This document shows, one piece after another, positions 1 to 64,000 of a DNA stretch of 64,000 nucleotides. The stretch is from Klebsiella phage vB_KpM_FBKp24. Below the pieces are notes generated by a model. That model did no database searches, had not been told where the DNA came from, and saw only the letters and a list, made by a program, of their open reading frames with translations. Every line of letters begins with the position of its first letter. Positions within the stretch are counted from its first letter, which is position 1. The stretch lies in sequence record MW394391.1; one strand, 5' to 3'. The position numbers were made by a program, and so were the translations under genes.

Positions 1-207
1 AGCGCAGTATTTTCAACGATGCTTCGTAGACGTCATGGTTCACCGTACGAACTAATACAACGGTGTTGTAAGTGTCACCAGGATTTTGAAGACGATCGCC
101 CAACGAGTTGGCGTCATTGTGGGAAAAGATCAGCTCGATGGTGCGGACGTCGTTTGATTCAATGTCTTTGTCGAGAAAGACCACGGAGTTCATTTTTGAA
201 AAACGCA
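1..207 (-). CDS. hypothetical protein, N-terminal fragment (gene continues beyond window start)
   Basis: Minus-strand ORF with ATG at 207 (alt ATG 192, MNSVVFLDKDIESNDVRTIELIF...) runs off the window edge; absent from ORF track because truncated; same orientation as neighbouring genes. Confidence 0.35.
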
Positions 208-269
208 TGATTAATCCTAATTAATTGAAAACGGAAACAAAGCGAGTACGACCTTTACCCGCCCCGTAT

Positions 270-593
270 TTAATTGGATTCGAAGGATGTCTCCGAAAGT
301 GCAATAATTTCTTCCAATCCATCAAGGATCACTCCGGCCGCAATAAGGGTTAGCTCTTCCCCAGATGGTGTTAGGTCACGAACAGAACCCCGCGCTGTTG
401 ATACAGAAATTAGCATCCTTCTCACTTTGGTATTCATTATAAACACTTCGGTTAACGGTAGGTTGTAGAACACCTCTGCGCGCTGAGACAACTGGTAAGC
501 AATTTCATTCTGGGAAATTTCCGTGTTCTTTACAGTGTCAAACCATGCCAGAATATCTTTAGCTGTTTCTACGGTTGTTTTTAAGTCAGCCAT
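270..593 (-). CDS. hypothetical protein (107 aa)
   Basis: ORF track; SD-like gaggaaaag upstream of ATG at 593; same strand as flanking genes. Confidence 0.5.
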   Translation of the reverse strand: MADLKTTVETAKDILAWFDTVKNTEISQNEIAYQLSQRAEVFYNLPLTEVFIMNTKVRRMLISVSTARGSVRDLTPSGEELTLIAAGVILDGLEEIIALSETSFESN

Positions 594-624
594 TTTCTTT
601 TCCTCTAAGTTTAGTTATTCAGAA

Positions 625-690
625 AGGTCTTTCCTTTCCTATTTCACTGTAGCAATATATACATCAAACAAACTGCATTTCGATTTTTAG
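625..690 (+). promoter_or_regulatory. conserved promoter/leader element, copy A (TATATAC box plus ctgcatttcgattttt leader)
   Basis: Near-identical to 22292-22350 and similar to 43726-43793 and 54504-54550; each copy sits directly upstream of a plus-strand gene start. Confidence 0.45.
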
Positions 691-694
691 AAGT

Positions 695-1972
695 TTGTAT
701 GTTAACTGCCCTTTGAAGGAAACTATTGTGGAAATCAAAAACCTTTTTGACGACCGTTTTAAGAATGTCGTCTATGATACTCGCTTTGCCAGAGAAATTG
801 CTGTTTTCACGAAGACCTTCGAGAACAAAGGTGACCATGCAAATTTCTTTGGTAGTGGATTACTCGGTACAGTACGTATCAGATGGACCAACACTGAGAC
901 CAACGGCTTTTTCGACGATATCTTAAAAATAGACCCAGATGATCTCAAAGCCGATATCGACGAACTTGATTGCATTGATCCGTCCCATATCGTCACCACT
1001 GACGCGTTTAACTTGATGATTGTCTATTGCGTGCATCGCGTGATGACAACCGGTAAGTTATCCGCACCGCAACGAAAAGAAGTCGCCATCAATTTATTGA
1101 GAATTCTTCATTTCAAATTTATTTGCGGTATCATTACGCGTTATTTCCCCCACGGCACAGATGTTCAAATCGCCCTACGAACGTACGAAGCCATGACTAA
1201 CCGTTTTGATCTTAAGATCTACAAGACCTGGGGGAAGTTAATTACTGCCCGTGCCCAGTCAATTCTTGAGCCTAACGGTATCCACGCGAAAACTATCCAG
1301 ACTTTCGCTGATGACGACGCAGTCAAGTACATGTTGTCCGATATCCAAACACGTATCCGTACGGTAATTAAGACGTTAACTGCGCTTTATTACCAAGTCA
1401 GGGAAACAGACGGCCGCGTCATTTCGGTTTCTAATATGGTCGAAGTAGAAGGGACAATGGAGATCCGCGATATCAAACGCGCGTTCCCGAAATATCGTCG
1501 CTATCTCTTTGAACAAATGGTTGACCCGGCAAGTTTTATTCGGTTAGAGTTAGTTGATATCCTAACGAAAAACGCCCCGTCGCAGAAAAAAGCTCTGATT
1601 GCCACGCTGCAATATGTCAGTCTTCACGTTATCAACCCGGAAGCGGTTTTCAGCGGGAAAGAACCTAAACAGAGTAAAGAAGCGAAGAAACTGATTGAGT
1701 TCACGGACAGGACGTTAGAGTATACGTTTGATTTTATTCATGGTAAGGGAATTAACCCACGGAACCTGGCGGAGCTGATCGGTAGTATTAAAGCCGTTCT
1801 CAACGCTTCACGAAACAAAGAACCTGAGGTCATGTACTTACGTACAGAGGGTGACAAAATTGTCAGGGCTGCCACTGGGAAACGCGAACCTACCCCTGTT
1901 TCCGCAGAGAGAACGTCTTTCATTTTATACCTCATTCTACGGACGTTGACGATGTCCTACTACCAAAGTTAA
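695..1972 (+). CDS. hypothetical protein (425 aa)
   Basis: ORF track gives a TTG start; alternative GTG at 728 preceded by AAGGA; lies between promoter-like repeat A and a strong terminator. Confidence 0.6.
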   Translation: MYVNCPLKETIVEIKNLFDDRFKNVVYDTRFAREIAVFTKTFENKGDHANFFGSGLLGTVRIRWTNTETNGFFDDILKIDPDDLKADIDELDCIDPSHIVTTDAFNLMIVYCVHRVMTTGKLSAPQRKEVAINLLRILHFKFICGIITRYFPHGTDVQIALRTYEAMTNRFDLKIYKTWGKLITARAQSILEPNGIHAKTIQTFADDDAVKYMLSDIQTRIRTVIKTLTALYYQVRETDGRVISVSNMVEVEGTMEIRDIKRAFPKYRRYLFEQMVDPASFIRLELVDILTKNAPSQKKALIATLQYVSLHVINPEAVFSGKEPKQSKEAKKLIEFTDRTLEYTFDFIHGKGINPRNLAELIGSIKAVLNASRNKEPEVMYLRTEGDKIVRAATGKREPTPVSAERTSFILYLILRTLTMSYYQS

Positions 1973-2010
1973 AACAAAAAAAAAAGAGAGGGCAAACGCC
2001 CTCTCTTTTG
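1973..2010. terminator. rho-independent terminator (A-run, agagagggc/gccctctct stem, T-run), bidirectional
   Basis: Perfect GC-rich hairpin flanked by A10 and T4; identical copy at 22933-22972. Confidence 0.7.
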
Positions 2011-2018
2011 TGCCTTAG

Positions 2019-3065
2019 TTAAAGGCCGATTTGTTTCGCTAAACGACAATAGCCGCGATAGAAGGCATCGATCAGAAGATTCTCCAACAGCGGAATACTG
2101 GGAATACTCTGACCAAAAACGTTATAGTTCCAGGTTACGTGTTTCCGGATAGCACAGGTATTTTCTGGCGTAGGGCCTTTGACCATATAAGCGATGTCCC
2201 CTACACTGGAGGTTAAAACCCAACGATCTTCGTCTTCGCGGTATTCTACATCAGTAATAAAACGGTCTGTTTTAAACTCCGCGTCGCTCAAAGGTCCGCC
2301 GATAATGTCCTCAATAGCGTGCCTCATGTATTTGTCAATCAACGGGATCTTTTGAATGTTCCCGTCGATATGGTACCCGAACCCCTTACCTAAAATGGTC
2401 CCAACGTAGAAACCTTCACAGCTGTCCTTGTCATTAGAGCGGTTGATCAACTTCAGTACCAGGTCAGATGTACTGTCGAAGAACAGCGCTACATTGGGGA
2501 GAAACTGATATTCCCCCCGGCGTTGACAGACAACCTTATGCGCCCATGCCAGCTCAAACTGAGAACGCATATACAAAATGAAATCAGCCCCGAGCTGTCG
2601 CTGCCACGTCCGGCCGTAAAAGTCCCCAACCCACGACGACTTATCGTCGGCCATAGTCCCTGAAGCAACAGGTCGACCGTTCATTAGCAGCGTACGTTGC
2701 ATGACATGAATTTTAAAGCGGCAGTTCAGCATAAAACGAACCCTGGCCTTTTCACCCATGTAATGTTGGAAGGCGTGTTGGATCGCAAGAAGGCTAAACG
2801 GTTTTTCATTTTCCTGAGTAAAATGGTAACGCACGGTGTCGCCATGTAGCGTAACAAACACGAGATGTTTCATCTCGAGCGTTGGGGTATTATCTAGCCG
2901 AATAAGAATATTTTCATTTTTATCGGTGAAGATATAACCGTGTTCATTTTTGTATGCGAAGACCGAATTGTTTTTATCAAGGGGCATTACCCCGTCGTAA
3001 TTAAAATTAGAATCGGTCTTTTTATCGTAAACGCTGGCGTAAACAAAAGTTTCAATAGTGGCCAT
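2019..3065 (-). CDS. hypothetical protein (348 aa)
   Basis: ORF track; immediately downstream of large terminase on same strand. Confidence 0.55.
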   Translation of the reverse strand: MATIETFVYASVYDKKTDSNFNYDGVMPLDKNNSVFAYKNEHGYIFTDKNENILIRLDNTPTLEMKHLVFVTLHGDTVRYHFTQENEKPFSLLAIQHAFQHYMGEKARVRFMLNCRFKIHVMQRTLLMNGRPVASGTMADDKSSWVGDFYGRTWQRQLGADFILYMRSQFELAWAHKVVCQRRGEYQFLPNVALFFDSTSDLVLKLINRSNDKDSCEGFYVGTILGKGFGYHIDGNIQKIPLIDKYMRHAIEDIIGGPLSDAEFKTDRFITDVEYREDEDRWVLTSSVGDIAYMVKGPTPENTCAIRKHVTWNYNVFGQSIPSIPLLENLLIDAFYRGYCRLAKQIGL

Positions 3066-3168
3066 GTTGATCCTCCTTAAGGGTTAGAGAATAAGAGGAA
3101 TGTCAGCAATAACGCCGACATTCCGTATCGATGTTCAATAGGGTGATATATACACCACTATCTTTTGA

Positions 3169-5343
3169 CTACCTATAGTAATTTGTACCCATGTATTTTT
3201 GGAACTCCGCGTGACGATTGGAGTTGATCTCTTCAATCTTCCCGGTGACGTTAATCGGCTCAGCACCTGCCTCTTCCAGACATTCGTTAAGGTAATTCAA
3301 ACGTCTTTCTAGCTTCATAGCACTGATAGGATTATCGGCAGTTTCCATTGCGGTTAAAAGTTTCTCGATCTCCCGATGGAGGAAATCAATCTCTTCTTGT
3401 TGCTCATCAATCTCATTCGCATTCCCCGCCAATACGTCCACCGCTCCGGTCAGTACCCGTCTTGAGTCTAAACCATAATAGTCTAAATTCGCCCCGTAAA
3501 TCAGTAAATAGACGGTCAGAAGATAAGCGATCACGGTGTCATCGTGACCACCTGGCGGATGGTCTATTTTACCGTTCTTTTCAATCAACCCGGTCAATTC
3601 TGCAATCAGGATTTTATCGTGTATCCGAGTAGCACCTTTCAACATTGCAATTTTCAGCACAGTTTCATAAAGCTGTCTGCGCGTGGTAGTGCCTGTACAG
3701 AAACCAAATTTGGTTTTCCGTCGAATGTAAAAGGCGTCGTCACGGCGATTCATGTCTCCTTGGATTTCCATGTAAGAAGCTGTATCTACTGACTTATTAT
3801 CAACGATCGAGTTGTAAATTCGTTTAAACGGGTCGATGCCTTTGCTGTGCAAAATCAAGCACAGGTAGTCGATGAACGTCTGTCCAGTAGATTTCCTTTC
3901 GGGGATAAAGACGGCTTTTGGATAAGAGATCAACAGATCACCTAAGAACTCAGCGTATTTAGGGATCAAAGCTTCATTGATCACTGAAACCCCGATAACG
4001 TCTGCGCTATACGGATCGAGGAAGACCAATGACAACGCATCTCGTCCCCCGCCCTCTGAGGTATCTGCCCCGATAATAAAGGTCATCGTTTTCCGGTGTT
4101 CGTCGATATATTCTTTCGGAACATACCAGTGAACGATGTAGCCGTTACGGAAAATCTCGGAGTAATCAGAATAGCGTTGGGAACCGATGGCTTTCGCCAA
4201 TAATTCTTTGTCGATCGGGTTGTTGGTCCCGGCTGCTGTCCAGATATTAAAGAAGTCTCGGTCTGCTTCTGGTCCACGTGCCATTGCGCGACGCATGTTT
4301 TCGTAGTGCTGCTCATCAGAAACACCAACCTGATTATGACTCCAGGTTCCGTTAATCAAAAGTTTAGCGTCTTTTGACTTAAGGTTGCGCTGCACCACCT
4401 CACGAAGATTAGCCTGCGAACCAGCATCGTAAAAATGGTCAGACCACCGGGCTGCTTCGTTCCACATTTTGAAGACGAAGCGTCCGTCGCGGCTGGTTTG
4501 GTCACCCGCAGTTGTGGTCATGATACTTCCCCACGGCATGTTTCTTGCTTTGGCTTTTTCGATCGCGGCGTTCATACCAGGCATCGCAGCTTTGAACGCA
4601 ATCTCGATATAGTTGATGAAGGGGGTTTCATCCCAGCCTACTGTTGGCGAGGTGTTACCGCGACCGACTTTGTTTGCACCGCCTGGGTCAGAGCGCGAAA
4701 CTGCTACTGCAAACAAATTACCACGAGTGTTGTAAGTGACCTTTTCGTTTGCGATCGTATCGGAGCGGTCAGTTACTGTTAAGTACGGCGGGAGATACTC
4801 ACGAATGCGTCGTATCATGGTGGTGGTTTCGGAACGGAGTTCGTCTGATTTAGTCACCAGTGAAATACGAGCTTTAGTGTACCGCATGTACAACAACCAC
4901 GAGTACAAGCAATAAGAGATAAGTGATTTACCGGTCTGACGGGGCTGTATCAGAAGATAATCGATGTGGTTCATGTACGACCAAATAAGCGACATATTCG
5001 CTCGGTTCGCACGTAACAGATCGCCTTCTTCACCGACGACAGGTGGGACGCGCAAACATTCTCTGAGGTAATACCAAATGTTATATTCGGCCTCTATCTT
5101 AATCGCTATCATCTGATCTTCAGTCAAATTTGGACTGAAAGGGTCAACACCAACCAGATCAGGGTTTAAAAGCGCAAGTGGCCAATGGTGATTTTTGATC
5201 CCCATTTTTTGCAATACCCCGACAAAACGGGTAAACTCTTTGTTTGGCGTATCCCAATCGGGTATAGCGCTGGGATGGTAGTCCCAGTCCTCAAGGTGGA
5301 GTATCGGCCGTGAATCATTTTCCATCGTATTGTGTATCGACAT
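3169..5343 (-). CDS. terL: terminase large subunit (T4 gp17-like ATPase + nuclease)
   Basis: Walker A-like QPRQTGKS (cf. T4 gp17 SRQLGKT); DE Walker B (GWDETPF); C-terminal RNaseH-like nuclease motif IIGADTSEGGGRDALSLV (cf. gp17 GVDISKGRGQDYS); 724 aa. Confidence 0.85.
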   Translation of the reverse strand: MSIHNTMENDSRPILHLEDWDYHPSAIPDWDTPNKEFTRFVGVLQKMGIKNHHWPLALLNPDLVGVDPFSPNLTEDQMIAIKIEAEYNIWYYLRECLRVPPVVGEEGDLLRANRANMSLIWSYMNHIDYLLIQPRQTGKSLISYCLYSWLLYMRYTKARISLVTKSDELRSETTTMIRRIREYLPPYLTVTDRSDTIANEKVTYNTRGNLFAVAVSRSDPGGANKVGRGNTSPTVGWDETPFINYIEIAFKAAMPGMNAAIEKAKARNMPWGSIMTTTAGDQTSRDGRFVFKMWNEAARWSDHFYDAGSQANLREVVQRNLKSKDAKLLINGTWSHNQVGVSDEQHYENMRRAMARGPEADRDFFNIWTAAGTNNPIDKELLAKAIGSQRYSDYSEIFRNGYIVHWYVPKEYIDEHRKTMTFIIGADTSEGGGRDALSLVFLDPYSADVIGVSVINEALIPKYAEFLGDLLISYPKAVFIPERKSTGQTFIDYLCLILHSKGIDPFKRIYNSIVDNKSVDTASYMEIQGDMNRRDDAFYIRRKTKFGFCTGTTTRRQLYETVLKIAMLKGATRIHDKILIAELTGLIEKNGKIDHPPGGHDDTVIAYLLTVYLLIYGANLDYYGLDSRRVLTGAVDVLAGNANEIDEQQEEIDFLHREIEKLLTAMETADNPISAMKLERRLNYLNECLEEAGAEPINVTGKIEEINSNRHAEFQKYMGTNYYR

Positions 5344-5431
5344 GAGGGACTCCCTCTACTGTAAATATTATCATAGAGAAAGTATAGGGCACAGAGAGGA
5401 GGGTTTCCCTCCTCTCTGTGTGCAAAACGAC

Positions 5432-7141
5432 TTATGATAAGGTATGACGAATAATCATCCCAGCAGTAGCCAGTTGTAGGTCTACGCCGTTCACCGTACG
5501 TACCCAGTGGAGCAATGCCAATTTCCCAACAGTACCGCCTGTCGCGATCGTGAACGTGGTATTCCACGCAGAAATCGGTTGACGGACACGAATGTTGTCT
5601 ACCTGGAGGATAAAGTGCGTAGGTACCAGCGGTTCGCTTTCGGTTTCGGTATCGTACAACGGATGTAGCCGGTAGTACAATCGATCAAGCCATTCGCTTT
5701 GCGTTTGTGCACCCATACTCATATCCGTCGACCAAACCTGAGACGAGATATACTTCAAACGGCACTCAAGTGATCCGCCGTAGTCCTCGTCACCTATTTC
5801 GAAGTTGACAAACCAAGGCGATTCGACACCGCTCTCACCGTCAGCCATTAACGTAATGTCGTTTTTCTGAACATGACGATAACTACTAAAAGAACTGGAC
5901 ACTTTTGAAATATCCAGTGCAAAGGCCATGTGTTGTTTGGTGTTATAGAGCGTCGGATCCCAGACCGCCGACCCAGGTGCCGCTTCGAGAAGATCCGTTA
6001 CTTCGTACATCGCTAAACGATCGAGGCTTTGCATGAAATGACGAAGTTTGTAACCGTTACCGTTACTCTGCCATTCTGGGAACATAAAGAGTTTCACCGA
6101 ATAAGCATTTGGGAGCGTCACTGATTCAATGGTATACGCTACGGGAATAGTGCCCGAGGCAGTGGCCGTACCCTGATAACTTTCGGTACTGTCCAGCTGA
6201 TAAAACAGTGTCAGTGGACTGGTCTGCCCAGATTGAGTCGGGATGAACTCGCTCAAACCGGAAAGATAGATTTTACTACCATCGACCGGTTTGATCACTG
6301 AACTACCGTCGGTATAAGTCACCCTTACGCTAACATCAATCGATGTCATCAACAGATTAACAGGTACGTTGAGACGGTTCGGGTCGGTGGCACTTAAATA
6401 ACTACTGACCAGTGCAACAGAATCGATAGATCGTTTTGCCGAGTTAGATTGACGAATAATTCCTGAATCTACCACGGTCATGGTAAAGCGACTCGTCGGG
6501 AGCCCTGCCGCATCGTAGAAGATAACAAGAACGATTTCGCCGTTCTCAATTTTTCTCGTCGCATTAGCCGTAACGGGAATGCGGTAGTTACCCGTCGTGT
6601 CACCCTCAATGGTCATCAACGGGATTTCGTCACTCTCCAGTTGACCAGATTGGTTGTAGTACGCGGACAACACTTCCAGGTTACCGGTAGTGGATGTGTT
6701 AGAGAACACACGAACCTTTGTCGCGGTCGGCTGATAGGCTCTCAATAAGCTGTCGAAAGCCATCTCTGGCGGAGAGACAGTGTTATCAACGTAAACAAAG
6801 AACCCAGGTTGCGGGTAACGACTCCCGACCCCTAAAAGAATATCGATGGAGTTATCGATAGTCGTAGGGACGTTGTACGCGATCCAGGTCGATAACAGTG
6901 TTGACGTATCCACTTCAGTAACGATATAAAACCCAGAATTTTTATCGAAGATACGATCCCCTACTTTAGGGACGAATCGTCCGATGTTCCCCGAACCTAT
7001 TCCGGCGGGACCGACATAAATTTCAGAGCGCGCCCACTCTTTGTACAACCCGTTCGGGTTCCAGATAGGTACATCAGCTGGCGTATCGTCCGTTAACACC
7101 AGCGCGTATTGTACTCCACTTGTAGTGGTCGATGTGGCCAT
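5432..7141 (-). CDS. hypothetical protein, possible virion structural protein (569 aa)
   Basis: ORF track; Thr/Ser/Val-rich, beta-type composition; 1-bp spacing from upstream 852-aa gene. Confidence 0.5.
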   Translation of the reverse strand: MATSTTTSGVQYALVLTDDTPADVPIWNPNGLYKEWARSEIYVGPAGIGSGNIGRFVPKVGDRIFDKNSGFYIVTEVDTSTLLSTWIAYNVPTTIDNSIDILLGVGSRYPQPGFFVYVDNTVSPPEMAFDSLLRAYQPTATKVRVFSNTSTTGNLEVLSAYYNQSGQLESDEIPLMTIEGDTTGNYRIPVTANATRKIENGEIVLVIFYDAAGLPTSRFTMTVVDSGIIRQSNSAKRSIDSVALVSSYLSATDPNRLNVPVNLLMTSIDVSVRVTYTDGSSVIKPVDGSKIYLSGLSEFIPTQSGQTSPLTLFYQLDSTESYQGTATASGTIPVAYTIESVTLPNAYSVKLFMFPEWQSNGNGYKLRHFMQSLDRLAMYEVTDLLEAAPGSAVWDPTLYNTKQHMAFALDISKVSSSFSSYRHVQKNDITLMADGESGVESPWFVNFEIGDEDYGGSLECRLKYISSQVWSTDMSMGAQTQSEWLDRLYYRLHPLYDTETESEPLVPTHFILQVDNIRVRQPISAWNTTFTIATGGTVGKLALLHWVRTVNGVDLQLATAGMIIRHTLS

Positions 7142-7142
7142 G

Positions 7143-9701
7143 TCACGATTCCTTTATAAAGAAATAATCGTTAAGAGCAAGACGATTATTGAGATAGTAA
7201 AGATTGATGTTCTGTAAGAACTGCCAACGTTTCGTCGTGATTCCGACAGCGGATGAAAACGGGTGCGCATCGATGAAGATATAATTTGTGTTCCAGGTAC
7301 TCCTGCACGGGTCGATGTCTAAATACGCAGTGTACTTAGCCATGATCTTATCCAGAGCGACCTTATCGTTAACACTTAGAGGCTCACTGATCGTCCCGTT
7401 TTCAAGATCAAAGAGTAAACGGGTAATGACAACAGAGAACATTCTGTATCGTTCATTGATCGGGTTCGGTCCCGTTAATTCTTTCTCCGGGAATTTCAAC
7501 GTCATGTAATCATTAACGCGCTTATCGGACTCCGTGCCCATTTCAATCAGTTCCGCGTTGGCATTACTGGAAATACCATAAAGCGGGACATAAACCATTT
7601 CTTCAGAATAAGCCAGTCCATTAGGGAGTAACGGAATTTGTTTTTCATCCGCATCTTCGATGAACGGGACCGTACTGGGGTCTACTAATTTCCCATCGAT
7701 GACAGTCCGAATAACTTTGTCGTCTCGTACATCAAAACGCCCGTTAACACTGACATAACCGTGGTCAACAAATCCAATGCTTTTCGGAGGAGAATGGGTG
7801 ACAGTGGGCGTTTCCCAACCTAAACCAGCAAACGTGAATTTTTGCATCGAGCCGAGCGATTCGTCGTAATAACGATTAGTGATCAAAGTACCCTGATTAC
7901 CAGAAAGAATAAAATCAAGTCCTTCAATCAACGGATGACCGTTCATCCAAACACGTAATTGACGTGGTCGAATAGGTAGTACAGTTCCTGCGGTTTTACT
8001 GTAGGTCAAGGTGAAACGATAAATACCGTCCGAGCTGTCCACTAACTGATCGTAAACCAACGCATCCTTACTAGTGAGAATTAATCCCATGTTTCGTGCT
8101 TTAACGTGAATCCAGGTCACAACGTTATTCAGGACAGTATAGTGCGTTCCTTCGACAGCAGGCACCCATTCACCGGTTAAGACACCATTGTTAATAGGGC
8201 AGGTGAAGAAGTAGTATTGATACTTATCGTCCAATGTGGCGTTATCATTGCTCGGTGACCAAGTAATGGCTTTCGTCCCCCAACCAATAATCCCTTCCAC
8301 CAACGCCGCCGCTTCATCTTTCACGAAATACCGCTCTGCATAACCGTGTTTATGCCACCCCAGTAAAAGGCCGTTCTCGTCGTACTCAAAAAGCGTTGAG
8401 CAAAGCGACAGACCAAAAGGAACGTCGACGTAACCGCCGTTAGAGGAGGGAGTAACTTTCGTCGGGTTTAATGCAAACAGCGTAGCCAACGCATTGTAAC
8501 CGTACGCATTGATTACGTCGGTCGCTGTGAAGCTCGCCCAGAAGTTTCTCATGATGGCGGTATAAAGTGAATTTTCAAGATTTTCAACACGCCATTCTGT
8601 CAGCGTGGAATCAATCCCGATCATCGCCCTTAAAATGTCGGTATCACTTAAGCGGTAAAGGGTTTCGATTCGGTTGACTTCGTGAATCAACGGACGATTG
8701 TAACCGGACTCCCTCAGGTGTAGACGAATATAACAGTTTTCATACGACGTCCAGCCGTCATTGATGTAAGCAGAGACGTAACCGGTGGGAATACTGTAAT
8801 CGGCATGTGTGACGTTCCGTAAGCTGTTTTCTTTATTACGGTGGTAATAACGTCCGCTCAATGCGCTGGCACTGTCGACTTTGTAAAGGTAAAGATCGAT
8901 GTCGTCAACGTAATAAATTTCGTTGTCGTGGGTATTTTTACTCGGGTGCAGTAAATATTTCTTCAGATTATCCAGTGTTGACGTATAATCGTATAACGAT
9001 GAGATTTTAAAATCAACCACATGACTAACCGCAGAGTCGTAGAACGCCTCGATAAGATCCCCAATGGCAATGTCCGTGGATTTGATCTCAGGTTTCCAAA
9101 CCCCATTGTGAAAGATGTTCACAACGCCCGTTAACGCCTGCAGCGGCCGCAGTGCTGTAATAAACGTCGCAATATCGCTTTGACGGACGATTTCTCGTCC
9201 GAGATAAGCAATCTTTTTCCCGATATTGTTACTGCGATCCGAACGGAAAAAAGCGTTGTTGTAAATACGAAGATAAACTTTTTCTTTCGCCAGTTCCCAG
9301 CGTGTAGAATAGTCTTTGATCGCGATAATTAAATTGTCGTCGTAGGTCCGAAGAACGTAACTCGAAAACAAAGGGAGTTTGATCCCCGTTTCCAAATAGA
9401 GGTCAACAACTAAATCGTTGACCTCAGCGTAAGGCCCTAACGCCATCCATACCCCGCGTTTATCGGGAAGTCCTGTACGCCATCTGCTGTTATTCCCGAT
9501 CTGATAAAGATGGTAGACGTCGGTTTCTGTGGGTAACGGGGTGTCAACCCAAAGAATGGAATGAGAGACCTTTACCCCGCTGTCTTTCGTGATTCGTGTT
9601 AAGTCCAGGATTACTTGCCGATCTTGAATAGGCGCGCACCAGAGATTTGTACGTGCATGATCGAGAAGGAAACTTTCAGTAACTGAATTCATTACACGCA
9701 C
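7143..9701 (-). CDS. hypothetical large protein (852 aa)
   Basis: ORF track; tightly packed operon with 9710-10648 and 5432-7141. Confidence 0.55.
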   Translation of the reverse strand: MRVMNSVTESFLLDHARTNLWCAPIQDRQVILDLTRITKDSGVKVSHSILWVDTPLPTETDVYHLYQIGNNSRWRTGLPDKRGVWMALGPYAEVNDLVVDLYLETGIKLPLFSSYVLRTYDDNLIIAIKDYSTRWELAKEKVYLRIYNNAFFRSDRSNNIGKKIAYLGREIVRQSDIATFITALRPLQALTGVVNIFHNGVWKPEIKSTDIAIGDLIEAFYDSAVSHVVDFKISSLYDYTSTLDNLKKYLLHPSKNTHDNEIYYVDDIDLYLYKVDSASALSGRYYHRNKENSLRNVTHADYSIPTGYVSAYINDGWTSYENCYIRLHLRESGYNRPLIHEVNRIETLYRLSDTDILRAMIGIDSTLTEWRVENLENSLYTAIMRNFWASFTATDVINAYGYNALATLFALNPTKVTPSSNGGYVDVPFGLSLCSTLFEYDENGLLLGWHKHGYAERYFVKDEAAALVEGIIGWGTKAITWSPSNDNATLDDKYQYYFFTCPINNGVLTGEWVPAVEGTHYTVLNNVVTWIHVKARNMGLILTSKDALVYDQLVDSSDGIYRFTLTYSKTAGTVLPIRPRQLRVWMNGHPLIEGLDFILSGNQGTLITNRYYDESLGSMQKFTFAGLGWETPTVTHSPPKSIGFVDHGYVSVNGRFDVRDDKVIRTVIDGKLVDPSTVPFIEDADEKQIPLLPNGLAYSEEMVYVPLYGISSNANAELIEMGTESDKRVNDYMTLKFPEKELTGPNPINERYRMFSVVITRLLFDLENGTISEPLSVNDKVALDKIMAKYTAYLDIDPCRSTWNTNYIFIDAHPFSSAVGITTKRWQFLQNINLYYLNNRLALNDYFFIKES

Positions 9702-9709
9702 CTTTTCGT

Positions 9710-10648
9710 TTAATAAGATTTCTCTTGATGATTAGCCGTCATGGCGATGAGGTCATTGACGCGTCCAATAAACTCGTCGCTCTTCAACCCGCGTCCTTCG
9801 CGGTCAATCAATTGGGTCAGCCACGCTTTACGGTATTGTTTTTCCCCTGCGCAGGAAGAATAGATCATCGCGATGAACATCGGCGGGTATTCCAAAGCAA
9901 CAGCAAGCCATTCACGGACTTCTGAACTACCAAACCAGCTAGTCGAAGTCAGCGTCCAAAGAATGCGTTTGTCCATTCGTTTCAAGGACAAACTCTCGCC
10001 AAATTCCGCCAACGCTTTGCAATAATCGTCCAAGTTGGCCATGTAACCGACCGGGCGCAGCCAGACATCCAGTTTTTGAAAAGGAATGTTCAAAATACGA
10101 CTGATCTTGATACAGAAGACTTCGTGACGACGTTCGTTGAAATCCGCCTCTGCGCAATGCAGACAGTAATAGTAGTAGGCAGTGATAGCCTTTACTTTTT
10201 CACTGGTCATTTCGTTGAGGTTGAGTTTATTCTTTAATAAACCGGTCAACCACTTGGCGAAAATCGCCAGCGGTACATCGATATTGAAATAGAACGCATC
10301 AGTGTTTCCTTCGGCCCAGGCCATTTCTAACACTGCTCTGCGAAAAACAATCCCCGCTGAACCTTCATTATTAAAGTCAACAGACCCATCGCTGTTGAGA
10401 GTGAGCACATTACGGTAAGGACGTAAATCAATGTATGTATAAGGAACACCTTGAACATCCTGCGCAAACGGATGACGAAAAATAGGGATACTCTCTAACT
10501 GCGGACTCTTTTCAATGGCGGCCAGCAACCCTTTAAAACGGTTAACTGGGGTCAGCGCTCCCTCGGCTTTTGCGATCAAAAGTTTCCCCGGTAAGCTACT
10601 TGGGAAAACAGAACTACCCGCTGAAGTTTCGAAACTGTGTTTAAACAT
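9710..10648 (-). CDS. hypothetical protein (312 aa)
   Basis: ORF track; first gene of minus-strand operon, diverging from plus-strand structural genes. Confidence 0.5.
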   Translation of the reverse strand: MFKHSFETSAGSSVFPSSLPGKLLIAKAEGALTPVNRFKGLLAAIEKSPQLESIPIFRHPFAQDVQGVPYTYIDLRPYRNVLTLNSDGSVDFNNEGSAGIVFRRAVLEMAWAEGNTDAFYFNIDVPLAIFAKWLTGLLKNKLNLNEMTSEKVKAITAYYYYCLHCAEADFNERRHEVFCIKISRILNIPFQKLDVWLRPVGYMANLDDYCKALAEFGESLSLKRMDKRILWTLTSTSWFGSSEVREWLAVALEYPPMFIAMIYSSCAGEKQYRKAWLTQLIDREGRGLKSDEFIGRVNDLIAMTANHQEKSY

Positions 10649-10811
10649 TACTTAATTCTCCAATTATGGCCATACCCTACAGAATGTTAATATGACGACT
10701 TACCCTATTTACCCGTAAACTATGGTTTACAAATCCCCAAGCTTGGGACTAGCGTCACTATGACTGTACATAATTTATGCGGTACCTACTCTTTTTAAGA
10801 GGCAAAAAGAC

Positions 10812-12881
10812 ATGTCTGAACAAATCACGGGATCAACACCCAGAATTTATTACCGTGGTACGAAGGATAGTTCAGTAACTCGTTCTACGGGTTCGACGAC
10901 TACCCTTCCGCTCCATCGGCCCTTAATCATGTTCTTCGGCCAAAAAGGCCCGACCGTTCCGACATGGATCGATCCGGTGAAATTCGAAGACATCTACGGC
11001 AGCGAAACCACCAATCTGTCCGGTGTTTACTGCACCCACTCCACCCCTTTCATCAAAGAAGCGATTGCAGCTGGTAATCAGTTCATGGCACTGCGTCTGG
11101 AACCGTCCGATATTCCAGATGTAGCAACCCTTGGACTTTCTGTTGATTGGGTAAAGACCAAGATTGACGACTACGAACGCAACGACGACGGTACTTATAA
11201 GCTGGATACTAACGGCGATAAAATTCCGCTCGCCACGCAAATTGACGGGATAAAATTCCGGTTCGTTCTCGAGAAAATCGAAACCAACGAATCCGGTGTG
11301 AGCCAGTATAAAAAACGTACGGCTAAAGCCGGGACCATCGGTACCGAAGCGACGCCGTCAACGATTACTCCGCTGGCCGATTTCCGTTGCCGTTTCAAAT
11401 CGTCGCTGGGCGCTAACACTGCGCTGCGAATCTGGGCACCTACGATTAACTCCGCGCAGGCTGCTGACGCCGATTTACAGGCTCGTATCAAATCCTTCCT
11501 GTATCGCTTCCAGATTCTGACCCGCGCAGATAAAGCAAGCTCACCGACGATTTTTGAGACCATCTATAATGAACCATCATTATCGGTCGGTTTCGGGGAA
11601 AATCTGGTTGATCCACAGACCGAAGTGGTCTACGACTTCGTTGAACGAATCGACAGTCGCTATAACGATGAAGACCCGTCCACTTACCTGATGTCGCCGC
11701 TGGATACGCCGTATCTGTATCAAGCCAACATCGATAGCGTTCTGACCGCCATCCAGGAACTGGAAGCGCCGTTCGACACAGTTTCTGCCGACGAAGATGA
11801 TCTGTATCAGATTAACCTCTTCGGGGCTCAAACCGTAGAAGGCGTCCCGTACCATGCGGTGCAAATCCTGGGTGTACTCGATGGTGGCGTTACGCTGACC
11901 GAAACGGCGACCAATTACCTCCAGGGTGGCGGTGACGGTACACTGGGTAACGACAGCTTTAACGCTGCAGCGTATGCGGTACTGTCGAATCTGAGCAATA
12001 ACGCGGCGTTCAATATCACCAACTATGCGCGTTATCCGTTCAACGCATTTTGGGATTCCGGTTTCGACCTGAAAACCAAACAAACTATTCCGCAGCTGAT
12101 CGGTTTGCGTGCAGACACCTGGATCGCGCTGTCCACGCAGGATATTTCGTCGGACTTTAACTCCAACGAAGAAGAAGAGTCTATTGCGCTCTCCTTGATG
12201 TCTCGCGTCTCTGCGTTCCCGGACTCCTCTGACTTTGGTACCCCGGCATTCCGCGGTATGATTGTCGGTGGTGCAGGGTACTACACCGAAACCACCCGTA
12301 AGCTGCCGGTACCGTTGACACTGGACCGTTTCCGTGCCTACTGTCGTTATGCAGGCGCATCTGACGGAGTGCTCAAACCTGAATACGCTGTCGACGAAGG
12401 TGATGCACGTAAGGTCCAAGTTGTGAAAAGTATCAATAACCTGGATAAATCGTGGCGTGTCCGTCGCGCGCAATGGAATAACAACCTGGTCTATGTGGAA
12501 GACTACGACACCAACTCCCAGTTCTATCCGGGACAACAGTCGTTCTACTCCGAACAAGGTTCTGTTCTCAAAGCAGCAATTGTCGGTTTGTGCGTAGCCA
12601 ACCTGAACCGTTTCGCGTTTGAAGCATGGCGTGATCTCACCGGTACTCAGAAACTGACCGACGACCAACTGATCGAACGGTCTGATGACGCTGTGAGTAC
12701 TCGCGGTACGGGCGCGTTTGACGATCGCCTGATCTTTACCCCGCATTCTGAAATCACTCAGGCGGATAAAGAGCGCGGTTACAGCTGGTCTATGCGTATT
12801 GACTTCGGTGCTAACGCATTCCGCACCGTGATGGATATGTCTTCTGTCGCATACACCAGAGAGGAATTAGCAAATGGCTAA
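10812..12881 (+). CDS. major virion structural protein, tail sheath-like (tentative)
   Basis: 689 aa; strongly host-optimised codon usage (ctg, ccg, cgt, ggt) unlike surrounding genes, implying very high expression; SD aagagg before ATG; size similar to T4 gp18; sheath assignment not verifiable here. Confidence 0.6.
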   Translation: MSEQITGSTPRIYYRGTKDSSVTRSTGSTTTLPLHRPLIMFFGQKGPTVPTWIDPVKFEDIYGSETTNLSGVYCTHSTPFIKEAIAAGNQFMALRLEPSDIPDVATLGLSVDWVKTKIDDYERNDDGTYKLDTNGDKIPLATQIDGIKFRFVLEKIETNESGVSQYKKRTAKAGTIGTEATPSTITPLADFRCRFKSSLGANTALRIWAPTINSAQAADADLQARIKSFLYRFQILTRADKASSPTIFETIYNEPSLSVGFGENLVDPQTEVVYDFVERIDSRYNDEDPSTYLMSPLDTPYLYQANIDSVLTAIQELEAPFDTVSADEDDLYQINLFGAQTVEGVPYHAVQILGVLDGGVTLTETATNYLQGGGDGTLGNDSFNAAAYAVLSNLSNNAAFNITNYARYPFNAFWDSGFDLKTKQTIPQLIGLRADTWIALSTQDISSDFNSNEEEESIALSLMSRVSAFPDSSDFGTPAFRGMIVGGAGYYTETTRKLPVPLTLDRFRAYCRYAGASDGVLKPEYAVDEGDARKVQVVKSINNLDKSWRVRRAQWNNNLVYVEDYDTNSQFYPGQQSFYSEQGSVLKAAIVGLCVANLNRFAFEAWRDLTGTQKLTDDQLIERSDDAVSTRGTGAFDDRLIFTPHSEITQADKERGYSWSMRIDFGANAFRTVMDMSSVAYTREELANG

Positions 12882-13749
12882 GAAAGATCCTAACACGATC
12901 ATGAGTGCTAATAGTTCGTACGCTAACGGGGCCAATGGTTCCGTTACTAACCTGGAGATCCCAGCAGCGTTCGGCTATACGCCTGATTTTCGTTACTACC
13001 ATGCTGCGGCCGATTATACACGTCGCCCAACAATCGCGTTCCTGATGGAACTCCCCAACTGTTTCAAAGACACCGATGATGCAGCGAAATGGGGCGGTTC
13101 CCTGAAAGCGTTAATCGAGATGCATTCTCGTACAATCGATGGCCTCGACTATACGTTGGAAGTGGAACACGTTGAAACGCCATTCGGTGGCGGCGGCGAA
13201 ATGATGCAGACCTTGTCTAAGGTTCGTCGTGCTCGCTCGGTCCCGGTGTTTACCTGGGTGGAAAAAATCGGGATGCCGGTTTCCCGCTTCTGGAACAACT
13301 ATATCCTCTACTTCATGGGTGAACCTAACTCTAACGTAGCGGGTATTATCGGTAAAGGTGGAATCACTCCGGCCGCAACTTATCCGGATTATAACACTTT
13401 CTCCGTACTCTTCGTTGAACCGGATCCTACCGAACGTTACGCACTGCGTTCTACGTTGATCACCAACATGCAACCGACCGGACAAGGTCCGGAAATGCGC
13501 ATGTCGAAAGACCAGACTTCTTCGCCAGAACAGCTTCAGATCTCTCAGACCTTTACGGGTCTTCAGATGGTCGGTCGCGGTGTTGACAAACTGGGCCAGA
13601 TGATGCTCGATCGCGCATCACAAACCGGTATTGACCTGAATGCTCAACCGGCATTCCTCTCAGACCGTGAAGCCGACGTCGCTGCACGTACTGACGGTTA
13701 TATCGATCAGCTTGTCTCTTCGTTATCCAAACCGGGCGTGGCAATCTAA
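12874..13749 (+). CDS. virion structural protein (tail tube candidate), translationally coupled to upstream gene
   Basis: ATGGCTAA start/stop overlap with the 689-aa gene; SD gagagga; same optimised codon usage; strong terminator follows. Confidence 0.55.
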   Translation: MAKKDPNTIMSANSSYANGANGSVTNLEIPAAFGYTPDFRYYHAAADYTRRPTIAFLMELPNCFKDTDDAAKWGGSLKALIEMHSRTIDGLDYTLEVEHVETPFGGGGEMMQTLSKVRRARSVPVFTWVEKIGMPVSRFWNNYILYFMGEPNSNVAGIIGKGGITPAATYPDYNTFSVLFVEPDPTERYALRSTLITNMQPTGQGPEMRMSKDQTSSPEQLQISQTFTGLQMVGRGVDKLGQMMLDRASQTGIDLNAQPAFLSDREADVAARTDGYIDQLVSSLSKPGVAI

Positions 13750-13754
13750 TAAGA

Positions 13755-13797
13755 CATACTCCTCAGAGAACCTTCGGGTTCTCTGAGGTTTATTTTG
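13755..13797 (+). terminator. rho-independent terminator (cctcagagaacc/ggttctctgagg stem + tttatttt)
   Basis: 12-bp perfect stem, TTCG loop, T-run. Confidence 0.65.
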
Positions 13798-13879
13798 CTG
13801 AGATAAAACATTTGACTAAATGACCAAATAAGGGTATTCTTGAAGCGGTAAATATGACTCGTTAATTAAGAGGTGAATT

Positions 13880-14524
13880 ATGTTTGATAAAAACTCAGCA
13901 CTTAAGTTACAACAGTCCCTTAAAACCGCAGGTTTCGACCCTAAAGGAATCGACGGTTTGTGGGGTACAAATTCCCAAAAGGCTTTAGATGCATCGTTCG
14001 CTAAATACGACATTGCATGGAGTAAAAGAGTCGCCCCTGAATTTGTGGCAAAAGTAAAAGACATTGTTTCGAAAATTGGTGGAGATCCCAGCCACTTAAT
14101 GTCATGTATGGCATTCGAAACCGGTCGTACATTTAGCCCCACTATTCAGAATGGAGCCGGTGCTCCTTACTACGGACTTATTCAGGGCGGTGCTGCATTC
14201 TGTAAGGATGTAGGAATTACGCTGGATCAGTGGAGAGGTATGACAGCCTTACAACAGCTTGATTACGTCTATAAATGGTATCTTCCGTACAAAGGAAAAC
14301 TTGAAGACCTTCCATCATGGTACATGCGCATACTCTGGCCGGTCGCAGTTAACAAACCCGACACGTACGTGTTATGGGACAATAAGACACGACCAACCAC
14401 ATACGCGCAGAATAAAGGACTGGATGTGAACAAGGATGGCGTTATTACTCGAGCAGAAGTATCAAAAGTTATTTACAACATGTATGCGGAAGGTTGTTTG
14501 ATCGAGAACCGCCGACCGCTTTAA
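13880..14524 (+). CDS. endolysin with N-terminal peptidoglycan-binding domain and C-terminal muralytic domain
   Basis: PG_binding_1-type motif LQQSLKTAGFDPKGIDGLWGTNSQKALDA; SD aagagg; followed by tiny membrane ORF and terminator; catalytic class not resolved. Confidence 0.65.
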   Translation: MFDKNSALKLQQSLKTAGFDPKGIDGLWGTNSQKALDASFAKYDIAWSKRVAPEFVAKVKDIVSKIGGDPSHLMSCMAFETGRTFSPTIQNGAGAPYYGLIQGGAAFCKDVGITLDQWRGMTALQQLDYVYKWYLPYKGKLEDLPSWYMRILWPVAVNKPDTYVLWDNKTRPTTYAQNKGLDVNKDGVITRAEVSKVIYNMYAEGCLIENRRPL

Positions 14525-14534
14525 GCGAGGCGTT

Positions 14535-14648
14535 ATGGGAGCAACTACCCTGTCGGGTGGAGATGTATTGATTATTTGCGCCGGAATCCTTATTACCATG
14601 GCTGCAACAGCATTCGTTCTTTCACTCTTGTTCGACGATAAAAAATAA
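14535..14648 (+). CDS. 37-aa hydrophobic single-TM peptide (lysis-associated candidate)
   Basis: ATG 11 nt after endolysin stop with GAGG SD; MGATTLSGGDVLIICAGILITMAATAFVLSLLFDDKK; below the ORF-track size cutoff. Confidence 0.4.
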   Translation: MGATTLSGGDVLIICAGILITMAATAFVLSLLFDDKK

Positions 14649-14649
14649 A

Positions 14650-14700
14650 AAGATAAAGTACACAGAGGAGAGAGCCTAGGCTCTCTCCTCTGGTTTTGTC
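14650..14700. terminator. bidirectional rho-independent terminator (gaggagagagcc/ggctctctcctc)
   Basis: 12-bp GC stem, A-run upstream, ggttttg downstream; separates convergent genes. Confidence 0.65.
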
Positions 14701-14702
14701 AC

Positions 14703-15299
14703 TCAACTTAAATGCTTAATTGCGAGATCAAACATTTTTTGCTTTACATCATCGAACCCGTAAAGACGTTGATAGGCGGTTTGGTTTTGATTCCAAAGTT
14801 TGTCCATTAAGAAGACATTGCTCACTTCAGAAGCGTCAGTACCGCCCCAATGCGGATTATCATCAAAGAGATAATAATCATACCCTTTTAAGTTGGCGTC
14901 CAGCCAAGTCTTTTTACAGGGGACTTTCTCAGGGTCTAAGAAGACCCCTTCCATTTCAACGCCAAGGCGGTCAAACTGCCGCTGCGTAAATTCAGCAGCG
15001 CGAGGGTGATACCCGCGGTGCGTAGCGAACATCGTTTGTAGGCGCGCTCCAAAGACCGTTTGCATTTCTTTAATCAAAGCAGGAAGAGCTTCAAAACCAG
15101 GCACCCAGTCCGCGTGTTCCATGAACGAACCGTCTTCTAAAACCGCCTTGAGGAAAGGAGCCTCAAACGGATCCGTACGCGAAAGTCGATTTTTCCAAAC
15201 CAGCCCGCAGTTAAACGTATCGTTAATCCAGCGTGTCATGGCTTTTTCGGTTTCAAACTTGGTGTCATCCAAGTCAAACACGAACATTACTTTTTTCAC
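14703..15299 (-). CDS. HAD-superfamily hydrolase (nucleotidase-like)
   Basis: N-terminal motif I FVFDLDDT (DxDxT) typical of HAD phosphatases; 198 aa. Confidence 0.55.
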   Translation of the reverse strand: MKKVMFVFDLDDTKFETEKAMTRWINDTFNCGLVWKNRLSRTDPFEAPFLKAVLEDGSFMEHADWVPGFEALPALIKEMQTVFGARLQTMFATHRGYHPRAAEFTQRQFDRLGVEMEGVFLDPEKVPCKKTWLDANLKGYDYYLFDDNPHWGGTDASEVSNVFLMDKLWNQNQTAYQRLYGFDDVKQKMFDLAIKHLS

Positions 15300-15799
15300 G
15301 ATTTAAGTTTCCTTTGCAGATAAAGATCCAGTGAATCTTTGAGTTTTTCCAAATACTGCTGACAAGAACTGGATAACGTGATTTTCCCACTGGGGCCGGA
15401 AATTGTCAATAGACCGTAGGATAGGGATAATACGTTAAACGCAGCCAGATCCACCAGAATCGTGTGCGAACCCCAAGACACAATAATCTCCAAGTCTTGT
15501 ACAAAACGCGTTTTGGGGGCTTCTGAGGAGTTCTCGTAGACATTCTCGTGAAGTTTGTAGTCACTCCATTGTGCAGTGATGTACTCGTACACAGTTTCCG
15601 CTTCAAAGATGTCATCAGTTTCGATATTGATATTAACATCATCGTAGTTACGTACATTGACGTACGTAGACGGACAGACAAGACCTACGCTCTGGCCTTT
15701 TTTAACAAACTTGATCTTTTCCAGATCTACGTAAAACGTCCCTTTAGCCGTTGTGATAAACAACGTAGTATTATTGATTCTCTGGAGTATTGAATTCAT
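15296..15799 (-). CDS. hypothetical protein (167 aa)
   Basis: ORF track; 4-nt overlap with downstream gene. Confidence 0.5.
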   Translation of the reverse strand: MNSILQRINNTTLFITTAKGTFYVDLEKIKFVKKGQSVGLVCPSTYVNVRNYDDVNINIETDDIFEAETVYEYITAQWSDYKLHENVYENSSEAPKTRFVQDLEIIVSWGSHTILVDLAAFNVLSLSYGLLTISGPSGKITLSSSCQQYLEKLKDSLDLYLQRKLKS

Positions 15800-16715
15800 T
15801 GTTACTTACCTTATTGATGTTTTGGAGAATAAGTGCGTGTAAAATATCAAACGAAACAGGGTAATCAAAGACCCCGCCCGCAGCGTCGGGGTGCCCACCG
15901 CCGTTAAAGTCGTGTGCGAGTCTTTGCGCCCAACCCGTCCCTTTACGAGAACGGAAAGAAAGACCTAAACCTTTTTTGTTTAACGTTACGTTTACAACGA
16001 GGTCTACGTCATCTCTTTTTGCTAACAGCATCGAGGCTGCCTCAGATGCGTAATAGTACGGTGCCGAAAGATAAACCGCAGTAAACTGGAAAACGCCATT
16101 TGTTTCCACCGGGAAACATACTTTTTTATCGAGATGAAACGTGATATTTTTATTTCTGGATTCGATGAGTAAATCAACGACAGGTCGGATTTCCGCCTCC
16201 ACTCTTTCTTTGCTATACTCTAGCAGCGCGTTGAACGGCGGGAAGATATCTTCTTTGTTACCCTTCTTCAGGAAACGAACGAAGTACTCGTGATATTCCC
16301 GTTCACTGTCCGTAGCAATCCACAAATCTCGATTGTTAATCAAACGAATAACTTCCGGCATCTCGCCGTGGTTCAAATACTTCCAGGTTAAACCAGAACC
16401 AGCCAGATTACGATCAAAGTGAACGATAGTACCGGGGAAGATTGATCGGATGGTTTTACAATCCTCTTCTTTATCGTCGTGGTGATCGAGGATAACCAAT
16501 CCGCCTAATAAATGTTTGTTTTCTTCTACCCATTCTACCGGCGGGGTGAAATCGAGGAAATGAGCGTAGTGCTTTTTACCTTCCTCAAGTTTTGGCATGG
16601 CGCGGTAGTTTACCGGAACAAATGTCGGTTTGTCAGAGTACTTGTAGAAAAGTGCCGCTGCCGCGAAACCATCCATGCAAAGATCGTGATAAAAAACAAT
16701 TAATTCAGTTTCCAT
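15771..16715 (-). CDS. DHH/DHHA1-family phosphoesterase (NrnA-like nanoRNase / pAp or cyclic-nucleotide phosphodiesterase family)
   Basis: Motifs HDLCMDG (motif I), ILDHHDD (DHH motif III), GGGHPDAAGG (DHHA1 GGGH motif); 314 aa. Confidence 0.8.
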   Translation of the reverse strand: METELIVFYHDLCMDGFAAAALFYKYSDKPTFVPVNYRAMPKLEEGKKHYAHFLDFTPPVEWVEENKHLLGGLVILDHHDDKEEDCKTIRSIFPGTIVHFDRNLAGSGLTWKYLNHGEMPEVIRLINNRDLWIATDSEREYHEYFVRFLKKGNKEDIFPPFNALLEYSKERVEAEIRPVVDLLIESRNKNITFHLDKKVCFPVETNGVFQFTAVYLSAPYYYASEAASMLLAKRDDVDLVVNVTLNKKGLGLSFRSRKGTGWAQRLAHDFNGGGHPDAAGGVFDYPVSFDILHALILQNINKVSNNEFNTPENQ

Positions 16716-16770
16716 TTTACTTCCTCAACAAAAAAATAAATTAGGGGAGAATTTTCTCCCCTAATAGAGT

Positions 16771-17055
16771 TTAGACTATTTTCAATATCTGGCGATGGTA
16801 ATAACGCTCAGTCAGTGCATTCAGTGAAAATTCTGCACTTTCAGGACGCGCAATAAAATCATCGCAAACCTTCTGGGTTTCTTCAAAGACCAGACGCTTA
16901 CGAATACGTTCTGCAACACGCCGTACCATTTTGGCTTTACCTTTGTGTTCCCGAAACCCGATAGCCAAAGTGACTAACAAATCGATCATCTCATGATCGA
17001 GAGCGATATTTCTGCTCATCCGGCAATATCTACATTTGAGTAGAGAACGGAACAA
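16771..17055 (-). CDS. hypothetical protein (94 aa)
   Basis: ORF track only. Confidence 0.4.
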   Translation of the reverse strand: MFRSLLKCRYCRMSRNIALDHEMIDLLVTLAIGFREHKGKAKMVRRVAERIRKRLVFEETQKVCDDFIARPESAEFSLNALTERYYHRQILKIV

Positions 17056-17366
17056 GTGTCGTCGCCGTCGAAGACCACGCCAGATTCATTCATCCATTTA
17101 GTTTCGCTTTTAGATTTTTTATCCCGGAAAGACGCGGTGGTATAAACTTTATACCCCGGAGTTTGAGCTTCTCCTTCCATAGCGCTCAAGGGACTGGGTT
17201 TACTGCGGAGTACAGCTACTGAAACGGTCTTGGTGTCCACAGTAGGGAAAGTCGCCACAGCTTCCTTAACTGCATTTTGTACTCGGGAGATACAGGCCGC
17301 ATTCGGCGCTGCGATTGCTTGGTTGATTGTCAGGGATGCAATAGCCAGCAGAATAATTTTTTTCAT
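17016..17366 (-). CDS. secreted/periplasmic protein with signal peptide (116 aa)
   Basis: MKKIILLAIASLTINQAIA signal peptide with AXA cleavage site. Confidence 0.5.
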   Translation of the reverse strand: MKKIILLAIASLTINQAIAAPNAACISRVQNAVKEAVATFPTVDTKTVSVAVLRSKPSPLSAMEGEAQTPGYKVYTTASFRDKKSKSETKWMNESGVVFDGDDTCSVLYSNVDIAG

Positions 17367-17462
17367 TGTTTTCTCCTTCTAAAACGCGGTTCATCTGTTC
17401 GGTGTTTAAGTTCAAGCCAATTTCACTCATAGCACGAAAGAAATCGACATCGTTAATTTTGT

Positions 17463-17864
17463 TCATTCAGTGATCACAAAGGTGTTTTCAGAAAACGGAC
17501 GGAGGTTACCTCGTTCAATCCAATACCCGTAATTCAAGAGTGAATCAAACCATCTGAGTATAGGTTGAGCTAGAGAGTGTATTTCTATTTCTTCAATGAT
17601 CGTTAACCAATTCGTCTCAACTTCAATATCAAGTAAATATCCTTCGTAGTCGCAGTTGAGTACATCGTAGAGCGTCTCAGCAAAGAGATTTACATCGATG
17701 TCAAGATAATGAAGATCGTTTCGGGAAAGTATTCGTAGTGTATCGTATATTGGACAGAGCGTCTCAAAAAAGAGCATCGCATGATTTTTTGAGAGCACCC
17801 TAATAAAGAAAGGATATTCTACGTAGACCCTTTTACGCCGTGTTCCCGTAGAATTGTAAGTCAT
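17463..17864 (-). CDS. hypothetical protein (133 aa)
   Basis: ORF track. Confidence 0.5.
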   Translation of the reverse strand: MTYNSTGTRRKRVYVEYPFFIRVLSKNHAMLFFETLCPIYDTLRILSRNDLHYLDIDVNLFAETLYDVLNCDYEGYLLDIEVETNWLTIIEEIEIHSLAQPILRWFDSLLNYGYWIERGNLRPFSENTFVITE

Positions 17865-18072
17865 CGGGCCGCCGCTCCTTCAATTCACGTAAAAGGACGG
17901 TCAGTGGCGCCGGGGATAATGCGACTTTTCCCAGCCACGAATAACAGTCGTTCTCTTTTACGGTTAGTCTGACAAAACGCGCTGTTGTTTTAATGGCATT
18001 TTGTGTTTTATGTATAGCGTATGCCAACTGCAATGTCAGTAGGATATCGTCCCATTCTGTTTCATTTCCCAT
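17833..18072 (-). CDS. hypothetical protein (79 aa)
   Basis: ORF track. Confidence 0.4.
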   Translation of the reverse strand: MGNETEWDDILLTLQLAYAIHKTQNAIKTTARFVRLTVKENDCYSWLGKVALSPAPLTVLLRELKERRPDDLQFYGNTA

Positions 18073-18074
18073 TT

Positions 18075-18485
18075 TTAACCTCTGTCGATAGTGAAAATAT
18101 CAAAACCAAAAAACCCGGGGGCGTCTTTGTTCTGTTCACCAAGGCGCCAGTAGTCGTTAAACGCCCGACGACGGATTCTTAACACTCCCTCGAACGCGAC
18201 CAAAGTAGGGTCAGTAAAAAGGAGATTGGCTTTGATTCCTTTCTCCGTAAGTCGGAAATTAGTGAAGAGGTGAGTCGGCTCTTTAAATTTCCTGTAACGC
18301 AGATAAAATTGATCAAAGGTCTCAGTGTGTTTCTTATCCAAAGAAGGATTGAGTTCGCCTTTTAGACTTTCTCGTGCTTTGAACGCGCGAAGTAGACGCT
18401 CTAGATCCGTTGGACGCATGAAATCTGGTAAGGGTAAATAAACATCGACAATGTGATCTTGATTAGCGACTTTAAACACAGACAT
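18075..18485 (-). CDS. hypothetical protein (136 aa)
   Basis: ORF track. Confidence 0.5.
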   Translation of the reverse strand: MSVFKVANQDHIVDVYLPLPDFMRPTDLERLLRAFKARESLKGELNPSLDKKHTETFDQFYLRYRKFKEPTHLFTNFRLTEKGIKANLLFTDPTLVAFEGVLRIRRRAFNDYWRLGEQNKDAPGFFGFDIFTIDRG

Positions 18486-18542
18486 TTCCTTTTGTGATGA
18501 TTACAACGAAAAAAGAGGGTGACTACTCACCCTCGAAATAAT

Positions 18543-18725
18543 TTAAATTTTACAAGCCCCGCCTTCACAGTCATCGCTAGCTTCGATTTCCGGTTGGGCT
18601 TCGATGAACGCTTCGTTCTTTGCCGTCGCTGCTTCAACTTCTGCATCGCTGAGCGTAAATGAGTCAAAGTCGAGACTCTCATCTTTGGTACCGCTGAAAC
18701 GGGTACCGGGAACAGGTTGTGCCAT
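18543..18725 (-). CDS. small acidic protein (60 aa)
   Basis: ORF track; highly acidic (DESLDFDSF, EAQPEIEASDD). Confidence 0.35.
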   Translation of the reverse strand: MAQPVPGTRFSGTKDESLDFDSFTLSDAEVEAATAKNEAFIEAQPEIEASDDCEGGACKI

Positions 18726-18843
18726 TAGAACTTTTCCTTTTTTAATCCGAGACGTAATGCCTCAAAGAAAGACAAGTAAGACTTAAAAAAGAAAAAGACC
18801 CAGAGGCATAGAGGGTTACAAACCCTCTATGCCTTCTTTGAGA

Positions 18844-19314
18844 TCAATCAAGGTAAAAACATTTCCCGCCTTTGTTCTCCGCTACTAATTTTTTCAGTCC
18901 GTTAGTAGAGAAGACCACGTAGGCATCCGGGTGACCCTCAACGTACAGTTTGAAATTTTTCGCTTTGGTTACCTTAACGGTGTCGAAGAACGCACGCCAG
19001 TTACTGGATCCAACTCTAGAGAGGGGGGTAATCATCTGGTACGTATCCCCAGCTATGTCAATAACCAACGTATAACGGTCATCGGTAGTAGAAAGAGATT
19101 GTCCTTTCGCGTCGGTCAGGAAAAGCGCCTGATCTGGCCAGTTGTCACCGGTATCGCGACACGAGAACGACAGTGAATAACCGTCTGTACTTTCGGTATA
19201 AAACTCAAGGGTTCCTTGCTGATATGACTCTGTCCAGCGATTCACAACAGCTTGTGAGGCGAAGGACATAAACGCAGAAAGAGCCACCAGTGTTGCAGCG
19301 ATAAATTTTTTCAT
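18844..19314 (-). CDS. secreted protein with signal peptide (156 aa)
   Basis: MKKFIAATLVALSAFMSFASQA signal peptide; conserved RBS context ctaaaaggtaaatatcATG shared with gene at 21687. Confidence 0.55.
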   Translation of the reverse strand: MKKFIAATLVALSAFMSFASQAVVNRWTESYQQGTLEFYTESTDGYSLSFSCRDTGDNWPDQALFLTDAKGQSLSTTDDRYTLVIDIAGDTYQMITPLSRVGSSNWRAFFDTVKVTKAKNFKLYVEGHPDAYVVFSTNGLKKLVAENKGGKCFYLD

Positions 19315-19404
19315 GATATTTACCTTTTAGATAGAAGTGTGATTGATTAAAGTGCGGTTTCAGTGGGATGAATCTATAAGAGCGCTTTGCGACTCGGTGA
19401 AGAC

Positions 19405-19683
19405 TTACGCGTAGTACCAGTATCTTCTTTCAGATTCGAGTAAAGAAACCAGAATGAAGCGGAAAAATATACTCATCAAATAACAAATCAGACAAGTTAA
19501 CTTTACCCCGTAAGATGTCCAGTCGCGAAGAGTTCTGACTAAGCGACCTTTCCAGGAATTGTCGAACAATATAGCATCTTTCGCGGCGAATTTTGCCAAT
19601 TGCCAATTAGCAATAAAGAGCAGAGTACCCAGTATCAGCAAAACTATTAACGCAACGAAGGTGATTAACAATAAAGTTTCCAT
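19405..19683 (-). CDS. small membrane protein (92 aa)
   Basis: Two hydrophobic segments. Confidence 0.45.
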   Translation of the reverse strand: METLLLITFVALIVLLILGTLLFIANWQLAKFAAKDAILFDNSWKGRLVRTLRDWTSYGVKLTCLICYLMSIFFRFILVSLLESERRYWYYA

Positions 19684-19715
19684 GGAAATGTCCTTAGCGA
19701 AGGGAGAAATGTCTT

Positions 19716-20099
19716 TTAGATGTATTTGAGGTCGTCTGTGTCTTCGCGCATCTGGCGGAGGCGTTCACCTCGCGAACTGTAATAGTTTCGACGAAGTCTG
19801 CGACGATCTTTACGGTTTTGTTGGTAACTAGGTTCAGTTATCAACGTTTCGACAAAAGGTGGTGATTCAGATTCTACCGGTGCAACGACAGTTTCCTCTT
19901 CAGTAAACCCGTTTTCCATTACAGGGGAAACAGGTTCAATTTCAGGGGCAGTGTTAACTTTCTTTTCTGCCGCTGCGCTTTTGTTATTGGCAAAGTACCA
20001 AAAGAGCATTGCCAACAAAGTTATAAGCAGAACGATAGCTATTGTTTCGATCATTGGAGTACTCCTTTTAGTAACTATGCGAATGTGGTTTCTGTACAA
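19716..20099 (-). CDS. single-TM membrane protein (probably starts at internal Met MIETIAIV...)
   Basis: ORF track; TM segment IAIVLLITLLAMLFWYF then charged Pro/Glu-rich tail. Confidence 0.45.
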   Translation of the reverse strand: MYRNHIRIVTKRSTPMIETIAIVLLITLLAMLFWYFANNKSAAAEKKVNTAPEIEPVSPVMENGFTEEETVVAPVESESPPFVETLITEPSYQQNRKDRRRLRRNYYSSRGERLRQMREDTDDLKYI

Positions 20100-20635
20100 G
20101 AAAAACCATAGTGTTTATCATTAGGCCGAGTTCCGACCTTTTTCTTTTTGATCGCCTGGCGTCTGTTGTAACGGATTTGACGATACCGTAGTTTAACTAC
20201 CCATACGTAAAGGTTCTTAAGAATAAAGGACCCTGCAATTAATCCAGATCCCAGCATAACTGCTTTTGCCAACGGATGGGGTATGAAGTAGTTATAACTG
20301 AAGGCCAAAGTCGCGGCGGTGCCTGTGATGACATAGATGGGGATTTCAGAGCACATCGCTTGGTTGAGTTGATAATATTCAAGTAGCTCGCGAATAATCT
20401 TAATCTTTTCGGCGTCGATTTCTTTTTCAGCCGGGAAGAAATAACGAATAACCGCGTTTGCATCCAATCCAACCGTGTCAATGAATCTAGCCCAGTTTTC
20501 TTTCCCGGCGAGTACGTTGATAACTCGAATTACCGCAACCAAGAGTTCGCTATGTTTAGCGGAACACTTTATTGCCGACAATACAGAGTCCACATCTTCC
20601 CAAGCGCGCCGGTAATCCATCGATCGTTTTTTCAT
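20075..20635 (-). CDS. hypothetical protein (186 aa)
   Basis: ORF track. Confidence 0.5.
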   Translation of the reverse strand: MKKRSMDYRRAWEDVDSVLSAIKCSAKHSELLVAVIRVINVLAGKENWARFIDTVGLDANAVIRYFFPAEKEIDAEKIKIIRELLEYYQLNQAMCSEIPIYVITGTAATLAFSYNYFIPHPLAKAVMLGSGLIAGSFILKNLYVWVVKLRYRQIRYNRRQAIKKKKVGTRPNDKHYGFSCTETTFA

Positions 20636-20946
20636 TTAGCTTCTTCCAGAATAACGTTGACCCGACTTTCGCGTTTGATAGCCCAGGTTAAGATAACTGC
20701 GTTCAATAACCCAATGACAACAAATGCAACGAAATCAACCGATACCATCACCGCGCCCAGAATACCGATAATGGTCAGAATGGCCAGAAAGGCGTAGTTG
20801 ATAAAGATCATATTCCGAGAACGTTTCTGATACTTCTCTTCGGTTGATTTTTTACCGGCACGAATAAAAGCCACGGTAATGCCGTTGAGGAATAAAGAGA
20901 CAATTCCGAACAGAACGATCGCTACGCAGATTAAAGTGGTTAACAT
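20632..20946 (-). CDS. membrane protein (104 aa)
   Basis: Three hydrophobic helices. Confidence 0.5.
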   Translation of the reverse strand: MLTTLICVAIVLFGIVSLFLNGITVAFIRAGKKSTEEKYQKRSRNMIFINYAFLAILTIIGILGAVMVSVDFVAFVVIGLLNAVILTWAIKRESRVNVILEEAK

Positions 20947-21339
20947 GATTTTTACCTATTTATTTAGTAAAAGGGTTGAATGAATTTGTCCTCTAAAGAA
21001 GTGTACAAATCGCATAGAGCGATGCCCAAGATCGACCGGTGAACTCACAGCCTTTTATCTTGCAGCGTCGTGTCGTCTCAGAGAGTGTTTACTACGGCCT
21101 ACGATTCATAATCTCAGACATAACTCGATTTGTTAGTCTAGAGTGAATCGCCCGTCAAAGCCTCGATCTGTTACGGCAACGATAACAACGAATTTTACCA
21201 ATGTACAACTTCTTCTTACGAGATATGAGAGAGTGAGAAAATACACTTTGCTTTAGAATTAAGTAACACTACTTATTTCTAAGCGTTTCATCATAAGCTC
21301 TTCCTTTCAAGTTAAGTGTGCCGAGGGTGGAGTTACTGC

Positions 21340-21687
21340 TTACGCAGTTGCAACGCCAGCTTCGTCAACAGAAGCTTGAGTCGTTTCAACCGGTGCAGTT
21401 ACATCGCCGCTTTCTTTTGGGAAAAGCAGCGCCTTCAGGTTTTTGTAAGTGTCGGTGACGTAGGTCACGATCAGCAGACCCGCTACCATATATGCCGCGA
21501 CTTCGACCGCCAGGCTCAGGAAGAAGATTGCGAAGAAGATCAGGATCGCCATCAGAATCGTGTCGAATACGAAGCTACCTAACGCTTTACCCTTCTCAGT
21601 GATAGAGTAGGTAGTGCTTTCGGTATCGCCTTCAACGACAGTTTCTTTAGCGACGAATTGTGCGAAAAACGATTTGAATTTGTTCAT
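21340..21687 (-). CDS. membrane protein (115 aa)
   Basis: SD aaaagg before ATG 21687; two TM helices. Confidence 0.55.
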   Translation of the reverse strand: MNKFKSFFAQFVAKETVVEGDTESTTYSITEKGKALGSFVFDTILMAILIFFAIFFLSLAVEVAAYMVAGLLIVTYVTDTYKNLKALLFPKESGDVTAPVETTQASVDEAGVATA

Positions 21688-21770
21688 GATATTTACCTTT
21701 TAGATGGATTAGATAATAACTGCATTTGAGAGAGTACTACTAACACCGTTGAGAGACGGTGGCCTAGAGC

Positions 21771-21887
21771 TTAAATAAACTGTACTGCCGCGATTACGAT
21801 CAGCGCTAAAATACAAGCTGGGAGGACAGCCAAATCCAGAGCAATAGCCATTGCCCCAGCCCCGAATAAAGAGAGTGCGTTTTTCAT
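21771..21887 (-). CDS. 38-aa hydrophobic peptide
   Basis: ATG overlaps stop of upstream ORF (TAATG); MKNALSLFGAGAMAIALDLAVLPACILALIVIAAVQFI; below ORF-track cutoff. Confidence 0.35.
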   Translation of the reverse strand: MKNALSLFGAGAMAIALDLAVLPACILALIVIAAVQFI

Positions 21888-22057
21888 TACGCTGGCTCCC
21901 CGTGGTCTGTGTTCATCCATTTTCCGGTATTAGCCTGGGAATCGATGATAGCGCCGACCATACCGGCCACAAAAGCAATAAGAATCGCTGGAACTACTGT
22001 CAGTTCAAACATAGCTGAAACCAACAGAACAATAATTAGCATGATGAAATAAGTCAT
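21887..22057 (-). CDS. 56-aa membrane peptide (inner start of track ORF 21887-22153)
   Basis: Strong SD aaaagaggtaattaaaATG at 22057; MTYFIMLIIVLLVSAMFELTVVPAILIAFVAGMVGAII... Confidence 0.45.
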   Translation of the reverse strand: MTYFIMLIIVLLVSAMFELTVVPAILIAFVAGMVGAIIDSQANTGKWMNTDHGEPA

Positions 22058-22071
22058 TTTAATTACCTCTT

Positions 22072-22230
22072 TTAAAGTTCGTATGAGATTGCCATGATCA
22101 GGAAGAAAGGGGAAAGCGCATACCAGGTAATGACACTTACAACCCCGTAACAAATAGCCATCGGTATACTCACGCCGAAGATGAAAAGAGTGATGAAAAA
22201 TCCCATTAGGAAGATAATTAATTCTTTCAT
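22072..22230 (-). CDS. 52-aa membrane peptide
   Basis: SD aagaggaaagt before ATG 22230; MKELIIFLMGFFITLFIFGVSIPMAICYGVVSVITWYALSPFFLIMAISYEL; below ORF-track cutoff. Confidence 0.4.
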   Translation of the reverse strand: MKELIIFLMGFFITLFIFGVSIPMAICYGVVSVITWYALSPFFLIMAISYEL

Positions 22231-22291
22231 ACTTTCCTCTTAGACCTCTTAGGTCAGTAAATGGATGTTTAGTTATCAGAAAAGCGTTATA

Positions 22292-22350
22292 TCTTTCCTA
22301 TTTCACTGTAGCAATATATACATCAAAAAAACTGCATTTCGATTCTTAAG
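22292..22350 (+). promoter_or_regulatory. conserved promoter/leader element, copy B
   Basis: tctttcctatttcactgtagcaatatatacatcaaaaaaactgcatttcgattctt, near-identical to copy A. Confidence 0.45.
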
Positions 22351-22388
22351 AGTTTTTATGACCCCTTCTACAACACAGGCTCTCTACG

Positions 22389-22928
22389 ATGAAAAAACTC
22401 ACTATTTGGGGACTCCCTGTCCCTTTACTCGGTTTTCTTCACTGGTTCGTTTTTCTATTGATTTATTTCTTTGCGTTAATTATTTGTGTTTTTGTCACCC
22501 CGTTCCTTCCTATTTTCGCAACTAAGGAAGGTAGACTCCCTACGTGGTTAGCCTGGTTTGATACCCCAGATAACACCCTTGATGGGGATTCAGGCTGGAA
22601 AGAGAAGCATTCGCTTTGGGTAAAATTTTTACCGGATTGGGCCGAGACTTATGTGGCCCGAGTATTCTGGTTATACCGTAACCCTCTTTATGGTTTCTCG
22701 ATCAGCGTTCTAGGGGCCCCTAAGGATAAACACCTCCAGCCGGTTCTGGACGGTAAAGGCTTTGACGTAAAAGGGACGTATAAGTCGCATTACTGGATGG
22801 TTTATTTCATGCGGGATGATCATGTCAAGAAACGCCGTTTTAAAGTGTATATCGGATGGAAACTCAAAGCGGAAGGATTTGATAAATATCAGTTCGCTTT
22901 TTTGATTAACCCTTTCCAAACGCCGTAA
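22389..22928 (+). CDS. membrane protein (179 aa)
   Basis: N-terminal TM helices; flanked by promoter repeat B and a terminator identical to the one at 1973-2010. Confidence 0.6.
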   Translation: MKKLTIWGLPVPLLGFLHWFVFLLIYFFALIICVFVTPFLPIFATKEGRLPTWLAWFDTPDNTLDGDSGWKEKHSLWVKFLPDWAETYVARVFWLYRNPLYGFSISVLGAPKDKHLQPVLDGKGFDVKGTYKSHYWMVYFMRDDHVKKRRFKVYIGWKLKAEGFDKYQFAFLINPFQTP

Positions 22929-22932
22929 TTGA

Positions 22933-22972
22933 AACAAAAAAAAAAGAGAGGGCAAACGCCCTCTCTTTTTAT
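22933..22972. terminator. rho-independent terminator identical to 1973-2010
   Basis: aaaaaaaaaagagagggcaaacgccctctcttttt. Confidence 0.7.
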
Positions 22973-23409
22973 ATTCTTTTTAAAGAATCGATTTCCAGCG
23001 CCACTTCAAATTCGTAAAGCATTCGCCCGAAGAAGGTCGCAATCGTGAGCAAGCCGAGGAGGTATTCGTGATGTACCATCAACAGAATCGTAAAAGCTAG
23101 TGCAACGATGATTCGCTGACAAACATTCATTCCGCCTACAAAGGTAATGTGTTTTTCTGCCTTTTCAACGATCACTTGGCGCATCGCAGGCGTCAGGACG
23201 GCGCGTGTTATATCGGGCAATGAAACGTATTGATAAAGCACCCAACCTAAACGACCGAGAATGAGTGCTACTGCCCATAGACGAACCAAATCAAAGGCTG
23301 TTTCGTTTTGCTTAAAACACAATACAGCGAGTACCACGCAAGAGAGCAGCGAGCAAATTTTAGAGGTGAGGGTAGAGAGGTAGAACATCTTTGTATTCCT
23401 TTTCTTCAT
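22969..23409 (-). CDS. membrane protein (146 aa)
   Basis: Multiple hydrophobic helices. Confidence 0.55.
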   Translation of the reverse strand: MKKRNTKMFYLSTLTSKICSLLSCVVLAVLCFKQNETAFDLVRLWAVALILGRLGWVLYQYVSLPDITRAVLTPAMRQVIVEKAEKHITFVGGMNVCQRIIVALAFTILLMVHHEYLLGLLTIATFFGRMLYEFEVALEIDSLKRI

Positions 23410-23459
23410 GAATTGTCATAGTTGTCAGGGAACGGTTGTTCCCTGACAATGGACGGAGA

Positions 23460-23960
23460 TTAGTTACAGGTCAGAACGAGCTTCCCTTGGATATGGGTCA
23501 CGCCAAATGGCATCTGCTGAGCGTCCAGGTTGATCTTCGGAGCCAGCGCCAGCGTTTTGGTGTTACCTGCGATATTCTGCGCTTGTGCAGCATCAGTCCA
23601 CGCGTATTCCACATTGTTAACGAACACGGAAGTTTGATCGCGGTTGCTCACCGTCATCAGGTTATCGGCAAAGTCGAAGCGACCAGTGTTCTGGGTCAGT
23701 TTCGCTTCAGTGAGGCGCCAGTTTTTCTGGGCCGTGTTGCTGGTCAGCACGAAGTTGATCGCCTTACTGTTATTAGTACCGGTTTCGCCTTTCAACAGGA
23801 TACCGCCGACTTGAACACCGTTCGCGTAATCGATACCGCAGGAGATTTGAGTTTGGTTGTATTCTGCGTCCCAGACCAGTTCATTGGCAGCAAAAGCCGA
23901 AGAGGTCAGTGCCAGAGCGATTACGGAAACAGCGATTTTGATAGATTTCATTTGATACAA
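23460..23960 (-). CDS. secreted protein with signal peptide, host-like codon usage (166 aa)
   Basis: MKSIKIAVSVIALALTSSAFA signal peptide; two Cys (41, 165); locally GC-rich, E. coli-type codons unlike neighbours. Confidence 0.6.
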   Translation of the reverse strand: MYQMKSIKIAVSVIALALTSSAFAANELVWDAEYNQTQISCGIDYANGVQVGGILLKGETGTNNSKAINFVLTSNTAQKNWRLTEAKLTQNTGRFDFADNLMTVSNRDQTSVFVNNVEYAWTDAAQAQNIAGNTKTLALAPKINLDAQQMPFGVTHIQGKLVLTCN

Positions 23961-24011
23961 TTCCTATTTGAATAAAGAAAGGTTTTAGTTAAAAACGACG
24001 AGAATTTACTA

Positions 24012-24455
24012 CTATGGATCAACTTGCATGGCGCGTTGAGAATCCATTTGTTGATTCTTTTCCATGCGATCCATTTCCATCTCCAAACGTTTAATTTGGA
24101 GTTCTTTCTGACGGCGACTCAAATCAGCGAGTCTTTCACATGACTCTGCCATTTTATCGTCGCCCCCGAGAGGGATACTGATGCTAACGTAACCGCCTTT
24201 ATCGTCATTAGCATAACGATACTCGCTGCCGTTATTTCCGTACGCACCAACGTTGATTGTCGCCTGAGGACGGCTAACCTCACAGCTAATATCACCGTTT
24301 TGAATACGGCCGCGGTTTTCTGCGATGTTGTTGGTGATATAGGGAGCATCAGCAAAGGCGGTGCCAGCTGCTACCAATGTTACAATGAACAAGAGAATTT
24401 TATTCGAGATCGACATTGAAACATGCCTCTGGCTGAATTTCCGATTGAGGGACAA
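24012..24455 (-). CDS. secreted protein with C-terminal coiled coil (likely starts at internal Met ~24416)
   Basis: MSISNKILLFIVTLVAAGTAFA signal peptide; C-terminal RRQKELQIKRLEMEMDRMEKNQQ. Confidence 0.5.
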   Translation of the reverse strand: MSLNRKFSQRHVSMSISNKILLFIVTLVAAGTAFADAPYITNNIAENRGRIQNGDISCEVSRPQATINVGAYGNNGSEYRYANDDKGGYVSISIPLGGDDKMAESCERLADLSRRQKELQIKRLEMEMDRMEKNQQMDSQRAMQVDP

Positions 24456-24771
24456 CCTGCATGGCGCAGATCATTACGTATTTTTTACCGTTACTTCTCT
24501 CCCGAATAAATTTATTATTGACTTTGATAGGGAAGGTTGCCCTTTCTCCACCGAAGACATATTTTTTATACGGAACGCCGTTTTTATCGGCGATTTTTTT
24601 ATCTTCGACGCGAAATACAAAATCAGAAGATTCTTTCGAATCAACAAACATCTCAACAACTGTATAGTTGTCGTATCCGATCGGTGTTACCCGCTGCACC
24701 GGGCCGAAATAAAATGCCATGGCATTAACAGAGAACAGCGACAAAAGAGTAAGTAGTAATAAGCGTTTCAT
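24400..24771 (-). CDS. secreted protein with signal peptide (123 aa)
   Basis: MKRLLLLTLLSLFSVNAMA signal peptide. Confidence 0.55.
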   Translation of the reverse strand: MKRLLLLTLLSLFSVNAMAFYFGPVQRVTPIGYDNYTVVEMFVDSKESSDFVFRVEDKKIADKNGVPYKKYVFGGERATFPIKVNNKFIRERSNGKKYVMICAMQVVPQSEIQPEACFNVDLE

Positions 24772-24838
24772 TCAATTTCTCGGTGAAAGAAAAATAATAG
24801 AGGGAGTGAAGGGTATTAATACCCTTCACTGTATAATC

Positions 24839-25255
24839 TTATTTGCAATGACGGCGCGGTTGATGGTTAAAGTTATTCTTCAAACGCTCCAGTGAACTTT
24901 TAGATGCCGGCGGTTCGGTGACTTTAGTGTTGTTGATAGATACAACATTTTGCTTTCCAGTGCACGGCCAAATTTCAAGAATTAATTCGGCTGTATCGTC
25001 TTTTTCCAGACCACCATAAACTTCGGAAAGAAGGTAGTAATCTGAAAATGCCGCTGCGTCTAAAATCAGATCAGAGATCTTAGAACCCGCGACAGGGTAA
25101 AGTTGACTAACAACTAATTCCCCGTCCAGTAAATATTCTGCTAAGGTAATTTTGGGAGTGGAATAAACCGCTTTTACTTTAATATCCTTAACGGAAAATT
25201 TACTTGAGGTGATTGCCTTCTGAATGTTTTCAATGGTTTTTTTAGCTAATAACAT
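24839..25255 (-). CDS. hypothetical protein (138 aa)
   Basis: ORF track. Confidence 0.5.
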   Translation of the reverse strand: MLLAKKTIENIQKAITSSKFSVKDIKVKAVYSTPKITLAEYLLDGELVVSQLYPVAGSKISDLILDAAAFSDYYLLSEVYGGLEKDDTAELILEIWPCTGKQNVVSINNTKVTEPPASKSSLERLKNNFNHQPRRHCK

Positions 25256-25349
25256 GTGAAACTCCTTTTTAAATGGTTTAGTTTGGTTTCGTGAAAAGGT
25301 TTTATTATTCCTTGTTCACCTTAGAAATATATATGTTAAAAAAATTGGA

Positions 25350-25392
25350 AATCAAAAAAAAAGAAAGAGAGAGGAAACCCTCTCTCTTTCTT
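25350..25392 (-). terminator. rho-independent terminator (gaaagagagagg/cctctctctttc)
   Basis: 12-bp stem followed on minus strand by T9. Confidence 0.6.
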
Positions 25393-25396
25393 ACCT

Positions 25397-25684
25397 TTAC
25401 TCGGTTTCTTTCAAACCGAGTAAAATATCGGCTTTTTCTCGCGCTACTTTCTCTGAATGGGTGAGGCCATGACCTTGACGCTGATGTCCGCACATCCAAC
25501 AACTGCAATTACAAGGAGTGGTCGCAACCCGCCCGATAATACCTTTATCGGTTTGAGGTTTCATGTTGAGAAAATAAACGTTTGCGTTCCAGTAGTGAGA
25601 AACTTTCTTTTTCTTCACTACTTTTTTGAACCGACGATAAGCGCGATCGCGTTGTGCCATAATTCCGATTCCTCTTAATTTCAC
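25397..25684 (-). CDS. small Cys-rich putative zinc-binding protein
   Basis: CNCSCWMCGH cluster plus His pair; basic N-terminus; probable start MAQRDRAY (25660). Confidence 0.45.
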   Translation of the reverse strand: MKLRGIGIMAQRDRAYRRFKKVVKKKKVSHYWNANVYFLNMKPQTDKGIIGRVATTPCNCSCWMCGHQRQGHGLTHSEKVAREKADILLGLKETE

Positions 25685-25742
25685 CCGTAAGGAACATCCC
25701 TACGGGCAACGTGGGAATTCAGAATGGCGGTAGTACCGCGTT

Positions 25743-26195
25743 TTAGGCAGCATAGGCTTTTTCAACCCCCAATAAAATTTCCCCGAGTTTCTCACCGGTA
25801 ATATCCCCTAACCCTTCGATAAAAGATTGAAGGGCGCTGACCCCTAGTTTAAGATTACGGGAAGGACCAGCCCAGTAATTAAGGGAAAGTGAAATATAAA
25901 AACACTCTGGCGCGAAGCGAATGCCTGAGCTTTTTACGCCAGGCGTGACATGGAACAGCGGAACGAACGGTATTTTATTCGCCGATAGACCGTTAACAAT
26001 TTCGTCCCCGTTCTTTATTGGGAACAGGTCATGAAAACTGATAACGACAGATCGGTTTTTGGCTTTGACAAACAATCCGAAGTTGATACGTAATTTATCG
26101 GCATTACTAACCTGAATAAAGTCGCCGAATTCGGCTTTGTTCCGTTTGGTCCAAAGTGCATTACGACCTTTAAAAGTACAAAGCATTTGAATCAC
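25743..26195 (-). CDS. hypothetical protein (150 aa)
   Basis: ORF track. Confidence 0.5.
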   Translation of the reverse strand: MIQMLCTFKGRNALWTKRNKAEFGDFIQVSNADKLRINFGLFVKAKNRSVVISFHDLFPIKNGDEIVNGLSANKIPFVPLFHVTPGVKSSGIRFAPECFYISLSLNYWAGPSRNLKLGVSALQSFIEGLGDITGEKLGEILLGVEKAYAA

Positions 26196-26398
26196 CCTTC
26201 CCCGAAGATAGAGTTAATTAACTCGTCGTTACCCGACGCGTAGATCTTTCTGCTCAATGCAGCATTTTCTACTTTCCATTGATACAACGCCCGTCCCTTG
26301 TTAGGGTGCGGCATTTGTTTTCGTAACGCCTTCTTTTCTTTACGGGTCATTTTAACCCCGCGTTTCCAAATTGACTTTGCCATTATTCCTCCGGCCAA
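26192..26398 (-). CDS. small basic protein (68 aa)
   Basis: ORF track; Lys/Arg-rich. Confidence 0.35.
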   Translation of the reverse strand: MAGGIMAKSIWKRGVKMTRKEKKALRKQMPHPNKGRALYQWKVENAALSRKIYASGNDELINSIFGEG

Positions 26399-26760
26399 CG
26401 AATGATTATTGCATTACCGGTACGGCGAGAATAATCTTCCATTCTCTTATACTCGATACAACGTTCTACGTACTCCACGGTATAATCCCCGTAGTGCGCG
26501 ATTTCTTCCGCGGGTATACCGCGCATGTGCGCCTCGTAAATCCCTGTCTGTCGATAATCCGTAGTGATGGACTCTAATAACTCGTCCCTTTGTTTTATTA
26601 ACCGCCCGATAATACTTCTGGCGATTCTATCGCCAGCGCGAACCTTGAAGAGTTCTTTCTCTCTGTCCTTGTTTAAGAATGAGATATAGGGCGAACTTTT
26701 AATAAATGAGCTCACGAAGTTCCCTCGCGGTGTCGTTATCGGCCAATAGATGGAACCCAC
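26383..26760 (-). CDS. hypothetical protein (125 aa)
   Basis: ORF track. Confidence 0.45.
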   Translation of the reverse strand: MGSIYWPITTPRGNFVSSFIKSSPYISFLNKDREKELFKVRAGDRIARSIIGRLIKQRDELLESITTDYRQTGIYEAHMRGIPAEEIAHYGDYTVEYVERCIEYKRMEDYSRRTGNAIIIRWPEE

Positions 26761-26920
26761 TTATTGTCGACGTATCTGCTCCGATACGTTTACCCATAAC
26801 GAGTAAATCGTAACGGGCGGTCGGCAGCGGAAGAGGTAGCGCTTCTTTATCAATTTGGGTTTCGTTTACCAAATCACAAAGCGATTCTTTCGCGAGAAAA
26901 ATCTGGTAATCTTTATCCAT
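26699..26920 (-). CDS. hypothetical protein (73 aa), start uncertain
   Basis: ORF track; overlaps neighbour by 60 nt. Confidence 0.3.
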   Translation of the reverse strand: MDKDYQIFLAKESLCDLVNETQIDKEALPLPLPTARYDLLVMGKRIGADTSTISGFHLLADNDTARELRELIY

Positions 26921-26925
26921 AGTGG

Positions 26926-27333
26926 CTATTTCCAGCAGACGTCGAAGGTGATGATGTCAGAGCGATAAGTGCCATCTTCGTTTTTCTTCCGCAGAATACG
27001 CGGATAGAATTTAAACGGCAGGTCTGGCTCTTGGAGCGATTTCGCCACCCGTTCAGATTTGATAGGGTTATAAGATTGAATGATCGCCGTAAGATTACCT
27101 TCGCTGTCCCAATTGTAGTGTTTGGTGACGAAATGGCAATCCTTCTTATCAACCGTCACGTAACGAAGGAACTCTTCTTTCGACATCCCTTTCACTGGCG
27201 GAGGTAAATGTCCCAGCTCCAGGAAAGAATGTTTCCTTTCGAAGAACTTACTGACAGAGGCTATCCCTAAACGGTCCACCTCAGATTTGTTCAGTAATAC
27301 TACACGACGGGAAAATTTAGCCAGTTCGTTCAT
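26926..27333 (-). CDS. hypothetical protein (135 aa)
   Basis: ORF track. Confidence 0.5.
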   Translation of the reverse strand: MNELAKFSRRVVLLNKSEVDRLGIASVSKFFERKHSFLELGHLPPPVKGMSKEEFLRYVTVDKKDCHFVTKHYNWDSEGNLTAIIQSYNPIKSERVAKSLQEPDLPFKFYPRILRKKNEDGTYRSDIITFDVCWK

Positions 27334-27827
27334 TTTAGATTCTCCAAATAAGTGTTCAAACGATCAACGTGAGCGGCGACCCATTCCGGATCGTCGTAAT
27401 CATCAATATTAGCAGTGACTTCTAATACAGCGTCTGGTACTTCGACAGAGTAGTATTCCATATACATTTTTAATAATGAGCAACCCGCCGCGTCGATGTA
27501 TAGGTACGCATCGAAAATGTCGGTATCGCTAACTTCATTCGCTCTGTCGGAACTGTGGAGCGTGTTAAGATCTTCTATTGTCGTCCCATCCGGATGTGCT
27601 GTATCGAGTATCACGCCATCAATACTTAAGAAAGCGTGGTTGTCATTATCCCAATACGCGACAGAGTGACCTAGCGTATTTGCGACGGCACCAATTGCTA
27701 GTGCGGCAGTCCCGCAATCGCCTTGGTTGATTCTCTGCACAGCGTCTTTATCATCAATCCTATCAAAGAAGACGCGATAGAAAGTAACAAAGGTGTTAAT
27801 CAGTTCTTTTGGGGTAACGGTAGGCAT
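27330..27827 (-). CDS. hypothetical protein with Cys/His motif (QGDCGTAA...H)
   Basis: ORF track; overlaps start of downstream gene and stop of upstream gene, so operon with the alarmone hydrolase. Confidence 0.5.
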   Translation of the reverse strand: MPTVTPKELINTFVTFYRVFFDRIDDKDAVQRINQGDCGTAALAIGAVANTLGHSVAYWDNDNHAFLSIDGVILDTAHPDGTTIEDLNTLHSSDRANEVSDTDIFDAYLYIDAAGCSLLKMYMEYYSVEVPDAVLEVTANIDDYDDPEWVAAHVDRLNTYLENLK

Positions 27828-28494
27828 TAATAAACTCCTCTTGGTTGACTTTCAAATAATCAAATGCAATTTGGTATTTCGACGCTACATCGCCATGACG
27901 GAAGGTGTACTGCTCATCCAGCGCATCGAACCTCGCCAGCGCTTGTGCTAAAATACCGCTATGAAATCCAGTGCGAGGTAAGTTGTTTAAGAATTGATCT
28001 TTCTCGACTAACCATGCCCGTAAAAAGGCTATAGGCAGGTCGTCTGGGTGAGACGCATTGTCCAGGATATCGGCGATTTTTACCGCCCAGATAAAAGGGT
28101 CGTCAGAGCCAATCAACCTCAGATTTTCTAATGTTGTTCTATTACAGCGATTCGCCTTGATATATTCTTTCGTATAGACATCCGTCACCCCATCCACAAT
28201 ATGGATGGTTCGATTTAGTAACTTTGAAAATTGGAAACTGATGTTATCGAAAGAGAAAATAGTATAGCGTAAATCCTCCAGTGACAATTCCGTGTCTTCA
28301 ACAACGTCATGGAGAAGGCCCGCACAAACAACTTCTGCTGGAAATTGGTATGCTTTTAAAAGTTCACTTACTTTGAAAGGGTGAATGTAATAAGGTTTAT
28401 CACTTCCTTTTCTCTTTTGTCCAGTGGCACCATGGGCAACCATTGCCACGATATTGGCCAGCCGATAAAGTTTTTCTTCATTCGTAGCGTTCAT
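27796..28494 (-). CDS. HD-domain (p)ppGpp hydrolase, SpoT/Mesh1-like small alarmone hydrolase
   Basis: RelA/SpoT HD signature KPYYIHPFKVSELL...AGLLHDVVEDT and downstream VDGVTDV (cf. VEGVTKL); 232 aa, no synthetase domain. Confidence 0.8.
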   Translation of the reverse strand: MNATNEEKLYRLANIVAMVAHGATGQKRKGSDKPYYIHPFKVSELLKAYQFPAEVVCAGLLHDVVEDTELSLEDLRYTIFSFDNISFQFSKLLNRTIHIVDGVTDVYTKEYIKANRCNRTTLENLRLIGSDDPFIWAVKIADILDNASHPDDLPIAFLRAWLVEKDQFLNNLPRTGFHSGILAQALARFDALDEQYTFRHGDVASKYQIAFDYLKVNQEEFINAYRYPKRTD

Positions 28495-28560
28495 GTGCCA
28501 CCTTAATAGATTGGGTTACATTAGAGTGATATAGTCTTCAAATAAATTCCGTTCACCGTA

Positions 28561-28600
28561 AAATAGAAAGAGGAGAGGGAAACCCCTCTCCTCTTTTATC
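28561..28600. terminator. rho-independent terminator (agaggagaggg/ccctctcctct)
   Basis: 11-bp stem with AAAC loop, T-rich on both sides. Confidence 0.6.
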
Positions 28601-28601
28601 G

Positions 28602-29225
28602 TCAATAAATTCGAACTTCGTAAACACCCTGCTGAACAAAGGTAATTCCCACACCCAAGTTCGCTGGCCAGTTCACCAAGATCTTGCCCGGTGTCGCTTC
28701 ATTGGCGACGATTGCCGATGACATCTCGATAGCATCTGAGGCGTTACCTTTGGCAAGTACATATTCACCGTAAACGTTAGGGTACGACACATTCAAAACA
28801 ATAATACGGTGGTAACCGGTAGTCCCGATAAGCCGTGACGGAATCGTGATGCTTTCGTTGGCGGTAGCAGTGTAGCGGAATAATACGCCAGTCGCCGCAT
28901 TATTGACAGGAAGAGAAACTGCCACTCCAGAACTGTTCATGATCTGAGACAGTGTACTCCCGTCAAACAAAAAGATGTTTGCCGCTGTTTTGGTGTAATC
29001 CGACCAAATCAGTGCGTAATCACCCGCCTTAAGATTCGCCAAAGCGGTCGCACTGTCCGTATAAACGGTAGGGTTAGCCATAACCATACGAAGCACGGCC
29101 ACTGAGACCGCCTGTGTACTTTCGTCCCCGTTTACCAATGAAGTCGAGAAAGGAATGATATCCTTCTCGGCTATGGTGTTGACACGGGTAAGTTCGGAGA
29201 TCTTTACCGAGATATCTTCTGCCAT
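28602..29225 (-). CDS. hypothetical protein (207 aa)
   Basis: ORF track. Confidence 0.5.
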   Translation of the reverse strand: MAEDISVKISELTRVNTIAEKDIIPFSTSLVNGDESTQAVSVAVLRMVMANPTVYTDSATALANLKAGDYALIWSDYTKTAANIFLFDGSTLSQIMNSSGVAVSLPVNNAATGVLFRYTATANESITIPSRLIGTTGYHRIIVLNVSYPNVYGEYVLAKGNASDAIEMSSAIVANEATPGKILVNWPANLGVGITFVQQGVYEVRIY

Positions 29226-29280
29226 GTTAAAGTTCCTTAGGAATAAAACGAAGAGTTAACATAGCAACTCAGTCGTGGTA

Positions 29281-30555
29281 TTACGCCGGATCCGGGTTAG
29301 GGATATTGACGTCACTGATACCCACCGCTACATCGGGATTAGGTTCAACGCTGTCATTTTGCTTCCTTTCGATTCGTAATTTCTCGGGGTGTTTCAGATT
29401 AAAACGACGCCGCATTTGGTAGAGATAATTGTTATCGTCGTCATCGCCGATAAATTTGATTTCATACCCAACCCGGTCAAAATAACTGTAGGTATCAGAG
29501 CGACTGTTTTTACGTTCTAATCCAACAACGACTTTCCCTTTAAACCGCTTATAGTCTTCCGTCCAACTCTGGAAATGTTTTGTTGGGAAACAGGGAGTTG
29601 AGAAGCTGATCTCGTAAACGGCTCCTCTGAACCAGGTCAGTTTATCGTCAATAAGCTGGGCGTCATTAGGGATCAACGCGATCAACCGCATCAACGGGTA
29701 AATAAGGTCCCGATGGATTGTTTCTCCTCGAAACTCACCACCAACCCTGACGATCTCTTCCCCGTTATCGTAGCCATCGGACCAGGTTGCGTTATCAAGG
29801 CTCCTGATCGCTTTCTGCCGAGTCTTTGAATCGAATTGACCCATCAGCTTAATGTAATGAAGAAACGTCTCTGTGAGCATATCACAGAGCGTAGGGTCGA
29901 TGAAAAATGATTCCGGTCGGATGTAATTTCCTTCAACGAAACCCGCTCCGGAACGAAGATACCTCAACTCAATAAACGCTTCGACGTGCTGCGGATTAAT
30001 TTCAATAGTTGCTGCGTTGTCGAGATAAAAATGTTTCTCCGGTTTATCGGGCTCACTCCACGGGAAGGTAATTTCGGTAGAGGAATAATAGTTGTGATAA
30101 CCAATAAACTCGCCACTAAAACTACTCGGGTGGTAAAATACCCGACCGTCGTTATAACGCGCTATTCCGTCGTCGTCTAAAAACAGCGCACCACAACGCT
30201 TATTTTGTTTATTCCCATACCCGTGATCAACCCACTCTTCCGGTTCCCCGGTCAATGGAGTCAGCGGAGAAAAGCTGAGCAGTTTGATAAGAATATCCAA
30301 CACCCGGGCACGTTCAGTTGCCTCGTCAATGCGAGAAAATAACAACTGACTGAATCCGTAAAGGAGAGAATCTTTCTCTTCGATAGGGGAAAGGTTTTCT
30401 TTCCAATGACGCATGGAACCAATTAAACAACTAGCGCTTCCGCCGGAGTGACCCTGCTCGTCCCAGATCTCGTAACACTCTCTTAAGAGGTCACAGGTTT
30501 CCGCGTCTAATTTGGCGAAAATGAATTCCACTTCGAAATGACTTTTCAAACTCAT
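29281..30555 (-). CDS. hypothetical protein (424 aa)
   Basis: ORF track. Confidence 0.55.
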   Translation of the reverse strand: MSLKSHFEVEFIFAKLDAETCDLLRECYEIWDEQGHSGGSASCLIGSMRHWKENLSPIEEKDSLLYGFSQLLFSRIDEATERARVLDILIKLLSFSPLTPLTGEPEEWVDHGYGNKQNKRCGALFLDDDGIARYNDGRVFYHPSSFSGEFIGYHNYYSSTEITFPWSEPDKPEKHFYLDNAATIEINPQHVEAFIELRYLRSGAGFVEGNYIRPESFFIDPTLCDMLTETFLHYIKLMGQFDSKTRQKAIRSLDNATWSDGYDNGEEIVRVGGEFRGETIHRDLIYPLMRLIALIPNDAQLIDDKLTWFRGAVYEISFSTPCFPTKHFQSWTEDYKRFKGKVVVGLERKNSRSDTYSYFDRVGYEIKFIGDDDDNNYLYQMRRRFNLKHPEKLRIERKQNDSVEPNPDVAVGISDVNIPNPDPA

Positions 30556-30743
30556 GGTTTTGATTTCCTATTGGCTTTGTTTTCGATTAGTAATAGTATT
30601 TAAAGCTGTAGTCTGTATGCGTTTAAACGCTGTTCTTCTTATTTTCAAAACAAATAGATACCGCGTATTTTTTTCTGGGTTCTCGGCCTGGTATTTTATG
30701 TTACCGTAACGTATCAAACACTTTGCAAAGGCTAAAATAAAAA

Positions 30744-32039
30744 ATGAAACATACACGCAATGTTCTTAAGGCGCTCGCATCAAAACCTTCTTTAGAGGCC
30801 CAGGCTTTCGAGGCTTTACAAGAAGGGCAGAGTGCCGACCTCAGCTTCCTGGCACTGGAAGCTTATGAACTCACTGATGAAGTCGCCGATCAGCTTGACG
30901 AAGCTGGTGAACTGGAAGAGAAAACAGAACGCGGTGAAGTACTTAAAGATTTCATCCAATCCGAAATTGCTAATGACGACCGCGTAGCGACCCCTAACGA
31001 AATCGCTTTAATCGAACAAGCCACCGACGCTGTCGTTGACGGCACTGGTGAGACGGTTGAAACCGTCATCCCATCTCTGGAGTCGTTTGAAGTGAAGGGC
31101 GGTGCTGCGCCGTCACTGGAAGCGCTGGGTGGGACAATTTCTGACTTCGCAAAGGGCGCGATTCAGCTGGTTAAGAACGCAGGCGATTCTTTTAAGAAAT
31201 ACCTCAAAAGCCTGTTCTCTCGTCTTGAGGCATTGAAGAACTTAATCGGTGACGTTGAGAAGAAAGCCACCAACGCAGAGTTTGCTGAATCGGTTGAGGT
31301 CTCAGCTGCACTTTCCGTTTCCGCCGCTTGGGACGATAACAGCTTTGCCTCCACATTCGATAAAGCCATTTCCGGAATGGAAGTAATCGCGAAGAAAACT
31401 ACCGAACTGTCTGGTCCCTACGCTCAAAAACTGCTGACTAAACACGACGAGTTTGTCAACCTGGTTCAGAAAACGTTTGACGGGGCATTAGGGCGCAGCG
31501 ATAAAAAATCCCTCGAGCGTTCCGATCTGGCGAAGAAATTTATCAACAACGCCGAAGCACTGGCTGCGCTGTTCCAGAATACCCTTTCTGACGGAAAAGA
31601 GTTCGGCGGGCTGTATGTCTCTAATGGCGAGAAATTAAAAAGTTCCGATGATTTCAGCGCTGTATCTAAATCGATCGTTAAATGCGTACCGCAGGTTTTC
31701 CGTGCTGGTAATGTCGATGGTCGTTCTTTCACCATGACCGGCGTGAACAAAGAGTCTGTACGTCGCCTGTGTTCGATTCTGAAGAACTCTACCGGCAGCC
31801 TGTCCAGAACTAAAGCAACCGGCACTATGTTTAATGTCGATTTCTTTACGACGCAGAACGATTTTGGTTTAGTGAGTTCAATCGTCTTTGGTATCAGCTC
31901 CACCCAATTCCAGATGGCGATTAACCGCGTGAACCGTGCGTACATTTCCGGCTATACTCGCCCGTTGATGCAGTACATCAACCACTACTTCCGTGTAGCG
32001 GAAGCGCAGCTGGCGATCGCCAAAAAAGCCATGAAATAA
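30744..32039 (+). CDS. hypothetical acidic protein, Ala/Glu-rich (431 aa)
   Basis: ORF track; relatively host-like codon usage; followed by strong terminator. Confidence 0.6.
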   Translation: MKHTRNVLKALASKPSLEAQAFEALQEGQSADLSFLALEAYELTDEVADQLDEAGELEEKTERGEVLKDFIQSEIANDDRVATPNEIALIEQATDAVVDGTGETVETVIPSLESFEVKGGAAPSLEALGGTISDFAKGAIQLVKNAGDSFKKYLKSLFSRLEALKNLIGDVEKKATNAEFAESVEVSAALSVSAAWDDNSFASTFDKAISGMEVIAKKTTELSGPYAQKLLTKHDEFVNLVQKTFDGALGRSDKKSLERSDLAKKFINNAEALAALFQNTLSDGKEFGGLYVSNGEKLKSSDDFSAVSKSIVKCVPQVFRAGNVDGRSFTMTGVNKESVRRLCSILKNSTGSLSRTKATGTMFNVDFFTTQNDFGLVSSIVFGISSTQFQMAINRVNRAYISGYTRPLMQYINHYFRVAEAQLAIAKKAMK

Positions 32040-32044
32040 AAAAT

Positions 32045-32095
32045 AAAAGAAAACACTTTCCTCTCTCCGCTTTTGGCGGAGAGAGGAAATATGCT
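32045..32095. terminator. bidirectional rho-independent terminator (tttcctctctccgc/gcggagagaggaaa)
   Basis: 14-bp stem between convergent genes. Confidence 0.65.
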
Positions 32096-32460
32096 TATTT
32101 GATAATTTTCCCGTTAAGGAGGTTTACAAGGAACAAGCGGTAGTCGGCATCTTCGACTTCAGGGAGAATTTCGCCTTGAACCGCCGCCGCTACGCTCCGG
32201 TATTTCGTGATGTCAATATCGACAACGTCCTTTCCTACTTGACTATCCGAATACCCGATGATCGTAGACTCGATTTCTTTTACAATAACTTCTAAAGGTA
32301 AATCAAGTTCACGCCATCTGCCTTTAGCACCGTCGTAAATATTCTGCAAAGTAGCAGACTCACTGCTGTTAGAGAAAAGTAGTTTGGTGAAAAAACCCAA
32401 AACCTTTTTACTCTGTATTAGCCGCGCAAACAGTACCGAATCATAATCTTTCAGGTACAT
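32095..32460 (-). CDS. hypothetical protein (121 aa)
   Basis: ORF track. Confidence 0.5.
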   Translation of the reverse strand: MYLKDYDSVLFARLIQSKKVLGFFTKLLFSNSSESATLQNIYDGAKGRWRELDLPLEVIVKEIESTIIGYSDSQVGKDVVDIDITKYRSVAAAVQGEILPEVEDADYRLFLVNLLNGKIIK

Positions 32461-32481
32461 CTTTACTCTCCTTTATTCCCG

Positions 32482-32835
32482 CTAATCGGTTTCTTTCACA
32501 AAATACTGAGGGTTAGCTTGGAGGAACGACTCCATTAGTATTACTGCCTTGCCCAAGTCATCGCTGACTGAAAGTAAATTAGTCGATGCAACGTAACCTT
32601 TTGTCCAGCGTGTCGGTTGTTCCTTCATGTAATGAACTTCACAACGAAGTAGAAAAAAGAGCCCTCCGTTAAATTTGGCATCGCCGTCGATAATGTTTTC
32701 AGTCACACCGTAACTGGACCCTACGATAGAAATCCAATTTTTCATCGATTCTTTGGTCTTAAATTTCATGACATCGATGTCTTGAATACGGCTGACCTTT
32801 TTACTCAGCTGGTTTAATGCCTCAGTGATATTCAT
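32482..32835 (-). CDS. hypothetical protein (117 aa)
   Basis: ORF track. Confidence 0.5.
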   Translation of the reverse strand: MNITEALNQLSKKVSRIQDIDVMKFKTKESMKNWISIVGSSYGVTENIIDGDAKFNGGLFFLLRCEVHYMKEQPTRWTKGYVASTNLLSVSDDLGKAVILMESFLQANPQYFVKETD

Positions 32836-32837
32836 TA

Positions 32838-33623
32838 TTACAGATCCAAAAGTCGTTTGGTTAATGCGCGGTGTTCTTCAACTTCTTTCTGGAAATTTGA
32901 GCGCTGTAACGCTAACCAACTACTCGCATACTCCGGGTATTGGAGTAAAGTTGATTCAGCAATACGATCTTCAACAGAACCTTTTCCATCCCAAGGCTCT
33001 GCATAGTAGAAAACTTTGTGGTCATCGATCAAGGGGTTAATAGGAAACTCATCGCGGCGAACCATGCGCGTTGAGGCGTAACCTTGCCAATAGGCATATT
33101 TCGGTTTCGGGAAATTATGAACGGCGTCGGTTTTGTAAATAGGCCCTTCGAGTTCATAGCGGATCATCCGATGACAACCCCGATGGTGGTAGTGCTTGTA
33201 ATATTCAGACCACTTCCAATCAGTAGGGTTATTAGTTAAAGGCCGCGGGGATTGCCCGGTGGCCAGTAATTCTACCGCCCGCATAACCTTAGGAGAGAGT
33301 TCCTTTAAACCCGCTTTCTTTTGCGCTAGCAGAATAGATTGCATCAACGGAAAACGGGAAGGGTCATCGGTCAAATCGCGAGTGGAAAATGATTCCATGA
33401 AAGAACGAAATTGACTAAAAATGACCGATAATAATTTGACTTGAAACTGCGGTGTGATTTCATGAATAAATTGTTTTTCATTTTCAGTTAAATCCGCACC
33501 GTCGAGATAAATTTTATTCTTCGCCATTTTGTTCACTCCCAATTGATAAAGAGAATAAATGGACGGGAACGACCCGTCCATATCATGTTTAACGCCCGTT
33601 AAAAATCTTTCGTGTAAAATCAC
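32838..33623 (-). CDS. hypothetical protein (261 aa; start may be internal MAKNKIYLD)
   Basis: ORF track. Confidence 0.5.
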   Translation of the reverse strand: MILHERFLTGVKHDMDGSFPSIYSLYQLGVNKMAKNKIYLDGADLTENEKQFIHEITPQFQVKLLSVIFSQFRSFMESFSTRDLTDDPSRFPLMQSILLAQKKAGLKELSPKVMRAVELLATGQSPRPLTNNPTDWKWSEYYKHYHHRGCHRMIRYELEGPIYKTDAVHNFPKPKYAYWQGYASTRMVRRDEFPINPLIDDHKVFYYAEPWDGKGSVEDRIAESTLLQYPEYASSWLALQRSNFQKEVEEHRALTKRLLDL

Positions 33624-34161
33624 GCTCTACGTCGACCGTAGTGAGGCCGTAAGCACAAAGGATACCTTGGATATAACCTAACCATCTGTGCTTCTTAGAG
33701 AGGCTCTGAAGAAGGTCATTTTCCAGCGTCTCTAACATCCCCAGCAGATGCTCCGCGTTAAGATAAGGTGTAGTAGGTAAAGCGCCACCTTTCTCTTTAA
33801 TCAGTGAACGATACCGGTTAAGGATGGTTGGGTAAAACGCCTTTGGTACCAGATGAAAATCGCTGAGACTCCCGTGTAACATACAGTCGGTGTTAATGGG
33901 AGTATCTTCTGGAACGTAATCTGTTTCAGGTTCATTCTCGTGGAAATAGGCAATCTCTGATGCTGGGTGTGCCTCCACGACCAGTGTAATAGGAGTCGGA
34001 GTTTCTGAGTTCCCTACACCATCCAGAAGGGTAAGGAATTGATGCGCCATTAGTTCACACGCTTCCTCGACCGTCCCAGTATTACGAGCCACGTAACGAG
34101 CAATTCCTTTCACGTCAGAAAGGAATCCTTCCAATAACGCTTCTTTGGTTAATTCAGGCAT
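33589..34161 (-). CDS. hypothetical protein (190 aa)
   Basis: ORF track. Confidence 0.5.
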   Translation of the reverse strand: MPELTKEALLEGFLSDVKGIARYVARNTGTVEEACELMAHQFLTLLDGVGNSETPTPITLVVEAHPASEIAYFHENEPETDYVPEDTPINTDCMLHGSLSDFHLVPKAFYPTILNRYRSLIKEKGGALPTTPYLNAEHLLGMLETLENDLLQSLSKKHRWLGYIQGILCAYGLTTVDVERDFTRKIFNGR

Positions 34162-34162
34162 C

Positions 34163-34513
34163 TTAGTACCTCATCAGAAAGAGTGACCATGAACCCATCG
34201 AAAGGGAAAGAAGCAAGTAAAAATACGCCCACTTCACATTCTTTAGATTTTCTTTTCTCATTTCCCGGTGAAAAATAAAGTAGAATAAGAAACTTAAAAG
34301 TACACCAATAACCAACACGGACAACGCAAGGGTTTTTGGAATAAAACCGTCTGTATTTAAACCAACCATCGCCCCCACAGTGTTAGTAATAATAAATAAA
34401 TAAAACATAAGGTTAAGTGACTTCATGTTATTTTTTATCCACCTCTGATTCACTGGGTTGTTGTAACGCCCAATGTTTCGAACACACGGAAATATAGCTG
34501 TCGTTCCCGCCAA
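34163..34513 (-). CDS. membrane protein (likely starts at internal MKSLNLMFYLF)
   Basis: Three TM helices; N-terminal part of track ORF overlaps tdk by 86 nt, so a shorter start is likely. Confidence 0.4.
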   Translation of the reverse strand: MAGTTAIFPCVRNIGRYNNPVNQRWIKNNMKSLNLMFYLFIITNTVGAMVGLNTDGFIPKTLALSVLVIGVLLSFLFYFIFHREMRKENLKNVKWAYFYLLLSLSMGSWSLFLMRY

Positions 34514-35018
34514 TTTGTACCTGTGGACCTACAACCACGACTTCACCTTTGTCGTTGAGCCGTAAAACGAAACGGGCTTTCTTTCCACACCAACAAACGG
34601 TGGGGATTTCCTCTAGCTTATCGGCAATCGCTAGAAGAATAGCCGATGCAGGAAACGCTTCTCGCTGAAAGTCTGTCCGCAATCCATAACACAGAACAGT
34701 GACATCGTTAAGGTCAGCAAGCGACCGCAATTCGTAAACATGGAAGGGTTCCAGGAATTGCGCTTCATCGACTAAAATAACCTTAGGATATTGGCGGTCT
34801 TTGTAGATGTCCGTTAAAAACGAAGTGTTCTTATCGAGCATAACACAATCGCCAGATAACCCGATACGAGAACTCACTTTTCCTTTCTCGTCCCGCGTAT
34901 CGATAGCCGGTTTGAAAATATCAACCTCCATTCCGCGCTCACGATAATTATACGCAGTTTGTAGGAGATTAGAAGACTTCGAGGAATTCATAGCGCCGAA
35001 ACGATAAATTAAAGCCAT
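34428..35018 (-). CDS. tdk: thymidine kinase
   Basis: P-loop GAMNSSKSS (cf. GPMFSGKST), Walker B ILVDEAQFL, C-terminal Zn ribbon CWCGKKA; 196 aa. Confidence 0.9.
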   Translation of the reverse strand: MALIYRFGAMNSSKSSNLLQTAYNYRERGMEVDIFKPAIDTRDEKGKVSSRIGLSGDCVMLDKNTSFLTDIYKDRQYPKVILVDEAQFLEPFHVYELRSLADLNDVTVLCYGLRTDFQREAFPASAILLAIADKLEEIPTVCWCGKKARFVLRLNDKGEVVVVGPQVQIGGNDSYISVCSKHWALQQPSESEVDKK

Positions 35019-35019
35019 G

Positions 35020-35295
35020 TTACAATCCTAATGTAATTGAGGTTAAAATCACAACCAGTCCGAATAAGACCGCACCCAAATAATACCAGCGACATACGAT
35101 TTCTGTTTTAGGGTTACCATCGTTTTTAACGAGTTGCCGTATACAGAAAAACAACCCAACCGTCCCTATTAAAGCCACTAAAGCAGCCGTGATTGGATTA
35201 GGCTCTATCTGGTGTATTGCCTTAGAGGACGCCGCCACAACGAGGATGACAAAAAACATGACAAATGATAAGTAAGTATTAGGAGCCCATTTCAT
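35020..35295 (-). CDS. small membrane protein (91 aa)
   Basis: Three hydrophobic helices. Confidence 0.45.
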   Translation of the reverse strand: MKWAPNTYLSFVMFFVILVVAASSKAIHQIEPNPITAALVALIGTVGLFFCIRQLVKNDGNPKTEIVCRWYYLGAVLFGLVVILTSITLGL

Positions 35296-35651
35296 CCTTT
35301 GTTTTTCCCGTATAATTTAGTACATTCCACTAACCAAACCTCAGCAATATTTCTTGCTTCGGTTGTTTCAAATTCAATGATAGGATTCATTGAATCACCC
35401 ATTATCATCAGGCTAGTATCGACGTTTTCCCGCCGGTCCCCGTCAACAAAGCTGCCGATATAGCGAATATTTCTCCACGGAATGAAGAAATTTCTGTTGC
35501 TAGGCACAGTATCCTTCACTGGACCAAGAGAAAGGATCAAACGCGTTTCGTCCGAATCCTCACTTAATTGGAAGAAAAGAGCCATGTCACAAATTGTAAC
35601 TTTCTCTTTTTTTGCAATATGTTGGTATTTTTGAATATCGAAGGGAATCAT
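35292..35651 (-). CDS. hypothetical protein (119 aa)
   Basis: ORF track. Confidence 0.45.
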   Translation of the reverse strand: MIPFDIQKYQHIAKKEKVTICDMALFFQLSEDSDETRLILSLGPVKDTVPSNRNFFIPWRNIRYIGSFVDGDRRENVDTSLMIMGDSMNPIIEFETTEARNIAEVWLVECTKLYGKNKG

Positions 35652-35667
35652 GAAAAATCCTTATTAG

Positions 35668-35706
35668 ACAAAAGAAAAAAAGAGGGACTTGTCCCTCTTT
35701 TCTACT
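35668..35706 (-). terminator. rho-independent terminator (agagggac/gtccctct)
   Basis: 8-bp stem followed on minus strand by T7. Confidence 0.55.
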
Positions 35707-36367
35707 AACCGTAGTAATCTACGCATTCAGTTACCCATGCGTGAAAAGCAATAGCCGCGCTCTCTGTTTGGAAAGGGATTTGATGATCGTTAATGAACAC
35801 CGTATTTTCATGGTACGCGACGACATTGACATCTTTCCAACGTACGTAAACGACCGTCCCGTGGGCGACGGTATTATCGATATAGCTAAACTTTTTCTCG
35901 TCAACCTCGTCTTCAACTTCAGAGAAGAATTGGAGGTCTTTTTCCGAGTAGGGCTCTGCATCTTCCCCAATGAAGTATGCAGAAGGAGACGGCATAGGTT
36001 TGGCGTCATCTACAATCCCATAGGTCTTCAACCAAAGATCGGCGATGATAGTTTTCGCCAGCTCTGCACATTGATCTGTAGGGTATTGTAAAATGACCTC
36101 TGCTTCTTCTAGAAATTCGAGTATCACCATCTGAGGAGATTGTAGGGAAATCTCGCGCAGTTCGCTGAAAGGGATAACTTTCAAACTTCCCCGGGTCCGA
36201 ACTGCCAAACCACCTACCCCGAGATTATTGATCAGACCAAGAAGAGAATTAAGTTCAATGTCGCTCAGTTGGATATCGTCAGGAATGTATTTATCGAGAC
36301 TAAAAGCCATTACATCACCCCTTATCAAGTGTATAAGTAAATAAGACACGGTACGGAAAAATTTCAC
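35705..36367 (-). CDS. hypothetical acidic protein (likely starts at MAFSLDKY, 36308)
   Basis: ORF track. Confidence 0.5.
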   Translation of the reverse strand: MKFFRTVSYLLIHLIRGDVMAFSLDKYIPDDIQLSDIELNSLLGLINNLGVGGLAVRTRGSLKVIPFSELREISLQSPQMVILEFLEEAEVILQYPTDQCAELAKTIIADLWLKTYGIVDDAKPMPSPSAYFIGEDAEPYSEKDLQFFSEVEDEVDEKKFSYIDNTVAHGTVVYVRWKDVNVVAYHENTVFINDHQIPFQTESAAIAFHAWVTECVDYYG

Positions 36368-36683
36368 TACTCCCGCGCCATTTCCGATTTGGGTCGTTGA
36401 GTTTTATTGTTTCGTTGATACGCTGCCGCAATAAGTTGACCTGCGTTTCCAGAATGTAATTGAAATCGGGTTGATCCCCTCCCCATATCGCCTGACCCTT
36501 GGCTTTTACATCAAGGGTAATGACGCCCTCGATAAAAATACAAGTGAAAAATATTTCAGAGCCAAGAGACCCGGTGCGCGAGCCGTAGTCTGCATCTTTC
36601 GCCAGAAAACCTTCCATGGCGCGAATTAAAAATTCGCAGGTTTCGTTATACGCTTTGGCGCGTAAAAGGGCAGTTGTTGTCAT
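36315..36683 (-). CDS. hypothetical protein (122 aa)
   Basis: ORF track. Confidence 0.45.
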   Translation of the reverse strand: MTTTALLRAKAYNETCEFLIRAMEGFLAKDADYGSRTGSLGSEIFFTCIFIEGVITLDVKAKGQAIWGGDQPDFNYILETQVNLLRQRINETIKLNDPNRKWRGSSEIFPYRVLFTYTLDKG

Positions 36684-37267
36684 CGTAATTCCCCCATGAC
36701 TTTTTCAAGCCAATCGTAAACCATTTGATGAGATAGATCGTATATGTTGATACAGGGAATTCCCCTGTCCAACGCAATTTTGTACGCGGACCGTGTACCG
36801 CCTTTAGGTAAACCCTCTTTGTCTTGCGGCGCGCAAGCAATGAGAAAAGAAGAGGGGCTTTCACAGTCTTCCCCTAAAATCTGGAAGACATTTCTGATAT
36901 GAAAAACTTTTTGTCCGTCAGTGAGTCTGTCCCATACCGGATGAACGTCTTTGATAATTTCACTTGCCTTATTGATATTTTCAGCAGTGTAATTAAAATG
37001 ATCGTAGCGGTCGGAAACAAAAACGTTGTGTCGTTCAAAGGTTTTCCACGGAAGGAATATTTGCGGGTCACGTATGTAGTCATTATCGCGAAGGGCTTTC
37101 TCGAAGCCTACTTGGTACGCTTGGTCTGCCCCCGGCGCTTTTCCTGACCGCATTGAATAACCCTGCTCACAAATGAAGAAACCGAGTTCCTCACAAAAGG
37201 AAAAATGTGCATGTCCAATATCAGTTGCACCAATAGTGGTGACGTAGGAGAATTCGGCGTTCTTCAT
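36680..37267 (-). CDS. DprA/Smf-like (SLOG/DUF2493-type) Rossmann-fold protein
   Basis: GATDIGHAHF...MRSGKAPGADQAYQVG resembles DprA SGLARGIDxxAH core; GGTRSAYKIALDRGIPCI resembles DprA SGSLITA..A.E.GR.VF; weak. Confidence 0.45.
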   Translation of the reverse strand: MKNAEFSYVTTIGATDIGHAHFSFCEELGFFICEQGYSMRSGKAPGADQAYQVGFEKALRDNDYIRDPQIFLPWKTFERHNVFVSDRYDHFNYTAENINKASEIIKDVHPVWDRLTDGQKVFHIRNVFQILGEDCESPSSFLIACAPQDKEGLPKGGTRSAYKIALDRGIPCINIYDLSHQMVYDWLEKVMGELR

Positions 37268-37280
37268 CGTGTATTCCTTC

Positions 37281-37607
37281 TTAATAGAGCCTTATTAACA
37301 TAGTGACACCGGAGGTGATTTTCACCACCCCGGCTAAGAAGGTGATGAACATCGCTCTGGCATACGTTCGGTTATACGACCAAAAGGAGAGCTGAAAAGC
37401 TAATACTCCCCACCCTAAACCCAATAGAATAATAATGACGGCAATGATCGACTGTTCCATGACGGACCAATTTCCGAGGAATCGACTGACGTTGATTCCT
37501 ATCCAGAGCCCGCCAAGAAAAGCAAGCGTTGTCAACGCCGCCAACATCAATTTATTCTTCGTCGTCATCGTCATCCTCTTCGTCGTTAGATTGACCCAGA
37601 AATGCAA
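37281..37607 (-). CDS. membrane protein (108 aa)
   Basis: Three hydrophobic helices. Confidence 0.45.
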   Translation of the reverse strand: MHFWVNLTTKRMTMTTKNKLMLAALTTLAFLGGLWIGINVSRFLGNWSVMEQSIIAVIIILLGLGWGVLAFQLSFWSYNRTYARAMFITFLAGVVKITSGVTMLIRLY

Positions 37608-37737
37608 GGACGATTAAATCGAGTAAATCAGACATAGTGTTTTAAAGCTCCATTGTTGTTAGTTGGACTAATTCCAATAGAGTGATATAGGTGTCAAATT
37701 AATTGGATTCCTCGTTAAAAGAGATGGCAAGTTTCCT

Positions 37738-40416
37738 ATGACTTTTGACCTATGTGATAAGGTAAATGAAATGAGTGATTTCGGGAATAAGATCAGCGAA
37801 TTAAATCCGTTGAGCGCAGGAAATATGGCGGGGGAAATTCCGTTAAGTTTAACACTGTCTAGCGGTACTTTGGCAACCAATAAAATCACGTTGAGCCAAC
37901 TCAGAGATCTTTTTGACTTCGATAGCGCATACAGCAGCGTAGAAGAAGGGATCGCTGCGACGGTAGAAAACCAAATGTTCTACGTTTACGTAGACAATAA
38001 TAAATTATCGGTCAATGAATACATCCGAACTAGCATTGGTGCGAACGCAGTCATCGGTAAAAGCGGCACTAAGAAAATTATTTATATTCCTGAACTACTG
38101 AAGCACGTCAAAGTGCAAGTAGAGAGTTTTACTGCACTGCGGGAGTTTAAACCGTGGTGGGAAGGTCAGGTAGTTTATCTGAAAGGGTACTACTCGGAGA
38201 GTACATCGGGGAGTGGTGACTTCATTGGTCATTTAGGAACAGCAACGGATGACGGCGGTGTCATCGCAGCGGGGTCGGGGTATTACTGGGAACGAAATGA
38301 CAGTAAGAATGTTATAGATGCTCAATGGTTTGGCGTTACAGCCGATGGCACCAATAAAGGGACTGAAATTAGTCGTGCACTCGATTTCATCTCTGTTCGT
38401 GGTGGGGAATTAAAATTCCCTAATGGCGAAATAAACTGGGGTACGCTCAGGAAAGTTTTTAACTATTCCGCCACTTTGAAACCGTTCACTTTATCAGGTA
38501 ACGGAGACAGCACCGTTTTTACGTTTGACGACGTCCCGCCCCCTACGCTACAAACTGGCGCTAATTGGGTTAAAGAATCACCGTTAATATCTTTTATCGG
38601 AACTAGCGGCGACAAATTCATTCCGAAGGTAGCCCTGAAGAATTTCTCTATGGACTATTCGCGACAGAAGAATAAAGGCGGGACGGATTTAACTACGCTC
38701 TCTGTGACACATCCTACTCCATATTCACTCGGGGTCTGGGGAATTTATTTCTTCTATGCCGATAGTCCGACGATTGAAAACGTGACCCTAAACAATATTT
38801 ACGGTGATGGGGTCATCATTAGGAAGTCATTCGAGCCGACAGTAAGAAACTGTCAGTTTTATAATGTTTCCGCTGGGAATATTATTGCGAGAACCGATGG
38901 TAACATGGCATCGGATTCGAACGGTGGGGCTATTTTCTTTTGGGCTTGCGTTGGTGGTCTTATCGATAATGTAACTGCTTGGAACCAACGGACTTATCAA
39001 GTTCATGTTAACTCAACCGATAACGGTACGGACGTATTTAACACATTGTGCGGTTACATTGGTATCTGGACAGAGTACCCGTGGGATCAAAACATGACAG
39101 CTAGTTCGCCAGAGACCGCACCGCCAAGAATGACTTCTATAATTTCATCAAGTAATTTGACAAACAATTGGGACAACGAAGCCAAGGGATGTACTATTCG
39201 AAATTGTACTGTTTATGGATATACTATCGGGATTAAATCGGAAGGATTTAGCGAAACCAATATTGTCAACAATATGGTTCTTAATTGCTACCTTCCTATT
39301 TTCCCGGCCAGTACTCGTGCAACTGTAGCCGATAATTTTACAGATATGCTCTACTGCGACAACCGGACTTGTCCGCAAGGTGGTTATCAAAGTATCCGTG
39401 GTCATCTTGTCTGCCATAACTACAGTACCGTCGATGACGGTGCGCGCAGAGGCGTTGAGTTCAGAGGTAATAAGTGCTATTGCGTATCGTACCCTGCTTT
39501 TAGGAGTAACCGGTCAGGATCGCTCTTCGTCGGCAATATGTTCAGGTTCGCACGTGGCGCGGCTGTTGCGATCGATACGACTATTAGTACTCTTGTTAAA
39601 GGCGTCATTGTTAGAGATAACACGTTTTTCTTTGATAGTACAATCAGCAGTACCGTGACTTCTAATATTTCTTATCATGACGGGCTTGTATTCAGTGGCA
39701 ACCGATTTGTCAATAAGTCGACCTCGTTAGTTACGATCGCATTTAGAAATAATTCAAAGAATGTTAAAATAGAAAATAACTTCTTTGAGGGTTGGTTTTT
39801 TGTAGCGTTACAGTGTACGGGTATTTTCGATAAGAACACTGTAGATGTTCAAAATCAACCGATTGCTAACAGTTATCATTTAGGTAATGTTTTTCAGGCC
39901 ACGGCGAGGGCGGTAATATCAAGGAATGAATTCAGAATTAACTCTTCTGCGACTAGTTCGCAAATTGTAGTTTCTTCAGATAATAGCGTATTTGAACGTA
40001 ATATTATACATGTACAAAATACGGGAACACCGACCTTGAATGGTTTAGTTTCATCTGAGTCCAGCGGAGCAAACCAAATTTTTGAAGGTAATTTGGTTAC
40101 GCAGAACCCGTTTAATACCGCCCTGTTCTACTTGAATACCCCGCACGCACCAACGTTTATCGGAAATGTCAATAGCGGTAATCTGATTTATATTTTCGGC
40201 ACCACTATTTATTCTCCTATAACTCTCGAACGTAACAGATGCACAGGGATATTTACTGCCCTAGCAACAGAAAAAAATACAGGTGTCAATCTTTCGTCTA
40301 AAGTGACGCCCTATGTTGGAATGAAGATGTATTACATTCTCCCTAATGCTAATGGAGCAGAAGGGGAAATATATACTGCGCAAGGATGGAAAACATTTGG
40401 TAGTATTACTGCTTAA
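37738..40416 (+). CDS. tailspike / depolymerase-like protein with right-handed beta-helix (pectate-lyase-3-type) domain
   Basis: QWFGVTADGTNKGTEISRALDFI matches the FGAKGDGxTDDT start of pectate_lyase_3 domains; N-terminal region paralogous to 57978-59960 (FIGHLGTATDDGGVIAAGSGYYW vs FIGVLGTKADDGGVVASGSGFYW); likely true start ATG 37771 (MSDFGNK) with aagg SD. Confidence 0.8.
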   Translation: MTFDLCDKVNEMSDFGNKISELNPLSAGNMAGEIPLSLTLSSGTLATNKITLSQLRDLFDFDSAYSSVEEGIAATVENQMFYVYVDNNKLSVNEYIRTSIGANAVIGKSGTKKIIYIPELLKHVKVQVESFTALREFKPWWEGQVVYLKGYYSESTSGSGDFIGHLGTATDDGGVIAAGSGYYWERNDSKNVIDAQWFGVTADGTNKGTEISRALDFISVRGGELKFPNGEINWGTLRKVFNYSATLKPFTLSGNGDSTVFTFDDVPPPTLQTGANWVKESPLISFIGTSGDKFIPKVALKNFSMDYSRQKNKGGTDLTTLSVTHPTPYSLGVWGIYFFYADSPTIENVTLNNIYGDGVIIRKSFEPTVRNCQFYNVSAGNIIARTDGNMASDSNGGAIFFWACVGGLIDNVTAWNQRTYQVHVNSTDNGTDVFNTLCGYIGIWTEYPWDQNMTASSPETAPPRMTSIISSSNLTNNWDNEAKGCTIRNCTVYGYTIGIKSEGFSETNIVNNMVLNCYLPIFPASTRATVADNFTDMLYCDNRTCPQGGYQSIRGHLVCHNYSTVDDGARRGVEFRGNKCYCVSYPAFRSNRSGSLFVGNMFRFARGAAVAIDTTISTLVKGVIVRDNTFFFDSTISSTVTSNISYHDGLVFSGNRFVNKSTSLVTIAFRNNSKNVKIENNFFEGWFFVALQCTGIFDKNTVDVQNQPIANSYHLGNVFQATARAVISRNEFRINSSATSSQIVVSSDNSVFERNIIHVQNTGTPTLNGLVSSESSGANQIFEGNLVTQNPFNTALFYLNTPHAPTFIGNVNSGNLIYIFGTTIYSPITLERNRCTGIFTALATEKNTGVNLSSKVTPYVGMKMYYILPNANGAEGEIYTAQGWKTFGSITA

Positions 40417-40417
40417 A

Positions 40418-40458
40418 ATAAATAAAGGGTGGGCCATTTGGCCCACCCTTTATTTTCT
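40418..40458. terminator. bidirectional rho-independent terminator (aaagggtgggcc/ggcccaccctt)
   Basis: 12-bp GC stem, A/T runs on both sides. Confidence 0.7.
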
Positions 40459-40710
40459 CTTTAATGCCACCACTACCAGACCCAACACCGGATCCGCAGA
40501 ATCAGTGCGTACTAACCCGTAACGAGGAAGTTCAATTACTAGTTGAGTGATACGATGTTTTTCTTGTTCACTTAACGCACTTAAATCCAAAGCGTGAAAA
40601 TCCTCTACCACCTTAACATCGTCATCGGAGTAAGGGAAAGACCATTCGAGTTTGTTCTGTTCTTTATTCCCCGGTAAATAAAGGACATGCACCTTTTTGT
40701 ATACGTTCAT
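40450..40710 (-). CDS. hypothetical protein (86 aa)
   Basis: ORF track. Confidence 0.4.
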   Translation of the reverse strand: MNVYKKVHVLYLPGNKEQNKLEWSFPYSDDDVKVVEDFHALDLSALSEQEKHRITQLVIELPRYGLVRTDSADPVLGLVVVALKRK

Positions 40711-41111
40711 TCTCTTACTACCTTTTTAAACTCGGAAACAAATTCATGTTCAGGAATCGTCACTGCTTCACGTACTAACGAAACGTAAGTCCCTACCACA
40801 GACCATTGGACAGGGAAATTGTTAGTCATTACGCGGTTAAACCCTTGAAAAAGGCGTTGGGTCTTGATGCAAAAATAATAGGCGTGAGGATCAATGTCTT
40901 TAACGTCCGCTAAACGTAAATTTCTTTCTGGTCCGTACGTTAATTGATACAGGTCGTCAGGTATTGCTTTTACTTTCTTTTCCACCAAAGAAAACAAATA
41001 ATGCAACTTACAACCCCCGTCGAAATCTCCACTGCGTAAGTATAAGAAAATATCTCCAAGTGTATTATCCTTGACAAATACCGCGGGGTCATTGCGTTTA
41101 CTTTTAAACAT
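40707..41111 (-). CDS. hypothetical protein (134 aa)
   Basis: ORF track. Confidence 0.45.
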   Translation of the reverse strand: MFKSKRNDPAVFVKDNTLGDIFLYLRSGDFDGGCKLHYLFSLVEKKVKAIPDDLYQLTYGPERNLRLADVKDIDPHAYYFCIKTQRLFQGFNRVMTNNFPVQWSVVGTYVSLVREAVTIPEHEFVSEFKKVVRE

Positions 41112-41165
41112 ACGCCATGCTCCTTTTAATAGAATGGAGAGTGGTTTTTACCACTCTCCATATAT

Positions 41166-41987
41166 TCATTCTGCGTAGATCGCTAAGGCAGTTTGGCAAA
41201 TCGGAGAACGTACACAATCGGCATCGGTAAAGTTAATTACCGGGATACCTAACTGTTTACGCTCTATTCGTTCAAGTAGGTCTGCTAACCCCGACTTGAC
41301 ACCTTTAGGAAGATCGCACTGTTTTAAGTCACCATTAATGATGACCGTGGAATTGTCACCGATACGCGTCAGGAAGAGACGCATCTGATTTACCGTGACG
41401 TTTTGGGCTTCGTCAAGGATAACCACAGCATCGTCGAAAGTTCGTCCGCGCAAGAAACTGAAAGGGGCTACTTCAATTTTCTCGATTTCGGGGCGAAGGC
41501 AATATTGGAGGAAACTCGCACCCATTCTCCGGCGGAGAATATCATAGACCGGTCGGAAGTAAGGAAGGAATTTCTCGTACTGTGTCCCTGGAAGGAAACC
41601 CATCTCTTCTTCCGCTGTCAGCATCGGGCGAGTCACGACGATTTTTTCGACGTTTTTCTCACTGAGTTGATCGACCGCATAAACTGTAGCTAAAAGCGTT
41701 TTCCCTGAACCTGCGGAGCCCGTAGCGATGACGATGTCTTTACTGGCAATCGCATCCATATAAAGACCTTGATTGACGTTCCTGGCTTCAATCGGCGTAC
41801 GATCCCGTTTTTCTTTTTCCATCCCGATCTTGGTAATATCCTGAGAGTTACTTCTGCCGTCGAATCGAATTAAGTCTGCACTTTCTTCGCTCGATAAGGA
41901 CCGTTGCTGGTTCAGTCTACGGCGTGATTCGCGGCGAACTTCACGGTCTAACTTAGCATTACTCTTTTGACGACTCATCAATACCAC
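41166..41987 (-). CDS. phoH: PhoH-like ATPase
   Basis: P-loop IVIATGSAGSGKTLLATVYAV and overall PhoH layout; 273 aa. Confidence 0.9.
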   Translation of the reverse strand: MVLMSRQKSNAKLDREVRRESRRRLNQQRSLSSEESADLIRFDGRSNSQDITKIGMEKEKRDRTPIEARNVNQGLYMDAIASKDIVIATGSAGSGKTLLATVYAVDQLSEKNVEKIVVTRPMLTAEEEMGFLPGTQYEKFLPYFRPVYDILRRRMGASFLQYCLRPEIEKIEVAPFSFLRGRTFDDAVVILDEAQNVTVNQMRLFLTRIGDNSTVIINGDLKQCDLPKGVKSGLADLLERIERKQLGIPVINFTDADCVRSPICQTALAIYAE

Positions 41988-42072
41988 CTTAGCAGATTGT
42001 AAAGAGGCTCACCTTACCATTCCGAGGAGAGCTTTTTCAGAGAAACCCTTTTCTGATTCATAAAAACCTTAA

Positions 42073-42420
42073 CTAAGAATCTTTTCTGATCAGAGGTTTA
42101 AATCCCCAGCTAAAACCGGAGAACAATCTAATCCAAAATGGCGCATCGGGTTTGTATCGGTAAAACAATTTTATCCCCGGTAACCACCCGTAATAACGTA
42201 CGGTTTTAAACCAATTAGTCCTTACCTCTGTAAAGACAGAACTTAACCAGAAACGTATTGTTTCTTTGTGTGGTTCTAATTCAGGGCTGTCGACTAGAAG
42301 TTTGTTGAAAAAATCAGTGAAGAGTAAATTGGGATCGGAATGTGTAAACTCGAGCCGTTTATTAATCGTCGGCTGATCTTCTCCCTCGATCAAGATTTCG
42401 AGAACGTGTTTCTTATCCAT
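42073..42420 (-). CDS. hypothetical protein (115 aa)
   Basis: ORF track. Confidence 0.45.
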   Translation of the reverse strand: MDKKHVLEILIEGEDQPTINKRLEFTHSDPNLLFTDFFNKLLVDSPELEPHKETIRFWLSSVFTEVRTNWFKTVRYYGWLPGIKLFYRYKPDAPFWIRLFSGFSWGFKPLIRKDS

Positions 42421-42498
42421 CGTTAGGAACCCCTCGAGGCAAAAAAAGAAAATACATAGTGAAGGTTTGGCTCAGGGATTCCCTGAGCCAAATAACGA

Positions 42499-42867
42499 TT
42501 ACGTTTTACTGATCACGCTAAACTGTCCTGCTAGTACTCTGTTATCGTAGAGATACTTTTTAGTACGGGCATTGTAAAGACGTACTTGATAAACGTCGGT
42601 GTTAGTATAATGCTTCAAAACGAAGATGATACGGTTACCGCACTCATACGCCGCCGCAGAAAAAACTAACCCATCGTCATCAATTTCTTCCGGCAAATTG
42701 ATACCAAACTCACAGACGTACTTCTTCCCGTCAACGTACGCTACCGTTCTTTTTTCGCCGATAGTAAAGTTACTTTTATCGTCTTTAAATGAAACGGTGG
42801 TCGCCAACGCCAGAGAAGGTATCAACAGAACAATAACTGCCATAATAAATTTTTTCATCATCAACAT
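42499..42867 (-). CDS. secreted protein with signal peptide (122 aa)
   Basis: MKKFIMAVIVLLIPSLALA signal peptide. Confidence 0.5.
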   Translation of the reverse strand: MLMMKKFIMAVIVLLIPSLALATTVSFKDDKSNFTIGEKRTVAYVDGKKYVCEFGINLPEEIDDDGLVFSAAAYECGNRIIFVLKHYTNTDVYQVRLYNARTKKYLYDNRVLAGQFSVISKT

Positions 42868-42873
42868 TCCAAA

Positions 42874-43173
42874 TTAGTGATAAGTACCAGATAACCAGTA
42901 TAGACACTCTTCTTGCTGAGCGACTTCCAGTTTCATTTTCATTTCCGTGAAGCATTTGATGTCATCACGGTGCTGAGAAACAACCGACGGGTCGAATTGT
43001 TCACCCAGTTCGACTAGCATCTCCAGCGACGCGATAGTCCGTGAGAGTAGTTCAATCGTTTTGTTCAGTAACAGCGGCCTGTCAACCAGATCGTGCTCGT
43101 CTTTAATGTTGAACAGCGCATGGTAAACGTTAGTGAGCTCAGTGAATGTCAAATCTACGTTCTGGGTTTTCAT
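42874..43173 (-). CDS. hypothetical protein (99 aa)
   Basis: ORF track. Confidence 0.45.
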   Translation of the reverse strand: MKTQNVDLTFTELTNVYHALFNIKDEHDLVDRPLLLNKTIELLSRTIASLEMLVELGEQFDPSVVSQHRDDIKCFTEMKMKLEVAQQEECLYWLSGTYH

Positions 43174-43224
43174 CGTGTACTCCTTTTTACGTTAAGGTGA
43201 AATTAACTAACGGTTTACGTGCTG

Positions 43225-43692
43225 TTATTTGGCGAGAATAGATTTACCTTTATATTCCAACATCAGCCCAGCTAAACCGATCCGTGTTTCCGCTTCCGTT
43301 ACCATTGCCTCTAAAGCAGACATCAGAGTCCGTTCTTTCGCTTTCAAGAATACCGGCTCGAAACCATCCGAGAATACATTATCGAGACTGATGCGTACCC
43401 AAACTTCACCGGTATCTTTCATGGCCACTTCCATTTCCCCGAAATCTTCACAGCGGTTCGGCGCCAAGTCTTTAAGAAACAGAATTGTTTTTCCGCACTC
43501 GTCTCCGACGATCCAGTTACTTTCGTCGAAATTCGTTAATTCTTCAAGGAGTTCGCCGGCATGATAAACAATGATAGCGTTAATACTTTCACGCATTTCA
43601 GTCACTGAGTCAGCGAATTTCTTTTCGCGTTCTTCACGAGTGTAGTTCAGAGAAGAGAAGACATTAGCAACAGCATCTTTGATCAGAGACAT
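43225..43692 (-). CDS. hypothetical protein (155 aa)
   Basis: ORF track. Confidence 0.5.
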   Translation of the reverse strand: MSLIKDAVANVFSSLNYTREEREKKFADSVTEMRESINAIIVYHAGELLEELTNFDESNWIVGDECGKTILFLKDLAPNRCEDFGEMEVAMKDTGEVWVRISLDNVFSDGFEPVFLKAKERTLMSALEAMVTEAETRIGLAGLMLEYKGKSILAK

Positions 43693-43725
43693 GTTAGGAT
43701 TCCTTAATTGGTTTAGTTAAACGGA

Positions 43726-43793
43726 AAGGTCTTTCCTTTCCTTATTCACTCTGGCTATATATACTTTAAAAAAAGTGCATTTCGATTCTTATG
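43726..43793 (+). promoter_or_regulatory. conserved promoter/leader element, copy C
   Basis: aaaggtctttcctttcc...ctggctatatatactttaaaaaaagtgcatttcgattctt shares 5-prime block, TATATAC box and tgcatttcgattctt leader with copies A and B. Confidence 0.45.
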
Positions 43794-43827
43794 AATTTTC
43801 AACTGACTAATAAAGGCTGAGCGCTTT

Positions 43828-45288
43828 ATGGACGTAATTATCGATGGTAAACGTTATATCCCGGAAGAACACGCTTCCCGTAAAATCGGTATCGCGATCT
43901 CCACGCGTAATCGACACGACGTACTAAAGAAAACCCTCGCTGAGCACGCCAAGTTCCTCCCCCCTAATGCGGTAATCTATATTGTCGATGATGGTTCGGA
44001 TACCCCGGTACAAGCTCCTGATTGGGCCGCTGTTCATCGTCATGAAAAAAGTGAAGGGATAGTAGCCGTTAAGAATACATCGCTTCGCCTTTTGATTGAC
44101 GCCGGCTGCGAGCATTTGTATCTGTGGGACGACGACGCCTACCCGATTGCTGATAACTGGTGGGTTCCGTATATGTTGTCACCAGAACCCCATCTCGGAT
44201 ATCAGTTTAAAGACCTAGCGGGAAAAAGAAAAATAAATGACGTTATTGAAGTGTATAATGACGGGAAACATTTTGCACTTTCAGGGCAGCGTGGAGTTAT
44301 GCTCTATTACCACAAATCGGCGATTGATAAAGTCGGTGGTTTCGATCCAATTTATCAACGAGGGATGTATGAGCACGTCGACCTTGCCCTGCGTATTCAT
44401 AACGCAGGTTTAACCACATTCCCGTTTGGTGACGTCGTCGGAAGTAACCGACTTATCCATTCCATGGACGAATACGAAGAGGTTGCGCGGTCTGTTCCGC
44501 CAGCGGATCGTCAACAGCAGGTGGAAAGAAACGTTAAGATTTATACGGCGCGCCGTAAGAGCCAGTACGCCGGTTATGCGCCTTATCGCAAAGCCCGTCG
44601 GGTAGTCGCCACCGCGCTATTAACCGCTTGTACTGACCCACAACGTCAGAATACTCACATGGCAGCAAGTAGTGCTCTACTACAGACGTGGGCAGAGAGT
44701 ATTAAAGGTGCAGAGAAGATTGTTTTTGCAGATCAGCTATCCGATATGTCTGGTGTGACAATAATCAAAGTACCAGAGGTAAGAAATCTTTCCCCGTATT
44801 TTCTCCGCTGGCTGCACATTTACCAGTGGCTGCGTGATAACCCAGATGTTACCCAAATATGGTGTACAGACGGCACCGATGTCAAAATGCTCAAAGAACC
44901 TTGGGATGAAATGGAACCGGGGAAAGTTTATGTCGGAAATGAACATACGACATACGCCAACCCTTGGTTTGACAAAGTCAATTACCAGAAGTATTTGAAA
45001 AACTTTATTACCGCCAACAAAAATGAACAGGTGGTCAACGCAGGGTTAATCGGCGGTTCCAGAGAAGACGTTATGCAACTGGCTCACGGAATGATTGCCC
45101 AAGTGTGGAAAATGAAATCCGAGATCTTCTGGCGAGAAGAACTCGCCCCTGAGTCAGTGACGGACATGGTTATGTTCGGTATCGAAGCGAAGAAGTTTGG
45201 CGATCGATTAGTGCACGGCCCTATTGTCAACACCGTTTTTAAAGGTAACGAACACGGTAAAGATATCGCTTGGTTTGCGCATAAATGA
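43828..45288 (+). CDS. two-domain glycosyltransferase (N-terminal GT2 family GT-A fold + C-terminal nucleotide-sugar transferase-like domain)
   Basis: GT2 signatures IAISTRNRHDVL...IYIVDDGSD, DxD YLWDDDAY, and C-motif DKVGGFDPIY..GMYEHVDLALRIHNAGL; second half has WCTDGTDV DxD-like motif; host-like GC-rich codon usage. Confidence 0.8.
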   Translation: MDVIIDGKRYIPEEHASRKIGIAISTRNRHDVLKKTLAEHAKFLPPNAVIYIVDDGSDTPVQAPDWAAVHRHEKSEGIVAVKNTSLRLLIDAGCEHLYLWDDDAYPIADNWWVPYMLSPEPHLGYQFKDLAGKRKINDVIEVYNDGKHFALSGQRGVMLYYHKSAIDKVGGFDPIYQRGMYEHVDLALRIHNAGLTTFPFGDVVGSNRLIHSMDEYEEVARSVPPADRQQQVERNVKIYTARRKSQYAGYAPYRKARRVVATALLTACTDPQRQNTHMAASSALLQTWAESIKGAEKIVFADQLSDMSGVTIIKVPEVRNLSPYFLRWLHIYQWLRDNPDVTQIWCTDGTDVKMLKEPWDEMEPGKVYVGNEHTTYANPWFDKVNYQKYLKNFITANKNEQVVNAGLIGGSREDVMQLAHGMIAQVWKMKSEIFWREELAPESVTDMVMFGIEAKKFGDRLVHGPIVNTVFKGNEHGKDIAWFAHK

Positions 45289-45306
45289 TCTTAGGAGGGG
45301 TTAAGA

Positions 45307-45897
45307 ATGAAAATTGCGGTCGTTGGCCACGTTTCAAGACTCTCTGCGATCGAAAGACTTGTTTCGGCTCTTCCGTGCGAAGTCTTTATGGACAGTGTAG
45401 GGAAAGGGGCTTTACACAATCACCTGAGGGCATTACGTTGGGCGGCAGAACAAAATGAGCGTGTAGTGATCATGGAAGATGACGCCATCCCCGTTACGTC
45501 TTTTATTGAAAAAGCAGAGAAATGGTTTTCGCTATTTCCCGATCAATTTCTTTCTTTTTATTTGGGGACGAGCCGTCCACCTCAATACCAGAAGTTAATC
45601 GATCATTCCATAGAAGACTCCAAAAAGCTCAACCGTCAATTCATTTGGTTGAACCAGTTGATTCACGGTGTCTGTTACTCCCCAGTTCCCGGGACAATTC
45701 AAGATATCGTTGATAAAATCGATATGAATAAACCAGCGGACTTCGCTATAGGTTCTGCTTGGGGTAAATCTGTCTATTACCCTATCAGGTCACTTGTAGA
45801 GCACCGTGACGGTAGATCGGTAGAGAAACACACCGATGGCAGGAAAAAATCTGGTGTGCGAGTAGCGCGCTTCCTAGACGGTAATTTACAGTACTAA
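45307..45897 (+). CDS. glycosyltransferase, GT25-like (LPS/LOS glycosyltransferase family)
   Basis: Pattern HL(x)A...A......VVIMEDDAIPV typical of glycosyltransferase family 25 N-terminal region; SD aggagggg; co-transcribed with upstream GT. Confidence 0.55.
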   Translation: MKIAVVGHVSRLSAIERLVSALPCEVFMDSVGKGALHNHLRALRWAAEQNERVVIMEDDAIPVTSFIEKAEKWFSLFPDQFLSFYLGTSRPPQYQKLIDHSIEDSKKLNRQFIWLNQLIHGVCYSPVPGTIQDIVDKIDMNKPADFAIGSAWGKSVYYPIRSLVEHRDGRSVEKHTDGRKKSGVRVARFLDGNLQY

Positions 45898-45914
45898 AAT
45901 AAAAAGATCAGAGC

Positions 45915-45955
45915 ACAACTCCTCCCGTAGCAGAACGCTACGGGAGGAGAGTGTT
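45915..45955. terminator. hairpin terminator (ctcctcccgtag/ctacgggaggag), stronger on minus strand
   Basis: 12-bp stem; T-run on minus-strand side. Confidence 0.55.
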
Positions 45956-45958
45956 ATC

Positions 45959-46393
45959 TTACTGAACTAACGTCACGCCTTCAAAGCCATCGACCGAATA
46001 CCCTCGACATTTAACGAAGGTGATGTCGTACGCAAGTTTACCCAGATTGAACAGCGCGTCGCCAAGATCAATCCGTTCAACTTCGATTGCACAACTCCCT
46101 TCAAAGAGGTAGATAGGTATACCCTTCTCGGCCACAAAGACAATCCGTTTACCGGAAAGCTCGGCGTCGGCTTTCGCCTTTTTGATCTCAGCCATCAAGT
46201 CGACCGCCTTTAGTTCCCCGTGTTCGCTGTGCAAGAAGAGGATAACGTCCTCCTTTAATTCCGGTACGACACCGGAAAGGAAAGTTTCTGCTTCAGCGCA
46301 ATCTTCCCCGATAATCGACAAAGAATGTTGAGACTTTAAAAACTGAACGAATAACTGTTTAACGGGGGTCACGCAAAACTCCTTAGCTGACAA
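45959..46393 (-). CDS. hypothetical protein (144 aa)
   Basis: ORF track. Confidence 0.5.
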   Translation of the reverse strand: MSAKEFCVTPVKQLFVQFLKSQHSLSIIGEDCAEAETFLSGVVPELKEDVILFLHSEHGELKAVDLMAEIKKAKADAELSGKRIVFVAEKGIPIYLFEGSCAIEVERIDLGDALFNLGKLAYDITFVKCRGYSVDGFEGVTLVQ

Positions 46394-46571
46394 AAGCCCT
46401 GAAACAAATAAAATGTAACCAGCCGAAAACCACGGCGCAGAAAAGACAACTGGAAAATGACAGCCACTTTCTCTTCAGTCCATCCCGACAAGCAATACCT
46501 ACGCTCATCAAGACCAGGTTTCCGCTGAACATGATTAGCACCCAGAGCAGCGAGTTAAGCGCGAACGTCAT
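46383..46571 (-). CDS. small membrane protein (62 aa)
   Basis: Hydrophobic; overlaps neighbours. Confidence 0.35.
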   Translation of the reverse strand: MTFALNSLLWVLIMFSGNLVLMSVGIACRDGLKRKWLSFSSCLFCAVVFGWLHFICFRAFVS

Positions 46572-46719
46572 CCTTTACTCCGGAGATAGTTTCTAACTTC
46601 CAATAGAGTTCTTTCCCTTCTCGCTTATCGGGATTAGGAAGTTTGCCCTTGCTCACGCGGATACGCACTGCAGCCTGAGAAATACCTAACATTTTAGCGA
46701 CGTCTTTGATGTTTTTCAA
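46555..46719 (-). CDS. AlpA/Xis-family winged-helix DNA-binding protein (TTG start 46719, or ATG 46692)
   Basis: KMLGISQAAVRIRVSKGKLPNPDKREGKELYWKLETI aligns to AlpA/excisionase pattern LTGLSRSTIYRLMKAGEFPKPIKLGERAVGWRESDI; ATG directly coupled to upstream stop (TAAAATG); below ORF-track cutoff. Confidence 0.5.
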   Translation of the reverse strand: MKNIKDVAKMLGISQAAVRIRVSKGKLPNPDKREGKELYWKLETISGVKDDVRA

Positions 46720-47161
46720 TGGGGTCAGTCCTTACAGAATTATCTTTAACAAAAGTGAAATCGAATCCTTCGATCGTTTCTATCTGAGCAATCCGACCGT
46801 AATCCGATTCGATGATTAAACTCTGGCTTCGCATAGCAAATCCAGAGAGGTCTGGAAATAGATTTCTGAAGCCGATGGCTTCTGGGGAAAGCGCGATGTC
46901 CGCATATAACCACATAGCGCCAGTACTGACGTTATTGACGATTTCATAACCCACTAAGTACCCGGCACTTTCATTTCGCCGAAACGATTTTTCCCAATCG
47001 TCCACCTGACAAAACGTCACGTAGCCAATACTTCCAAAGTTTAAGATGGATTGCATTTGCTTTTCCAGTTGATCTAACGTGATGTTATATTGATCATTGG
47101 AAAGATTCATCGCTGGCGAATTGAAGGTCATTAATTCAATATTGCGGACAAACTCTGACAT
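46694..47161 (-). CDS. hypothetical protein (155 aa)
   Basis: ORF track. Confidence 0.5.
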   Translation of the reverse strand: MSEFVRNIELMTFNSPAMNLSNDQYNITLDQLEKQMQSILNFGSIGYVTFCQVDDWEKSFRRNESAGYLVGYEIVNNVSTGAMWLYADIALSPEAIGFRNLFPDLSGFAMRSQSLIIESDYGRIAQIETIEGFDFTFVKDNSVRTDPIEKHQRRR

Positions 47162-47179
47162 AGCACTTACCCCACGAAA

Positions 47180-47707
47180 CTAACCCCCGAAAGAATGGGA
47201 GGAAAACGAAGAATGTGACCGCGACGTTGAACCGAACCCTGAGCGAGTAACAGTCTTCACGCCCGATAAGCCGTTAGCAGTTCGGGTAGGGGAGAATTCT
47301 GTCCCTGTGCGAGAGCGAAAGGTTTCGCTATTCCTTGATCGATAGAAAGGCTGTGCGTAGCTCCCCGTACCGCCATAGGAATAATAATGCGGGTAGGGGT
47401 AGAAGTGAGCACCGCCATGGGACGTGTATTCACAACGATTCGCGTCGTTATCCTTTTCGCATTCTTCTTTGGTACGATATGACTTCCCTGTAACCTTTGC
47501 ATTATCAACCGCTGATTTATACGCATTGGTACAGTTCGAGGAATAATCGTTCAACGTCTTCTGACATTCAGAGATCGAGCCATAAGGACGATACGTGTCG
47601 TCAGAGACATCGCAACCTGATAAGAAAGCGCTGCTGATTATAATTCCGCCCGCGAGAATGATTCTTTTACGGAATCTCGCCTTAGCAATATTTTTTGTTC
47701 TTTTCAT
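47180..47707 (-). CDS. YgiB-like (DUF1190) lipoprotein, host-derived
   Basis: N-terminus MKRTKNIAKARFRK + lipobox LSGC, and C-terminus TVTRSGFG...SRS...SFGG closely parallel E. coli YgiB (MKRTKSI..ASFRK ... TVTRGGFG...SMGG). Confidence 0.65.
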   Translation of the reverse strand: MKRTKNIAKARFRKRIILAGGIIISSAFLSGCDVSDDTYRPYGSISECQKTLNDYSSNCTNAYKSAVDNAKVTGKSYRTKEECEKDNDANRCEYTSHGGAHFYPYPHYYSYGGTGSYAQPFYRSRNSETFRSRTGTEFSPTRTANGLSGVKTVTRSGFGSTSRSHSSFSSHSFGG

Positions 47708-47785
47708 TACCCTTGCCTTAAAAGTAAATAATCAAATAAATTCAGCGGTATAAAAAAATAGACAGAGATAACCCCTGTCTACACC

Positions 47786-48178
47786 TTAATGGTCCATTGC
47801 CGTAGGGGATTGGTTAGATGGCCTAGTAACAGACCATGCAAATCCCCCGCTACCTTTTTGTACTTTGATAACAATATCGGCAACAAATTTTGTTTTGTTA
47901 GTGAGCGCCCTTACGTCCAGCGTCAACCATAACTGACGGTTAGGTACTATTACCGGTTGTGGTTTCGAAGGGTGGGATAACAACGTCACAGTATCAAACG
48001 TCCCTGCTGAAGGTATCTCGGGCAGTGAATCAGAAAAAAGTTTACCTACGCTTCTTTTCGTGATCGGACCAAATTGGTCCTCTACAAAGGTGAGTAAATC
48101 ATCCTCAAGTTCCCCGATAAGCAAGACGATTTTATTTTCTTGCCACATGACCGCATTGAGCGCATCTTGACAATTCAT
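47786..48178 (-). CDS. hypothetical protein (130 aa)
   Basis: ORF track. Confidence 0.45.
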   Translation of the reverse strand: MNCQDALNAVMWQENKIVLLIGELEDDLLTFVEDQFGPITKRSVGKLFSDSLPEIPSAGTFDTVTLLSHPSKPQPVIVPNRQLWLTLDVRALTNKTKFVADIVIKVQKGSGGFAWSVTRPSNQSPTAMDH

Positions 48179-48624
48179 TTGGTTTTCTCCTCAAGTTGAG
48201 CCAAACCACTTTTTCTTTCGGTGCGATCAAAACCATACACCGACAACTGACCTTCATTTAATTCAAAGTGCGCGATAATGTCGGCCTTAAACAACGTCTT
48301 GGGCGGAAAGGAATAATCCTGATAGAACCCTTTCGCAAACGAGCCCTCGGAGAGAAATAGGACAGACTCCTCACGCCCACCTATTGCCGGGAAGATTCGA
48401 TTCAGTTGTTTTGTCGCGCCAATAAATCGTTCAACCGGCTTGTAGTAAATGGCCATGTCAAAGCTCATGTGCCGTTCGATAATGATATTTCTGCGGTCAC
48501 TGGGAATGTTTTCAATTCCCAATTCCGCCAACCCCATCGCCAGTGCTTTTTCACTGTTACCAGTAATCAAAACAAACTTACCCTTGGCCGGAACCACTAA
48601 AGCTTTCAGTGTTTCAATGTTCAT
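48175..48624 (-). CDS. hypothetical protein (149 aa)
   Basis: ORF track. Confidence 0.5.
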   Translation of the reverse strand: MNIETLKALVVPAKGKFVLITGNSEKALAMGLAELGIENIPSDRRNIIIERHMSFDMAIYYKPVERFIGATKQLNRIFPAIGGREESVLFLSEGSFAKGFYQDYSFPPKTLFKADIIAHFELNEGQLSVYGFDRTERKSGLAQLEEKTK

Positions 48625-48676
48625 GTTATTTCTCCTCTATTGAAAAATATAAGTAGGGGAAATTTCCCCTACTGTT

Positions 48677-48976
48677 TTATTTACGATACGCTTTTGTACT
48701 ACCGTCGGTCTTTTGGTCGTACTGGTTTTCAGAAGGGCAATACGGATCACGGGCGGCGTAACTGCCTCCTAAGACAGGCGTAATACTTTTCCCTTCTACG
48801 TAAAAATATTCACAACCTGTCGCATGATCCACGATGATTCGCAGATAACCATCATCCATAGATTTCTTTTCGAATCGCCCACTGTAGTCGCCGTTAGGGT
48901 CGTCCCAAACCGTAATTGAATCAGCCAATGCGCTATGAGACAAGAACAGAAACGCAACAAGAAATAGTTTATACAT
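48677..48976 (-). CDS. secreted protein with signal peptide (99 aa)
   Basis: MYKLFLVAFLFLSHSALA signal peptide; 4 Cys. Confidence 0.5.
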   Translation of the reverse strand: MYKLFLVAFLFLSHSALADSITVWDDPNGDYSGRFEKKSMDDGYLRIIVDHATGCEYFYVEGKSITPVLGGSYAARDPYCPSENQYDQKTDGSTKAYRK

Positions 48977-49424
48977 CTAACACCACCCCCGAAGCACTGA
49001 ATTTATTTCGCCAGACAAACAGGGAAATCCCCTTTTCATTACGTTTGGCTTCTAACCAGACATCAGGTAAGATTTTTATTCTATCTCCCGCACCGCCAGT
49101 CGAAAGCCATAGTTTCTTCCCGCCGGTTTCAGCCGATAACCCAATGCCCATGGCGACGTCGTGAACCGAATCAATATAGTCGTTGAGCGGTTCTGTTACT
49201 TTATTTTCACCTAACCGGTTTTCCCAGTACGTAATGGTGTCAACCTCACCGTCGGAGGTTTTTGTAACATTACGCTGTAACAGAGCCACTTGAGCAACGT
49301 TGGTCACCTTATTACTGAATAATATATCGACCGTCGAAAGTAATAGATCCTCATCAGCAGCGGTGAGTAATAAACTGGATTTTTCTTGGGTGGTGAAGTT
49401 CTTGATAATGCTTTCGATATTCAT
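48969..49424 (-). CDS. hypothetical protein (151 aa)
   Basis: ORF track. Confidence 0.5.
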   Translation of the reverse strand: MNIESIIKNFTTQEKSSLLLTAADEDLLLSTVDILFSNKVTNVAQVALLQRNVTKTSDGEVDTITYWENRLGENKVTEPLNDYIDSVHDVAMGIGLSAETGGKKLWLSTGGAGDRIKILPDVWLEAKRNEKGISLFVWRNKFSASGVVLDV

Positions 49425-49873
49425 TTTTTACTCTCCAGATATTCCTCGACATCTTCGACGACTAATCTTTCTTGGTGGGCTATTTCTTCTGCCGACATGC
49501 CAATTTTATCGCAGTTATCAATTACATTAAAATTAGTAAAAGCACCCACCAAATTAAGATCTACCGTGATATCAGATAAAACATCATCTAAAAAATCACC
49601 GCTCAAACCAACCGTTAATAACGCAGTTTCGCCCAATACTTCAGGTGCCATTAACCTTTCTTTAATTTTATCTATACCAGAAAGTGCTTCGGTCACCAAA
49701 ACCCCAGTGGGCTTATTTCGCAAATCGGTAAGAATTTTAACTGACTCGGATTTAAATTCATCGACCATTTCTGAATGGATTTCTTTTACTTCAGCGATTT
49801 TCTCCGGCGTTAATCTTCTTACGATTGCTTTTTGGGCTTCCTCGATAATCACCACATCGATATCTTTATCCAT
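49421..49873 (-). CDS. hypothetical acidic protein (150 aa)
   Basis: ORF track. Confidence 0.5.
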   Translation of the reverse strand: MDKDIDVVIIEEAQKAIVRRLTPEKIAEVKEIHSEMVDEFKSESVKILTDLRNKPTGVLVTEALSGIDKIKERLMAPEVLGETALLTVGLSGDFLDDVLSDITVDLNLVGAFTNFNVIDNCDKIGMSAEEIAHQERLVVEDVEEYLESKK

Positions 49874-49874
49874 C

Positions 49875-50459
49875 TCAGAATCCTTTCGTCGAATTCATTA
49901 ACGTAAGACTCGGCATGTTAAAGTGCCGATCAGATTGAATCTGCGCAGCTAACGAGGTAATAGTTTTAGCTCGTAAAAGAGCCCATTGACCACTAATTGA
50001 AACAATTACCCCGGCGTCCTGGTTTTCCCCGACCAAAAAAGTCGTGTAAGAAAGTACAGAGCGCGTTTTCGCAATGAGGTTCTTCTGCTGTTCTTCGGGG
50101 ATAGGTTGACCTATCTCCTGGTGCGCGCTGATGAGATCGAGGACATCCTGTTCGCAGTAAACCGGGAACAACTGATCTTGCCCAGGGATACGTTTGCACC
50201 GCTGATAATAACGCGTCAGTGTAGGGAGAAAGGAAAAACGTTCTACAGTATTATCGTCTACCGTCACCTTTTCTAAGAACTCACTCTCTAAGCGAGTGTA
50301 GCGGTCATTTCTCCGGTTTATAGACGAGTAAAGAACTACCTGTTCGCCATCCGTTAAATTGTCGGCAGAGACAACGAGATCATCGACGATATAAACTCCG
50401 CCTTTGTAATGACGGAAAATATCCCACTGACGTACTTCACGTTTTACTGAGCTATACAT
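49875..50459 (-). CDS. DUF1653-like domain protein (194 aa)
   Basis: WDIFRHYKGGVYIVDDL...VVLYSS resembles DUF1653 core (RHYKGGLY...VVY). Confidence 0.5.
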   Translation of the reverse strand: MYSSVKREVRQWDIFRHYKGGVYIVDDLVVSADNLTDGEQVVLYSSINRRNDRYTRLESEFLEKVTVDDNTVERFSFLPTLTRYYQRCKRIPGQDQLFPVYCEQDVLDLISAHQEIGQPIPEEQQKNLIAKTRSVLSYTTFLVGENQDAGVIVSISGQWALLRAKTITSLAAQIQSDRHFNMPSLTLMNSTKGF

Positions 50460-50531
50460 TTTATTAACCTCTTTCGTTGTAATGAGCGACTTTACCCGTC
50501 CGTTAGTGGACGGGTAAAGTCGGGTACGGTA

Positions 50532-51173
50532 CTACTCCGCAATTTCGAAGTTGATCCCTTGCTGGATAGAGTGAATAGTTTCCTCGTAAGTCTCAGCCAA
50601 AGGTCTGCGAGAAGAGTTGAAGGAAAAAGACCGTTCTTCGTTAAAATGATACCGTCGGTCTTCGCCCGTATCAAAATAAAGAACAACGCCGTCTTTAACG
50701 AAATAACGTTCTTCAAGTCCTTCACGCGGGTAAAAAAATTCACGCCAGCTCGGCTCACGAACGTAACCTTTCAGAGCTGCTAAATTATCGAGTGAAACGT
50801 CGGTAATCCCCCATTGTATTTCTGGGCGAGGGTCACTGTACCCCAAATCGACGAAGAACTGAATGAAATCGTTCACTGTAACATTTAGTTCAACGCCGTC
50901 GAAGTGAGACGAGACGAAAGAGAGAACACCATCTTTAACCTTTACGACCATATCTCTCGGTTTAGTGACTATCGTCGCCGACTCTAATTCCAATATCGAT
51001 TTTACTCCCAAAAGGAGTTCGCCTGTTACTTCAGATTCATTGATCGCTAAGAATTCCAAAAGGCCCGCGATATAACCCTTTTCTTTTAAACGATCAAACT
51101 CGAAAATAAGGGTATGATTACCTTCAGTTAATCCGAATTTTACGCTCTCTTCTTTCAGGACAAACTTACCCAT
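50532..51173 (-). CDS. hypothetical protein (213 aa)
   Basis: ORF track. Confidence 0.5.
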   Translation of the reverse strand: MGKFVLKEESVKFGLTEGNHTLIFEFDRLKEKGYIAGLLEFLAINESEVTGELLLGVKSILELESATIVTKPRDMVVKVKDGVLSFVSSHFDGVELNVTVNDFIQFFVDLGYSDPRPEIQWGITDVSLDNLAALKGYVREPSWREFFYPREGLEERYFVKDGVVLYFDTGEDRRYHFNEERSFSFNSSRRPLAETYEETIHSIQQGINFEIAE

Positions 51174-51176
51174 ATT

Positions 51177-51596
51177 TTATTCTCCGGTAGTGTTTCTGTT
51201 AGGGTCGAAAAAGCTCACAGTCTCTGAAACGGGTTTCCCGAGCGTTCCTTTTAAAACGCGCATGACGTTATAGTTGATCAGGTTTGCGACCGCTTCTGCT
51301 AAAATGGGCGATTTTAAATCAAGTTCTAAACCAACCCCTCCAGAGTGTCTAACTAGAACAGTAGAATCGCCGAAGCCACAAGCGTTCACTGCGCTGTATT
51401 TAACGTAGTACGTTCCTGAGTATTCTCCGTCCGATCCTTTCATTTTTTGGTCGATGAAGAAACCAAAAGGTAAGAAAGTATTTTCGATTCTTTCGAGTAT
51501 TTTTTGTTCTTCTTCTGAAAGAATACCTTGAATAAAATCGTTAATGGATGGATTGTCTAAAACTTTGTTTGTGATTTTCACTTCTTCCGTTTTCAT
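51177..51596 (-). CDS. hypothetical protein (139 aa)
   Basis: ORF track. Confidence 0.5.
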   Translation of the reverse strand: MKTEEVKITNKVLDNPSINDFIQGILSEEEQKILERIENTFLPFGFFIDQKMKGSDGEYSGTYYVKYSAVNACGFGDSTVLVRHSGGVGLELDLKSPILAEAVANLINYNVMRVLKGTLGKPVSETVSFFDPNRNTTGE

Positions 51597-51626
51597 ATTG
51601 TCACCTTTAGTTAGAATTAAATGAGT

Positions 51627-52154
51627 TTACCACTTTAATCGAGACTGACGCAATGTCCACGGATTAGAGTAAACCGTTAATGTTTGAACCTTAATATCTT
51701 TTGGAGATAGTTCTATTGGAGGGTTTGATTTGATATTAAAGGGATGAATAGAATAGAATTCTACATTTTCCCCGGGGTTATAAATCCGCACTTTCTTTAA
51801 CAAAAACATATCCAACGGCTTCGTTACCCAAATCTCCTTTGTAAAATGGGCATCCCAAACTTGCTTTTTCTCCGTTAATACATCCGATGGAATGTGACAG
51901 ATTTTTGTTATTAACGCCTCTTCTGGGGTATAAACAAAAAAGTCCATGTATGGATATTTTTTCTCTTCGAAAAAAGTTGATACGTTTGGGTAAATAGAAC
52001 TAAAGCATTTCTCTACCGAAGGCGCTAGAGAAATACGCGGAATATTCGGTTCAGGATATTTTACATCCTTTGATTCTTTCAGTTCCATTCCATCAGGTAA
52101 CTTGGGCTTCCATAACCCTGCTAATTCGCCATTAAAACTAATGTGTAGGTACAT
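51627..52154 (-). CDS. hypothetical protein (175 aa)
   Basis: ORF track. Confidence 0.5.
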   Translation of the reverse strand: MYLHISFNGELAGLWKPKLPDGMELKESKDVKYPEPNIPRISLAPSVEKCFSSIYPNVSTFFEEKKYPYMDFFVYTPEEALITKICHIPSDVLTEKKQVWDAHFTKEIWVTKPLDMFLLKKVRIYNPGENVEFYSIHPFNIKSNPPIELSPKDIKVQTLTVYSNPWTLRQSRLKW

Positions 52155-52198
52155 TAAACCTCCAAAAAAGAAAAGGGGCGATTTCGCCCCTTTTCTAA

Positions 52199-53713
52199 TT
52201 AATAACCGAGAACTTTGTTCAGTTGCTCAATTGCCAGACCCAGCGCTGCCTGGGCATCAATCTGCGCATCGATCGCCTTCTGCGTTGCCGCAAACTGAAG
52301 AACAATCTCATCGCGAAGCGGCTTGATCGCTGCGATCAACGCTTCATTACGTTCCTTCTGCTCCAGCTCTGCCGCTACCCGTTCGAGTTCCAGAATCTGT
52401 TTACGAACATCCACAGAACTAGTCGGTGCCGGTAATTGCTCTTTGAGCTCGATCGGTGTGATAGGGTCCGGTACCGCAGATAACATTTCAGGGAGCGTTG
52501 CTAAATTTACCGGTTTAACCTCTAGTTGCGCGAGGCGATTAGGGTATTGAGAAGAATTGGGTTTGACATCGGTCGTTTTCTTCTCTAACGCTTCCATTAC
52601 CGCCTGCGCTATCGCAGTAGTAGGTTCTTCGCCACACGTTCTCACTATTTCCTCCCCGCTCGGTTTCCCTTCATCAATAGCAACCCAGCTCACTACCTTC
52701 TCCTTTGCATTGGCGTTAGGGTGAGCATCATCGTAGATTCTGATTTTACCCTCGGTCAATAACGGATTTAGGATATCGTAACGGTCTTGGGAGCTCAATG
52801 CTCCGTCGAGGCCGATATAGTTCCACACCCGGAAGAGAGGTAACGGTTTTCCTAAATTGGTCAAAAGCTCAATGACCAAAGTACCTACTGCACGCGGATC
52901 AATTTTCCGGACATCTACAACCGAAGGGATAGGATCTAACGTGAGTGTAGGTGCCGCGTGATCGAAACGCTGCTCAGAGGTAGGCAACGGCTTGCAGAAG
53001 TCACCGTGCACAAAACGGCCCACCGGGTAACGAACATTTTCGCCTTCCGGGAACTGCTCCTTGACCCCTTCGTATTTCTTCAGGTAGTTCAGTACGTCAG
53101 AGCGCGCTTGACCTTTCAAGTATTTATACTCTACCAAAGCGTTGTCGAGCTCAGTGCGCGTAAAGCCTTCTTTATTAGTTAAAAGAAGCGCTTTGATTTT
53201 AACCGCCGCATTAATGAGTTTCCCATCTTTGAGGTGCAGTTTACGCAACTCGTCGAAATTGACGAGTTTCTTTTCTTCACCAAGGAAAACGATTTCATCT
53301 TTATTTACTGGTGTTTCAGTGCTCATAGCGGGTTTATCCATGACGGGGACAATACGGTTTATCAATGTGCGTTTGCGAGTCACGAGCGTCTGTTTCCCCG
53401 GAGCTGCAATGTGGACTACCTCTCCGGAGAGTTGATGTTGCGGTGGCTGCGCGACCACGTTAATCGGGGCTGAGTGCATTTTGTGACGCAGGTGCGGAGA
53501 GCCAACGACGCCTTTCCGCGTTATCGGGGTGACAACGATACGATCTTTTGTAATCACGTAATCCAGTAACAACCCTAGCTCTTTCTTGTTCAGCGTACGG
53601 AGGGAGGGGATTTTCGTTTGGAGAAGGTCGTAGGTCATTCCGTCGGGAATACGCTCCAGAAAGCGACTCAGTTCGTTATACGGTAAGTAAAGTTTTTCTT
53701 GTAAACGGGCCAT
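52199..53713 (-). CDS. hypothetical protein with N-terminal winged-helix-like domain and C-terminal coiled coil (504 aa)
   Basis: N-terminal ~70 aa paralogous to 53772-54050 product (FLE+xPxGxTYDxLxxKIPSLRxLNK...LLxYV); host-like codon usage. Confidence 0.55.
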   Translation of the reverse strand: MARLQEKLYLPYNELSRFLERIPDGMTYDLLQTKIPSLRTLNKKELGLLLDYVITKDRIVVTPITRKGVVGSPHLRHKMHSAPINVVAQPPQHQLSGEVVHIAAPGKQTLVTRKRTLINRIVPVMDKPAMSTETPVNKDEIVFLGEEKKLVNFDELRKLHLKDGKLINAAVKIKALLLTNKEGFTRTELDNALVEYKYLKGQARSDVLNYLKKYEGVKEQFPEGENVRYPVGRFVHGDFCKPLPTSEQRFDHAAPTLTLDPIPSVVDVRKIDPRAVGTLVIELLTNLGKPLPLFRVWNYIGLDGALSSQDRYDILNPLLTEGKIRIYDDAHPNANAKEKVVSWVAIDEGKPSGEEIVRTCGEEPTTAIAQAVMEALEKKTTDVKPNSSQYPNRLAQLEVKPVNLATLPEMLSAVPDPITPIELKEQLPAPTSSVDVRKQILELERVAAELEQKERNEALIAAIKPLRDEIVLQFAATQKAIDAQIDAQAALGLAIEQLNKVLGY

Positions 53714-53771
53714 GTGATTACTCCTTTCTTAATGAAGAGGTGTTAACTTAACTTATCTTTTATCCAAATAT

Positions 53772-54050
53772 TTACCGGAAGAAGAAAGAGGGCGATATTA
53801 ATTCATTGGTTGATAGCATATATCTTTTATGTTTCAAAAATGTTATTTCACCAGCTTCATTCTTTGTAACAGAAATAAAACCCCTTTCAACGACGTATTT
53901 AAATAAGAGATCAAAATCTTCTTTGTTTAACAAGCGAAGCGAAGGGATTTTAAGTTTTAATGTATCGTAGGTAGATCCTGCTGGGTATTTTTCTAAGAAA
54001 ATATTAAGAGAATTGAAAGAGTCGTAAAGATTTGATTTTAAGCAGGTCAT
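53772..54050 (-). CDS. small protein paralogous to N-terminal domain of 52199-53713 product (92 aa)
   Basis: Shared motif FLEKYPAGSTYDTLKLKIPSLRLLNK vs FLERIPDGMTYDLLQTKIPSLRTLNK. Confidence 0.45.
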   Translation of the reverse strand: MTCLKSNLYDSFNSLNIFLEKYPAGSTYDTLKLKIPSLRLLNKEDFDLLFKYVVERGFISVTKNEAGEITFLKHKRYMLSTNELISPSFFFR

Positions 54051-54081
54051 TTAATCTACTCCTTGCGTGTTAGAAACGGAG

Positions 54082-54507
54082 TTATTTAACCAACGTTTGA
54101 AGAGACGCAATGATTGCTTTTATTTCTTCATTATCGAAGACAATGTAGGTTGCCTTTTCTTCGTAGAAACCATCGCGGGTGGTACATTCTAAATCCATCG
54201 GGATATTAGAAGAGATACCATTTACCCGAGTCTCTTTCTGTGCACGCTCGTCGATGTCCATCAACGTTTCCGATGAGTCTGCATCAATATCGACGAGCGC
54301 TTTGTACACGAAATCATTTGTCATGGATTCGTATTTAATGTTCAATGAGTGGATAGCCGGCTCTAACAACGCTTCCTGATACGCGGGGCCAAAAATAAAC
54401 AGCGTTCCCGAAGGTAATTTGAGGAATTCTTCTTTGTTGTAAAGCTTCATTTGATTTCTCCTATAAAAGACAACGTAAATTAGAATCGAATTTGATTCAT
54501 CTGTCAA
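54082..54507 (-). CDS. hypothetical protein (likely starts at internal MKLYNKEEF, 54447)
   Basis: ORF track. Confidence 0.45.
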   Translation of the reverse strand: MTDESNSILIYVVFYRRNQMKLYNKEEFLKLPSGTLFIFGPAYQEALLEPAIHSLNIKYESMTNDFVYKALVDIDADSSETLMDIDERAQKETRVNGISSNIPMDLECTTRDGFYEEKATYIVFDNEEIKAIIASLQTLVK

Positions 54508-54550
54508 TATTACATTCTGGTGATATATACATCAAAAATTATGCATAATT
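54504..54550 (+). promoter_or_regulatory. partial copy D of promoter-like element (ctggtgatatatacatcaaaaattatgcat), no plus-strand gene downstream
   Basis: Shares TATATACATCAAA core with copies A and B; adjacent hairpin acagcg/cgctgt at 54545-54562 at the 3-prime end of nadV. Confidence 0.25.
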
Positions 54551-54590
54551 CCTTACAGCGCCTGAACGCTGTAAGGAAAGTTTTATGCTA

Positions 54591-56348
54591 TCAAATCCAT
54601 TGTGCCGCACGTTCACGGATAGTACGAATACTTTCCAGAATCTTCACATCGCCGTTCAGGTAAACTGTACGCATCGCGTCTCGCTCACTTCCGCGCAACG
54701 TTTCGTACTGCTCCCGAGTCAGATCGTCTTTCAGTGTTAGCGTTCCATCATCTTCACGATAGACAATCAGATACCCTTTTGCTGACTTCTTAGTACCGTC
54801 GTCAGTTTTAGGGTTCTTCGCGATGTTGTAGTGTTTACCGTTGACTTTACCGGCGGTTGCCTTCATGGCGATGCCCAGAGTGTCGCGAGTCACAAACTGG
54901 AACTCGAAACTCCCTACCCCAAAGACAACGTTAGAGCTACAGAATCCATTCTCTTTCAAACGGGAAAGGATCCGTGTCATGGTGTTGATGTTGATCGCAT
55001 CGCCATAGATCAAACCGACGTGCGGATCCAGCTCTTTATACCCAGCGGCATTTGTGGTTCCGCCGAAGATTTCCCAGAGTATCTGTACTGCACCCTTCTG
55101 CTCTTCGATAGAAATAGGTTTCCCTGTTTTAGTCGAATAGAATTGACCATCAACACAGAAAGATTCGAAATTACCAGACGTAGCATTTTGAATCGCGACA
55201 AATTTCGTAGCATCTAAAGCAGAAGCTCCCCCTAAAACGACCATCTCTTGGGAATTGTGATTATCGCCGTCCCAAGTGTATCCGCAGAGGATATGGTACG
55301 GATTCCCGGAATCTGGACGATAGACCAGTTTACCGTCACGCGCCATAATCGCATCTTTGTTTGCGATAGCTTTGGTGGTGATGGTGTCAAAGAAGTCATT
55401 CGTATCACTGACGAAGCTGAAAACGCCAGAAGGGTAAACTTCCGTGATCAGGCGTCGTTGGAATAATTCCTCCGCCTTCGAGAGTAACTCCGCTTCTGTG
55501 ACATTAGCGTATTCAGGGGTCGCCTTCAGCTCCTCTGCGTAAACTGCAATATTCAGACAGGTTACGCTGTGTTCTGTGGCTGGGACACTACCAGCGATTT
55601 CCGAGACCGATACGTCGCCTTCTGGATTATAGAAGCGATTCGCGGTCCAGACCGAAGGGAAGCTGTCGCTCCCTTTGAAATAGATCAGCTGACCTACTGA
55701 GCTGTTCGCATCGTCAAACATCCCCGACATTCCACGTAACGCGAAGTTATGTGCCTGGTAGTCAATGAACGCTTGCGCCGCACCCGTCTCGTTAGCGTAC
55801 TGCTCCAGTACACGGCGGAAGTGTAACGCTTTCGTTGCCAACACGCACGGTTTCCAGAGTTCGTTACTCCAGAGGTCTTCGAAGTAACCGGTCAGCCACC
55901 CAAAGCCGTCGACAGTGTTTTCAATCGTCAGGAATGGAACACGAATAGGGACTAATGACCCCTCCGGTACCGCACGAATTTCGAGCGGGATATAACCCAG
56001 TTCGTGCAGCTCTTTCAGATGCGTCGATTTCACCACGCCTTTACCCAGAACCCCGTCCATGTATTCGAGGTATTCAGCCTCTACCTGATTAAACGGCGTT
56101 TTGAAGAAGTTATCAAAACTCCCGACCAACCAGCGGAGCACTAAACGCTGCAGACCCATAAATACCGAACCGTCAAAGTCCAGTGGGGTATTGAAGTACG
56201 TGTGACTTCTGGCCGTCAGGTTTTCAAAGAAGCTGTCGGTACCCAGCGGTTGTTGGTTGATGTGCCCGGTTTTATAGGCGTCACAGAGCAGGAATACCAG
56301 CGGATCTTCGGTATAGAATTTTGGGTCTTTCAGTAAAGGATTGGTCAT
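54591..56348 (-). CDS. nadV: nicotinamide phosphoribosyltransferase (NAMPT)
   Basis: LLCDAYKTGH (cf. human LLATDSYKVTH), YRPDSGNP (cf. IRPDSGNP), LIYGDAININT (cf. VIQGDGVDINT); 585 aa; host-like codon usage. Confidence 0.9.
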   Translation of the reverse strand: MTNPLLKDPKFYTEDPLVFLLCDAYKTGHINQQPLGTDSFFENLTARSHTYFNTPLDFDGSVFMGLQRLVLRWLVGSFDNFFKTPFNQVEAEYLEYMDGVLGKGVVKSTHLKELHELGYIPLEIRAVPEGSLVPIRVPFLTIENTVDGFGWLTGYFEDLWSNELWKPCVLATKALHFRRVLEQYANETGAAQAFIDYQAHNFALRGMSGMFDDANSSVGQLIYFKGSDSFPSVWTANRFYNPEGDVSVSEIAGSVPATEHSVTCLNIAVYAEELKATPEYANVTEAELLSKAEELFQRRLITEVYPSGVFSFVSDTNDFFDTITTKAIANKDAIMARDGKLVYRPDSGNPYHILCGYTWDGDNHNSQEMVVLGGASALDATKFVAIQNATSGNFESFCVDGQFYSTKTGKPISIEEQKGAVQILWEIFGGTTNAAGYKELDPHVGLIYGDAININTMTRILSRLKENGFCSSNVVFGVGSFEFQFVTRDTLGIAMKATAGKVNGKHYNIAKNPKTDDGTKKSAKGYLIVYREDDGTLTLKDDLTREQYETLRGSERDAMRTVYLNGDVKILESIRTIRERAAQWI

Positions 56349-57235
56349 TTCACGCGTCCATCTTTAGCGGTTAAATAGGATTGGGTTGGTAACCCGTCGT
56401 CGGTGATGTTTTCCCACCACACGTTAGTCGAGAAAATCTGATCGAAGGCAGCGGAAAGCTCGCCTAGTCCTTTCGAGAAAATACCGTGAGTCACGAAGAG
56501 ACTGAGCGATTTCGGGCTCTGAGTACTGAGCTTTTTCGCCAGCTCAGTGAAGGTCCACCCACCATCGCAAATGTCATCAACAACCAACAGATTACGACCT
56601 TCGATATTGTCGTTGTCCAGTAGCGTAATGTCGAGGATATTGCCGGTTTTGGTATCGCGCTTTTTGTTTGCATAAACGATAGGCGCACCACCCAAGAGTT
56701 TCGCCAGCTCTTCAGTTTTCTTCGCAGCGCCACCGTCAGGGGAAACTAACACGACGTTATTCTCCCGAATCCAATTGGCCAGGAGATTAAAGACTATTTT
56801 GGACTGCTCCAGAACGACGAGGTTTTTGATCAGGGCCGGGGTGACGTTAGAGTGCGGATCGTGTATCAACACTCGGTCTGCTTTCAGGCTGTTGAACAGC
56901 TCTGCGAATACGCCGAGGGAGAACGATTCTCCTGCATTACACACGCGGTCTTGGCGTGCGTACGGGAAATACGGTACGGTTAAATGAAGTTCTGTTTTCG
57001 CCGTATATTTACCAATACGACGAATAGCATCGACCAGCAGCAGTAAGCGGACTGCCTCACTGGAAGATTTGATACTTCCTTCTATTTTAACGATACCAAT
57101 ATCGTGCGGAGGAAGACCGTGGCGATTAATTGCAATATGTTCTTCCCCGCCCGGGAACGTTAAGTTTTCATAAAGGACGGGTTGTCCATCGAACGTAACT
57201 TTAAACATTGTAACCCCTTTAAAAATGGTAAACAA
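56345..57235 (-). CDS. prs: ribose-phosphate pyrophosphokinase (PRPP synthetase)
   Basis: PRPP-binding loop NLLVVDDICDGGWTF (cf. VLIVDDMIDTGGT); 296 aa; 4-nt overlap with nadV. Confidence 0.9.
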   Translation of the reverse strand: MFTIFKGVTMFKVTFDGQPVLYENLTFPGGEEHIAINRHGLPPHDIGIVKIEGSIKSSSEAVRLLLLVDAIRRIGKYTAKTELHLTVPYFPYARQDRVCNAGESFSLGVFAELFNSLKADRVLIHDPHSNVTPALIKNLVVLEQSKIVFNLLANWIRENNVVLVSPDGGAAKKTEELAKLLGGAPIVYANKKRDTKTGNILDITLLDNDNIEGRNLLVVDDICDGGWTFTELAKKLSTQSPKSLSLFVTHGIFSKGLGELSAAFDQIFSTNVWWENITDDGLPTQSYLTAKDGRVK

Positions 57236-57256
57236 TAATCTTCAAAATAAATATTA

Positions 57257-57796
57257 TCAGCGTGTTATCGGATTCTGGACTTTCACGTAGGTGGAAAATC
57301 GACACCGTTCGTGCCAACTAAACTCGTGAGTTTCGAGTACCCAACCCTTATGGACCGTAGTATAAGAGAGTAGTTTACCGAGCTCCTGAATAAGGTCGAT
57401 GTCTAACTTTATATTACCGTTGGAGTGAATGGGGATTTCCGTGACGTAGATCTTCTGTACACGATCGATCAATTGTTTGTAGATACTGACCCCTCCGCAG
57501 ATAACAACCTCGTTGTAGCCTCTTCTAGAGGCATCTACGGCGATATCTTCGAATGAGCTGTAGGCAATGATATCAGGGATAGATTCGAATTGAGAAGGGT
57601 TACTTGTCAGAACGTAGTGGGTACGTCCCGGTAAAGCCCGTCCTATTCCTTTTGCTGTAGTAGAGCCCATGACAATCGCTTTATTTTTGGTTTTCCTGAC
57701 GAACCATTGCATATCTTCTTCAGAACGCCAAGGGAGTTTATCGTCTTGACCAATGACGAAATCAAGATCGTGTGCTACGATGAGAGAGAAAATCAT
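57257..57796 (-). CDS. folA: dihydrofolate reductase
   Basis: IFSLIVAHDLDFVIGQDDKLPW, AIVMGSTTAKGIGRALPGRTHYVLTS, VVICGGVSIYKQL...KIYVTEI align with E. coli FolA [21 protein letters not shown] / [25 protein letters not shown] / IMVIGGGRVYEQF...KLYLTHI. Confidence 0.85.
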   Translation of the reverse strand: MIFSLIVAHDLDFVIGQDDKLPWRSEEDMQWFVRKTKNKAIVMGSTTAKGIGRALPGRTHYVLTSNPSQFESIPDIIAYSSFEDIAVDASRRGYNEVVICGGVSIYKQLIDRVQKIYVTEIPIHSNGNIKLDIDLIQELGKLLSYTTVHKGWVLETHEFSWHERCRFSTYVKVQNPITR

Positions 57797-57977
57797 TGTG
57801 AGTTACCTTTCAGTGAGTTCAAAATAAAAAACAGAAACGTGATAATAGAGAGAGACGAATGTCTACCTGCCTAGTTTTAAAACTAATTCCTGAATATATC
57901 GGCGTAGGATAGGTTCTACTATAGTTTGATTCTTGTGACAATAACCTCACTACTAGCCCGGTTGGGCAGGAGATGAA

Positions 57978-59960
57978 ATGAGTACCAACTTTATATTCAT
58001 GCCAAATAATCAGTTCAGGTTGGTCGATAATGGTCGTGTCGCTAACGCTGGGAAGCTTTATATCGGTAAAGCAAACACAGATCCTACAGTCGCTGCTAAT
58101 CAGATAACCGTTACTGGTCTTGCCATTGACGGTACAAACAGTATCTTAAATCAACCAATTAATTTGGACAAGCATGGTTTCCCGTTGGACGAATTGGGAA
58201 ACGTAGTGACATTATCAGTTGACTCGCACTATAGCCTTGCTATCTTTGACGCGTACAGTAAACTACAACAATCAGTCAGTGCAGTGGAAATTAATGAGGT
58301 CGAGAGTTTTTCCTCCCTGCGTACATTACCTGTTCTCCGCGCCGGTCAAAGAGTTAGAGTGAAGGCTCATACAGCCGGAACTTCCTTGGGTGGCGGGGAG
58401 TTTATCGGTGTGTTGGGTACAAAAGCTGATGACGGCGGCGTTGTGGCCTCAGGTAGCGGCTTTTACTGGGTGAGGGTTATCAACGGTGTGGTAAATGTCG
58501 ATAACTTCGGCGCGCGGGGCGACGGGAGTGCAGACGATACTAACGCTATTCTCGCCGCACTTAACTACGCCATTGCTAATGGTATCTCCGTAGAGTTTAC
58601 CGCGAATAAAACTTACAAGATTACCGGCAGTACCGGGCTCAGTTTTGATATTGGTAAAATTTCCGTTGGTTGTTACAATGGTCGGGCTAAGCTGGATTTT
58701 AGCGGCTTCACTGGTACTACCGCTATCAACGTTTATTCTTCGTTAACTTATCCAACCTCCATGTACAGAAATACCACAAACCGTTTAATAGGACTGGAGG
58801 TATTTGGTGGGTTAACTACCGGGGTAAATGGGTTGTTAGTCGGTAATGACACTTACGATTACAACGGTCAAACTATTATTCAAAACTGTTCGTTCTTCCG
58901 GTTTGATAACGTGGTACTTTGCGCGAAGAATACGTGGCGAACCAAGTTTATCGCTTGTACGATTTCTACCGGGATAAGTAATATATTTTACGCGCCATCT
59001 GGTATTCTTAATTCTGGTGAAAGTATTACATTTAGCGATTGTCAGATTAGTGATTCTAATAACGCCCCTTTCACGGTTGCTTGCTCAAACTTCGCGATCG
59101 GCTTTATTGGTTCGTCGGTATTGAACACTCGATTAGTCATCAGCGGTTCGGGTAGCGTTGTCAGTATCGAAGGGATGAGTAATTTTGAAAACCCCAATGC
59201 CAAAAACTACTATCGGTTTGCTGAAGTTACCGGCGCCGGAGCGCGGCTGATTATCAGTTACTCAACGGTGGTCTGTAACACCCCTGCTATCCAAACAAAA
59301 CCACTATTTTACGTAGGGGCAAACGCATTCATCATTTTCAATGGAGTTAAACTCCAAGGTAATAGTTATCCTTTCGAATTGGATGCTACAGGACCAGGTA
59401 ACCGCCGGTGGATAGAAGGACCAGGATTTGTTTTTGCCACGGGCTGTACTTGTGATATTCTTTCTGGTGCAGGTAATATCCCGCTACATGAATCATTATC
59501 GCCGATTCGAAATTGGGATTTTGAAAGTGGTGATTTGAGTGACTGGGCTATTAATAACTCAGGATCTTCTGCTCAAACCGCGGTAGTATCGTCGACTTCC
59601 AGTAAAGTAGGTACGTATGGTTTACGGTTAACGTCAGTTAGCGGATTGAATATCTTCGCTACGTCTACATTTAGCGTGAAACCGGGTAGGTACTTCGCCA
59701 CCAGTTTCTGGGGACGAGTTGTTACGGCTAATGCCGGGGCAACGTCTGCAGGTAACTTAACACTCAGTTTTAAAACGGACGCAGGCGTGCAGATTAATGC
59801 ATTAACTGCTAATCTTCCTTCGAGTGTTACCGACTGGGCAGTTTACGGTGCCTTCATTCAGGGAGTTGTCCCACGTGGTGCTGCGAGAGCGGAGATTTCT
59901 TTACGAGCTTCTCAGGGCGCAGTTGTTGACTTTGATTCGGTTCTTTTCAATATGTTTTAA
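57978..59960 (+). CDS. tailspike / depolymerase-like protein (beta-helix) with C-terminal carbohydrate-binding-like domain
   Basis: VDNFGARGDGSADDTNAILAALNYA is a canonical pectate_lyase_3 start motif; N-terminal region paralogous to 37738-40416; Gly/Ser/Asn-rich beta-helix composition; 660 aa. Confidence 0.8.
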   Translation: MSTNFIFMPNNQFRLVDNGRVANAGKLYIGKANTDPTVAANQITVTGLAIDGTNSILNQPINLDKHGFPLDELGNVVTLSVDSHYSLAIFDAYSKLQQSVSAVEINEVESFSSLRTLPVLRAGQRVRVKAHTAGTSLGGGEFIGVLGTKADDGGVVASGSGFYWVRVINGVVNVDNFGARGDGSADDTNAILAALNYAIANGISVEFTANKTYKITGSTGLSFDIGKISVGCYNGRAKLDFSGFTGTTAINVYSSLTYPTSMYRNTTNRLIGLEVFGGLTTGVNGLLVGNDTYDYNGQTIIQNCSFFRFDNVVLCAKNTWRTKFIACTISTGISNIFYAPSGILNSGESITFSDCQISDSNNAPFTVACSNFAIGFIGSSVLNTRLVISGSGSVVSIEGMSNFENPNAKNYYRFAEVTGAGARLIISYSTVVCNTPAIQTKPLFYVGANAFIIFNGVKLQGNSYPFELDATGPGNRRWIEGPGFVFATGCTCDILSGAGNIPLHESLSPIRNWDFESGDLSDWAINNSGSSAQTAVVSSTSSKVGTYGLRLTSVSGLNIFATSTFSVKPGRYFATSFWGRVVTANAGATSAGNLTLSFKTDAGVQINALTANLPSSVTDWAVYGAFIQGVVPRGAARAEISLRASQGAVVDFDSVLFNMF

Positions 59961-59983
59961 ATAAAAAAAATAAGTAGTCATAG

Positions 59984-60014
59984 CCCTAGGGGATCCGTAA
60001 TGGATCCCCTAGGG
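59984..60014. terminator. perfect 13-bp palindromic hairpin (ccctaggggatcc gtaat ggatcccctaggg); T-run only on minus-strand side
   Basis: Lies between tailspike stop (59960) and stop of the convergent minus gene (60038); acts as rho-independent terminator mainly for the minus gene. Confidence 0.55.
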
Positions 60015-60037
60015 TACGTTCGCGCCGGAAAGCGGAA

Positions 60038-60760
60038 TTATTTAAACGCCGGGTGAAGTTTGATCACTTTCACTTCCGCAGCGAGAGCTTTGTCAGCTTT
60101 GGCTTCGGCGAGGTCGATGGCTTGCTGGAGGTTAACCCAGAATTCGACAGTGGTTTTGGTGGCTTTTGCCAGGCGGTAGGCGGTGCGGATGGTCAGTTTG
60201 GATTTACCGTCGAGCAGACGCGACAGCGTTGACGTTGCCAGGCCGATGTGTTTGGCGAAATCAGTCGGGGCGATACCAGCGGGTTCCAGGTACTCTTTCA
60301 GGAGAATTTCACCTGGAGTGGAGGGTTTGCGTGCTTTTGCCATTTTTTGGTATTCCTTTGGTTTATAAGGAGAAGTTAGTGGTGCGTTGTTACACAATAC
60401 TACTTCTTGACGTGAAAGATTACCCGGAAAGAGAATCGATCCGACGACGAAAATCTCTTGTTTTAAACCGTCCGGGGTATTACGGAACAGCGTAATCTGA
60501 TTTTTGTTTTTCGCCAGAAGATCGGTGAGTAGTTTCACGTAATAATCTGACGGGTTATCGAGATCGCGTAGCAGGAGAACCTCGGCTTCCGCGAAACTGA
60601 TCCTCTTCTCCTGCACTATCGACATTTGCAGCGGGAACTTCAGTTTATGGACCAGGATATCGTACGGTAACGAAATCACCTCTTTCGGATTATTCTCTTT
60701 ATCAAGAATATACCGATTGAGTTCTTCGTCTTTGATGTCTTTGTTCACGTAGTGAATCAT
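60038..60760 (-). CDS. HigA-type (HTH-XRE antitoxin-like) domain protein, in-frame fusion with unknown 139-aa N-terminal domain
   Basis: C-terminal 100 aa (from internal ATG 60343 with AAGGA SD) MAKARKPSTPGEILLKEYLEPAGIAPTDFAKHIGLATSTLSRLLDGKSKLTIRTAYRLAKATKTTVEFWVNLQ matches HigA/antidote HTH family (PGEIL.EEFLEP.G.S...LA..LGV....I..I..GKR.I....ALRLA..FGTS.EFWLNLQ); this part uses host-preferred codons, N-terminal part does not. Confidence 0.6.
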   Translation of the reverse strand: MIHYVNKDIKDEELNRYILDKENNPKEVISLPYDILVHKLKFPLQMSIVQEKRISFAEAEVLLLRDLDNPSDYYVKLLTDLLAKNKNQITLFRNTPDGLKQEIFVVGSILFPGNLSRQEVVLCNNAPLTSPYKPKEYQKMAKARKPSTPGEILLKEYLEPAGIAPTDFAKHIGLATSTLSRLLDGKSKLTIRTAYRLAKATKTTVEFWVNLQQAIDLAEAKADKALAAEVKVIKLHPAFK

Positions 60761-60815
60761 TTTGTTCTCCTTTATTTAAAGATTGGTGACCGTTTGTTGC
60801 CACCAACCGCCAAAA

Positions 60816-61250
60816 TTATTTGGTATAAACGAACCCGCTTAATGTCATACCTACCAAAGGATACGGTTTGACATTCTCTTCGTTGTCTAACATAATGGCA
60901 ACAACGGAGAGCGTAGGATATTCAGGGTCGGTTATGCGGTATTCCCCGCCCAGAAGAACTTTCCTTTTCTGTCTTTCAACTACTCCGATATGCGGTACTA
61001 AAACAGAGAAGTTCCCTTCCCGCGTCATGACGAAAGGGACACTAACTGAGAAACCGATATACTCTTTCTCCCCAGGGGGCGCAAACATAAGAGTATCGAC
61101 GATTATAGCAGAGTGCCCCTTAAGTTCATGCCCAGAAAAATCAGCGCGAGCTTTGAGGAAATCAAGCAATGGTAAGGGACCAGGTCTAGTTATCGGTACC
61201 CAGAGGTTACTAAATTTTTTTGCTTCCACGTTATGAATTCCTTCAAACAA
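60816..61250 (-). CDS. hypothetical protein (144 aa)
   Basis: ORF track. Confidence 0.5.
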   Translation of the reverse strand: MFEGIHNVEAKKFSNLWVPITRPGPLPLLDFLKARADFSGHELKGHSAIIVDTLMFAPPGEKEYIGFSVSVPFVMTREGNFSVLVPHIGVVERQKRKVLLGGEYRITDPEYPTLSVVAIMLDNEENVKPYPLVGMTLSGFVYTK

Positions 61251-61270
61251 TTAGTTAGTTACAAAGTACG

Positions 61271-61666
61271 TTATCCGATAGTGATAATACGTTCTTCAAA
61301 TCTGAGCGGGTTAGGAATGTTTACGTCATCCATTTCTGAAAGGTAATACGCGGCAAGTTCCCGCGTAAAGAGAGAAACACTCGTCTCAGATAATGCGAGA
61401 GCGTCTGCAACTTTGATGACAATATTGTTCCAGAAGTCGCTTTTTACTTTCACTTTTAGCGTAGGGAACTTCCCGTCGGCAATAAAATCTAGACCGTATT
61501 CAAACGTCAGATGGTCAGAACAACCATAATCCGTTTCGACGTGCAAATCCGATAACCTCCCTCTTAGTTTCTCCTCAGTCATCGTAGGCATGACTATACA
61601 TAGGTCGATATCATTTTCGTTCTTCTCTGCATTGCAAAGAATGAAGACCATTCGCTGACTGCTCAT
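61271..61666 (-). CDS. hypothetical protein (131 aa)
   Basis: ORF track. Confidence 0.5.
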   Translation of the reverse strand: MSSQRMVFILCNAEKNENDIDLCIVMPTMTEEKLRGRLSDLHVETDYGCSDHLTFEYGLDFIADGKFPTLKVKVKSDFWNNIVIKVADALALSETSVSLFTRELAAYYLSEMDDVNIPNPLRFEERIITIG

Positions 61667-61667
61667 T

Positions 61668-62078
61668 TTATTCTCCTTTTAAGTCCCTTAAATCAATAAG
61701 ACCATCGCAGTAACAGATTTTGAGATAATGTTCCTCGCCCTGAATAAATTTTACAATAGCCTCATTTACCCCTGTATCAATTATTTCGATACAACACAAA
61801 GAGACGGATAGTTCAGGATGGGATTTTTTTATTAAGTACGATAACTTCCTTGTGTTTTCCCGAATACCTTCTAAAGGAGATAAGTACTCGACCAAGACCA
61901 CTTTGTCATCTATTCTGCCTATGATAAAGGAAGCCCCAGTCGATAAATGACTGATCGGGTCTGGTATATTGTAGGGCTTAATGGTAAATTTACGGTCGCT
62001 ACCTATCAGCGTAAAGTCATACGTCCCCTCTTGTAGACCCGGTACAACATTTAAACCAAAGATACTCTCGATATCCAT
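61668..62078 (-). CDS. hypothetical protein (136 aa)
   Basis: ORF track. Confidence 0.5.
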   Translation of the reverse strand: MDIESIFGLNVVPGLQEGTYDFTLIGSDRKFTIKPYNIPDPISHLSTGASFIIGRIDDKVVLVEYLSPLEGIRENTRKLSYLIKKSHPELSVSLCCIEIIDTGVNEAIVKFIQGEEHYLKICYCDGLIDLRDLKGE

Positions 62079-62090
62079 TTTCCCTCTCTC

Positions 62091-62456
62091 TTAAGGCATG
62101 ACAACCCAATAAGGATCGTCGAGATTGTCGGCGCACCACCGCGCAACCTTTAAGAATTCTTCAAAGTCAGAAAACCCAATATTGTTGCGTTGTTCTTTCG
62201 TCATAGGCCAGCGCGTCAGTAACTGAAGTTTCTCCAGGAAGAAGTCATCTATTTTACCGTAACAAATCCCATCTTTTTCTCGTCCACTGAAAACAATATT
62301 GAGATAGTTGTTAGTGAAGTTGGCCACCGAATAATAAGTGGAATGGTTAATGAACAATGAATTATCCATTGGGCAGGTACTGGGGACTTGCGCAAAAAGT
62401 TTATTGCCGTCCTCGGTGTCTTCTTTGAGCTCACCAAATTGAAATAAGATTGCCAT
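62091..62456 (-). CDS. hypothetical protein (121 aa)
   Basis: ORF track. Confidence 0.5.
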   Translation of the reverse strand: MAILFQFGELKEDTEDGNKLFAQVPSTCPMDNSLFINHSTYYSVANFTNNYLNIVFSGREKDGICYGKIDDFFLEKLQLLTRWPMTKEQRNNIGFSDFEEFLKVARWCADNLDDPYWVVMP

Positions 62457-62539
62457 TCATTTTATCCTTTATAGCACGAATCCTAGGAGAGGTTATCTCC
62501 TAGGACGATGGAGTTATTTAATGTTTTTAATTTTCTCTT

Positions 62540-62572
62540 AGTTGAATAAAACGCGGGTTTGACCGCCCGCTT
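62540..62572 (-). terminator. rho-independent terminator (cgcggg/cccgcg stem, T-run on minus strand)
   Basis: Hairpin gcgggtttgaccgcccgc followed on minus strand by tttttattcaac, just after the stop of gene 62588-63394. Confidence 0.5.
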
Positions 62573-62587
62573 CGGCTTATAACAGGA

Positions 62588-63394
62588 TTACATTCCTGTA
62601 ACGATTGCTTTCAACCAAGCCTCGACAATGGCCTGATTTTTAGGGTAAAGCGCCACGTTACTAAAACCTTCTTCCGTAATCGTAATCGCGTAACGTTCAT
62701 CGTACTGTGGCAAACTTAATGCGGGAGTCACGGTGAAATACCGCGCCGGTTTAAACGACCCGTTAGAATTTAACCATTTAGTCTGGTCAAAAACGTAATC
62801 AATCTCTGCCCGCATTGAAACCCTGGCTTTGATCCCGCCGAACAGCGCATGGTATTGTTCGGTTATTTTTGGTTTCAGTTGCTGCCCCGGTGAGAGATTC
62901 TCGGTATTAAATACGGGTACGATAATCCCTCTTTCCGTTACGTACTCTTCAATGACTTCGAAGAACGGCGAGAGGGTCTTCAGATTCAAGGGGTAGCGAT
63001 CATCGCACTGAAACAAACCGTACGGGCGAATATCGATGTTGGGAGTGCGCAGTAAATACTCGTAGATGAATTCCCCAAACCAACGCATGATTCGCCCTTC
63101 CGGCGAACAATCGAACCACGCGCCCTTACCAGGTGTGGAACAGGTAAAACGGACTACAACTTTTCCCTCCACCGGCCTTTCAACAATTGATAACCAATGA
63201 TAATCGTTATTTTTGGTATAAGTAAACATCGGGTAAAGTTTAGCGGCGGGATGATCGAAAAGTGACTTTTTAGGAATGACGTTAACAGTCGTACCTTCGC
63301 CATCCTTTTCCGCTAAATCAACGATCATCTCTGGAACAAGGGGGTGAACAGCGTTTTGAGTAACCACTGATTTTTCGTTTGGTAAAATAATCAT
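62588..63394 (-). CDS. hypothetical protein (268 aa)
   Basis: ORF track. Confidence 0.55.
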   Translation of the reverse strand: MIILPNEKSVVTQNAVHPLVPEMIVDLAEKDGEGTTVNVIPKKSLFDHPAAKLYPMFTYTKNNDYHWLSIVERPVEGKVVVRFTCSTPGKGAWFDCSPEGRIMRWFGEFIYEYLLRTPNIDIRPYGLFQCDDRYPLNLKTLSPFFEVIEEYVTERGIIVPVFNTENLSPGQQLKPKITEQYHALFGGIKARVSMRAEIDYVFDQTKWLNSNGSFKPARYFTVTPALSLPQYDERYAITITEEGFSNVALYPKNQAIVEAWLKAIVTGM

Positions 63395-63509
63395 CGTGCA
63401 GTTTCCTTCTTCGTGACCAGTTAGTGGCCCGTTACGTTAGATAAGAGAATTTTAGATTCTCAGGTATAGAGTGTAGAGACTAGGTCTCTACACTTAAGTG
63501 ATATAGGCG

Positions 63510-63893
63510 TTAATTAACTTGGGTCTCGGTATTCTTCACGTAAATTCCCGTTTCAACAAATAACGAAAACCCTACGGCTGAAATCTCAACCTTCTCATTA
63601 CTTTCAGCAGTAACTTTTGCGCACATGTTGGTGTTTTCAGTATTGATCTCGCCAGTTACGCGAATAGTGGCTTTTTCAACGATCCCAGGTATAGCGACTT
63701 CCGCTTCGCTTTTCAAATCCAGAATCCGGAAATTGTAGTTCTCGACTTGGATAGGTGTGAATGTAGGGTAAGGGACAATTACATACCCTGCTGCCACTAG
63801 CTCATCTGCGTCATTGTATCGATTATAATGGACAAGTACCTTGTCTACATGGATCGCGGTAATCTCCCGGCGACACATTTCCTCCATTTCCAT
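63510..63893 (-). CDS. hypothetical protein (127 aa)
   Basis: ORF track. Confidence 0.5.
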   Translation of the reverse strand: MEMEEMCRREITAIHVDKVLVHYNRYNDADELVAAGYVIVPYPTFTPIQVENYNFRILDLKSEAEVAIPGIVEKATIRVTGEINTENTNMCAKVTAESNEKVEISAVGFSLFVETGIYVKNTETQVN

Positions 63894-64000
63894 TCTTGGG
63901 AAAGATAAGAAAAAGATATTAAACCCTTCCTTAGAATCTGCTTTAAAGAAGATATCTTTCCCTGTTTCAAGAATCCCGACGAAATGATGGTGGTTTTCTC

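Follow-up and report, generated by a model that had tools for sequence, protein, structure and literature searches.

A repeated intergenic element of a nucleus-forming jumbo phage as a probable phiKZ-type early promoter of minus-strand genes

Genes, repeats and terminators at the locus

The window (the whole stretch of DNA analysed, 64 kb) comes from a phage of the ~300-kb nucleus-forming jumbo type and is 98.4% identical to Klebsiella phage Centimanus, whose annotation includes chimallin (the nuclear shell protein), PhuZ and seven split multisubunit RNA polymerase beta-type genes, taken here as one set for the virion and non-virion enzymes. KpZh_1, a 78%-identical relative, was our second comparison genome. 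Three plus-strand units are central here. Gene A (728..1972, with an open frame from TTG at 695) encodes a 414-aa core chimallivirus protein (phrog_2921) that is conserved across 289 genomes of phiKZ-like phages infecting many hosts; no ortholog is annotated within the initial 9 kb of the phiKZ genome. Gene B (22389..22928) encodes an accessory 179-aa DUF7338 protein (Pfam 3.4e-43) that occurs chiefly in T4-like phages and Felixounavirus and that few jumbo phages encode. The gene C unit (43828..45897) is a glycosyltransferase and glucosyltransferase pair (43828-45288 and 45307-45897; PHROG 1579 and 854), and its glycosyltransferase DNA is 67-70% identical to that of lambdoid-phage glycosyltransferases. 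No composition anomaly was found in A, B or the two C genes, whose GC and GC3 lie within 1 sd of the window's genes.

Sequence blocks recur in front of these units. The block TGCATTTCGATT is exact at 674, 22333 and 43776 and, with one mismatch allowed, has 4 matches in the window versus 0.59 expected; GCAATATATACATCAAA is exact at 652 and 22311, with 3 mismatches at 43754 and 2 at 54520 (4 matches in the window versus 0.28 expected); and AAAGGTCTTTCCTTTCC is exact at 623 and 43725. Behind genes A and B stands the same sequence, AAGAGAGGGCAAACGCCCTCTCTTT, exact at 1984-2008 and 22944-22968 versus 0 expected. The repeats and identical terminators described in the first-pass annotation are present in the sequence, and the four copies of the element that it reported are real members of a family: A (643..679, 35.6 bits), B (22302..22338, 37.4 bits), C (43745..43781, 33.2 bits) and D (54511..54547, 38.1 bits), all read on the minus strand. 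The count itself was too low, since the window holds nine, the others starting at 3134, 25315, 28517, 37673 and 63489. The site at 25315..25351 (34.4 bits) belongs with A, B and C to a subfamily; its neighbours are minus-strand genes, one on either side, a terminator hairpin (25352-25400) immediately precedes it, and no plus-strand gene adjoins it. Generic members, also on the minus strand, are found at 3134..3170 (29.4 bits, between the terminase gene and gene 2019-3065), 28517..28553 (39.0 bits), 37673..37709 (40.7 bits, in a divergent region by plus gene 37738) and 63489..63525 (32.3 bits). With a 37-nt matrix every family site in the window scores at least 29 bits and the next-best match 5 bits, while shuffled genomes gave 0-2 matches. 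Copy D follows a hairpin (54551-54576) that ends the NAMPT gene, and the ORF list has no plus-strand gene adjoining it.

Hairpins follow A, B and C. The one at 1982..2009, an intrinsic terminator between the convergent gene A (+) and gene 2019-3065 (-), has a 12-bp stem of the genome-wide AGAGG...CCTCT family (36 copies versus 2.35 expected), with A10 before it and T4 after it on the plus strand, which puts its long T-run on the minus strand. The bidirectional terminator after gene B (22941..22970) has an identical core and a conserved orthologous copy in KpZh_1; in the terminator scan A passes on the minus strand only, B on both. These are real intrinsic terminators, as had been proposed for the ends of the plus-strand cassettes, but the shared one has its long T-run on the minus strand. 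The A and B terminators are equal in the window lineage and not in KpZh_1.

Strand, position and phiKZ similarity of the motif family

The window holds 9 copies of the 37-nt motif, Centimanus 27 and KpZh_1 28; all matches are on the plus strand, with no copy on the opposite strand in any of the three. All nine window sites have collinear equivalents in KpZh_1 (that of copy B at 82157). On the minus strand the motif takes the form TTTnAnGtC-TATATCAC-TnnAnTG. Most of the family has TATATCAC as the box, A, B and C having TATATTGC or TATATAGC, and the -30 region carries TTCCAA, TTCGAA or ATGCA.

The wider search suggested in the first-pass annotation finds a family that is dispersed, yet tied to minus-strand gene starts: 26 of the 27 sites in Centimanus lie 21-139 nt from one. 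One Centimanus site, 253914, overlaps a plus-strand ORF at the end of that ORF. The best Centimanus site (45 bits) precedes the nuclear shell gene. A plus-strand gene stands to the right of just 7 of the 27. At two divergent Centimanus sites, 35498 and 139837, the TGGAGA box is also the ribosome-binding site of the plus gene. Within 70 nt, 12 of the 27 Centimanus sites have a strong hairpin on their right and just 3 have one on their left, so that a minus-strand reading meets the terminator first and the promoter second. Counted as stems of 7 bp or more within 70 nt on the upstream side, such hairpins accompany 12/27 sites in Centimanus and 11/28 in KpZh_1.

In every RNAP-encoding jumbo phage a conserved AT-rich motif is centred near -10 (PMC7598289), and the early promoters of phiKZ and 201phi2-1 are conserved at -10, -20 and -30 (PMC11512511). 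Read directly from the phiKZ genome, the phiKZ early promoter is TTTGAGATC-TATATTAC-TAAnnTG; over 42 kb the gene strand has TATATTAC at 8 places, including before chimallin, and the other strand has it at none. The elements TTT, C, box, T and TG are equally spaced in the phiKZ sites and in the window motif. A matrix built from six phiKZ sites only places 8 of the 9 window sites within its top 12 matches, always in minus orientation (A at 14.0 bits, B at 12.5, D at 15.9 and the 25315 site at 18.1, the best match in the window), and its top 5 matches in Centimanus are all family sites, again always in minus orientation. A sigma-70 scan finds no plus-strand promoter in A, B or C.

We conclude that the conserved element is very probably the early promoter of this phage, of phiKZ type, read by the virion-carried multisubunit RNA polymerase and aimed at minus-strand genes. 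For phiKZ, Ceyssens 2014 (cited in PMC8244752 and PMC10914365) assigned the early promoters to the virion RNA polymerase. In the present family, the strand, position and phiKZ similarity are observed; which polymerase reads it, when, and from which exact start sites is inferred by analogy. On the minus strand the proposed layout runs from a -30 box (the three variants above) through TTT at about -20 and C-TATAT(C/T)(A/G)C at about -10 to six further bases and a G as the start. From the minus orientation together with the phiKZ match, what had been called a TATATAC box would be the reverse complement of this -10-like box. The AT-rich core is nearly palindromic, and given this some bidirectional activity of the promoters is conceivable. 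Transcription from A, B, C and D would fire leftward into minus-strand genes 270-593, one starting near 22231, 43225-43692 and 54082-54453, respectively. The plus-strand genes would then stand back-to-back with early promoters, each flanked on the minus strand by the preceding unit's terminator and the following unit's early promoter.

Leaders, late starts and competing explanations

Copy A, read on the minus strand, is AATGCAGTTTGTTTGATG-TATATTGC-TACAGTG-AA, with a predicted start at the G at ~645. The leader from there (594..645) would contain a stem-loop at 621-639 (the AAAGGTCTTTCCTTTCC block), then AACTAAAC (609-616 on the plus strand) and the ribosome-binding site AGAGGAAAAG, and would lead into a 107-aa gene (270..593, start at 593 in the ORF list) that has no Pfam or PHROG match; the leader folds at -7.1 kcal/mol (z -1.4). 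The predicted leader of B (22232..22304) has the stem-loop and AACTAAAC as well (22267-22274 on the plus strand; fold -14.4 kcal/mol, z -1.9), as does that of C (43693-43747; AACTAAAC at 43711-43718 on the plus strand). More generally, the subfamily A, B, C and 25315 has the AAAGGTCTTTCCTTTCC block in common in three genomes and shares the first ~40 nt of the predicted transcript, a small stem-loop followed by AACTAAAC beside the ribosome-binding site. Since these stem-loops exceed shuffles in stability by a modest margin (z -1.1 to -1.9), the leader structure is suggestive rather than established; the predicted transcript of the generic member at 63489 opens with a strong stem-loop (fold z -2.6). 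A whole-window Rfam scan at gathering threshold matched no known RNA family. The left-hand block AAAGGTCTTTCCTTTCC would in this arrangement be part of the 5' leader of the minus-strand mRNA. The block TGCATTTCGATT, which had been taken for a leader, sits upstream of the promoter and would fall within its -30/-40 region, outside the leader.

For the plus-strand genes, later transcription by the non-virion polymerase from starts of their own is most likely, and they probably use separate late promoters of TATG type. All three plus starts have a TATG 27-35 nt ahead of them: a candidate at 698..701 is 27 nt before the GTG of gene A and conserved in KpZh_1, TATGAC at 22357..22362 is 29 nt before the ATG of gene B, and a TATG at 43790-43793 may serve the gene C unit. 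The 4-mer as such is not enriched (53 observed versus 57 expected). TATGAC makes up 16 of the 53 TATG-containing hexamers upstream of genes, precedes tail-fibre, head and sheath genes, and, at a distance of 25-45 nt, is over-represented ahead of structural genes and of gene B.

The first-pass annotation had turned the element the other way, as a plus-directed promoter with TGCATTTCGATT as its leader, driving the plus-strand genes as autonomous moron-like cassettes. This is very improbable. It draws on the short distance (49-90 nt) from A, B and C to the plus-strand gene that follows each, on the accessory nature of B and C, on the PHROG category of the glycosyltransferases ('moron, auxiliary metabolic gene and host takeover'), on the conservation of cassette B (22267-23043) as a unit in relatives with differing left flank and on the discussion of opposite-strand single-gene units of phiKZ as moron-like (PMC10914365). 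However, most members have no plus gene (20/27 in Centimanus and 5/9 in the window, D and 25315 among the latter), no copy elsewhere is oriented to serve plus-strand operons, and the phiKZ matrix matches the minus orientation only, with no sigma-70-like promoter on the plus strand of A, B or C. Furthermore, at locus C of KpZh_1 a generic box replaces TGCATTTCGATT. A regulatory module of promoter and leader was correctly recognized, but it faces minus-strand genes, and it is not specific to plus-strand cassettes: it represents a genome-wide early-promoter family, and three of the other plus-strand units (10812, 30744, 57978) are without it, while 37738 has a generic copy at 37673. Genes B and C are indeed accessory and bracketed by such signals; the moron-like label fails for gene A, which is core, and the plus genes do not deviate in composition. 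Strand and position statistics, together with the phiKZ cross-scan and the sigma-70 scan, led us to reject a plus-directed promoter. Use of the sites by the bacterial polymerase as host sigma-70 promoters is less credible still, to the point that we would hardly entertain it. A, B and C depart from the generic -30 box, a point that also counts against the early-promoter reading, and have an extra conserved TCGAAA at 18-nt spacing, so that the minus strand of A and B reads TCGAAA-18-TATATT, a weak match of about 9/12 to sigma-70. Against this, generic members have only 13-14 nt between upstream box and TATATC, match counts are not above shuffles, and transcription in phiKZ-type phages is independent of the host polymerase (PMC7598289, PMC8244752).

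A two-way control region, in which the leftward early promoter is combined with A/B/C blocks (TTCGATT...TTA...TATG) that act as a plus-directed middle or late promoter or operator co-regulating the three plus units, is possible although on balance unlikely. A and B are similar over the entire intergenic region as far as TATG, both in the window and in KpZh_1, the TATG precedes all three plus starts, its TATGAC form matches the motif before structural genes, and back-to-back arrangements are known in AR9 (PMC5312081). Nevertheless, the distance from TTCGATT to TATG is 12 nt in A and B versus 2 nt in C, KpZh_1 locus C is without TTCGATT, the similarity could simply come from shared ancestry, or from gene conversion, of the spacer as a whole, and no upstream element is known for the phiKZ late promoter (PMC7598289). 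Less likely still is a role as recombination modules like the PeSLs of T4, where terminator-promoter composites would be mainly homology anchors for gene swapping and the A-B identity a product of gene conversion. Terminator hairpins do abut many promoters; a 3.1-kb island (22267-25352) with the B and 25315 promoters at its ends shares 90.7% identity with KpZh_1, versus 66-77% in its surroundings; differences from Centimanus begin at 43700-43706 and 54483, beside promoters C and D; and the A and B terminators are equal in one lineage and unequal in the other. Yet genome-wide, 33% of these promoters lie within 100 nt of an alignment breakpoint versus 25% of other intergenic regions, an enrichment that is not significant (p = 0.48), and paralogs are about as similar as orthologs (72-81%), without clear excess and with no clear signal of concerted evolution.

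Returning to the early-promoter reading, one extension of it would be that the subfamily leader and the TCGAAA block define a separate regulon of immediate-early genes that has a post-transcriptional control or a polymerase preference of its own, and that the same module is also a docking site capturing opposite-strand late genes and new early genes by recombination. We regard this as speculative and improbable; if true, the docking site would be a jumbo-phage counterpart of T4 PeSLs.

Relation to known systems

The element is of a known type and reveals no new kind of system. Its value lies in a usable early-promoter consensus for the Klebsiella/Serratia clade of nucleus-forming jumbo phages, some of which are under development for therapy, and in a map, made from sequence alone, of nine likely early transcription units in the window together with a candidate late start motif, TATGAC.

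In T4 PeSLs (PMC2839356, PMC4122927), as here, a terminator stem-loop is directly followed by an early promoter, the composite is repeated among small variable early genes, and some mosaic boundaries coincide with it. PeSLs, however, are recognised by the host sigma-70 polymerase. The recombination role lacks statistical support here, and the terminator and promoter of A and B have a gene in reverse orientation between them. Phage morons, which have been discussed for the phiKZ single-gene units (PMC10914365), resemble B and C, which are accessory, on the opposite strand and bracketed by transcription signals, but in our case the conserved promoter faces away from the gene, gene A is core and a composition anomaly is absent. 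Shared stem motifs in many terminators, some of them bidirectional, are also known from phiKZ and 201phi2-1 (PMC10914365, PMC11512511), the phiKZ type being CCCC/GGGG and the present one AGAGG/CCTCT.

In AR9 the early consensus is AAATATATATTAT-(6N)-G, and divergent regions hold an early and a late promoter placed back-to-back (PMC5312081). Both phages have an AT-rich box, six bases and a G at +1 (the start here is predicted from sequence), and in both an early promoter points one way and a late promoter the other between oppositely oriented genes, the late promoters here being candidates. AR9 differs in its uracil-containing DNA, in the consensus AAATATATATTAT itself and in a late motif of AACA-N6-TA/G rather than TATG. 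The likeness to phiKZ goes further. In both, an AT-rich motif is found genome-wide in a single orientation upstream of early operons, including that of the nuclear shell gene, and the core is near-identical (TATAT(T/C)AC, with TTTnAnnnC before and T-N4-TG after); the -30 region has an A-run in phiKZ versus TTCCAA, TTCGAA or ATGCA here. Given that this core is conserved across Pseudomonas and enterobacterial chimalliviruses, the specificity of the virion polymerase looks ancient.

Early promoter-like sites in a jumbo phage

Over bases 570-6000 the window shares 98.4% identity with Klebsiella phage vB_KpM_Centimanus (299,730 bp), and around 78% with some ten Klebsiella/"Serratia" phages whose lengths are each roughly 300 kb. 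Since the Centimanus annotation includes a nuclear shell protein, tubulin PhuZ and seven split "RNA polymerase beta subunit" genes, the phage is a phiKZ-like, nucleus-forming jumbo phage (chimallivirus). In phages of this kind the virion brings along a polymerase for the early genes, a second, non-virion polymerase serves the later ones, and the host enzyme is not needed (PMC7598289, PMC8244752). Upstream of the early operons, each of them is reviewed as carrying a conserved AT-rich motif about 10 nt long and centred near -10 (PMC7598289).

The repeated blocks described in the first-pass annotation are present on re-reading of the window: TGCATTTCGATT occurs exactly three times (674, 22333 and 43776), GCAATATATACATCAAA exactly at 652 and 22311 with diverged copies at 43754 and 54520, and AAAGGTCTTTCCTTTCC exactly at 623 and 43725. 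When all TATATAC occurrences in the window and Centimanus were inspected, a wider motif, ...TCAATAGrGTGATATA..., was found around them, on the plus strand every time. With the 37-nt matrix built from it (plus-strand consensus TTCAnTaaAGTGATATAGaCnTnAAAnanaTTGGAnA), 27 plus-strand sites and no others are found in Centimanus, against 0-2 hits in shuffled genomes; KpZh_1, the 78% relative, has 28, all on one strand. In place of the three or four copies counted earlier, the window holds nine sites (29-41 bits; next-best match 5 bits), starting at 643 (copy A), 3134, 22302 (B), 25315, 28517, 37673, 43745 (C), 54511 (D) and 63489, each matched by an equivalent KpZh_1 site with order kept. Copies A, B and C are ordinary members, as their matrix scores of 33-37 bits indicate. 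Among other plus-strand units, 37738 has a generic family copy at 37673, and those at 10812, 30744 and 57978 have none. The element most likely belongs to a known class, the virion-polymerase early promoters of phiKZ-like phages, and by analogy with that class we infer its start sites, timing and polymerase. A literature search found no description of its consensus for the phage's clade, and an Rfam scan of the window gave no match.

Orientation toward minus-strand genes

Five lines of evidence agree that the family is oriented toward minus-strand genes. Of the 27 Centimanus sites, 26 stand 21-139 nt rightward of a minus-strand gene's start codon, and only 7 of the 27 have a plus-strand gene on their right side. 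The top-scoring site (45 bits) is 65 nt upstream of the nuclear shell gene, which has an early promoter in phiKZ (PMC8244752). Strong hairpins within 70 nt of a site are found on the right in 12/27 cases versus 3/27 on the left, giving the minus-strand order terminator, promoter, gene. The one Centimanus site not placed before a minus-strand start codon in this way (253914) overlaps the end of a small plus-strand ORF. Lying between the promoter and the next minus-strand gene, this Cys-rich ORF of 112 aa (253588-253926) would be crossed antisense by the early transcript.

In 42 kb of phiKZ read directly, all eight copies of TATATTAC are on the gene strand, one of them 80 nt before chimallin; the context is aaaaaaaTTTgAGATcTATATTACtaannTG. 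The minus-strand motif of our phage, TTTnAnGtC-TATATCAC-TttAnTG-AA (in copies A and B, TTTGATGTA-TATATTGC-TACAGTG-AA), has equal blocks and spacing. A matrix made from six phiKZ sites alone places eight of the nine window sites among its top twelve matches, and its best five matches in Centimanus are all family sites; in both genomes all family-site matches are in minus orientation. A sigma-70 scan of copies A, B and C found no plus-strand promoter, its only match being a weak one on the minus strand, TCGAAA-18-TATATT, in A and B. Gene positions, hairpins, the phiKZ cross-scan and the sigma-70 scan all speak against the proposal that the element drives plus-strand genes. What survives of that proposal is a promoter-type module; its strand, target genes, copy number and moron character do not.

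The individual blocks change meaning accordingly. The "TATATAC box" is complementary to a stretch that overlaps the -10-like box of the minus-strand promoter and extends just upstream of it. "TGCAT" falls at the -30 box position (ATGCATA in D), and "TTCGATT" lies further upstream, about -38 to -44. The left block AAAGGTCTTTCCTTTCC would be a transcribed part of the predicted minus-strand mRNA, in which it folds into a stem-loop of 7 bp from +7 to +25 (z of only -1.1 to -1.9) followed by AACTAAAC and a ribosome-binding site. On the plus strand AACTAAAC reads GTTTAGTT (609-616, 22267-22274, 25276-25283 and 43711-43718). This leader is common to A, B, C and the site at 25315..25351 in the window, Centimanus and KpZh_1. 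As the 25315 site is flanked by two minus-strand genes with no plus-strand gene, the subfamily features belong to minus-strand transcripts.

In four window genes AACTAAAC immediately precedes the ribosome-binding site, 9-23 nt ahead of the start codon; in Centimanus and KpZh_1 it is also present at several gene starts that lack a promoter of the family. The predicted early transcript of promoter 63489 (63389-63491, minus strand) opens with a stem-loop of 8 bp in which the start site is contained (fold z -2.6), and several other early sites likewise start with hairpins, which possibly serve 5' protection.

Plus-strand genes and terminators

The gene right of copy A (728..1972; 414 aa from GTG 728; phrog_2921) has homologs in 289 phiKZ-like genomes from Pseudomonas, Erwinia, Salmonella, Vibrio and other hosts and is a core gene, which speaks against a moron. 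None of the plus-strand genes examined deviates in GC or GC3. The gene right of B (22389..22928) encodes DUF7338, an accessory protein common in T4-like phages and Felixounavirus. The pair right of C (43828..45897) encodes glycosyltransferases with 67-70% DNA identity to lambdoid-phage genes; for 43828-45288 this extends over ~870 nt of the temperate lambdoid phages HK542, mEp390 and ENT39118, and hints at gene flow between temperate phages and the jumbo phage.

These genes probably have promoters of their own. Late promoters of phiKZ are defined by T(-3)ATG(+1) (PMC7598289). Of the 53 TATG hexamers upstream of genes, 16 are TATGAC; most of these stand 25-45 nt from the start codon, and the genes that follow include tail-fibre, head, sheath and PhuZ genes. 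TATGAC occurs in the window at 10759-10764 and, before gene B, at 22357-22362, and in Centimanus upstream of 989, 3289, 5998, 61584-62426, 82923-84464, 86870-88324, 185541 and 288483-292424; we regard it as a candidate start motif of late promoters that would extend the TATG of phiKZ. Genes A and C are preceded by TATG (698-701 and 43790-43793), and KpZh_1 keeps all three positions. TATG on its own shows no enrichment upstream of genes, and for that reason we only infer these late promoters.

The identical terminators reported after genes A and B are confirmed (a 25-mer, present without mismatch at 1984 and 22944; chance expectation 0). Both are members of a hairpin family with AGAGG/CCTCT stems that occurs throughout the genome and is a conserved terminator motif of the phage, with 36 members in Centimanus versus 2.35 expected from shuffles and seven in the window (1987, 5395, 18810, 22947, 25370, 28569 and 35681). 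Since their long T-run is on the minus strand, and the A hairpin passes a terminator scan on that strand only, they would primarily end minus-strand genes 2019-3065 and 22969-23409, though they may act in both directions. In KpZh_1 the B terminator core is identical and the A terminator has a different loop, suggesting that A was converted to the B form in the lineage of the window phage.

Mosaic regions and relation to known systems

The terminator-promoter composites resemble T4 PeSLs (PMC2839356, PMC4122927), and one could see in them similar recombination sites. Anecdotally, a 3.1-kb island (22267-25352), 90.7% identical to KpZh_1, is bounded by the B and 25315 promoters, and differences from Centimanus start next to promoter C (43700-43706) and promoter D (54483). 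Genome-wide, however, these promoters are no nearer to alignment boundaries than other intergenic regions are (a boundary within 100 nt for 33% versus 25%, p = 0.48), and we do not claim such a role. The island itself suggests recent exchange between lineages, as its ends fall in early-promoter modules and its identity exceeds that of its neighbours (66-77% to KpZh_1, or unalignable).

Replacements relative to Centimanus were seen at 57847-59960, 38168-40450, 1-462 and the 43700-43706 junction. A 660-aa plus-strand gene (57978-59960) is absent from Centimanus, the second half of an 892-aa plus-strand gene and the gene downstream of promoter A differ there, and in that phage an extra 0.7-kb gene directly follows promoter C. 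Outside the window, a Centimanus cluster of eight tRNA genes includes one annotated with anticodon TTA ('tRNA-Stop'; 121400-121483), a possible ochre suppressor.

The AGAGG/CCTCT family can be compared with the terminator families conserved in phiKZ and 201phi2-1 (PMC10914365, PMC11512511). The window element agrees with reports of conservation at -10, -20 and -30 in these two phages (PMC11512511) and matches the geometry of the AR9 early consensus, AAATATATATTAT-(6N)-G(+1) (PMC5312081).

Follow-up and report, generated by a model that had tools for sequence, protein, structure and literature searches.

Depolymerase Spikes of Klebsiella Phages and Related Proteins

The host range of Klebsiella phages is set by capsule depolymerase spikes. 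These are under development, some as enzymes in their own right, some as exchangeable components of engineered therapeutic phages. Jumbo phages with multiple depolymerases are already known, and both these and the modular exchange of receptor-binding proteins are well documented. In phiKp24, phiK64-1/RaK2 and vB_KpM_Centimanus (hereafter Centimanus), many β-helix receptor-binding proteins combine related docking N-termini with different catalytic domains. Nine depolymerases have been reported for Centimanus (PMC13436347), and in phiKp24 some genes, one of them K2-like, lie apart from the main receptor-binding-protein cluster (PMC9700779).

Among individual spikes, K2-2 TSP (8IQ5/8IQ9) is a hydrolase of K2 capsule. 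Mutagenesis identified its residues E267, D278 and E323 as catalytic (PMC10936425). Its specificity determinant is R331, which forms a salt bridge with the glucuronate of K2 capsule. RAD2 DpK2 and Depo32 (7LZJ, 7VZ3) and Pantoea WceF (6TGF) contain a small “dome” domain (PF27114) followed by a β-helix; the dome counterpart in DpK2, residues 191-316, is called the “baseplate binding domain.” WceF has N-terminal domains found also in spike 2 (below), but its depositors described an enzyme that modifies glycans, not a phage spike (6TGF). The tailspikes P22 gp9 and Sf6 gp14 follow a plan of anchor, neck and β-helix.

Two Outlying Spike Genes in a Siatvirus-Like Jumbo Phage

The DNA analyzed here is a single stretch of 64,000 nucleotides (the window) from a 300-kb Klebsiella jumbo phage that is Siatvirus-like (Chimalliviridae, phiKZ-like). 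Its nearest relative is Centimanus, with 95-99% identity in the DNA flanking both loci described below; the sheath protein is 99.7% identical to that of Centimanus, and 28% identical to those of phiKZ-like phages. KpLz-2_45 is classed as Siatvirus, a genus now assigned to Chimalliviridae, and Centimanus encodes split RNA polymerase β subunits. In contrast, phiKp24 and Alcyoneusvirus are given as lineages unrelated to this phiKZ-like group.

An earlier note on this DNA had drawn attention to two plus-strand open reading frames, 37738-40416 (892 aa) and 57978-59960 (660 aa), within minus-strand genes, and both are present. They encode spike 1 (protein P1, locus 1) and spike 2 (protein P2, locus 2), and their minus-strand neighbors are metabolic genes (TK, PhoH, NAMPT, PRPP synthetase, DHFR) and an HTH regulator. 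As in phiKp24, where gp168 and the K2-like gp196 are encoded apart from the main cluster, two predicted receptor-binding-protein genes thus occupy outlying positions. The longest frame of spike 1 is the 892-aa one, and translation probably begins at ATG 37771 (MSDFGNK...), since this start is conserved and annotated in relatives and is preceded by AAGG. GC content (42.4% for spike 1, 45.1% for spike 2, 44.5% for the window) is uninformative as to a foreign origin of the genes. The features of both loci are collected in Table 1.

Table 1. Features of the two spike loci in window coordinates (aa, amino acids; a dot marks features without assigned strand).
Feature	Position	Strand	Remarks
Putative promoter region, 5' intergenic region of spike 1	37608-37770	+	Blocks conserved across relatives: GCAATAGrGTGATATAG, TTTCCTATGAC
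Spike 1 coding sequence, predicted tailspike depolymerase with very long β-helix	37771-40416	+	881 aa from likely start
Spike 1 N-terminal anchor module	37771-38115	+	aa 1-115; KISEL...P...TL..LR..F..AY...FYVY.D
Spike 1 shared dome domain, probable PF27114 Phage_tail_beta	38116-38418	+	Homologous to DpK2 ~199-284 and K2-2 TSP particle-binding domain
Segment replaced relative to Centimanus, locus 1	38169-40449	.	5' breakpoint within dome domain, 3' breakpoint at terminator end
Spike 1 right-handed β-helix	38419-40413	+	Pfam Beta_helix; AF2 and Foldseek
Locus-1 hairpin	40420-40455	.	Perfect 17-bp stem, A- and T-runs either side; predicted to act as an intrinsic terminator in both directions, between convergent genes
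Segment replaced relative to Centimanus, locus 2	57848-59959	.	Whole gene and 5' region
Near-palindrome TTCTTGTGACAATAA	57930-57944	.	~35 nt upstream of spike 2 ATG
Spike 2 coding sequence, predicted capsule depolymerase of K2-2 TSP / KLPN1 gp43 type	57978-59960	+	660 aa
Spike 2 P22 gp9-like head-binding domain	57993-58271	+	Pfam PF09008; aa 6-98
Spike 2 shared dome domain, probable PF27114	58296-58598	+	Alignment with P1
Spike 2 β-helix, predicted receptor-binding/catalytic domain	58599-59483	+	Alignment with K2-2 TSP; model
Spike 2 candidate catalytic residue E348	59019-59021	+	Aligned to K2-2 TSP E267
Spike 2 candidate catalytic residue D359	59052-59054	+	Aligned to K2-2 TSP D278
Spike 2 candidate catalytic residue E404	59187-59189	+	Aligned to K2-2 TSP E323
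Spike 2 C-terminal β-sandwich, CBM-like / galactose-binding-like jelly roll	59484-59957	+	Pfam CBM_4_9 (weak); structural matches
Locus-2 hairpin	59984-60014	.	Perfect 13-bp stem; backbone DNA conserved with Centimanus; T-run on minus strand only

The two genes are quite probably best explained as receptor-binding tailspikes of a Siatvirus-like, phiKZ-type jumbo myophage, each built from three modules of which the catalytic part is replaced. They would then be two of roughly ten tailspike genes of this phage with predicted capsule-degrading activity.

A Shared Dome Domain Between Unlike Anchors and β-Helices

How are the two proteins related? P1 residues 127-227 and P2 residues 107-207 form a 102-aa alignment with 40% identity (E 5e-17), and the motif FIGxLGTxxDDGGVxAxGSGxYW, which had been reported as common to both, occurs exactly in each within this alignment. 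It had been placed in an N-terminal adaptor but is located in an internal domain, and the true N-termini show no detectable relationship: comparison of the P1 (aa 1-115) and P2 (aa 1-100) anchors gave an hhalign probability of 0.1, so homology between them was rejected. No sequence similarity exists between the β-helices of P1 and P2 either. The proposal that the genes are paralogous therefore stands for the ~100-aa dome domain, of which they carry the sole copy pair in the window, and falls for the anchors and β-helices.

Precomputed PF27114 matches are found on homologues of both proteins (P0001, 89% identical to P1; P0032, 99% identical to P2), and the dome domain is present in at least seven Centimanus receptor-binding proteins. 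Through the dome domain P1 and P2 resemble DpK2, Depo32 and WceF, which differ from them in having catalytic β-helices dissimilar in sequence and, for WceF, in being bacterial; WceF aligns with P2 residues 22-218, a stretch covering the head-binding-like region and the dome. The dome would cap the spike trimer and, being common to all spikes, could also supply the homology for recombination between them.

β-Helix Folds and Candidate Active Sites

The AF2 monomer model of P1 has a pLDDT of 82.9, with the N-terminal 113 residues at very low confidence, and P1 matches Pfam Beta_helix. Its best Foldseek matches are the tailspike depolymerases Depo32, DpK2, Fri1 gp49, WceF and CBA120 TSP2 (E about 1e-10), at TM scores of only 0.2-0.4 to the nearest solved structures. 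The P2 model (pLDDT 88) superposes on K2-2 TSP with a TM score of 0.92 and an rmsd of 2.1 Å, and residues 101-658 match 8IQ5 with an E of 6e-68 (phmmer). Structure prediction, which the earlier note had proposed as a check, thus agrees with β-helices in both proteins. Their assignment to the pectate-lyase-3 type is not supported, as PF12708 scores 18.6 bits against a threshold of 27 in P2 (aa 172-202) and has no match in P1. Likewise, the motif FGAxGDG...DDT is found in P2, whereas P1 reads FGVTADG.

P2 shares with K2-2 TSP the dome domain, a nine-rung-type β-helix, the C-terminal β-sandwich and the catalytic E/D/E arrangement, at an overall identity of only 29% (47-49% to KLPN1-type enzymes). 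The candidate catalytic residues E348, D359 and E404 are invariant in KLPN1 gp43, which comes from a phage with a K2 host and is 47% identical to P2, and in the KPN8 homologue. Most likely, spike 2 is a glycoside hydrolase of retaining type, like K2-2 TSP and KLPN1 gp43, and would act through E348 and E404 (with D359). The galactose-binding-like end predicted for the 660-aa protein corresponds to its C-terminal β-sandwich, for which Foldseek returns the carbohydrate-binding modules CBM61 and CBM16.

The target of spike 2 is probably K2 or a K2-like capsule. K2 specificity itself is uncertain because identity to the enzymes of K2 phages is only 29-49% and substrate contacts of K2-2 TSP are changed (R331 to Y412, D264 to Asn and S327 to Ala). 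An equivalent of Arg331 is thus absent from P2, where the aligned tyrosine is followed by R413. The same tyrosine is found in KLPN1 gp43, so the arginine may be peculiar to the K2-2 subfamily.

Candidate catalytic acidic residues could thus be located by alignment in P2; in P1 none is assignable by homology. P1 does contain a block of residues (aa 269-622) at least 93% conserved in 16 sequences that are 33-89% identical to the query, and this includes seven acidic residues (E269, D295, D382, D417, E435, E491 and D622 in the 881-residue numbering). An Asn ladder spans residues 567-840. Its regular repeat makes up the C-terminal half, where few polar residues are conserved. The homologues of P1 include proteins of VLCpiA3d and vB_Kp_H01 (47-48% identity) and K51PH129C1 (32%), for none of which was an experimentally assigned capsule specificity found in the literature searched.

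Could one or both proteins be inactive, glycan-binding β-helix fibers, that is, adhesins? For P1 this would account for the failure to assign catalytic residues by homology, the low TM scores and the regular Asn-ladder repeat, but its conserved block with seven acidic residues fits an active site, and P2 keeps the complete, experimentally defined catalytic triad of K2-2 TSP. Inactive fibers are accordingly unlikely. Under the tailspike explanation, each variable right-handed β-helix would bind and cleave one capsular polysaccharide, followed in spike 2 by the CBM-like β-sandwich. Two glycan specificities appear likely because the catalytic domains are unrelated and one of them resembles K2-capsule hydrolases; spike 1 would then act on a glycan other than that of spike 2.

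Two Types of Anchor

The anchor of spike 1 has no match in Pfam or the PDB. Anchors of this type occur at 27-32% identity in at least five other Centimanus receptor-binding proteins (at least six counted in Centimanus; alignment A2). It is a lineage-specific module, which most other receptor-binding proteins of the phage would share. The Centimanus counts, including that for the dome, are lower bounds from a scan of the genome outside 50-206 kb and 236-250 kb. The anchor of spike 2 is of another type: PF09008 (Head_binding) matches P2 residues 6-98 with 50 bits against a 24-bit cut-off and has no match in P1. Among Centimanus receptor-binding proteins in the scanned parts of the genome, this domain is confined to the locus-2 spike.

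P2 residues 6-98 match the N-terminal domains of P22 gp9 and Sf6 gp14, with which the protein also shares its overall plan. P22 and Sf6, however, are podoviruses with a single spike type on the tail hub, whereas the phage of the window is a jumbo myophage. The combination also differs from the K2(/K13) depolymerases of the K2-2 TSP, KLPN1 gp43 and phiKp24 gp196 type, which have siphovirus or podovirus anchors, while P2 has a P22-type head-binding domain in a chimallivirus genome.

These anchors bear on whether the proteins are part of the virion at all. The outlying genes might instead encode soluble, non-virion depolymerases from their own expression units amid early and metabolic genes, stripping capsule or biofilm at lysis or in the cell envelope. 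Their position ~55-75 kb from the main receptor-binding-protein cluster (Centimanus coordinates), on the opposite strand to the metabolic neighbors, would suit such a role, and free enzymes of bacteria, WceF for example, are among the structural relatives. However, each locus keeps its N-terminal module even as the enzyme part changes, a pattern characteristic of a structural constraint on attachment. Moreover, the N-terminus of spike 1 is a module also used by main-cluster receptor-binding proteins and that of spike 2 is a P22 gp9-type particle-binding domain, making soluble enzymes highly unlikely. In the tailspike explanation, each locus-specific anchor would dock its spike on the tail-fiber apparatus, through the lineage-specific module in spike 1 and the P22 gp9-like domain in spike 2.

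Module Replacement at Syntenic Sites

Both loci are syntenic in 8-9 relatives and in four metagenomic contigs (L021-L024). The N-terminal 215 residues at each locus are 48-100% identical across relatives, and the catalytic modules fall into at least four types in eight genomes at locus 1 and at least six types in nine genomes at locus 2, with further variants in the metagenomic contigs. Similarity between the C-terminal parts of most types is undetectable in sequence at both loci. Centimanus carries modules different from those of the window at both sites despite flanks that are 95-99% identical. Cassette swapping at both sites is supported by these conserved anchors and differing catalytic modules at syntenic loci, and the comparison with relatives that the earlier note had called for gave a clear positive for its idea of modular swapping. 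In comparison with other multi-depolymerase jumbo phages, the outlying sites here are conserved positions of serial replacement, with both orientations at locus 2.

Wider database searches reveal the same pattern. Some P1 homologues (P0016-P0025) have N-termini 58-87% identical to that of P1 and different C-termini, and others are ~50% identical in the catalytic domain and have different N-termini, including a T7 tail-fiber N-terminus; P2 homologues split in the same modular way. The best match in the more distant Serratia phage Moabite sits within its spike cluster and not at the PhoH or DHFR locus, so the outlying sites may be specific to the Siatvirus group.

With its flanking genes unchanged, the locus-2 spike is read from the plus strand in the window and six relatives but from the minus strand in Centimanus and KpZh_1. 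A programmed switch of host range by inversion, as with Mu Gin or P1 Cin, would give rise to both orientations, but is rejected as extremely improbable. The segment lacks flanking inverted repeats (best pair 13 nt at 85%), and neither the flanking genes that were scanned nor the annotation of locus 2 in Centimanus revealed a recombinase domain. The oppositely oriented genes have 48-53% N-terminal identity, unrelated C-termini and differing 5' regions, which indicates replacement, not inversion.

In the tailspike explanation, these sites lie among minus-strand genes of nucleotide and NAD metabolism, and what is replaced there is the catalytic module or else the entire gene together with its regulatory ends. 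This would happen through recombination with Klebsiella podo-, sipho- and jumbo-viruses, possibly within the dome domain. Such replacement would retarget the phage to other capsule types.

Transcription Signals

Each gene had been thought to have its own terminator hairpin, and a stable hairpin does follow each. The claim is supported at locus 1, where the hairpin forms a good bidirectional terminator; it is carried by the cassette, and a different hairpin lies at the corresponding place in Centimanus. At locus 2 the claim is doubtful, as the hairpin belongs to the backbone and has its T-run on the minus strand and none on the plus strand. It therefore most likely terminates the HTH gene (60038-60760) and may, in addition, stop transcription of spike 2.

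The near-palindrome upstream of spike 2 is kept, as TTCTTGTGACAAGAA, ahead of every plus-oriented locus-2 spike in six GenBank relatives and was not found elsewhere in the DNA compared. A sigma-70 scan gave 10 and 8 matches against shuffle expectations of 8.2±3.1 and 4.0±2.4, showing no clear enrichment. Two promoter candidates were rejected: the 9-mer ACTAATTCC, which precedes both spikes by ~90 nt, shows no enrichment in the window, and CTATGAC has five copies against 5.4 expected, one of them in coding DNA. Copies of CTATGAC precede the sheath gene and spike 1, and another adjoins the locus-2 hairpin. To judge by orientation, intergenic spacers and hairpins, both spikes may be independently transcribed, presumably late.

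Implications for Siatvirus-Type Phages

The two loci clearly illustrate a host-range mechanism that is already well known, and the findings leave the current view of receptor-binding-protein evolution unchanged. A more far-reaching reading, tentative and on balance doubtful, is that Siatvirus-type chimalliviruses keep two dedicated “plug-in” sites away from the main tail-fiber cluster. Complete spike cassettes, made up of the gene with its 5' control region and, at locus 1, also the terminator, would be traded there with Klebsiella phages unrelated to them, and locus 2 would accept either orientation. The locus-2 spike would dock through its P22 gp9 domain at a separate site of a nucleus-forming jumbo myophage. 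If so, two independent anchoring systems would be combined in a branched receptor-binding apparatus, and one of the two could be reprogrammed while the main cluster stayed as it is.

What the window adds is a chimallivirus protein in which a P22-type anchor is joined to a K2-like enzyme, together with a natural experiment in which two fixed sites have conserved anchors, serially replaced modules and mapped breakpoints. This natural experiment indicates the places at which such a phage could be given new targets by design.

Spike genes and their products

Both open reading frames described in the earlier note are present (table below). The probable start of spike 1 is the ATG at 37771 (MSDFGNK...), which is kept in all relatives, is the annotated start in Klebsiella phage vB_KpM_Centimanus (hereafter Centimanus), the closest relative, and has AAGG ahead of it. 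The longest ORF begins 33 nt 5' of this conserved start, and the extra 11 codons (37738-37770), which overlap a conserved TTTCCTATGAC block, are probably not translated.

Features of the two spike loci
Feature	Position	Strand	Description
Spike 1, longest ORF	37738-40416	+	892 aa
Spike 2, ORF	57978-59960	+	660 aa
Locus-1 hairpin	40420-40455		17-bp perfect stem; dG -31 kcal/mol (z = -6.9); A-run before, T-run after
Locus-2 hairpin	59984-60014		stability equal to locus-1 hairpin; T-run on minus strand only; conserved backbone
Locus 1 gene order			DprA-like gene / spike / two small ORFs / PhoH
Locus 2 gene order			(NAMPT, PRPP synthetase) DHFR / spike / HTH regulator

BLASTP of spike 1 against spike 2 gives one significant alignment only (aa 127-227 and 107-207, respectively; 40% identity, E 5e-17), and the motif FIGxLGTxxDDGGVxAxGSGxYW lies within it, exact in both proteins. 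The shared region, found in only two copies in the window by tblastn, belongs to an 'EPS depolymerase' family in PHROGs, and spike 2 to a 'tail protein' family (E 7e-147). Pfam identifies Beta_helix (PF13229) in spike 1 and Head_binding (PF09008; aa 6-98, 50 bits) in spike 2, the latter with PF12708 (pectate-lyase-like) and CBM_4_9 also matching, but scoring below threshold.

Structure prediction bears out the proposed beta-helices. The AF2 model of spike 1 (pLDDT 82.9 from a 29-sequence alignment; aa 114-881 confident, aa 1-113 of low confidence) is a single long beta-helix from ~aa 190 to 840, with an Asn ladder at aa 567-840. Its top Foldseek matches in the PDB are tailspike depolymerases (Depo32 7VZ3, DpK2 7LZJ, Fri1 gp49 6C72, WceF 6TGF and CBA120 TSP2; E about 1e-10); TM values are low because the helices are not of equal length. 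Seven acidic residues (E269, D295, D382, D417, E435, E491 and D622) are at least 93% conserved among 16 catalytic-domain sequences with 33-89% identity to the query.

The spike 2 model (pLDDT 88.0) aligns structurally with K2-2 TSP, a hydrolase of the K2 capsule, at TM 0.92 and rmsd 2.1 A, and phmmer against PDB sequences matches aa 101-658 to 8IQ5 (E 6e-68). Its C-terminal domain also resembles the carbohydrate-binding modules CBM61 and CBM16 (TM 0.70-0.75). Mutagenesis of K2-2 TSP identified E267 and E323 as catalytic, with D278 contributing (PMC10936425). These align with E348, E404 and D359 of spike 2, all of which are unchanged in KLPN1 gp43 (host capsule K2) and the KPN8 homolog. R331 of K2-2 TSP, which forms a salt bridge to K2 glucuronate (PMC10936425), is replaced by Tyr in spike 2, as it is in KLPN1 gp43; spike 2 may thus plausibly be specific for K2 or a K2-like capsule.

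Dome domain and anchors

The shared region had been taken for an N-terminal adaptor. It corresponds instead to a small barrel or 'dome' domain, with other modules N-terminal to it. Precomputed annotations on 89-99% identical proteins assign it to PF27114 (Phage_tail_beta), which is carried by siphovirus, jumbo-phage and bacterial (WceF/AmsF) proteins. Its counterpart is the 'putative particle-binding domain' of K2-2 TSP (residues 15-85; PMC10936425), and in DpK2 the 'baseplate binding domain' (residues 191-316). The anchors preceding it show no detectable homology between the two spikes (hhalign probability 0.1): spike 2 has a P22 gp9-type head-binding domain, and the 115-aa module of spike 1 has no Pfam or PDB match.

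In Centimanus, the dome domain occurs in seven receptor-binding proteins, the spike 1-type module at the N-terminus of at least six, and the head-binding domain was found only in the locus-2 spike. Most receptor-binding-protein genes of Centimanus form one cluster that runs across the two ends of the record (286.6-299.1 kb; 0.1-8 kb), whereas the locus 1 and locus 2 counterparts lie apart from it, at 210 kb and 230 kb. This count fits the nine depolymerases reported for Centimanus (PMC13436347).

A full-length copy of spike 2, 99% identical, is present in a public sequencing run (P0032; a Logan contig of 2456 bp, too short for context), so the head-binding and K2-like fusion also occurs elsewhere.

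Genomic setting

In the DNA flanking the two genes, identity is 95-99% with Centimanus (299.7 kb) and ~79% with LPKP23, MJ359 and the KpLz/KpZh/KpXa/KpYy phages. The genus Siatvirus, whose type is KpLz-2_45, was transferred into Chimalliviridae by the ICTV in 2025. Centimanus has split RNA polymerase beta-subunit genes, and the tail sheath of the window is 99.7% identical to its sheath and ~28% to phiKZ-like sheaths. Terminase, sheath and other virion genes lie at 3-14 kb of the window; the minus-strand neighbors of the spikes encode thymidine kinase, PhoH, NAMPT, PRPP synthetase, DHFR and an HTH regulator.

The minus-strand NAMPT and PRPP synthetase genes (54591-57235) directly adjoin locus 2, and Centimanus encodes NadR and PnuC as well; taken as a group, these genes resemble a phage set for NAD+ salvage/reconstitution. 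Such sets are tied to counter-defence. In a metagenomic relative (L022, SRR21633404; 6895-8802), the PhoH beside locus 1 is 635 aa long vs ~270 aa elsewhere and gives a weak LAGLIDADG_3 match, which suggests a possible intein or homing-endonuclease insertion.

Cassette replacement

Comparison with related phages supports the proposed modular swapping. Both loci are syntenic in all relatives fetched and in four metagenomic contigs (L021-L024). The N-terminal 215 aa are retained in all-against-all comparison (63-100% identity at locus 1, 48-100% at locus 2), and the remainder falls into four mutually unrelated types among eight genomes at locus 1 and six types among nine at locus 2, where two of the types are weakly similar (32%). 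The K2-like module of the window is unique within this set. Database searches add further variants with the same N-terminus (proteins P0016-P0026 and P0060-P0062), and catalytic-domain homologs joined to different anchors, a T7 tail-fibre N-terminus among them.

When the window is aligned with Centimanus, identity at locus 1 ends within the dome domain, at 38168, and returns at 40450; at locus 2 it ends at 57847 and returns at 59960, so that the gene differs over its full length, as does its 5' region. Centimanus and KpZh_1 carry their locus-2 spike on the minus strand. The oppositely oriented genes differ in sequence, their 5' regions differ and no inverted repeats were found flanking the segment; all three points favor replacement over programmed inversion.

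Between the window and LPKP23 (L003), the catalytic part of spike 1 is 92% identical in amino-acid sequence vs 81% for the N-terminal 215 aa (locus 1 with flanks, ~79% nucleotide identity), which could reflect later module transfer or stronger selection on the module.

Transcription signals

A terminator hairpin had been proposed for each spike. This stands for locus 1, where the hairpin, with its A- and T-runs, is a good predicted bidirectional terminator; Centimanus carries a different hairpin at this position. The locus-2 hairpin, part of the conserved backbone, is best read as a putative terminator of the HTH gene.

Parts of the spike 5' regions are conserved in relatives, among them the near-palindrome TTCTTGTGACAAKAA. 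This element, a 15-bp palindrome TTCTTGTGACAAGAA with one mismatch in the window (57930-57944), lies ~35 nt 5' of the spike 2 ATG and is kept 5' of every plus-oriented locus-2 spike in six GenBank relatives (L004, L005, L007-L010) despite differing spike genes; it was found neither in minus-oriented locus-2 variants nor in other fetched DNA. An operator is one possible role, perhaps serving the adjoining HTH regulator (60038-60760). Because no promoter consensus could be established, we infer independent late transcription of the spikes from orientation and spacing.

Elsewhere, a conserved intergenic element of ~70-90 nt (…GTTTAGTTA…TTTCCTATTTCACTGTAGCAATATATACATCAAAnAAACTGCATTTCGATTCTTA…) occurs at ~600-690, ~22260-22370 and ~43705-43800, 5' of three plus-strand ORFs (starts 695, 22389 and 43828), and is not present 5' of the spikes. 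Identical copies of its 21-mer core lie at 642 and 22301, where chance alone would give 0, and the element probably acts as a promoter or regulatory sequence that the phage carries in repeated copies.

Implications

Klebsiella jumbo phages with multiple depolymerases, N-terminal anchor sharing with C-terminal diversification, catalytic domains common to different morphotypes, and receptor-binding-protein genes outside the main cluster (phiKp24 gp168 and the K2-like gp196) are known already (PMC9700779; PMC13385381; bioRxiv 10.64898/2026.05.12.724579). The earlier finding is correct in substance and its interpretation supported. What is modestly new is that the Siatvirus group has fixed hot-spots of replacement at both outlying sites, that locus 2 accepts either orientation, that one 5' breakpoint maps within the shared PF27114 domain, and that one chimallivirus spike carries a head-binding anchor of P22 type, which is lacking in the other receptor-binding proteins.

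Follow-up and report, generated by a model that had tools for sequence, protein, structure and literature searches.

A glycosyltransferase gene pair in Klebsiella phage vB_KpM_FBKp24 with a probable role in virion protein O-glycosylation

Gene layout and flanking elements

The 64,000-nucleotide stretch of Klebsiella phage vB_KpM_FBKp24 analysed here (MW394391.1; hereafter the window) shares about 95% identity with Centimanus, a nucleus-forming jumbo phage of Klebsiella. Two adjacent genes in it encode glycosyltransferases of 486 and 196 residues, which we refer to as GT486 and GT196. The features of the locus are as follows:

43711-43799, plus strand: conserved intergenic element of ~89 nt, ending about 30 nt before the GT486 start codon
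43828-45288, plus strand: GT486 open reading frame, 486 aa
43876-44589, plus strand: N-terminal GT2-like GT-A domain of GT486, about residues 17-254
44590-45285, plus strand: C-terminal GT-A domain of GT486, predicted to be retaining and GT6/GT8-like, about residues 255-486
45293-45298, plus strand: Shine-Dalgarno sequence AGGAGG, read from the sequence, 8 nt upstream of the GT196 start codon
45307-45897, plus strand: GT196 open reading frame, 196 aa
45919-45949, no strand assigned: GC-rich hairpin with a 13-bp stem, between the convergent GT196 and a minus-strand gene (45959-46393)

Both open reading frames are present as the initial annotation described them, and so are the motifs that it quoted (IYIVDDGSD, DDD, VDLALRIHNAGL and VVIMEDDAIPV). 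Since only 18 nt separate the GT486 stop codon from the GT196 start codon, the two genes appear to form an operon. Their neighbours are non-structural, comprising small hypothetical genes and phoH. The cassette had been described as GC-richer, with E. coli-preferred codons, and as acquired from an enterobacterial LPS locus, but neither part of this account fits the data. GC and GC3 are 0.472 and 0.470 for GT486 and 0.450 and 0.447 for GT196, compared with 0.440±0.035 and 0.464±0.056 for the 79 genes of the window, and the leave-one-out codon log-likelihood of both genes falls in the middle of the distribution for those 79. Because the two genes are typical of the phage in all three respects, we reject a recent transfer from an LPS locus. 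The bacterial homologs, for their part, are found in prophage late operons, beside HNH, terminase and capsid genes.

The intergenic element upstream of GT486 contains a short hairpin (GGAAAGGTCTTTCC), a TATATATAC box, an A-tract and the core TGCATTTCGATTCTTA. The 34-nt core occurs three times in the window (at 656, 22315 and 43758; none expected in shuffles), always on the plus strand and always 5' of a plus-strand gene, and across 289 kb of Centimanus there are only three copies of the element, each upstream of a plus-strand island. The element upstream of the cassette is shared with only two other genes, both of unknown function, and KpYy_2_45 carries a diverged version upstream of its homolog. 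The idea that the cassette has its own promoter element holds in part: the conserved block is real, but the upstream intergenic region contains no sigma-70 site, with counts equal to those from shuffles. The element probably serves the cassette as a phage promoter or 5' leader, and it may also be a region of divergent promoters. At the other end, the terminator that had been proposed corresponds to the hairpin at 45919-45949, which has a dG of -33.8 kcal/mol (z = -8.8), folds better than all 200 shuffles and is flagged by a scan for terminator-like structures. KpYy_2_45 has a hairpin of different sequence at the same position. This hairpin is probably a bidirectional transcription terminator. 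An Rfam search of positions 43600-46000 returned nothing meaningful.

Domain architecture and fold relationships

GT486, a soluble glycosyltransferase, contains two GT-A domains. Along its entire length it matches PHROG 1579 ('glycosyltransferase'; E 2e-202), and it has 683 homologs, mostly of 485-486 aa. No transmembrane segment was found (maximum KD19 0.93). The N-terminal domain carries a DDGS motif (D54-S57), a DxD motif (WDDDA, D101-D103) and an ExxDLxxR-like motif (E182-H-V-D185-L-A-L-R189), all of them invariant in 38 homologs. Residues 18-254 match PHROG 2456 (E 4e-51), and residues 22-106 match Pfam PF00535 below its cutoff (E 0.005; 17.2 bits, cutoff 23.3); several homologs have a precomputed PF00535 match and are named 'glycosyltransferase family 2' by NCBI. 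The NCBIfam matches of this domain, to MftF and EpsD, are weak. For the C-terminal domain (residues 255-486) there is no Pfam or NCBIfam match. Its nearest structural neighbours are GT6 or GT8 enzymes, and its invariant residues include W345, D348-G-T-D351-V, N404-A-G and G409-G, with an acidic motif of the form DxxD rather than a strict DxD. Based on these neighbours, we predict a retaining domain of GT6/GT8-like type. The initial reading of GT486, a GT-A domain of GT2 type joined to a second nucleotide-sugar-transferase-like domain, agrees with this two-domain architecture, in which the first domain is GT2-like.

The AlphaFold model of GT486 (pLDDT 77, with low-confidence loops at 108-155 and 197-223) finds its best whole-chain Foldseek matches among enzymes that likewise have two GT-A domains in one polypeptide, PmHS2 of Pasteurella and K4CP of E. 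coli (E 3e-9 to 1e-7). These are processive glycosaminoglycan polymerases with 9-13% identity to GT486 and TM-scores of about 0.3; because identity and TM-scores are so low, the match supports the architecture of GT486 but not a shared function. A PDB sequence search returned no true homologs of GT486, GT196 or the DUF7941 candidate acceptor discussed below.

GT196 is a single-domain GT-A glycosyltransferase. Its EDD motif (E57-D58-D59) comes after a strand at residues 53-57, and E57 and D59 are invariant. It is assigned to PHROG 854, labelled 'glucosyltransferase'. The initial annotation likened this gene to GT25 enzymes, but GT196 does not match the GT25 (Pfam PF01755) sequence profile. Instead, homology places it in the family of Che8 gp110 and Corndog gp38, with matches to Che8 gp110 (27% identity, E 6e-17), Rita gp103 (27% identity, E 1e-18) and Corndog gp38 (E 2e-10). 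Each of the three domains of the cassette is a single Rossmann-like alpha/beta/alpha sandwich in which the acidic DxD-type motif, expected to bind metal and nucleotide sugar, follows the fourth strand. This upholds the description of a three-domain glycosyltransferase cassette, predicted to be able to build a short glycan. The similarity to the capsid enzymes of chlorovirus PBCV-1 (A64R, A111/114R), which belong to a eukaryotic virus and make atypical N-linked glycans, is at the level of fold only.

Phage-encoded sugar transferases also act on DNA, and the cassette could in principle glycosylate hydroxymethylated phage bases, in the manner of T4 alpha/beta-GT or of the TET/JBP-associated GT-A enzymes, and so evade restriction. 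The R...DDD...ED pattern of DNA-modifying GT-A enzymes (bioRxiv 10.1101/2023.12.21.572611) resembles R29...D101-D103...E182 of GT486, the N-terminal domain has a weak Pfam match to TAGT (PF20691, E 0.079), and the PHROG label of GT196 could be read in the same way. However, the TAGT match scores 13.3 bits, far under the 27.5-bit cutoff, what GT486 has in common with the TAGT/JGT-like enzymes beyond this weak profile similarity is a generic GT-A motif pattern, and the T4 enzymes are GT-B whereas the domains here are GT-A. The annotation of Centimanus, taken over the first 290 of 300 kb, lists neither a hydroxymethylase nor a C5-methyltransferase nor a TET/JBP dioxygenase. The ThyA homolog of Centimanus scores above the TIGR03284 equivalog cutoff for thymidylate synthase, and together with the DHFR, dTMP kinase, thymidine kinase and dUTPase that the phage also encodes, this points to canonical thymine DNA. 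In addition, nucleus-forming phages keep their DNA inside a protein shell, and chimallin and PhuZ are present; the cassette is also common in HK97-like lambdoid prophages, in whose loci, as far as examined, neither hydroxymethylase, TET nor C5-methyltransferase was seen. We therefore consider DNA glycosylation highly improbable and, in line with the initial annotation, the least supported of the roles that it offered.

Related cassettes and C-terminal serine tags

Homologs occur in about 600 to 680 phage records, mostly of Mycobacterium cluster F and C phages, and the phages that carry them infect Mycobacterium, Gordonia, enterobacteria and Aeromonas. Among mycobacteriophages we compared Che8 gp108-110, Corndog gp35-38 and Rita gp101/gp103. 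The closest correspondence is with Rita, where gp101, a full-length homolog of GT486 at 45% identity, and gp103, the homolog of GT196, stand in the same order, with an HNH gene after them; a gene equivalent to gp101 is present in about 380 cluster F phages. With Che8 only GT196 is held in common, since hhalign gives GT486 a probability below 4% of kinship with gp108 or gp109. As in these phages, the gp110-family gene has a further glycosyltransferase next to it, here GT486 immediately upstream. The one experimental study of phage virion glycosylation is said to have seen little sign of it outside actinobacteriophages, and in that work glycosylation reportedly lowered antibody binding and neutralisation. 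Che8 gp110 and Corndog gp38 are named as the essential enzymes for capsid glycosylation in PMC12363180, which cites Freeman et al. (2023, Cell Host Microbe 31:1216), the Rita capsid protein is cited as glycan-modified, from a poster, in PMC11256854, and published phage glycans are placed at the C-termini of capsid and tail-tube subunits in PMC12619734; the latter two papers also cite Freeman et al. The genome announcement of Rita does not mention glycosylation.

The closest non-jumbo relatives of the cassette are found in HK97-like and lambdoid enterobacterial phages and prophages (HK542 gp54/gp55, ECP1 gp22/gp23, mEp390, ENT39118 and ENT47670 gp40/gp20). These have the same two-gene architecture, with 55% and 46% identity to GT486 and GT196, and both proteins are soluble. 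They are annotated only as glycosyltransferase or glucosyltransferase, and we found no functional study of them, nor any paper on the KpLz-2_45 group or on virions of enterobacterial phages that bear glycans. In HK542, ECP1, ENT47670, Corndog, Che8 and the prophages the cassette lies in the late or structural block: between the lysis genes and HNH/terminase in HK542 and ECP1, directly 3' of the major tail gene in ENT47670, between portal and protease in Corndog, and in the late operon just upstream of the HNH, terminase and capsid genes in Klebsiella prophages.

The virion proteins encoded around these homologs have a distinctive C-terminus. Among the 1830 ORFs of 80 loci around GT196 homologs, no C-terminal dipeptide is as frequent as -GS, with 99 occurrences where about 8.5 are expected. 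This dipeptide ends all 42 HK97-type capsid proteins and 28 of 31 tail-tube proteins. It also ends Peptidase_S78-capsid fusions, Gp13-like capsid proteins, a gp6-like connector and the tail proteins TTP_11, TTP_13, Phage_tail_2 and Phage_tail_3. In the enterobacterial loci, nearly all of the capsid and tail-tube families, which are unrelated to one another, finish in -GS or -TS, and the Che8 capsid and tail proteins and the Corndog capsid protein all end in -GS. For the fusion-capsid family, every one of the 65 loci with enough upstream DNA has the cassette, and the capsid protein ends in -GS or -TS. These ends fit a C-terminal serine acceptor tag. The association of cassette and tag comes without a large negative set, because the capsid loci compared (the 80 closest HK97-type and 80 closest fusion-capsid loci) are almost all GT-positive, and the GT-negative controls are few and closely related. 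HK542 and HK97 have identical capsid proteins, but the cassette is present in HK542 and absent in HK97; in HK97 and HK022 the capsid protein ends in -SSGS, yet the cassette is absent. The tag is therefore insufficient evidence of glycosylation.

This distribution also bears on whether the enzymes might instead modify a host envelope glycan, such as LPS core, O-antigen or a capsule intermediate, for superinfection exclusion or receptor masking, such that competing phages, or progeny on lysing cells, would be blocked from adsorption. Conversion of host glycans by phage-encoded enzymes is well known, the GT2, GT8 and GT25-like folds seen here are typical of LPS/LOS biosynthesis enzymes, and enzymes of this kind often have no transmembrane segments and are peripheral. 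But in the temperate relatives the cassette sits in the late operon past the lysis genes, which is not the position of a lysogenic-conversion module, and ENT47670 carries a gtrABC O-antigen conversion module in addition to, and separate from, the cassette. Modules of that Gtr type comprise a membrane flippase (GtrA), a bactoprenol glycosyltransferase (GtrB) and GtrC; neither GT486 nor GT196 has any membrane or hydrophobic segment. The homologs occur in phages whose hosts have unrelated envelopes, what covaries with them is a C-terminal tag on virion proteins, and those in bacteria belong to prophages and not to LPS loci. Modification of the host receptor, with superinfection exclusion, had been offered as one role of the cassette; we found no specific support for it and regard envelope modification as quite improbable.

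Candidate acceptors and proposed role

Several features set the jumbo-phage cassette apart from the mycobacteriophage systems. The phage is not a temperate siphovirus but a virulent, nucleus-forming myovirus of 300 kb, and its host is Gram-negative. Unlike the mycobacteriophage system, the cassette has no methyltransferase, and it lies outside the structural/late gene block, adjoining no virion genes. Nor do the jumbo-phage proteins follow a strict -GS rule: -GS is not the ending of the capsid, sheath or tube protein, nor of any window ORF of at least 60 aa, and the genome-wide count of three, against about 1.5 expected, is not significant alone. Centimanus 00288, which does end in -GS, was dropped as a candidate because it is unique to that one genome.

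Under a relaxed [G/T/S/A]-S rule, by which the candidates were chosen post hoc, 6 of 353 ORFs in the jumbo clade qualify, and these include the major capsid protein (...NETQV(T/V)PAS) and a gp23-like DUF7941 fibre subunit (...DGF(x0-3)GS). The -GS of the DUF7941 protein is preserved through indels (SAGS, AAGS, GS, VDSGS), and in Moabite, a GT-less sister phage, the capsid and DUF7941 orthologs end in ...APKP and ...DAPAA. The tail sheath and tube have no C-terminal serine. Whereas the mycobacteriophages have tagged tail tubes, the candidate acceptors here are the capsid protein and the DUF7941 subunit, whose glycosylation we predict from the genes; they are putative counterparts of the abundant surface proteins with C-terminal Ser tails in Che8 and Corndog. 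In the related phage Goslar, DUF7941 proteins reportedly make up a cloud of filaments that surrounds the baseplate. Two of them, gp23 and gp22, occur at about 2140 and 580 copies per virion (bioRxiv 10.64898/2026.04.21.720040).

Taken together, GT486 and GT196 probably O-glycosylate abundant virion surface proteins with host nucleotide sugars, and among the three roles originally offered, glycosylation of virion proteins is the one favoured by the homology to Che8 gp110 and Rita gp101-gp103 and by the C-terminal Ser tags. We infer an order of action, acceptors, sugars and a biological role as follows. The locus would be a small operon whose products make up a soluble O-glycosylation system of the cytoplasm, with three catalytic domains. 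The priming enzyme is most likely GT196, whose gp110 family is the one component that all versions of the cassette have in common; it would place a first sugar onto a serine at or near the extreme C-terminus of a flexible tail ending in -GS, -TS, -SS or -AS. GT486 would then lengthen this into a disaccharide, a trisaccharide or a short chain by means of its two domains, an inverting GT2-like one and a retaining GT6/GT8-like one. The proteins likely to be modified, both encoded outside the window, are the major capsid protein and the short, gp23-like fibre subunit of the DUF7941 family. By analogy with mycobacteriophages, a coat of such glycans would mask or change the surface of the virion, with effects on antibody recognition or on contacts with surfaces or polysaccharides.

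Alternatively, the enzymes could act on a target that is not part of the virion, either an intracellular host or phage protein or a small molecule, for example to inactivate a host defence factor or signal or to modify a metabolite. The setting of the cassette in the jumbo phage, among small hypothetical genes that look early and genes of auxiliary metabolism (phoH, tdk, NAMPT, PRPP synthetase), would suit such a function, as would an upstream element whose only other downstream genes have no known function. Known families of that kind give no match, however, and virion targets are the simpler explanation because the gene pair and the tagged capsid and tail proteins are conserved together across phyla and because of the genetic evidence reported for Che8 gp110. 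A non-virion target thus seems unlikely.

Virion glycosylation remains our preferred reading, and for the window itself it has modest practical value, in that genes annotated as 'glycosyltransferase / glucosyltransferase' can be relabelled 'putative virion protein O-glycosylation enzymes'. More broadly, the kinship of the gene pair with the enzymes that add sugars to mycobacteriophage particles suggests virion glycosylation in some phages of Gram-negative bacteria as well. We tentatively raise the further possibility, about which we remain in some doubt, that the gp110-family cassette is a portable module that reads a minimal C-terminal tag, a flexible tail with a final Ser and mostly with -GS, and works far beyond actinobacteriophages, in many HK97-like enterobacterial prophages and a clade of nucleus-forming Klebsiella jumbo phages among others. 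If so, these would be the first glycosylated virions known among phages of Gram-negative bacteria, and by analogy with Goslar, the jumbo-phage capsid and a DUF7941 'fibre cloud' of about 2000 subunits per virion would be sugar-coated; the terminal tag could also be placed on any phage or recombinant protein that one wished to glycosylate. Should the cassette simply do the work of its mycobacteriophage counterparts here, HK542 and HK97 would constitute a natural experiment in E. coli, and two genes with a terminal -GS tag would allow proteins to be O-glycosylated site-specifically in that host with a compact set of parts. Jumbo phages of Klebsiella that are of therapeutic interest, along with many common enterobacterial prophages, would in that case carry a glycan shield, which would bear on their immunogenicity, pharmacokinetics and interactions with the host or with mucus.

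Layout and composition of the cassette

Sequence comparison places the two-gene cassette in a known family of phage virion-glycosylation genes, in a phage type and a host that are new for it. The cassette encodes GT486, with two GT-A domains, and GT196, and lies among the following features.

Features of the cassette and its flanks (window coordinates)
43828-45288, plus strand: GT486 ORF, 486 aa
45307-45897, plus strand: GT196 ORF, 196 aa
43711-43799: conserved intergenic block of about 89 nt upstream of GT486, made up of a hairpin, a TATATATAC box, an A-tract and a TGCATTTCGATTCTTA core
656-689, 22315-22348 and 43758-43791, plus strand: copies of the 34-nt core (three in the window, none expected by chance)
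585-735, 22244-22394 and 43687-43837: regions holding the three element copies
45919-45949: GC-rich hairpin with a 13-bp stem, between convergent genes (-33.8 kcal/mol, z = -8.8)

The initial annotation had proposed a glycosyltransferase cassette with host-like codons, its own promoter element and terminator, and an origin in an LPS locus. The peptide motifs it quoted are all present in the two ORFs, which form a plus-strand island flanked by minus-strand genes (68 of the 79 long window ORFs are on the minus strand) and are separated by 18 nt, with an AGGAGG ribosome-binding site ahead of the GT196 start codon. However, the composition of the cassette is not unusual: GC and GC3 of both genes fall within one standard deviation of the values of window genes, and leave-one-out synonymous-codon likelihoods place both mid-distribution. 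Host-like codon usage was therefore not borne out. Recent gain from an LPS locus is not supported either, given this composition and a Klebsiella oxytoca homolog that lies not in an LPS locus but in the late operon of a prophage, with HNH, terminase and protease-capsid fusion genes after it. Thus the original observation holds except for composition, and its interpretation was right in part.

The cassette region is 95% identical to that of the near relative Klebsiella phage vB_KpM_Centimanus (299,730 bp), which has exactly three core copies in 289 kb, at equivalent sites. Each copy in the window lies immediately 5' of a plus-strand gene or island in a mostly minus-strand genome, and a diverged form precedes the homologous glycosyltransferase gene of KpYy_2_45. 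The element resembles a mobile promoter/stem-loop cassette; it contains no sigma-70 promoter match, and Rfam returned nothing there. The hairpin after GT196 keeps its position and strength, though not its sequence, in KpYy_2_45 (piece L013, about 10610-10660), across two jumbo-phage lineages. Because the upstream element is conserved and the downstream hairpin strong, "promoter element and terminator" is a fair description, promoter function being predicted only. The genes downstream of the other two copies are hypothetical (Centimanus 00185 and 00212). That just two other genes, both of unknown function, have the element in common with the cassette, and that the jumbo-phage cassette sits outside the structural block, would both favour a target other than the virion, which we consider unlikely. 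Between the left neighbour and the element, Centimanus carries an extra 612-bp minus-strand gene, 00248 (piece L001, 20797-21408), missing from the window (site about 43693-43710), which leaves an indel of about 715 bp amid otherwise 95% identity.

Enzyme folds and phage background

Structure matches and motifs bear out the claim of three GT-A domains across two genes. Whole-chain Foldseek comparison of GT486 gave as best matches PmHS2 and K4CP, polymerases with two GT-A domains. Its N-terminal domain (about residues 17-254) is GT2-like, with a PF00535 match below threshold, a DDGS motif, an invariant DDD and an ExxDLxxR-like segment. GT196 is modelled as a compact GT-A domain with high confidence (pLDDT 91), and E57 and D59 of its EDD motif are invariant and follow strand 53-57. 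Its nearest solved structures are Mimivirus R655, POMGnT1, GnT-I and STIV A197, with a GT25 enzyme only ninth; the proposed GT25 membership is unsupported because no Pfam or NCBIfam model matches the protein. Neither enzyme contains a hydrophobic segment.

The pair is 74-84% identical to homologs in ten further Klebsiella phages of about 300 kb (KpLz-2_45 group, genus Siatvirus). Genes of Centimanus for a nuclear-shell protein, PhuZ tubulin and split multisubunit RNA polymerases mark it as a nucleus-forming jumbo phage of the chimallivirus type. Its nucleotide genes comprise thymidylate synthase (scoring above the TIGR03284 cutoff), DHFR, dTMP kinase, thymidine kinase and dUTPase. Its annotation, inspected over 290 of 300 kb, lists no TET/JBP dioxygenase, C5-methyltransferase or hydroxymethylase, so that a base-hydroxymethylating partner is absent from it; DNA glycosylation by the cassette, favoured by nothing beyond a sub-threshold TAGT match and generic GT-A motifs, is very improbable. 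The thymidylate synthase homolog, 00319 (piece L010, 20557-21942, outside the window), has 461 aa versus about 264 in bacterial enzymes, with large insertions, yet retains the PCH and N-type dUMP motifs. Within the phage tRNA gene cluster, 00118 (piece L008, 21400-21483, outside the window), labelled "tRNA-Stop(tta)" in the record, is possibly a suppressor tRNA.

C-terminal serine in cassette-bearing phages

A tblastn search of 50,697 phage records found GT486 homologs in 604 and GT196 homologs in 676. Most by far come from phages of Mycobacterium, above all clusters F and C, alongside some from Gordonia phages. The other hits fall in the jumbo group and in HK97-like or lambdoid phages of enterobacteria, Cronobacter, Salmonella and Aeromonas. 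GT196 shows homology to Che8 gp110 (27% identity, E 6e-17) and Corndog gp38, both essential for capsid glycosylation according to Freeman et al. as cited in PMC12363180. Rita (cluster F1) has the identical two-gene architecture, gp101 being 45% identical to GT486 over its full length and gp103 27% identical to GT196, and a poster cited in PMC11256854 describes its capsid protein as glycan-bearing. No relationship of GT486 to Che8 gp108 or gp109 was detectable with hhalign. Other papers, PMC12619734 among them, credit Freeman and colleagues with showing that capsid and tail-tube subunits carry O-linked glycans at their C-termini and that these protect the virion from antibodies.

The Che8 capsid and tail tube end in ...KTGS and ...SDGS, and the capsid and tail proteins of the enterobacterial phage HK542 in ...SSGS and ...ASGS. 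Across 80 IMG/VR loci, each built around a GT196 homolog (1830 ORFs), -GS was the commonest C-terminal dipeptide, in 99 ORFs versus about 8.5 expected from composition. It ends 42/42 HK97-type capsid and 28/31 tail-tube proteins, after variable residues, and recurs in unrelated families: a Peptidase_S78-capsid fusion, two Gp13-like capsid proteins, TTP_11, TTP_13, Phage_tail_2, Phage_tail_3 and a gp6-like connector. Corndog has -GS (capsid) and -DS (tail), and the Cronobacter phage ENT47670 -TS and -SS. In L181-L260 (IMG/VR prophage-like contigs), the cassette accompanies the fusion capsid (about 644 aa) at every one of the 65 loci that include 4.5 kb or more of upstream DNA, and this capsid protein ends in -GS in 39 and -TS in 26. 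This linkage of a capsid family with an accessory cassette is unusually tight. The shared feature of the tags is a terminal serine, mostly after glycine.

Negative examples are few: the capsid of one GT-less HK97-like locus ends in ...FSAD, tail proteins of GT-less HK97-like phages have an Ig-like extension instead of the -GS tail, and HK97 and HK022 keep the capsid end -SSGS without the cassette. The HK97-like major tail protein exists in two forms, one ending ...GKP-x(5-7)-GS and the other continuing from exactly there into an Ig-like C-terminal domain; the latter predominates without the cassette (loci L096, L100 (HK97), L102, L118, L122 and L123, versus most of L094-L172). There are hints that glycan tag and Ig-like decoration may be alternative tail-surface decorations.

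In both HK542 and ECP1 the late operon holds the pair, between its lysis and HNH-terminase genes; the late region of HK97 matches in other respects, with an identical capsid protein, but has no pair there. The Corndog GT196 homolog lies between portal and protease, and the ENT47670 pair directly follows the major tail gene, ahead of the tail chaperone and tape-measure genes. ENT47670 also has a separate gtrABC O-antigen conversion module (regions 39577-42143 and 4622-7334 of piece L011 hold the pair and this module). Late-operon positions in temperate relatives contradict conversion of envelope glycans by the cassette, as do this separate module and the spread of homologs over hosts with unrelated envelopes, and we regard this role as quite improbable. 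We take the distribution of the tags as strong comparative evidence that the cassette would target a serine tag at the C-terminus of major virion proteins, in agreement with the glycan position reported for mycobacteriophages.

Candidate acceptor proteins of the jumbo phage

None of the window ORFs of 60 aa or more terminates in -GS, and any acceptor would therefore be encoded elsewhere in the genome. A further plus-strand island (window 10812-13749) encodes the tail sheath (gene of 2070 bp) and a putative tail tube; neither product has a C-terminal serine, and the Centimanus sheath and tube end in ...ANG and ...VAI. Just 6 of 353 Centimanus ORFs have [G/T/S/A]-S ends, among them the major capsid protein (...NETQVTPAS) and CENTIMANUS_00056 (180 aa, ...DGFSAGS), a truncated DUF7941 protein adjoining its full-length paralog.

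L007 9981-12426, Centimanus piece, outside the window: 00055-00057, in order phiKZ gp139-like, truncated DUF7941 and full-length DUF7941

The same arrangement occurs in Serratia phage Moabite, of the closest cassette-less clade, and is reported for the chimallivirus Goslar, whose adjacent full-length gp22 and truncated gp23 are present at about 580 and 2140 copies per virion and are proposed to assemble head to tail into filaments, giving a "fibre cloud" at the peripheral baseplate (bioRxiv 10.64898/2026.04.21.720040). Between clades the short paralog has diverged strongly (35% identity to Moabite gp280, versus 72% for the long one), and tblastn (E<=1e-3) found CENTIMANUS_00056 only in the same 11 cassette-bearing genomes, where its orthologs keep a terminal -GS despite indels (SAGS, AAGS, GS, VDSGS). 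In KpLz-2_45 the capsid ends in ...VPAS and the short paralog in ...DGFGS; the Moabite counterparts end in ...GEAPKP and, for the syntenic short paralog, ...GGFDAPAA. Thus what are probably the two most abundant exposed proteins have tails ending in serine that are specific to the cassette-bearing clade, a suggestive pattern drawn from one clade pair and with the [G/T/S/A]-S rule chosen post hoc.

GT196 would prime the C-terminal serine, since no other component occurs in every version of the system and both Che8 and Corndog reportedly require it; the product would next be extended into a short O-glycan by the two domains of GT486, GT2-like and GT6/GT8-like. Donors would be host UDP- or dTDP-sugars, because sugar-nucleotide genes are not annotated near the cassette, and the reaction would take place in the cytoplasm, where a nucleus-forming phage makes its virion proteins. 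We infer this order of action, the sugars used and a biological role in immune or surface shielding.

That these genes are glycosyltransferases is already known from annotations of related genomes. The cassette adds a testable prediction, a C-terminal serine tag with named candidate acceptors. Its implication, possible glycosylation of virions in phages of Gram-negative bacteria, would surprise specialists and is directly testable.
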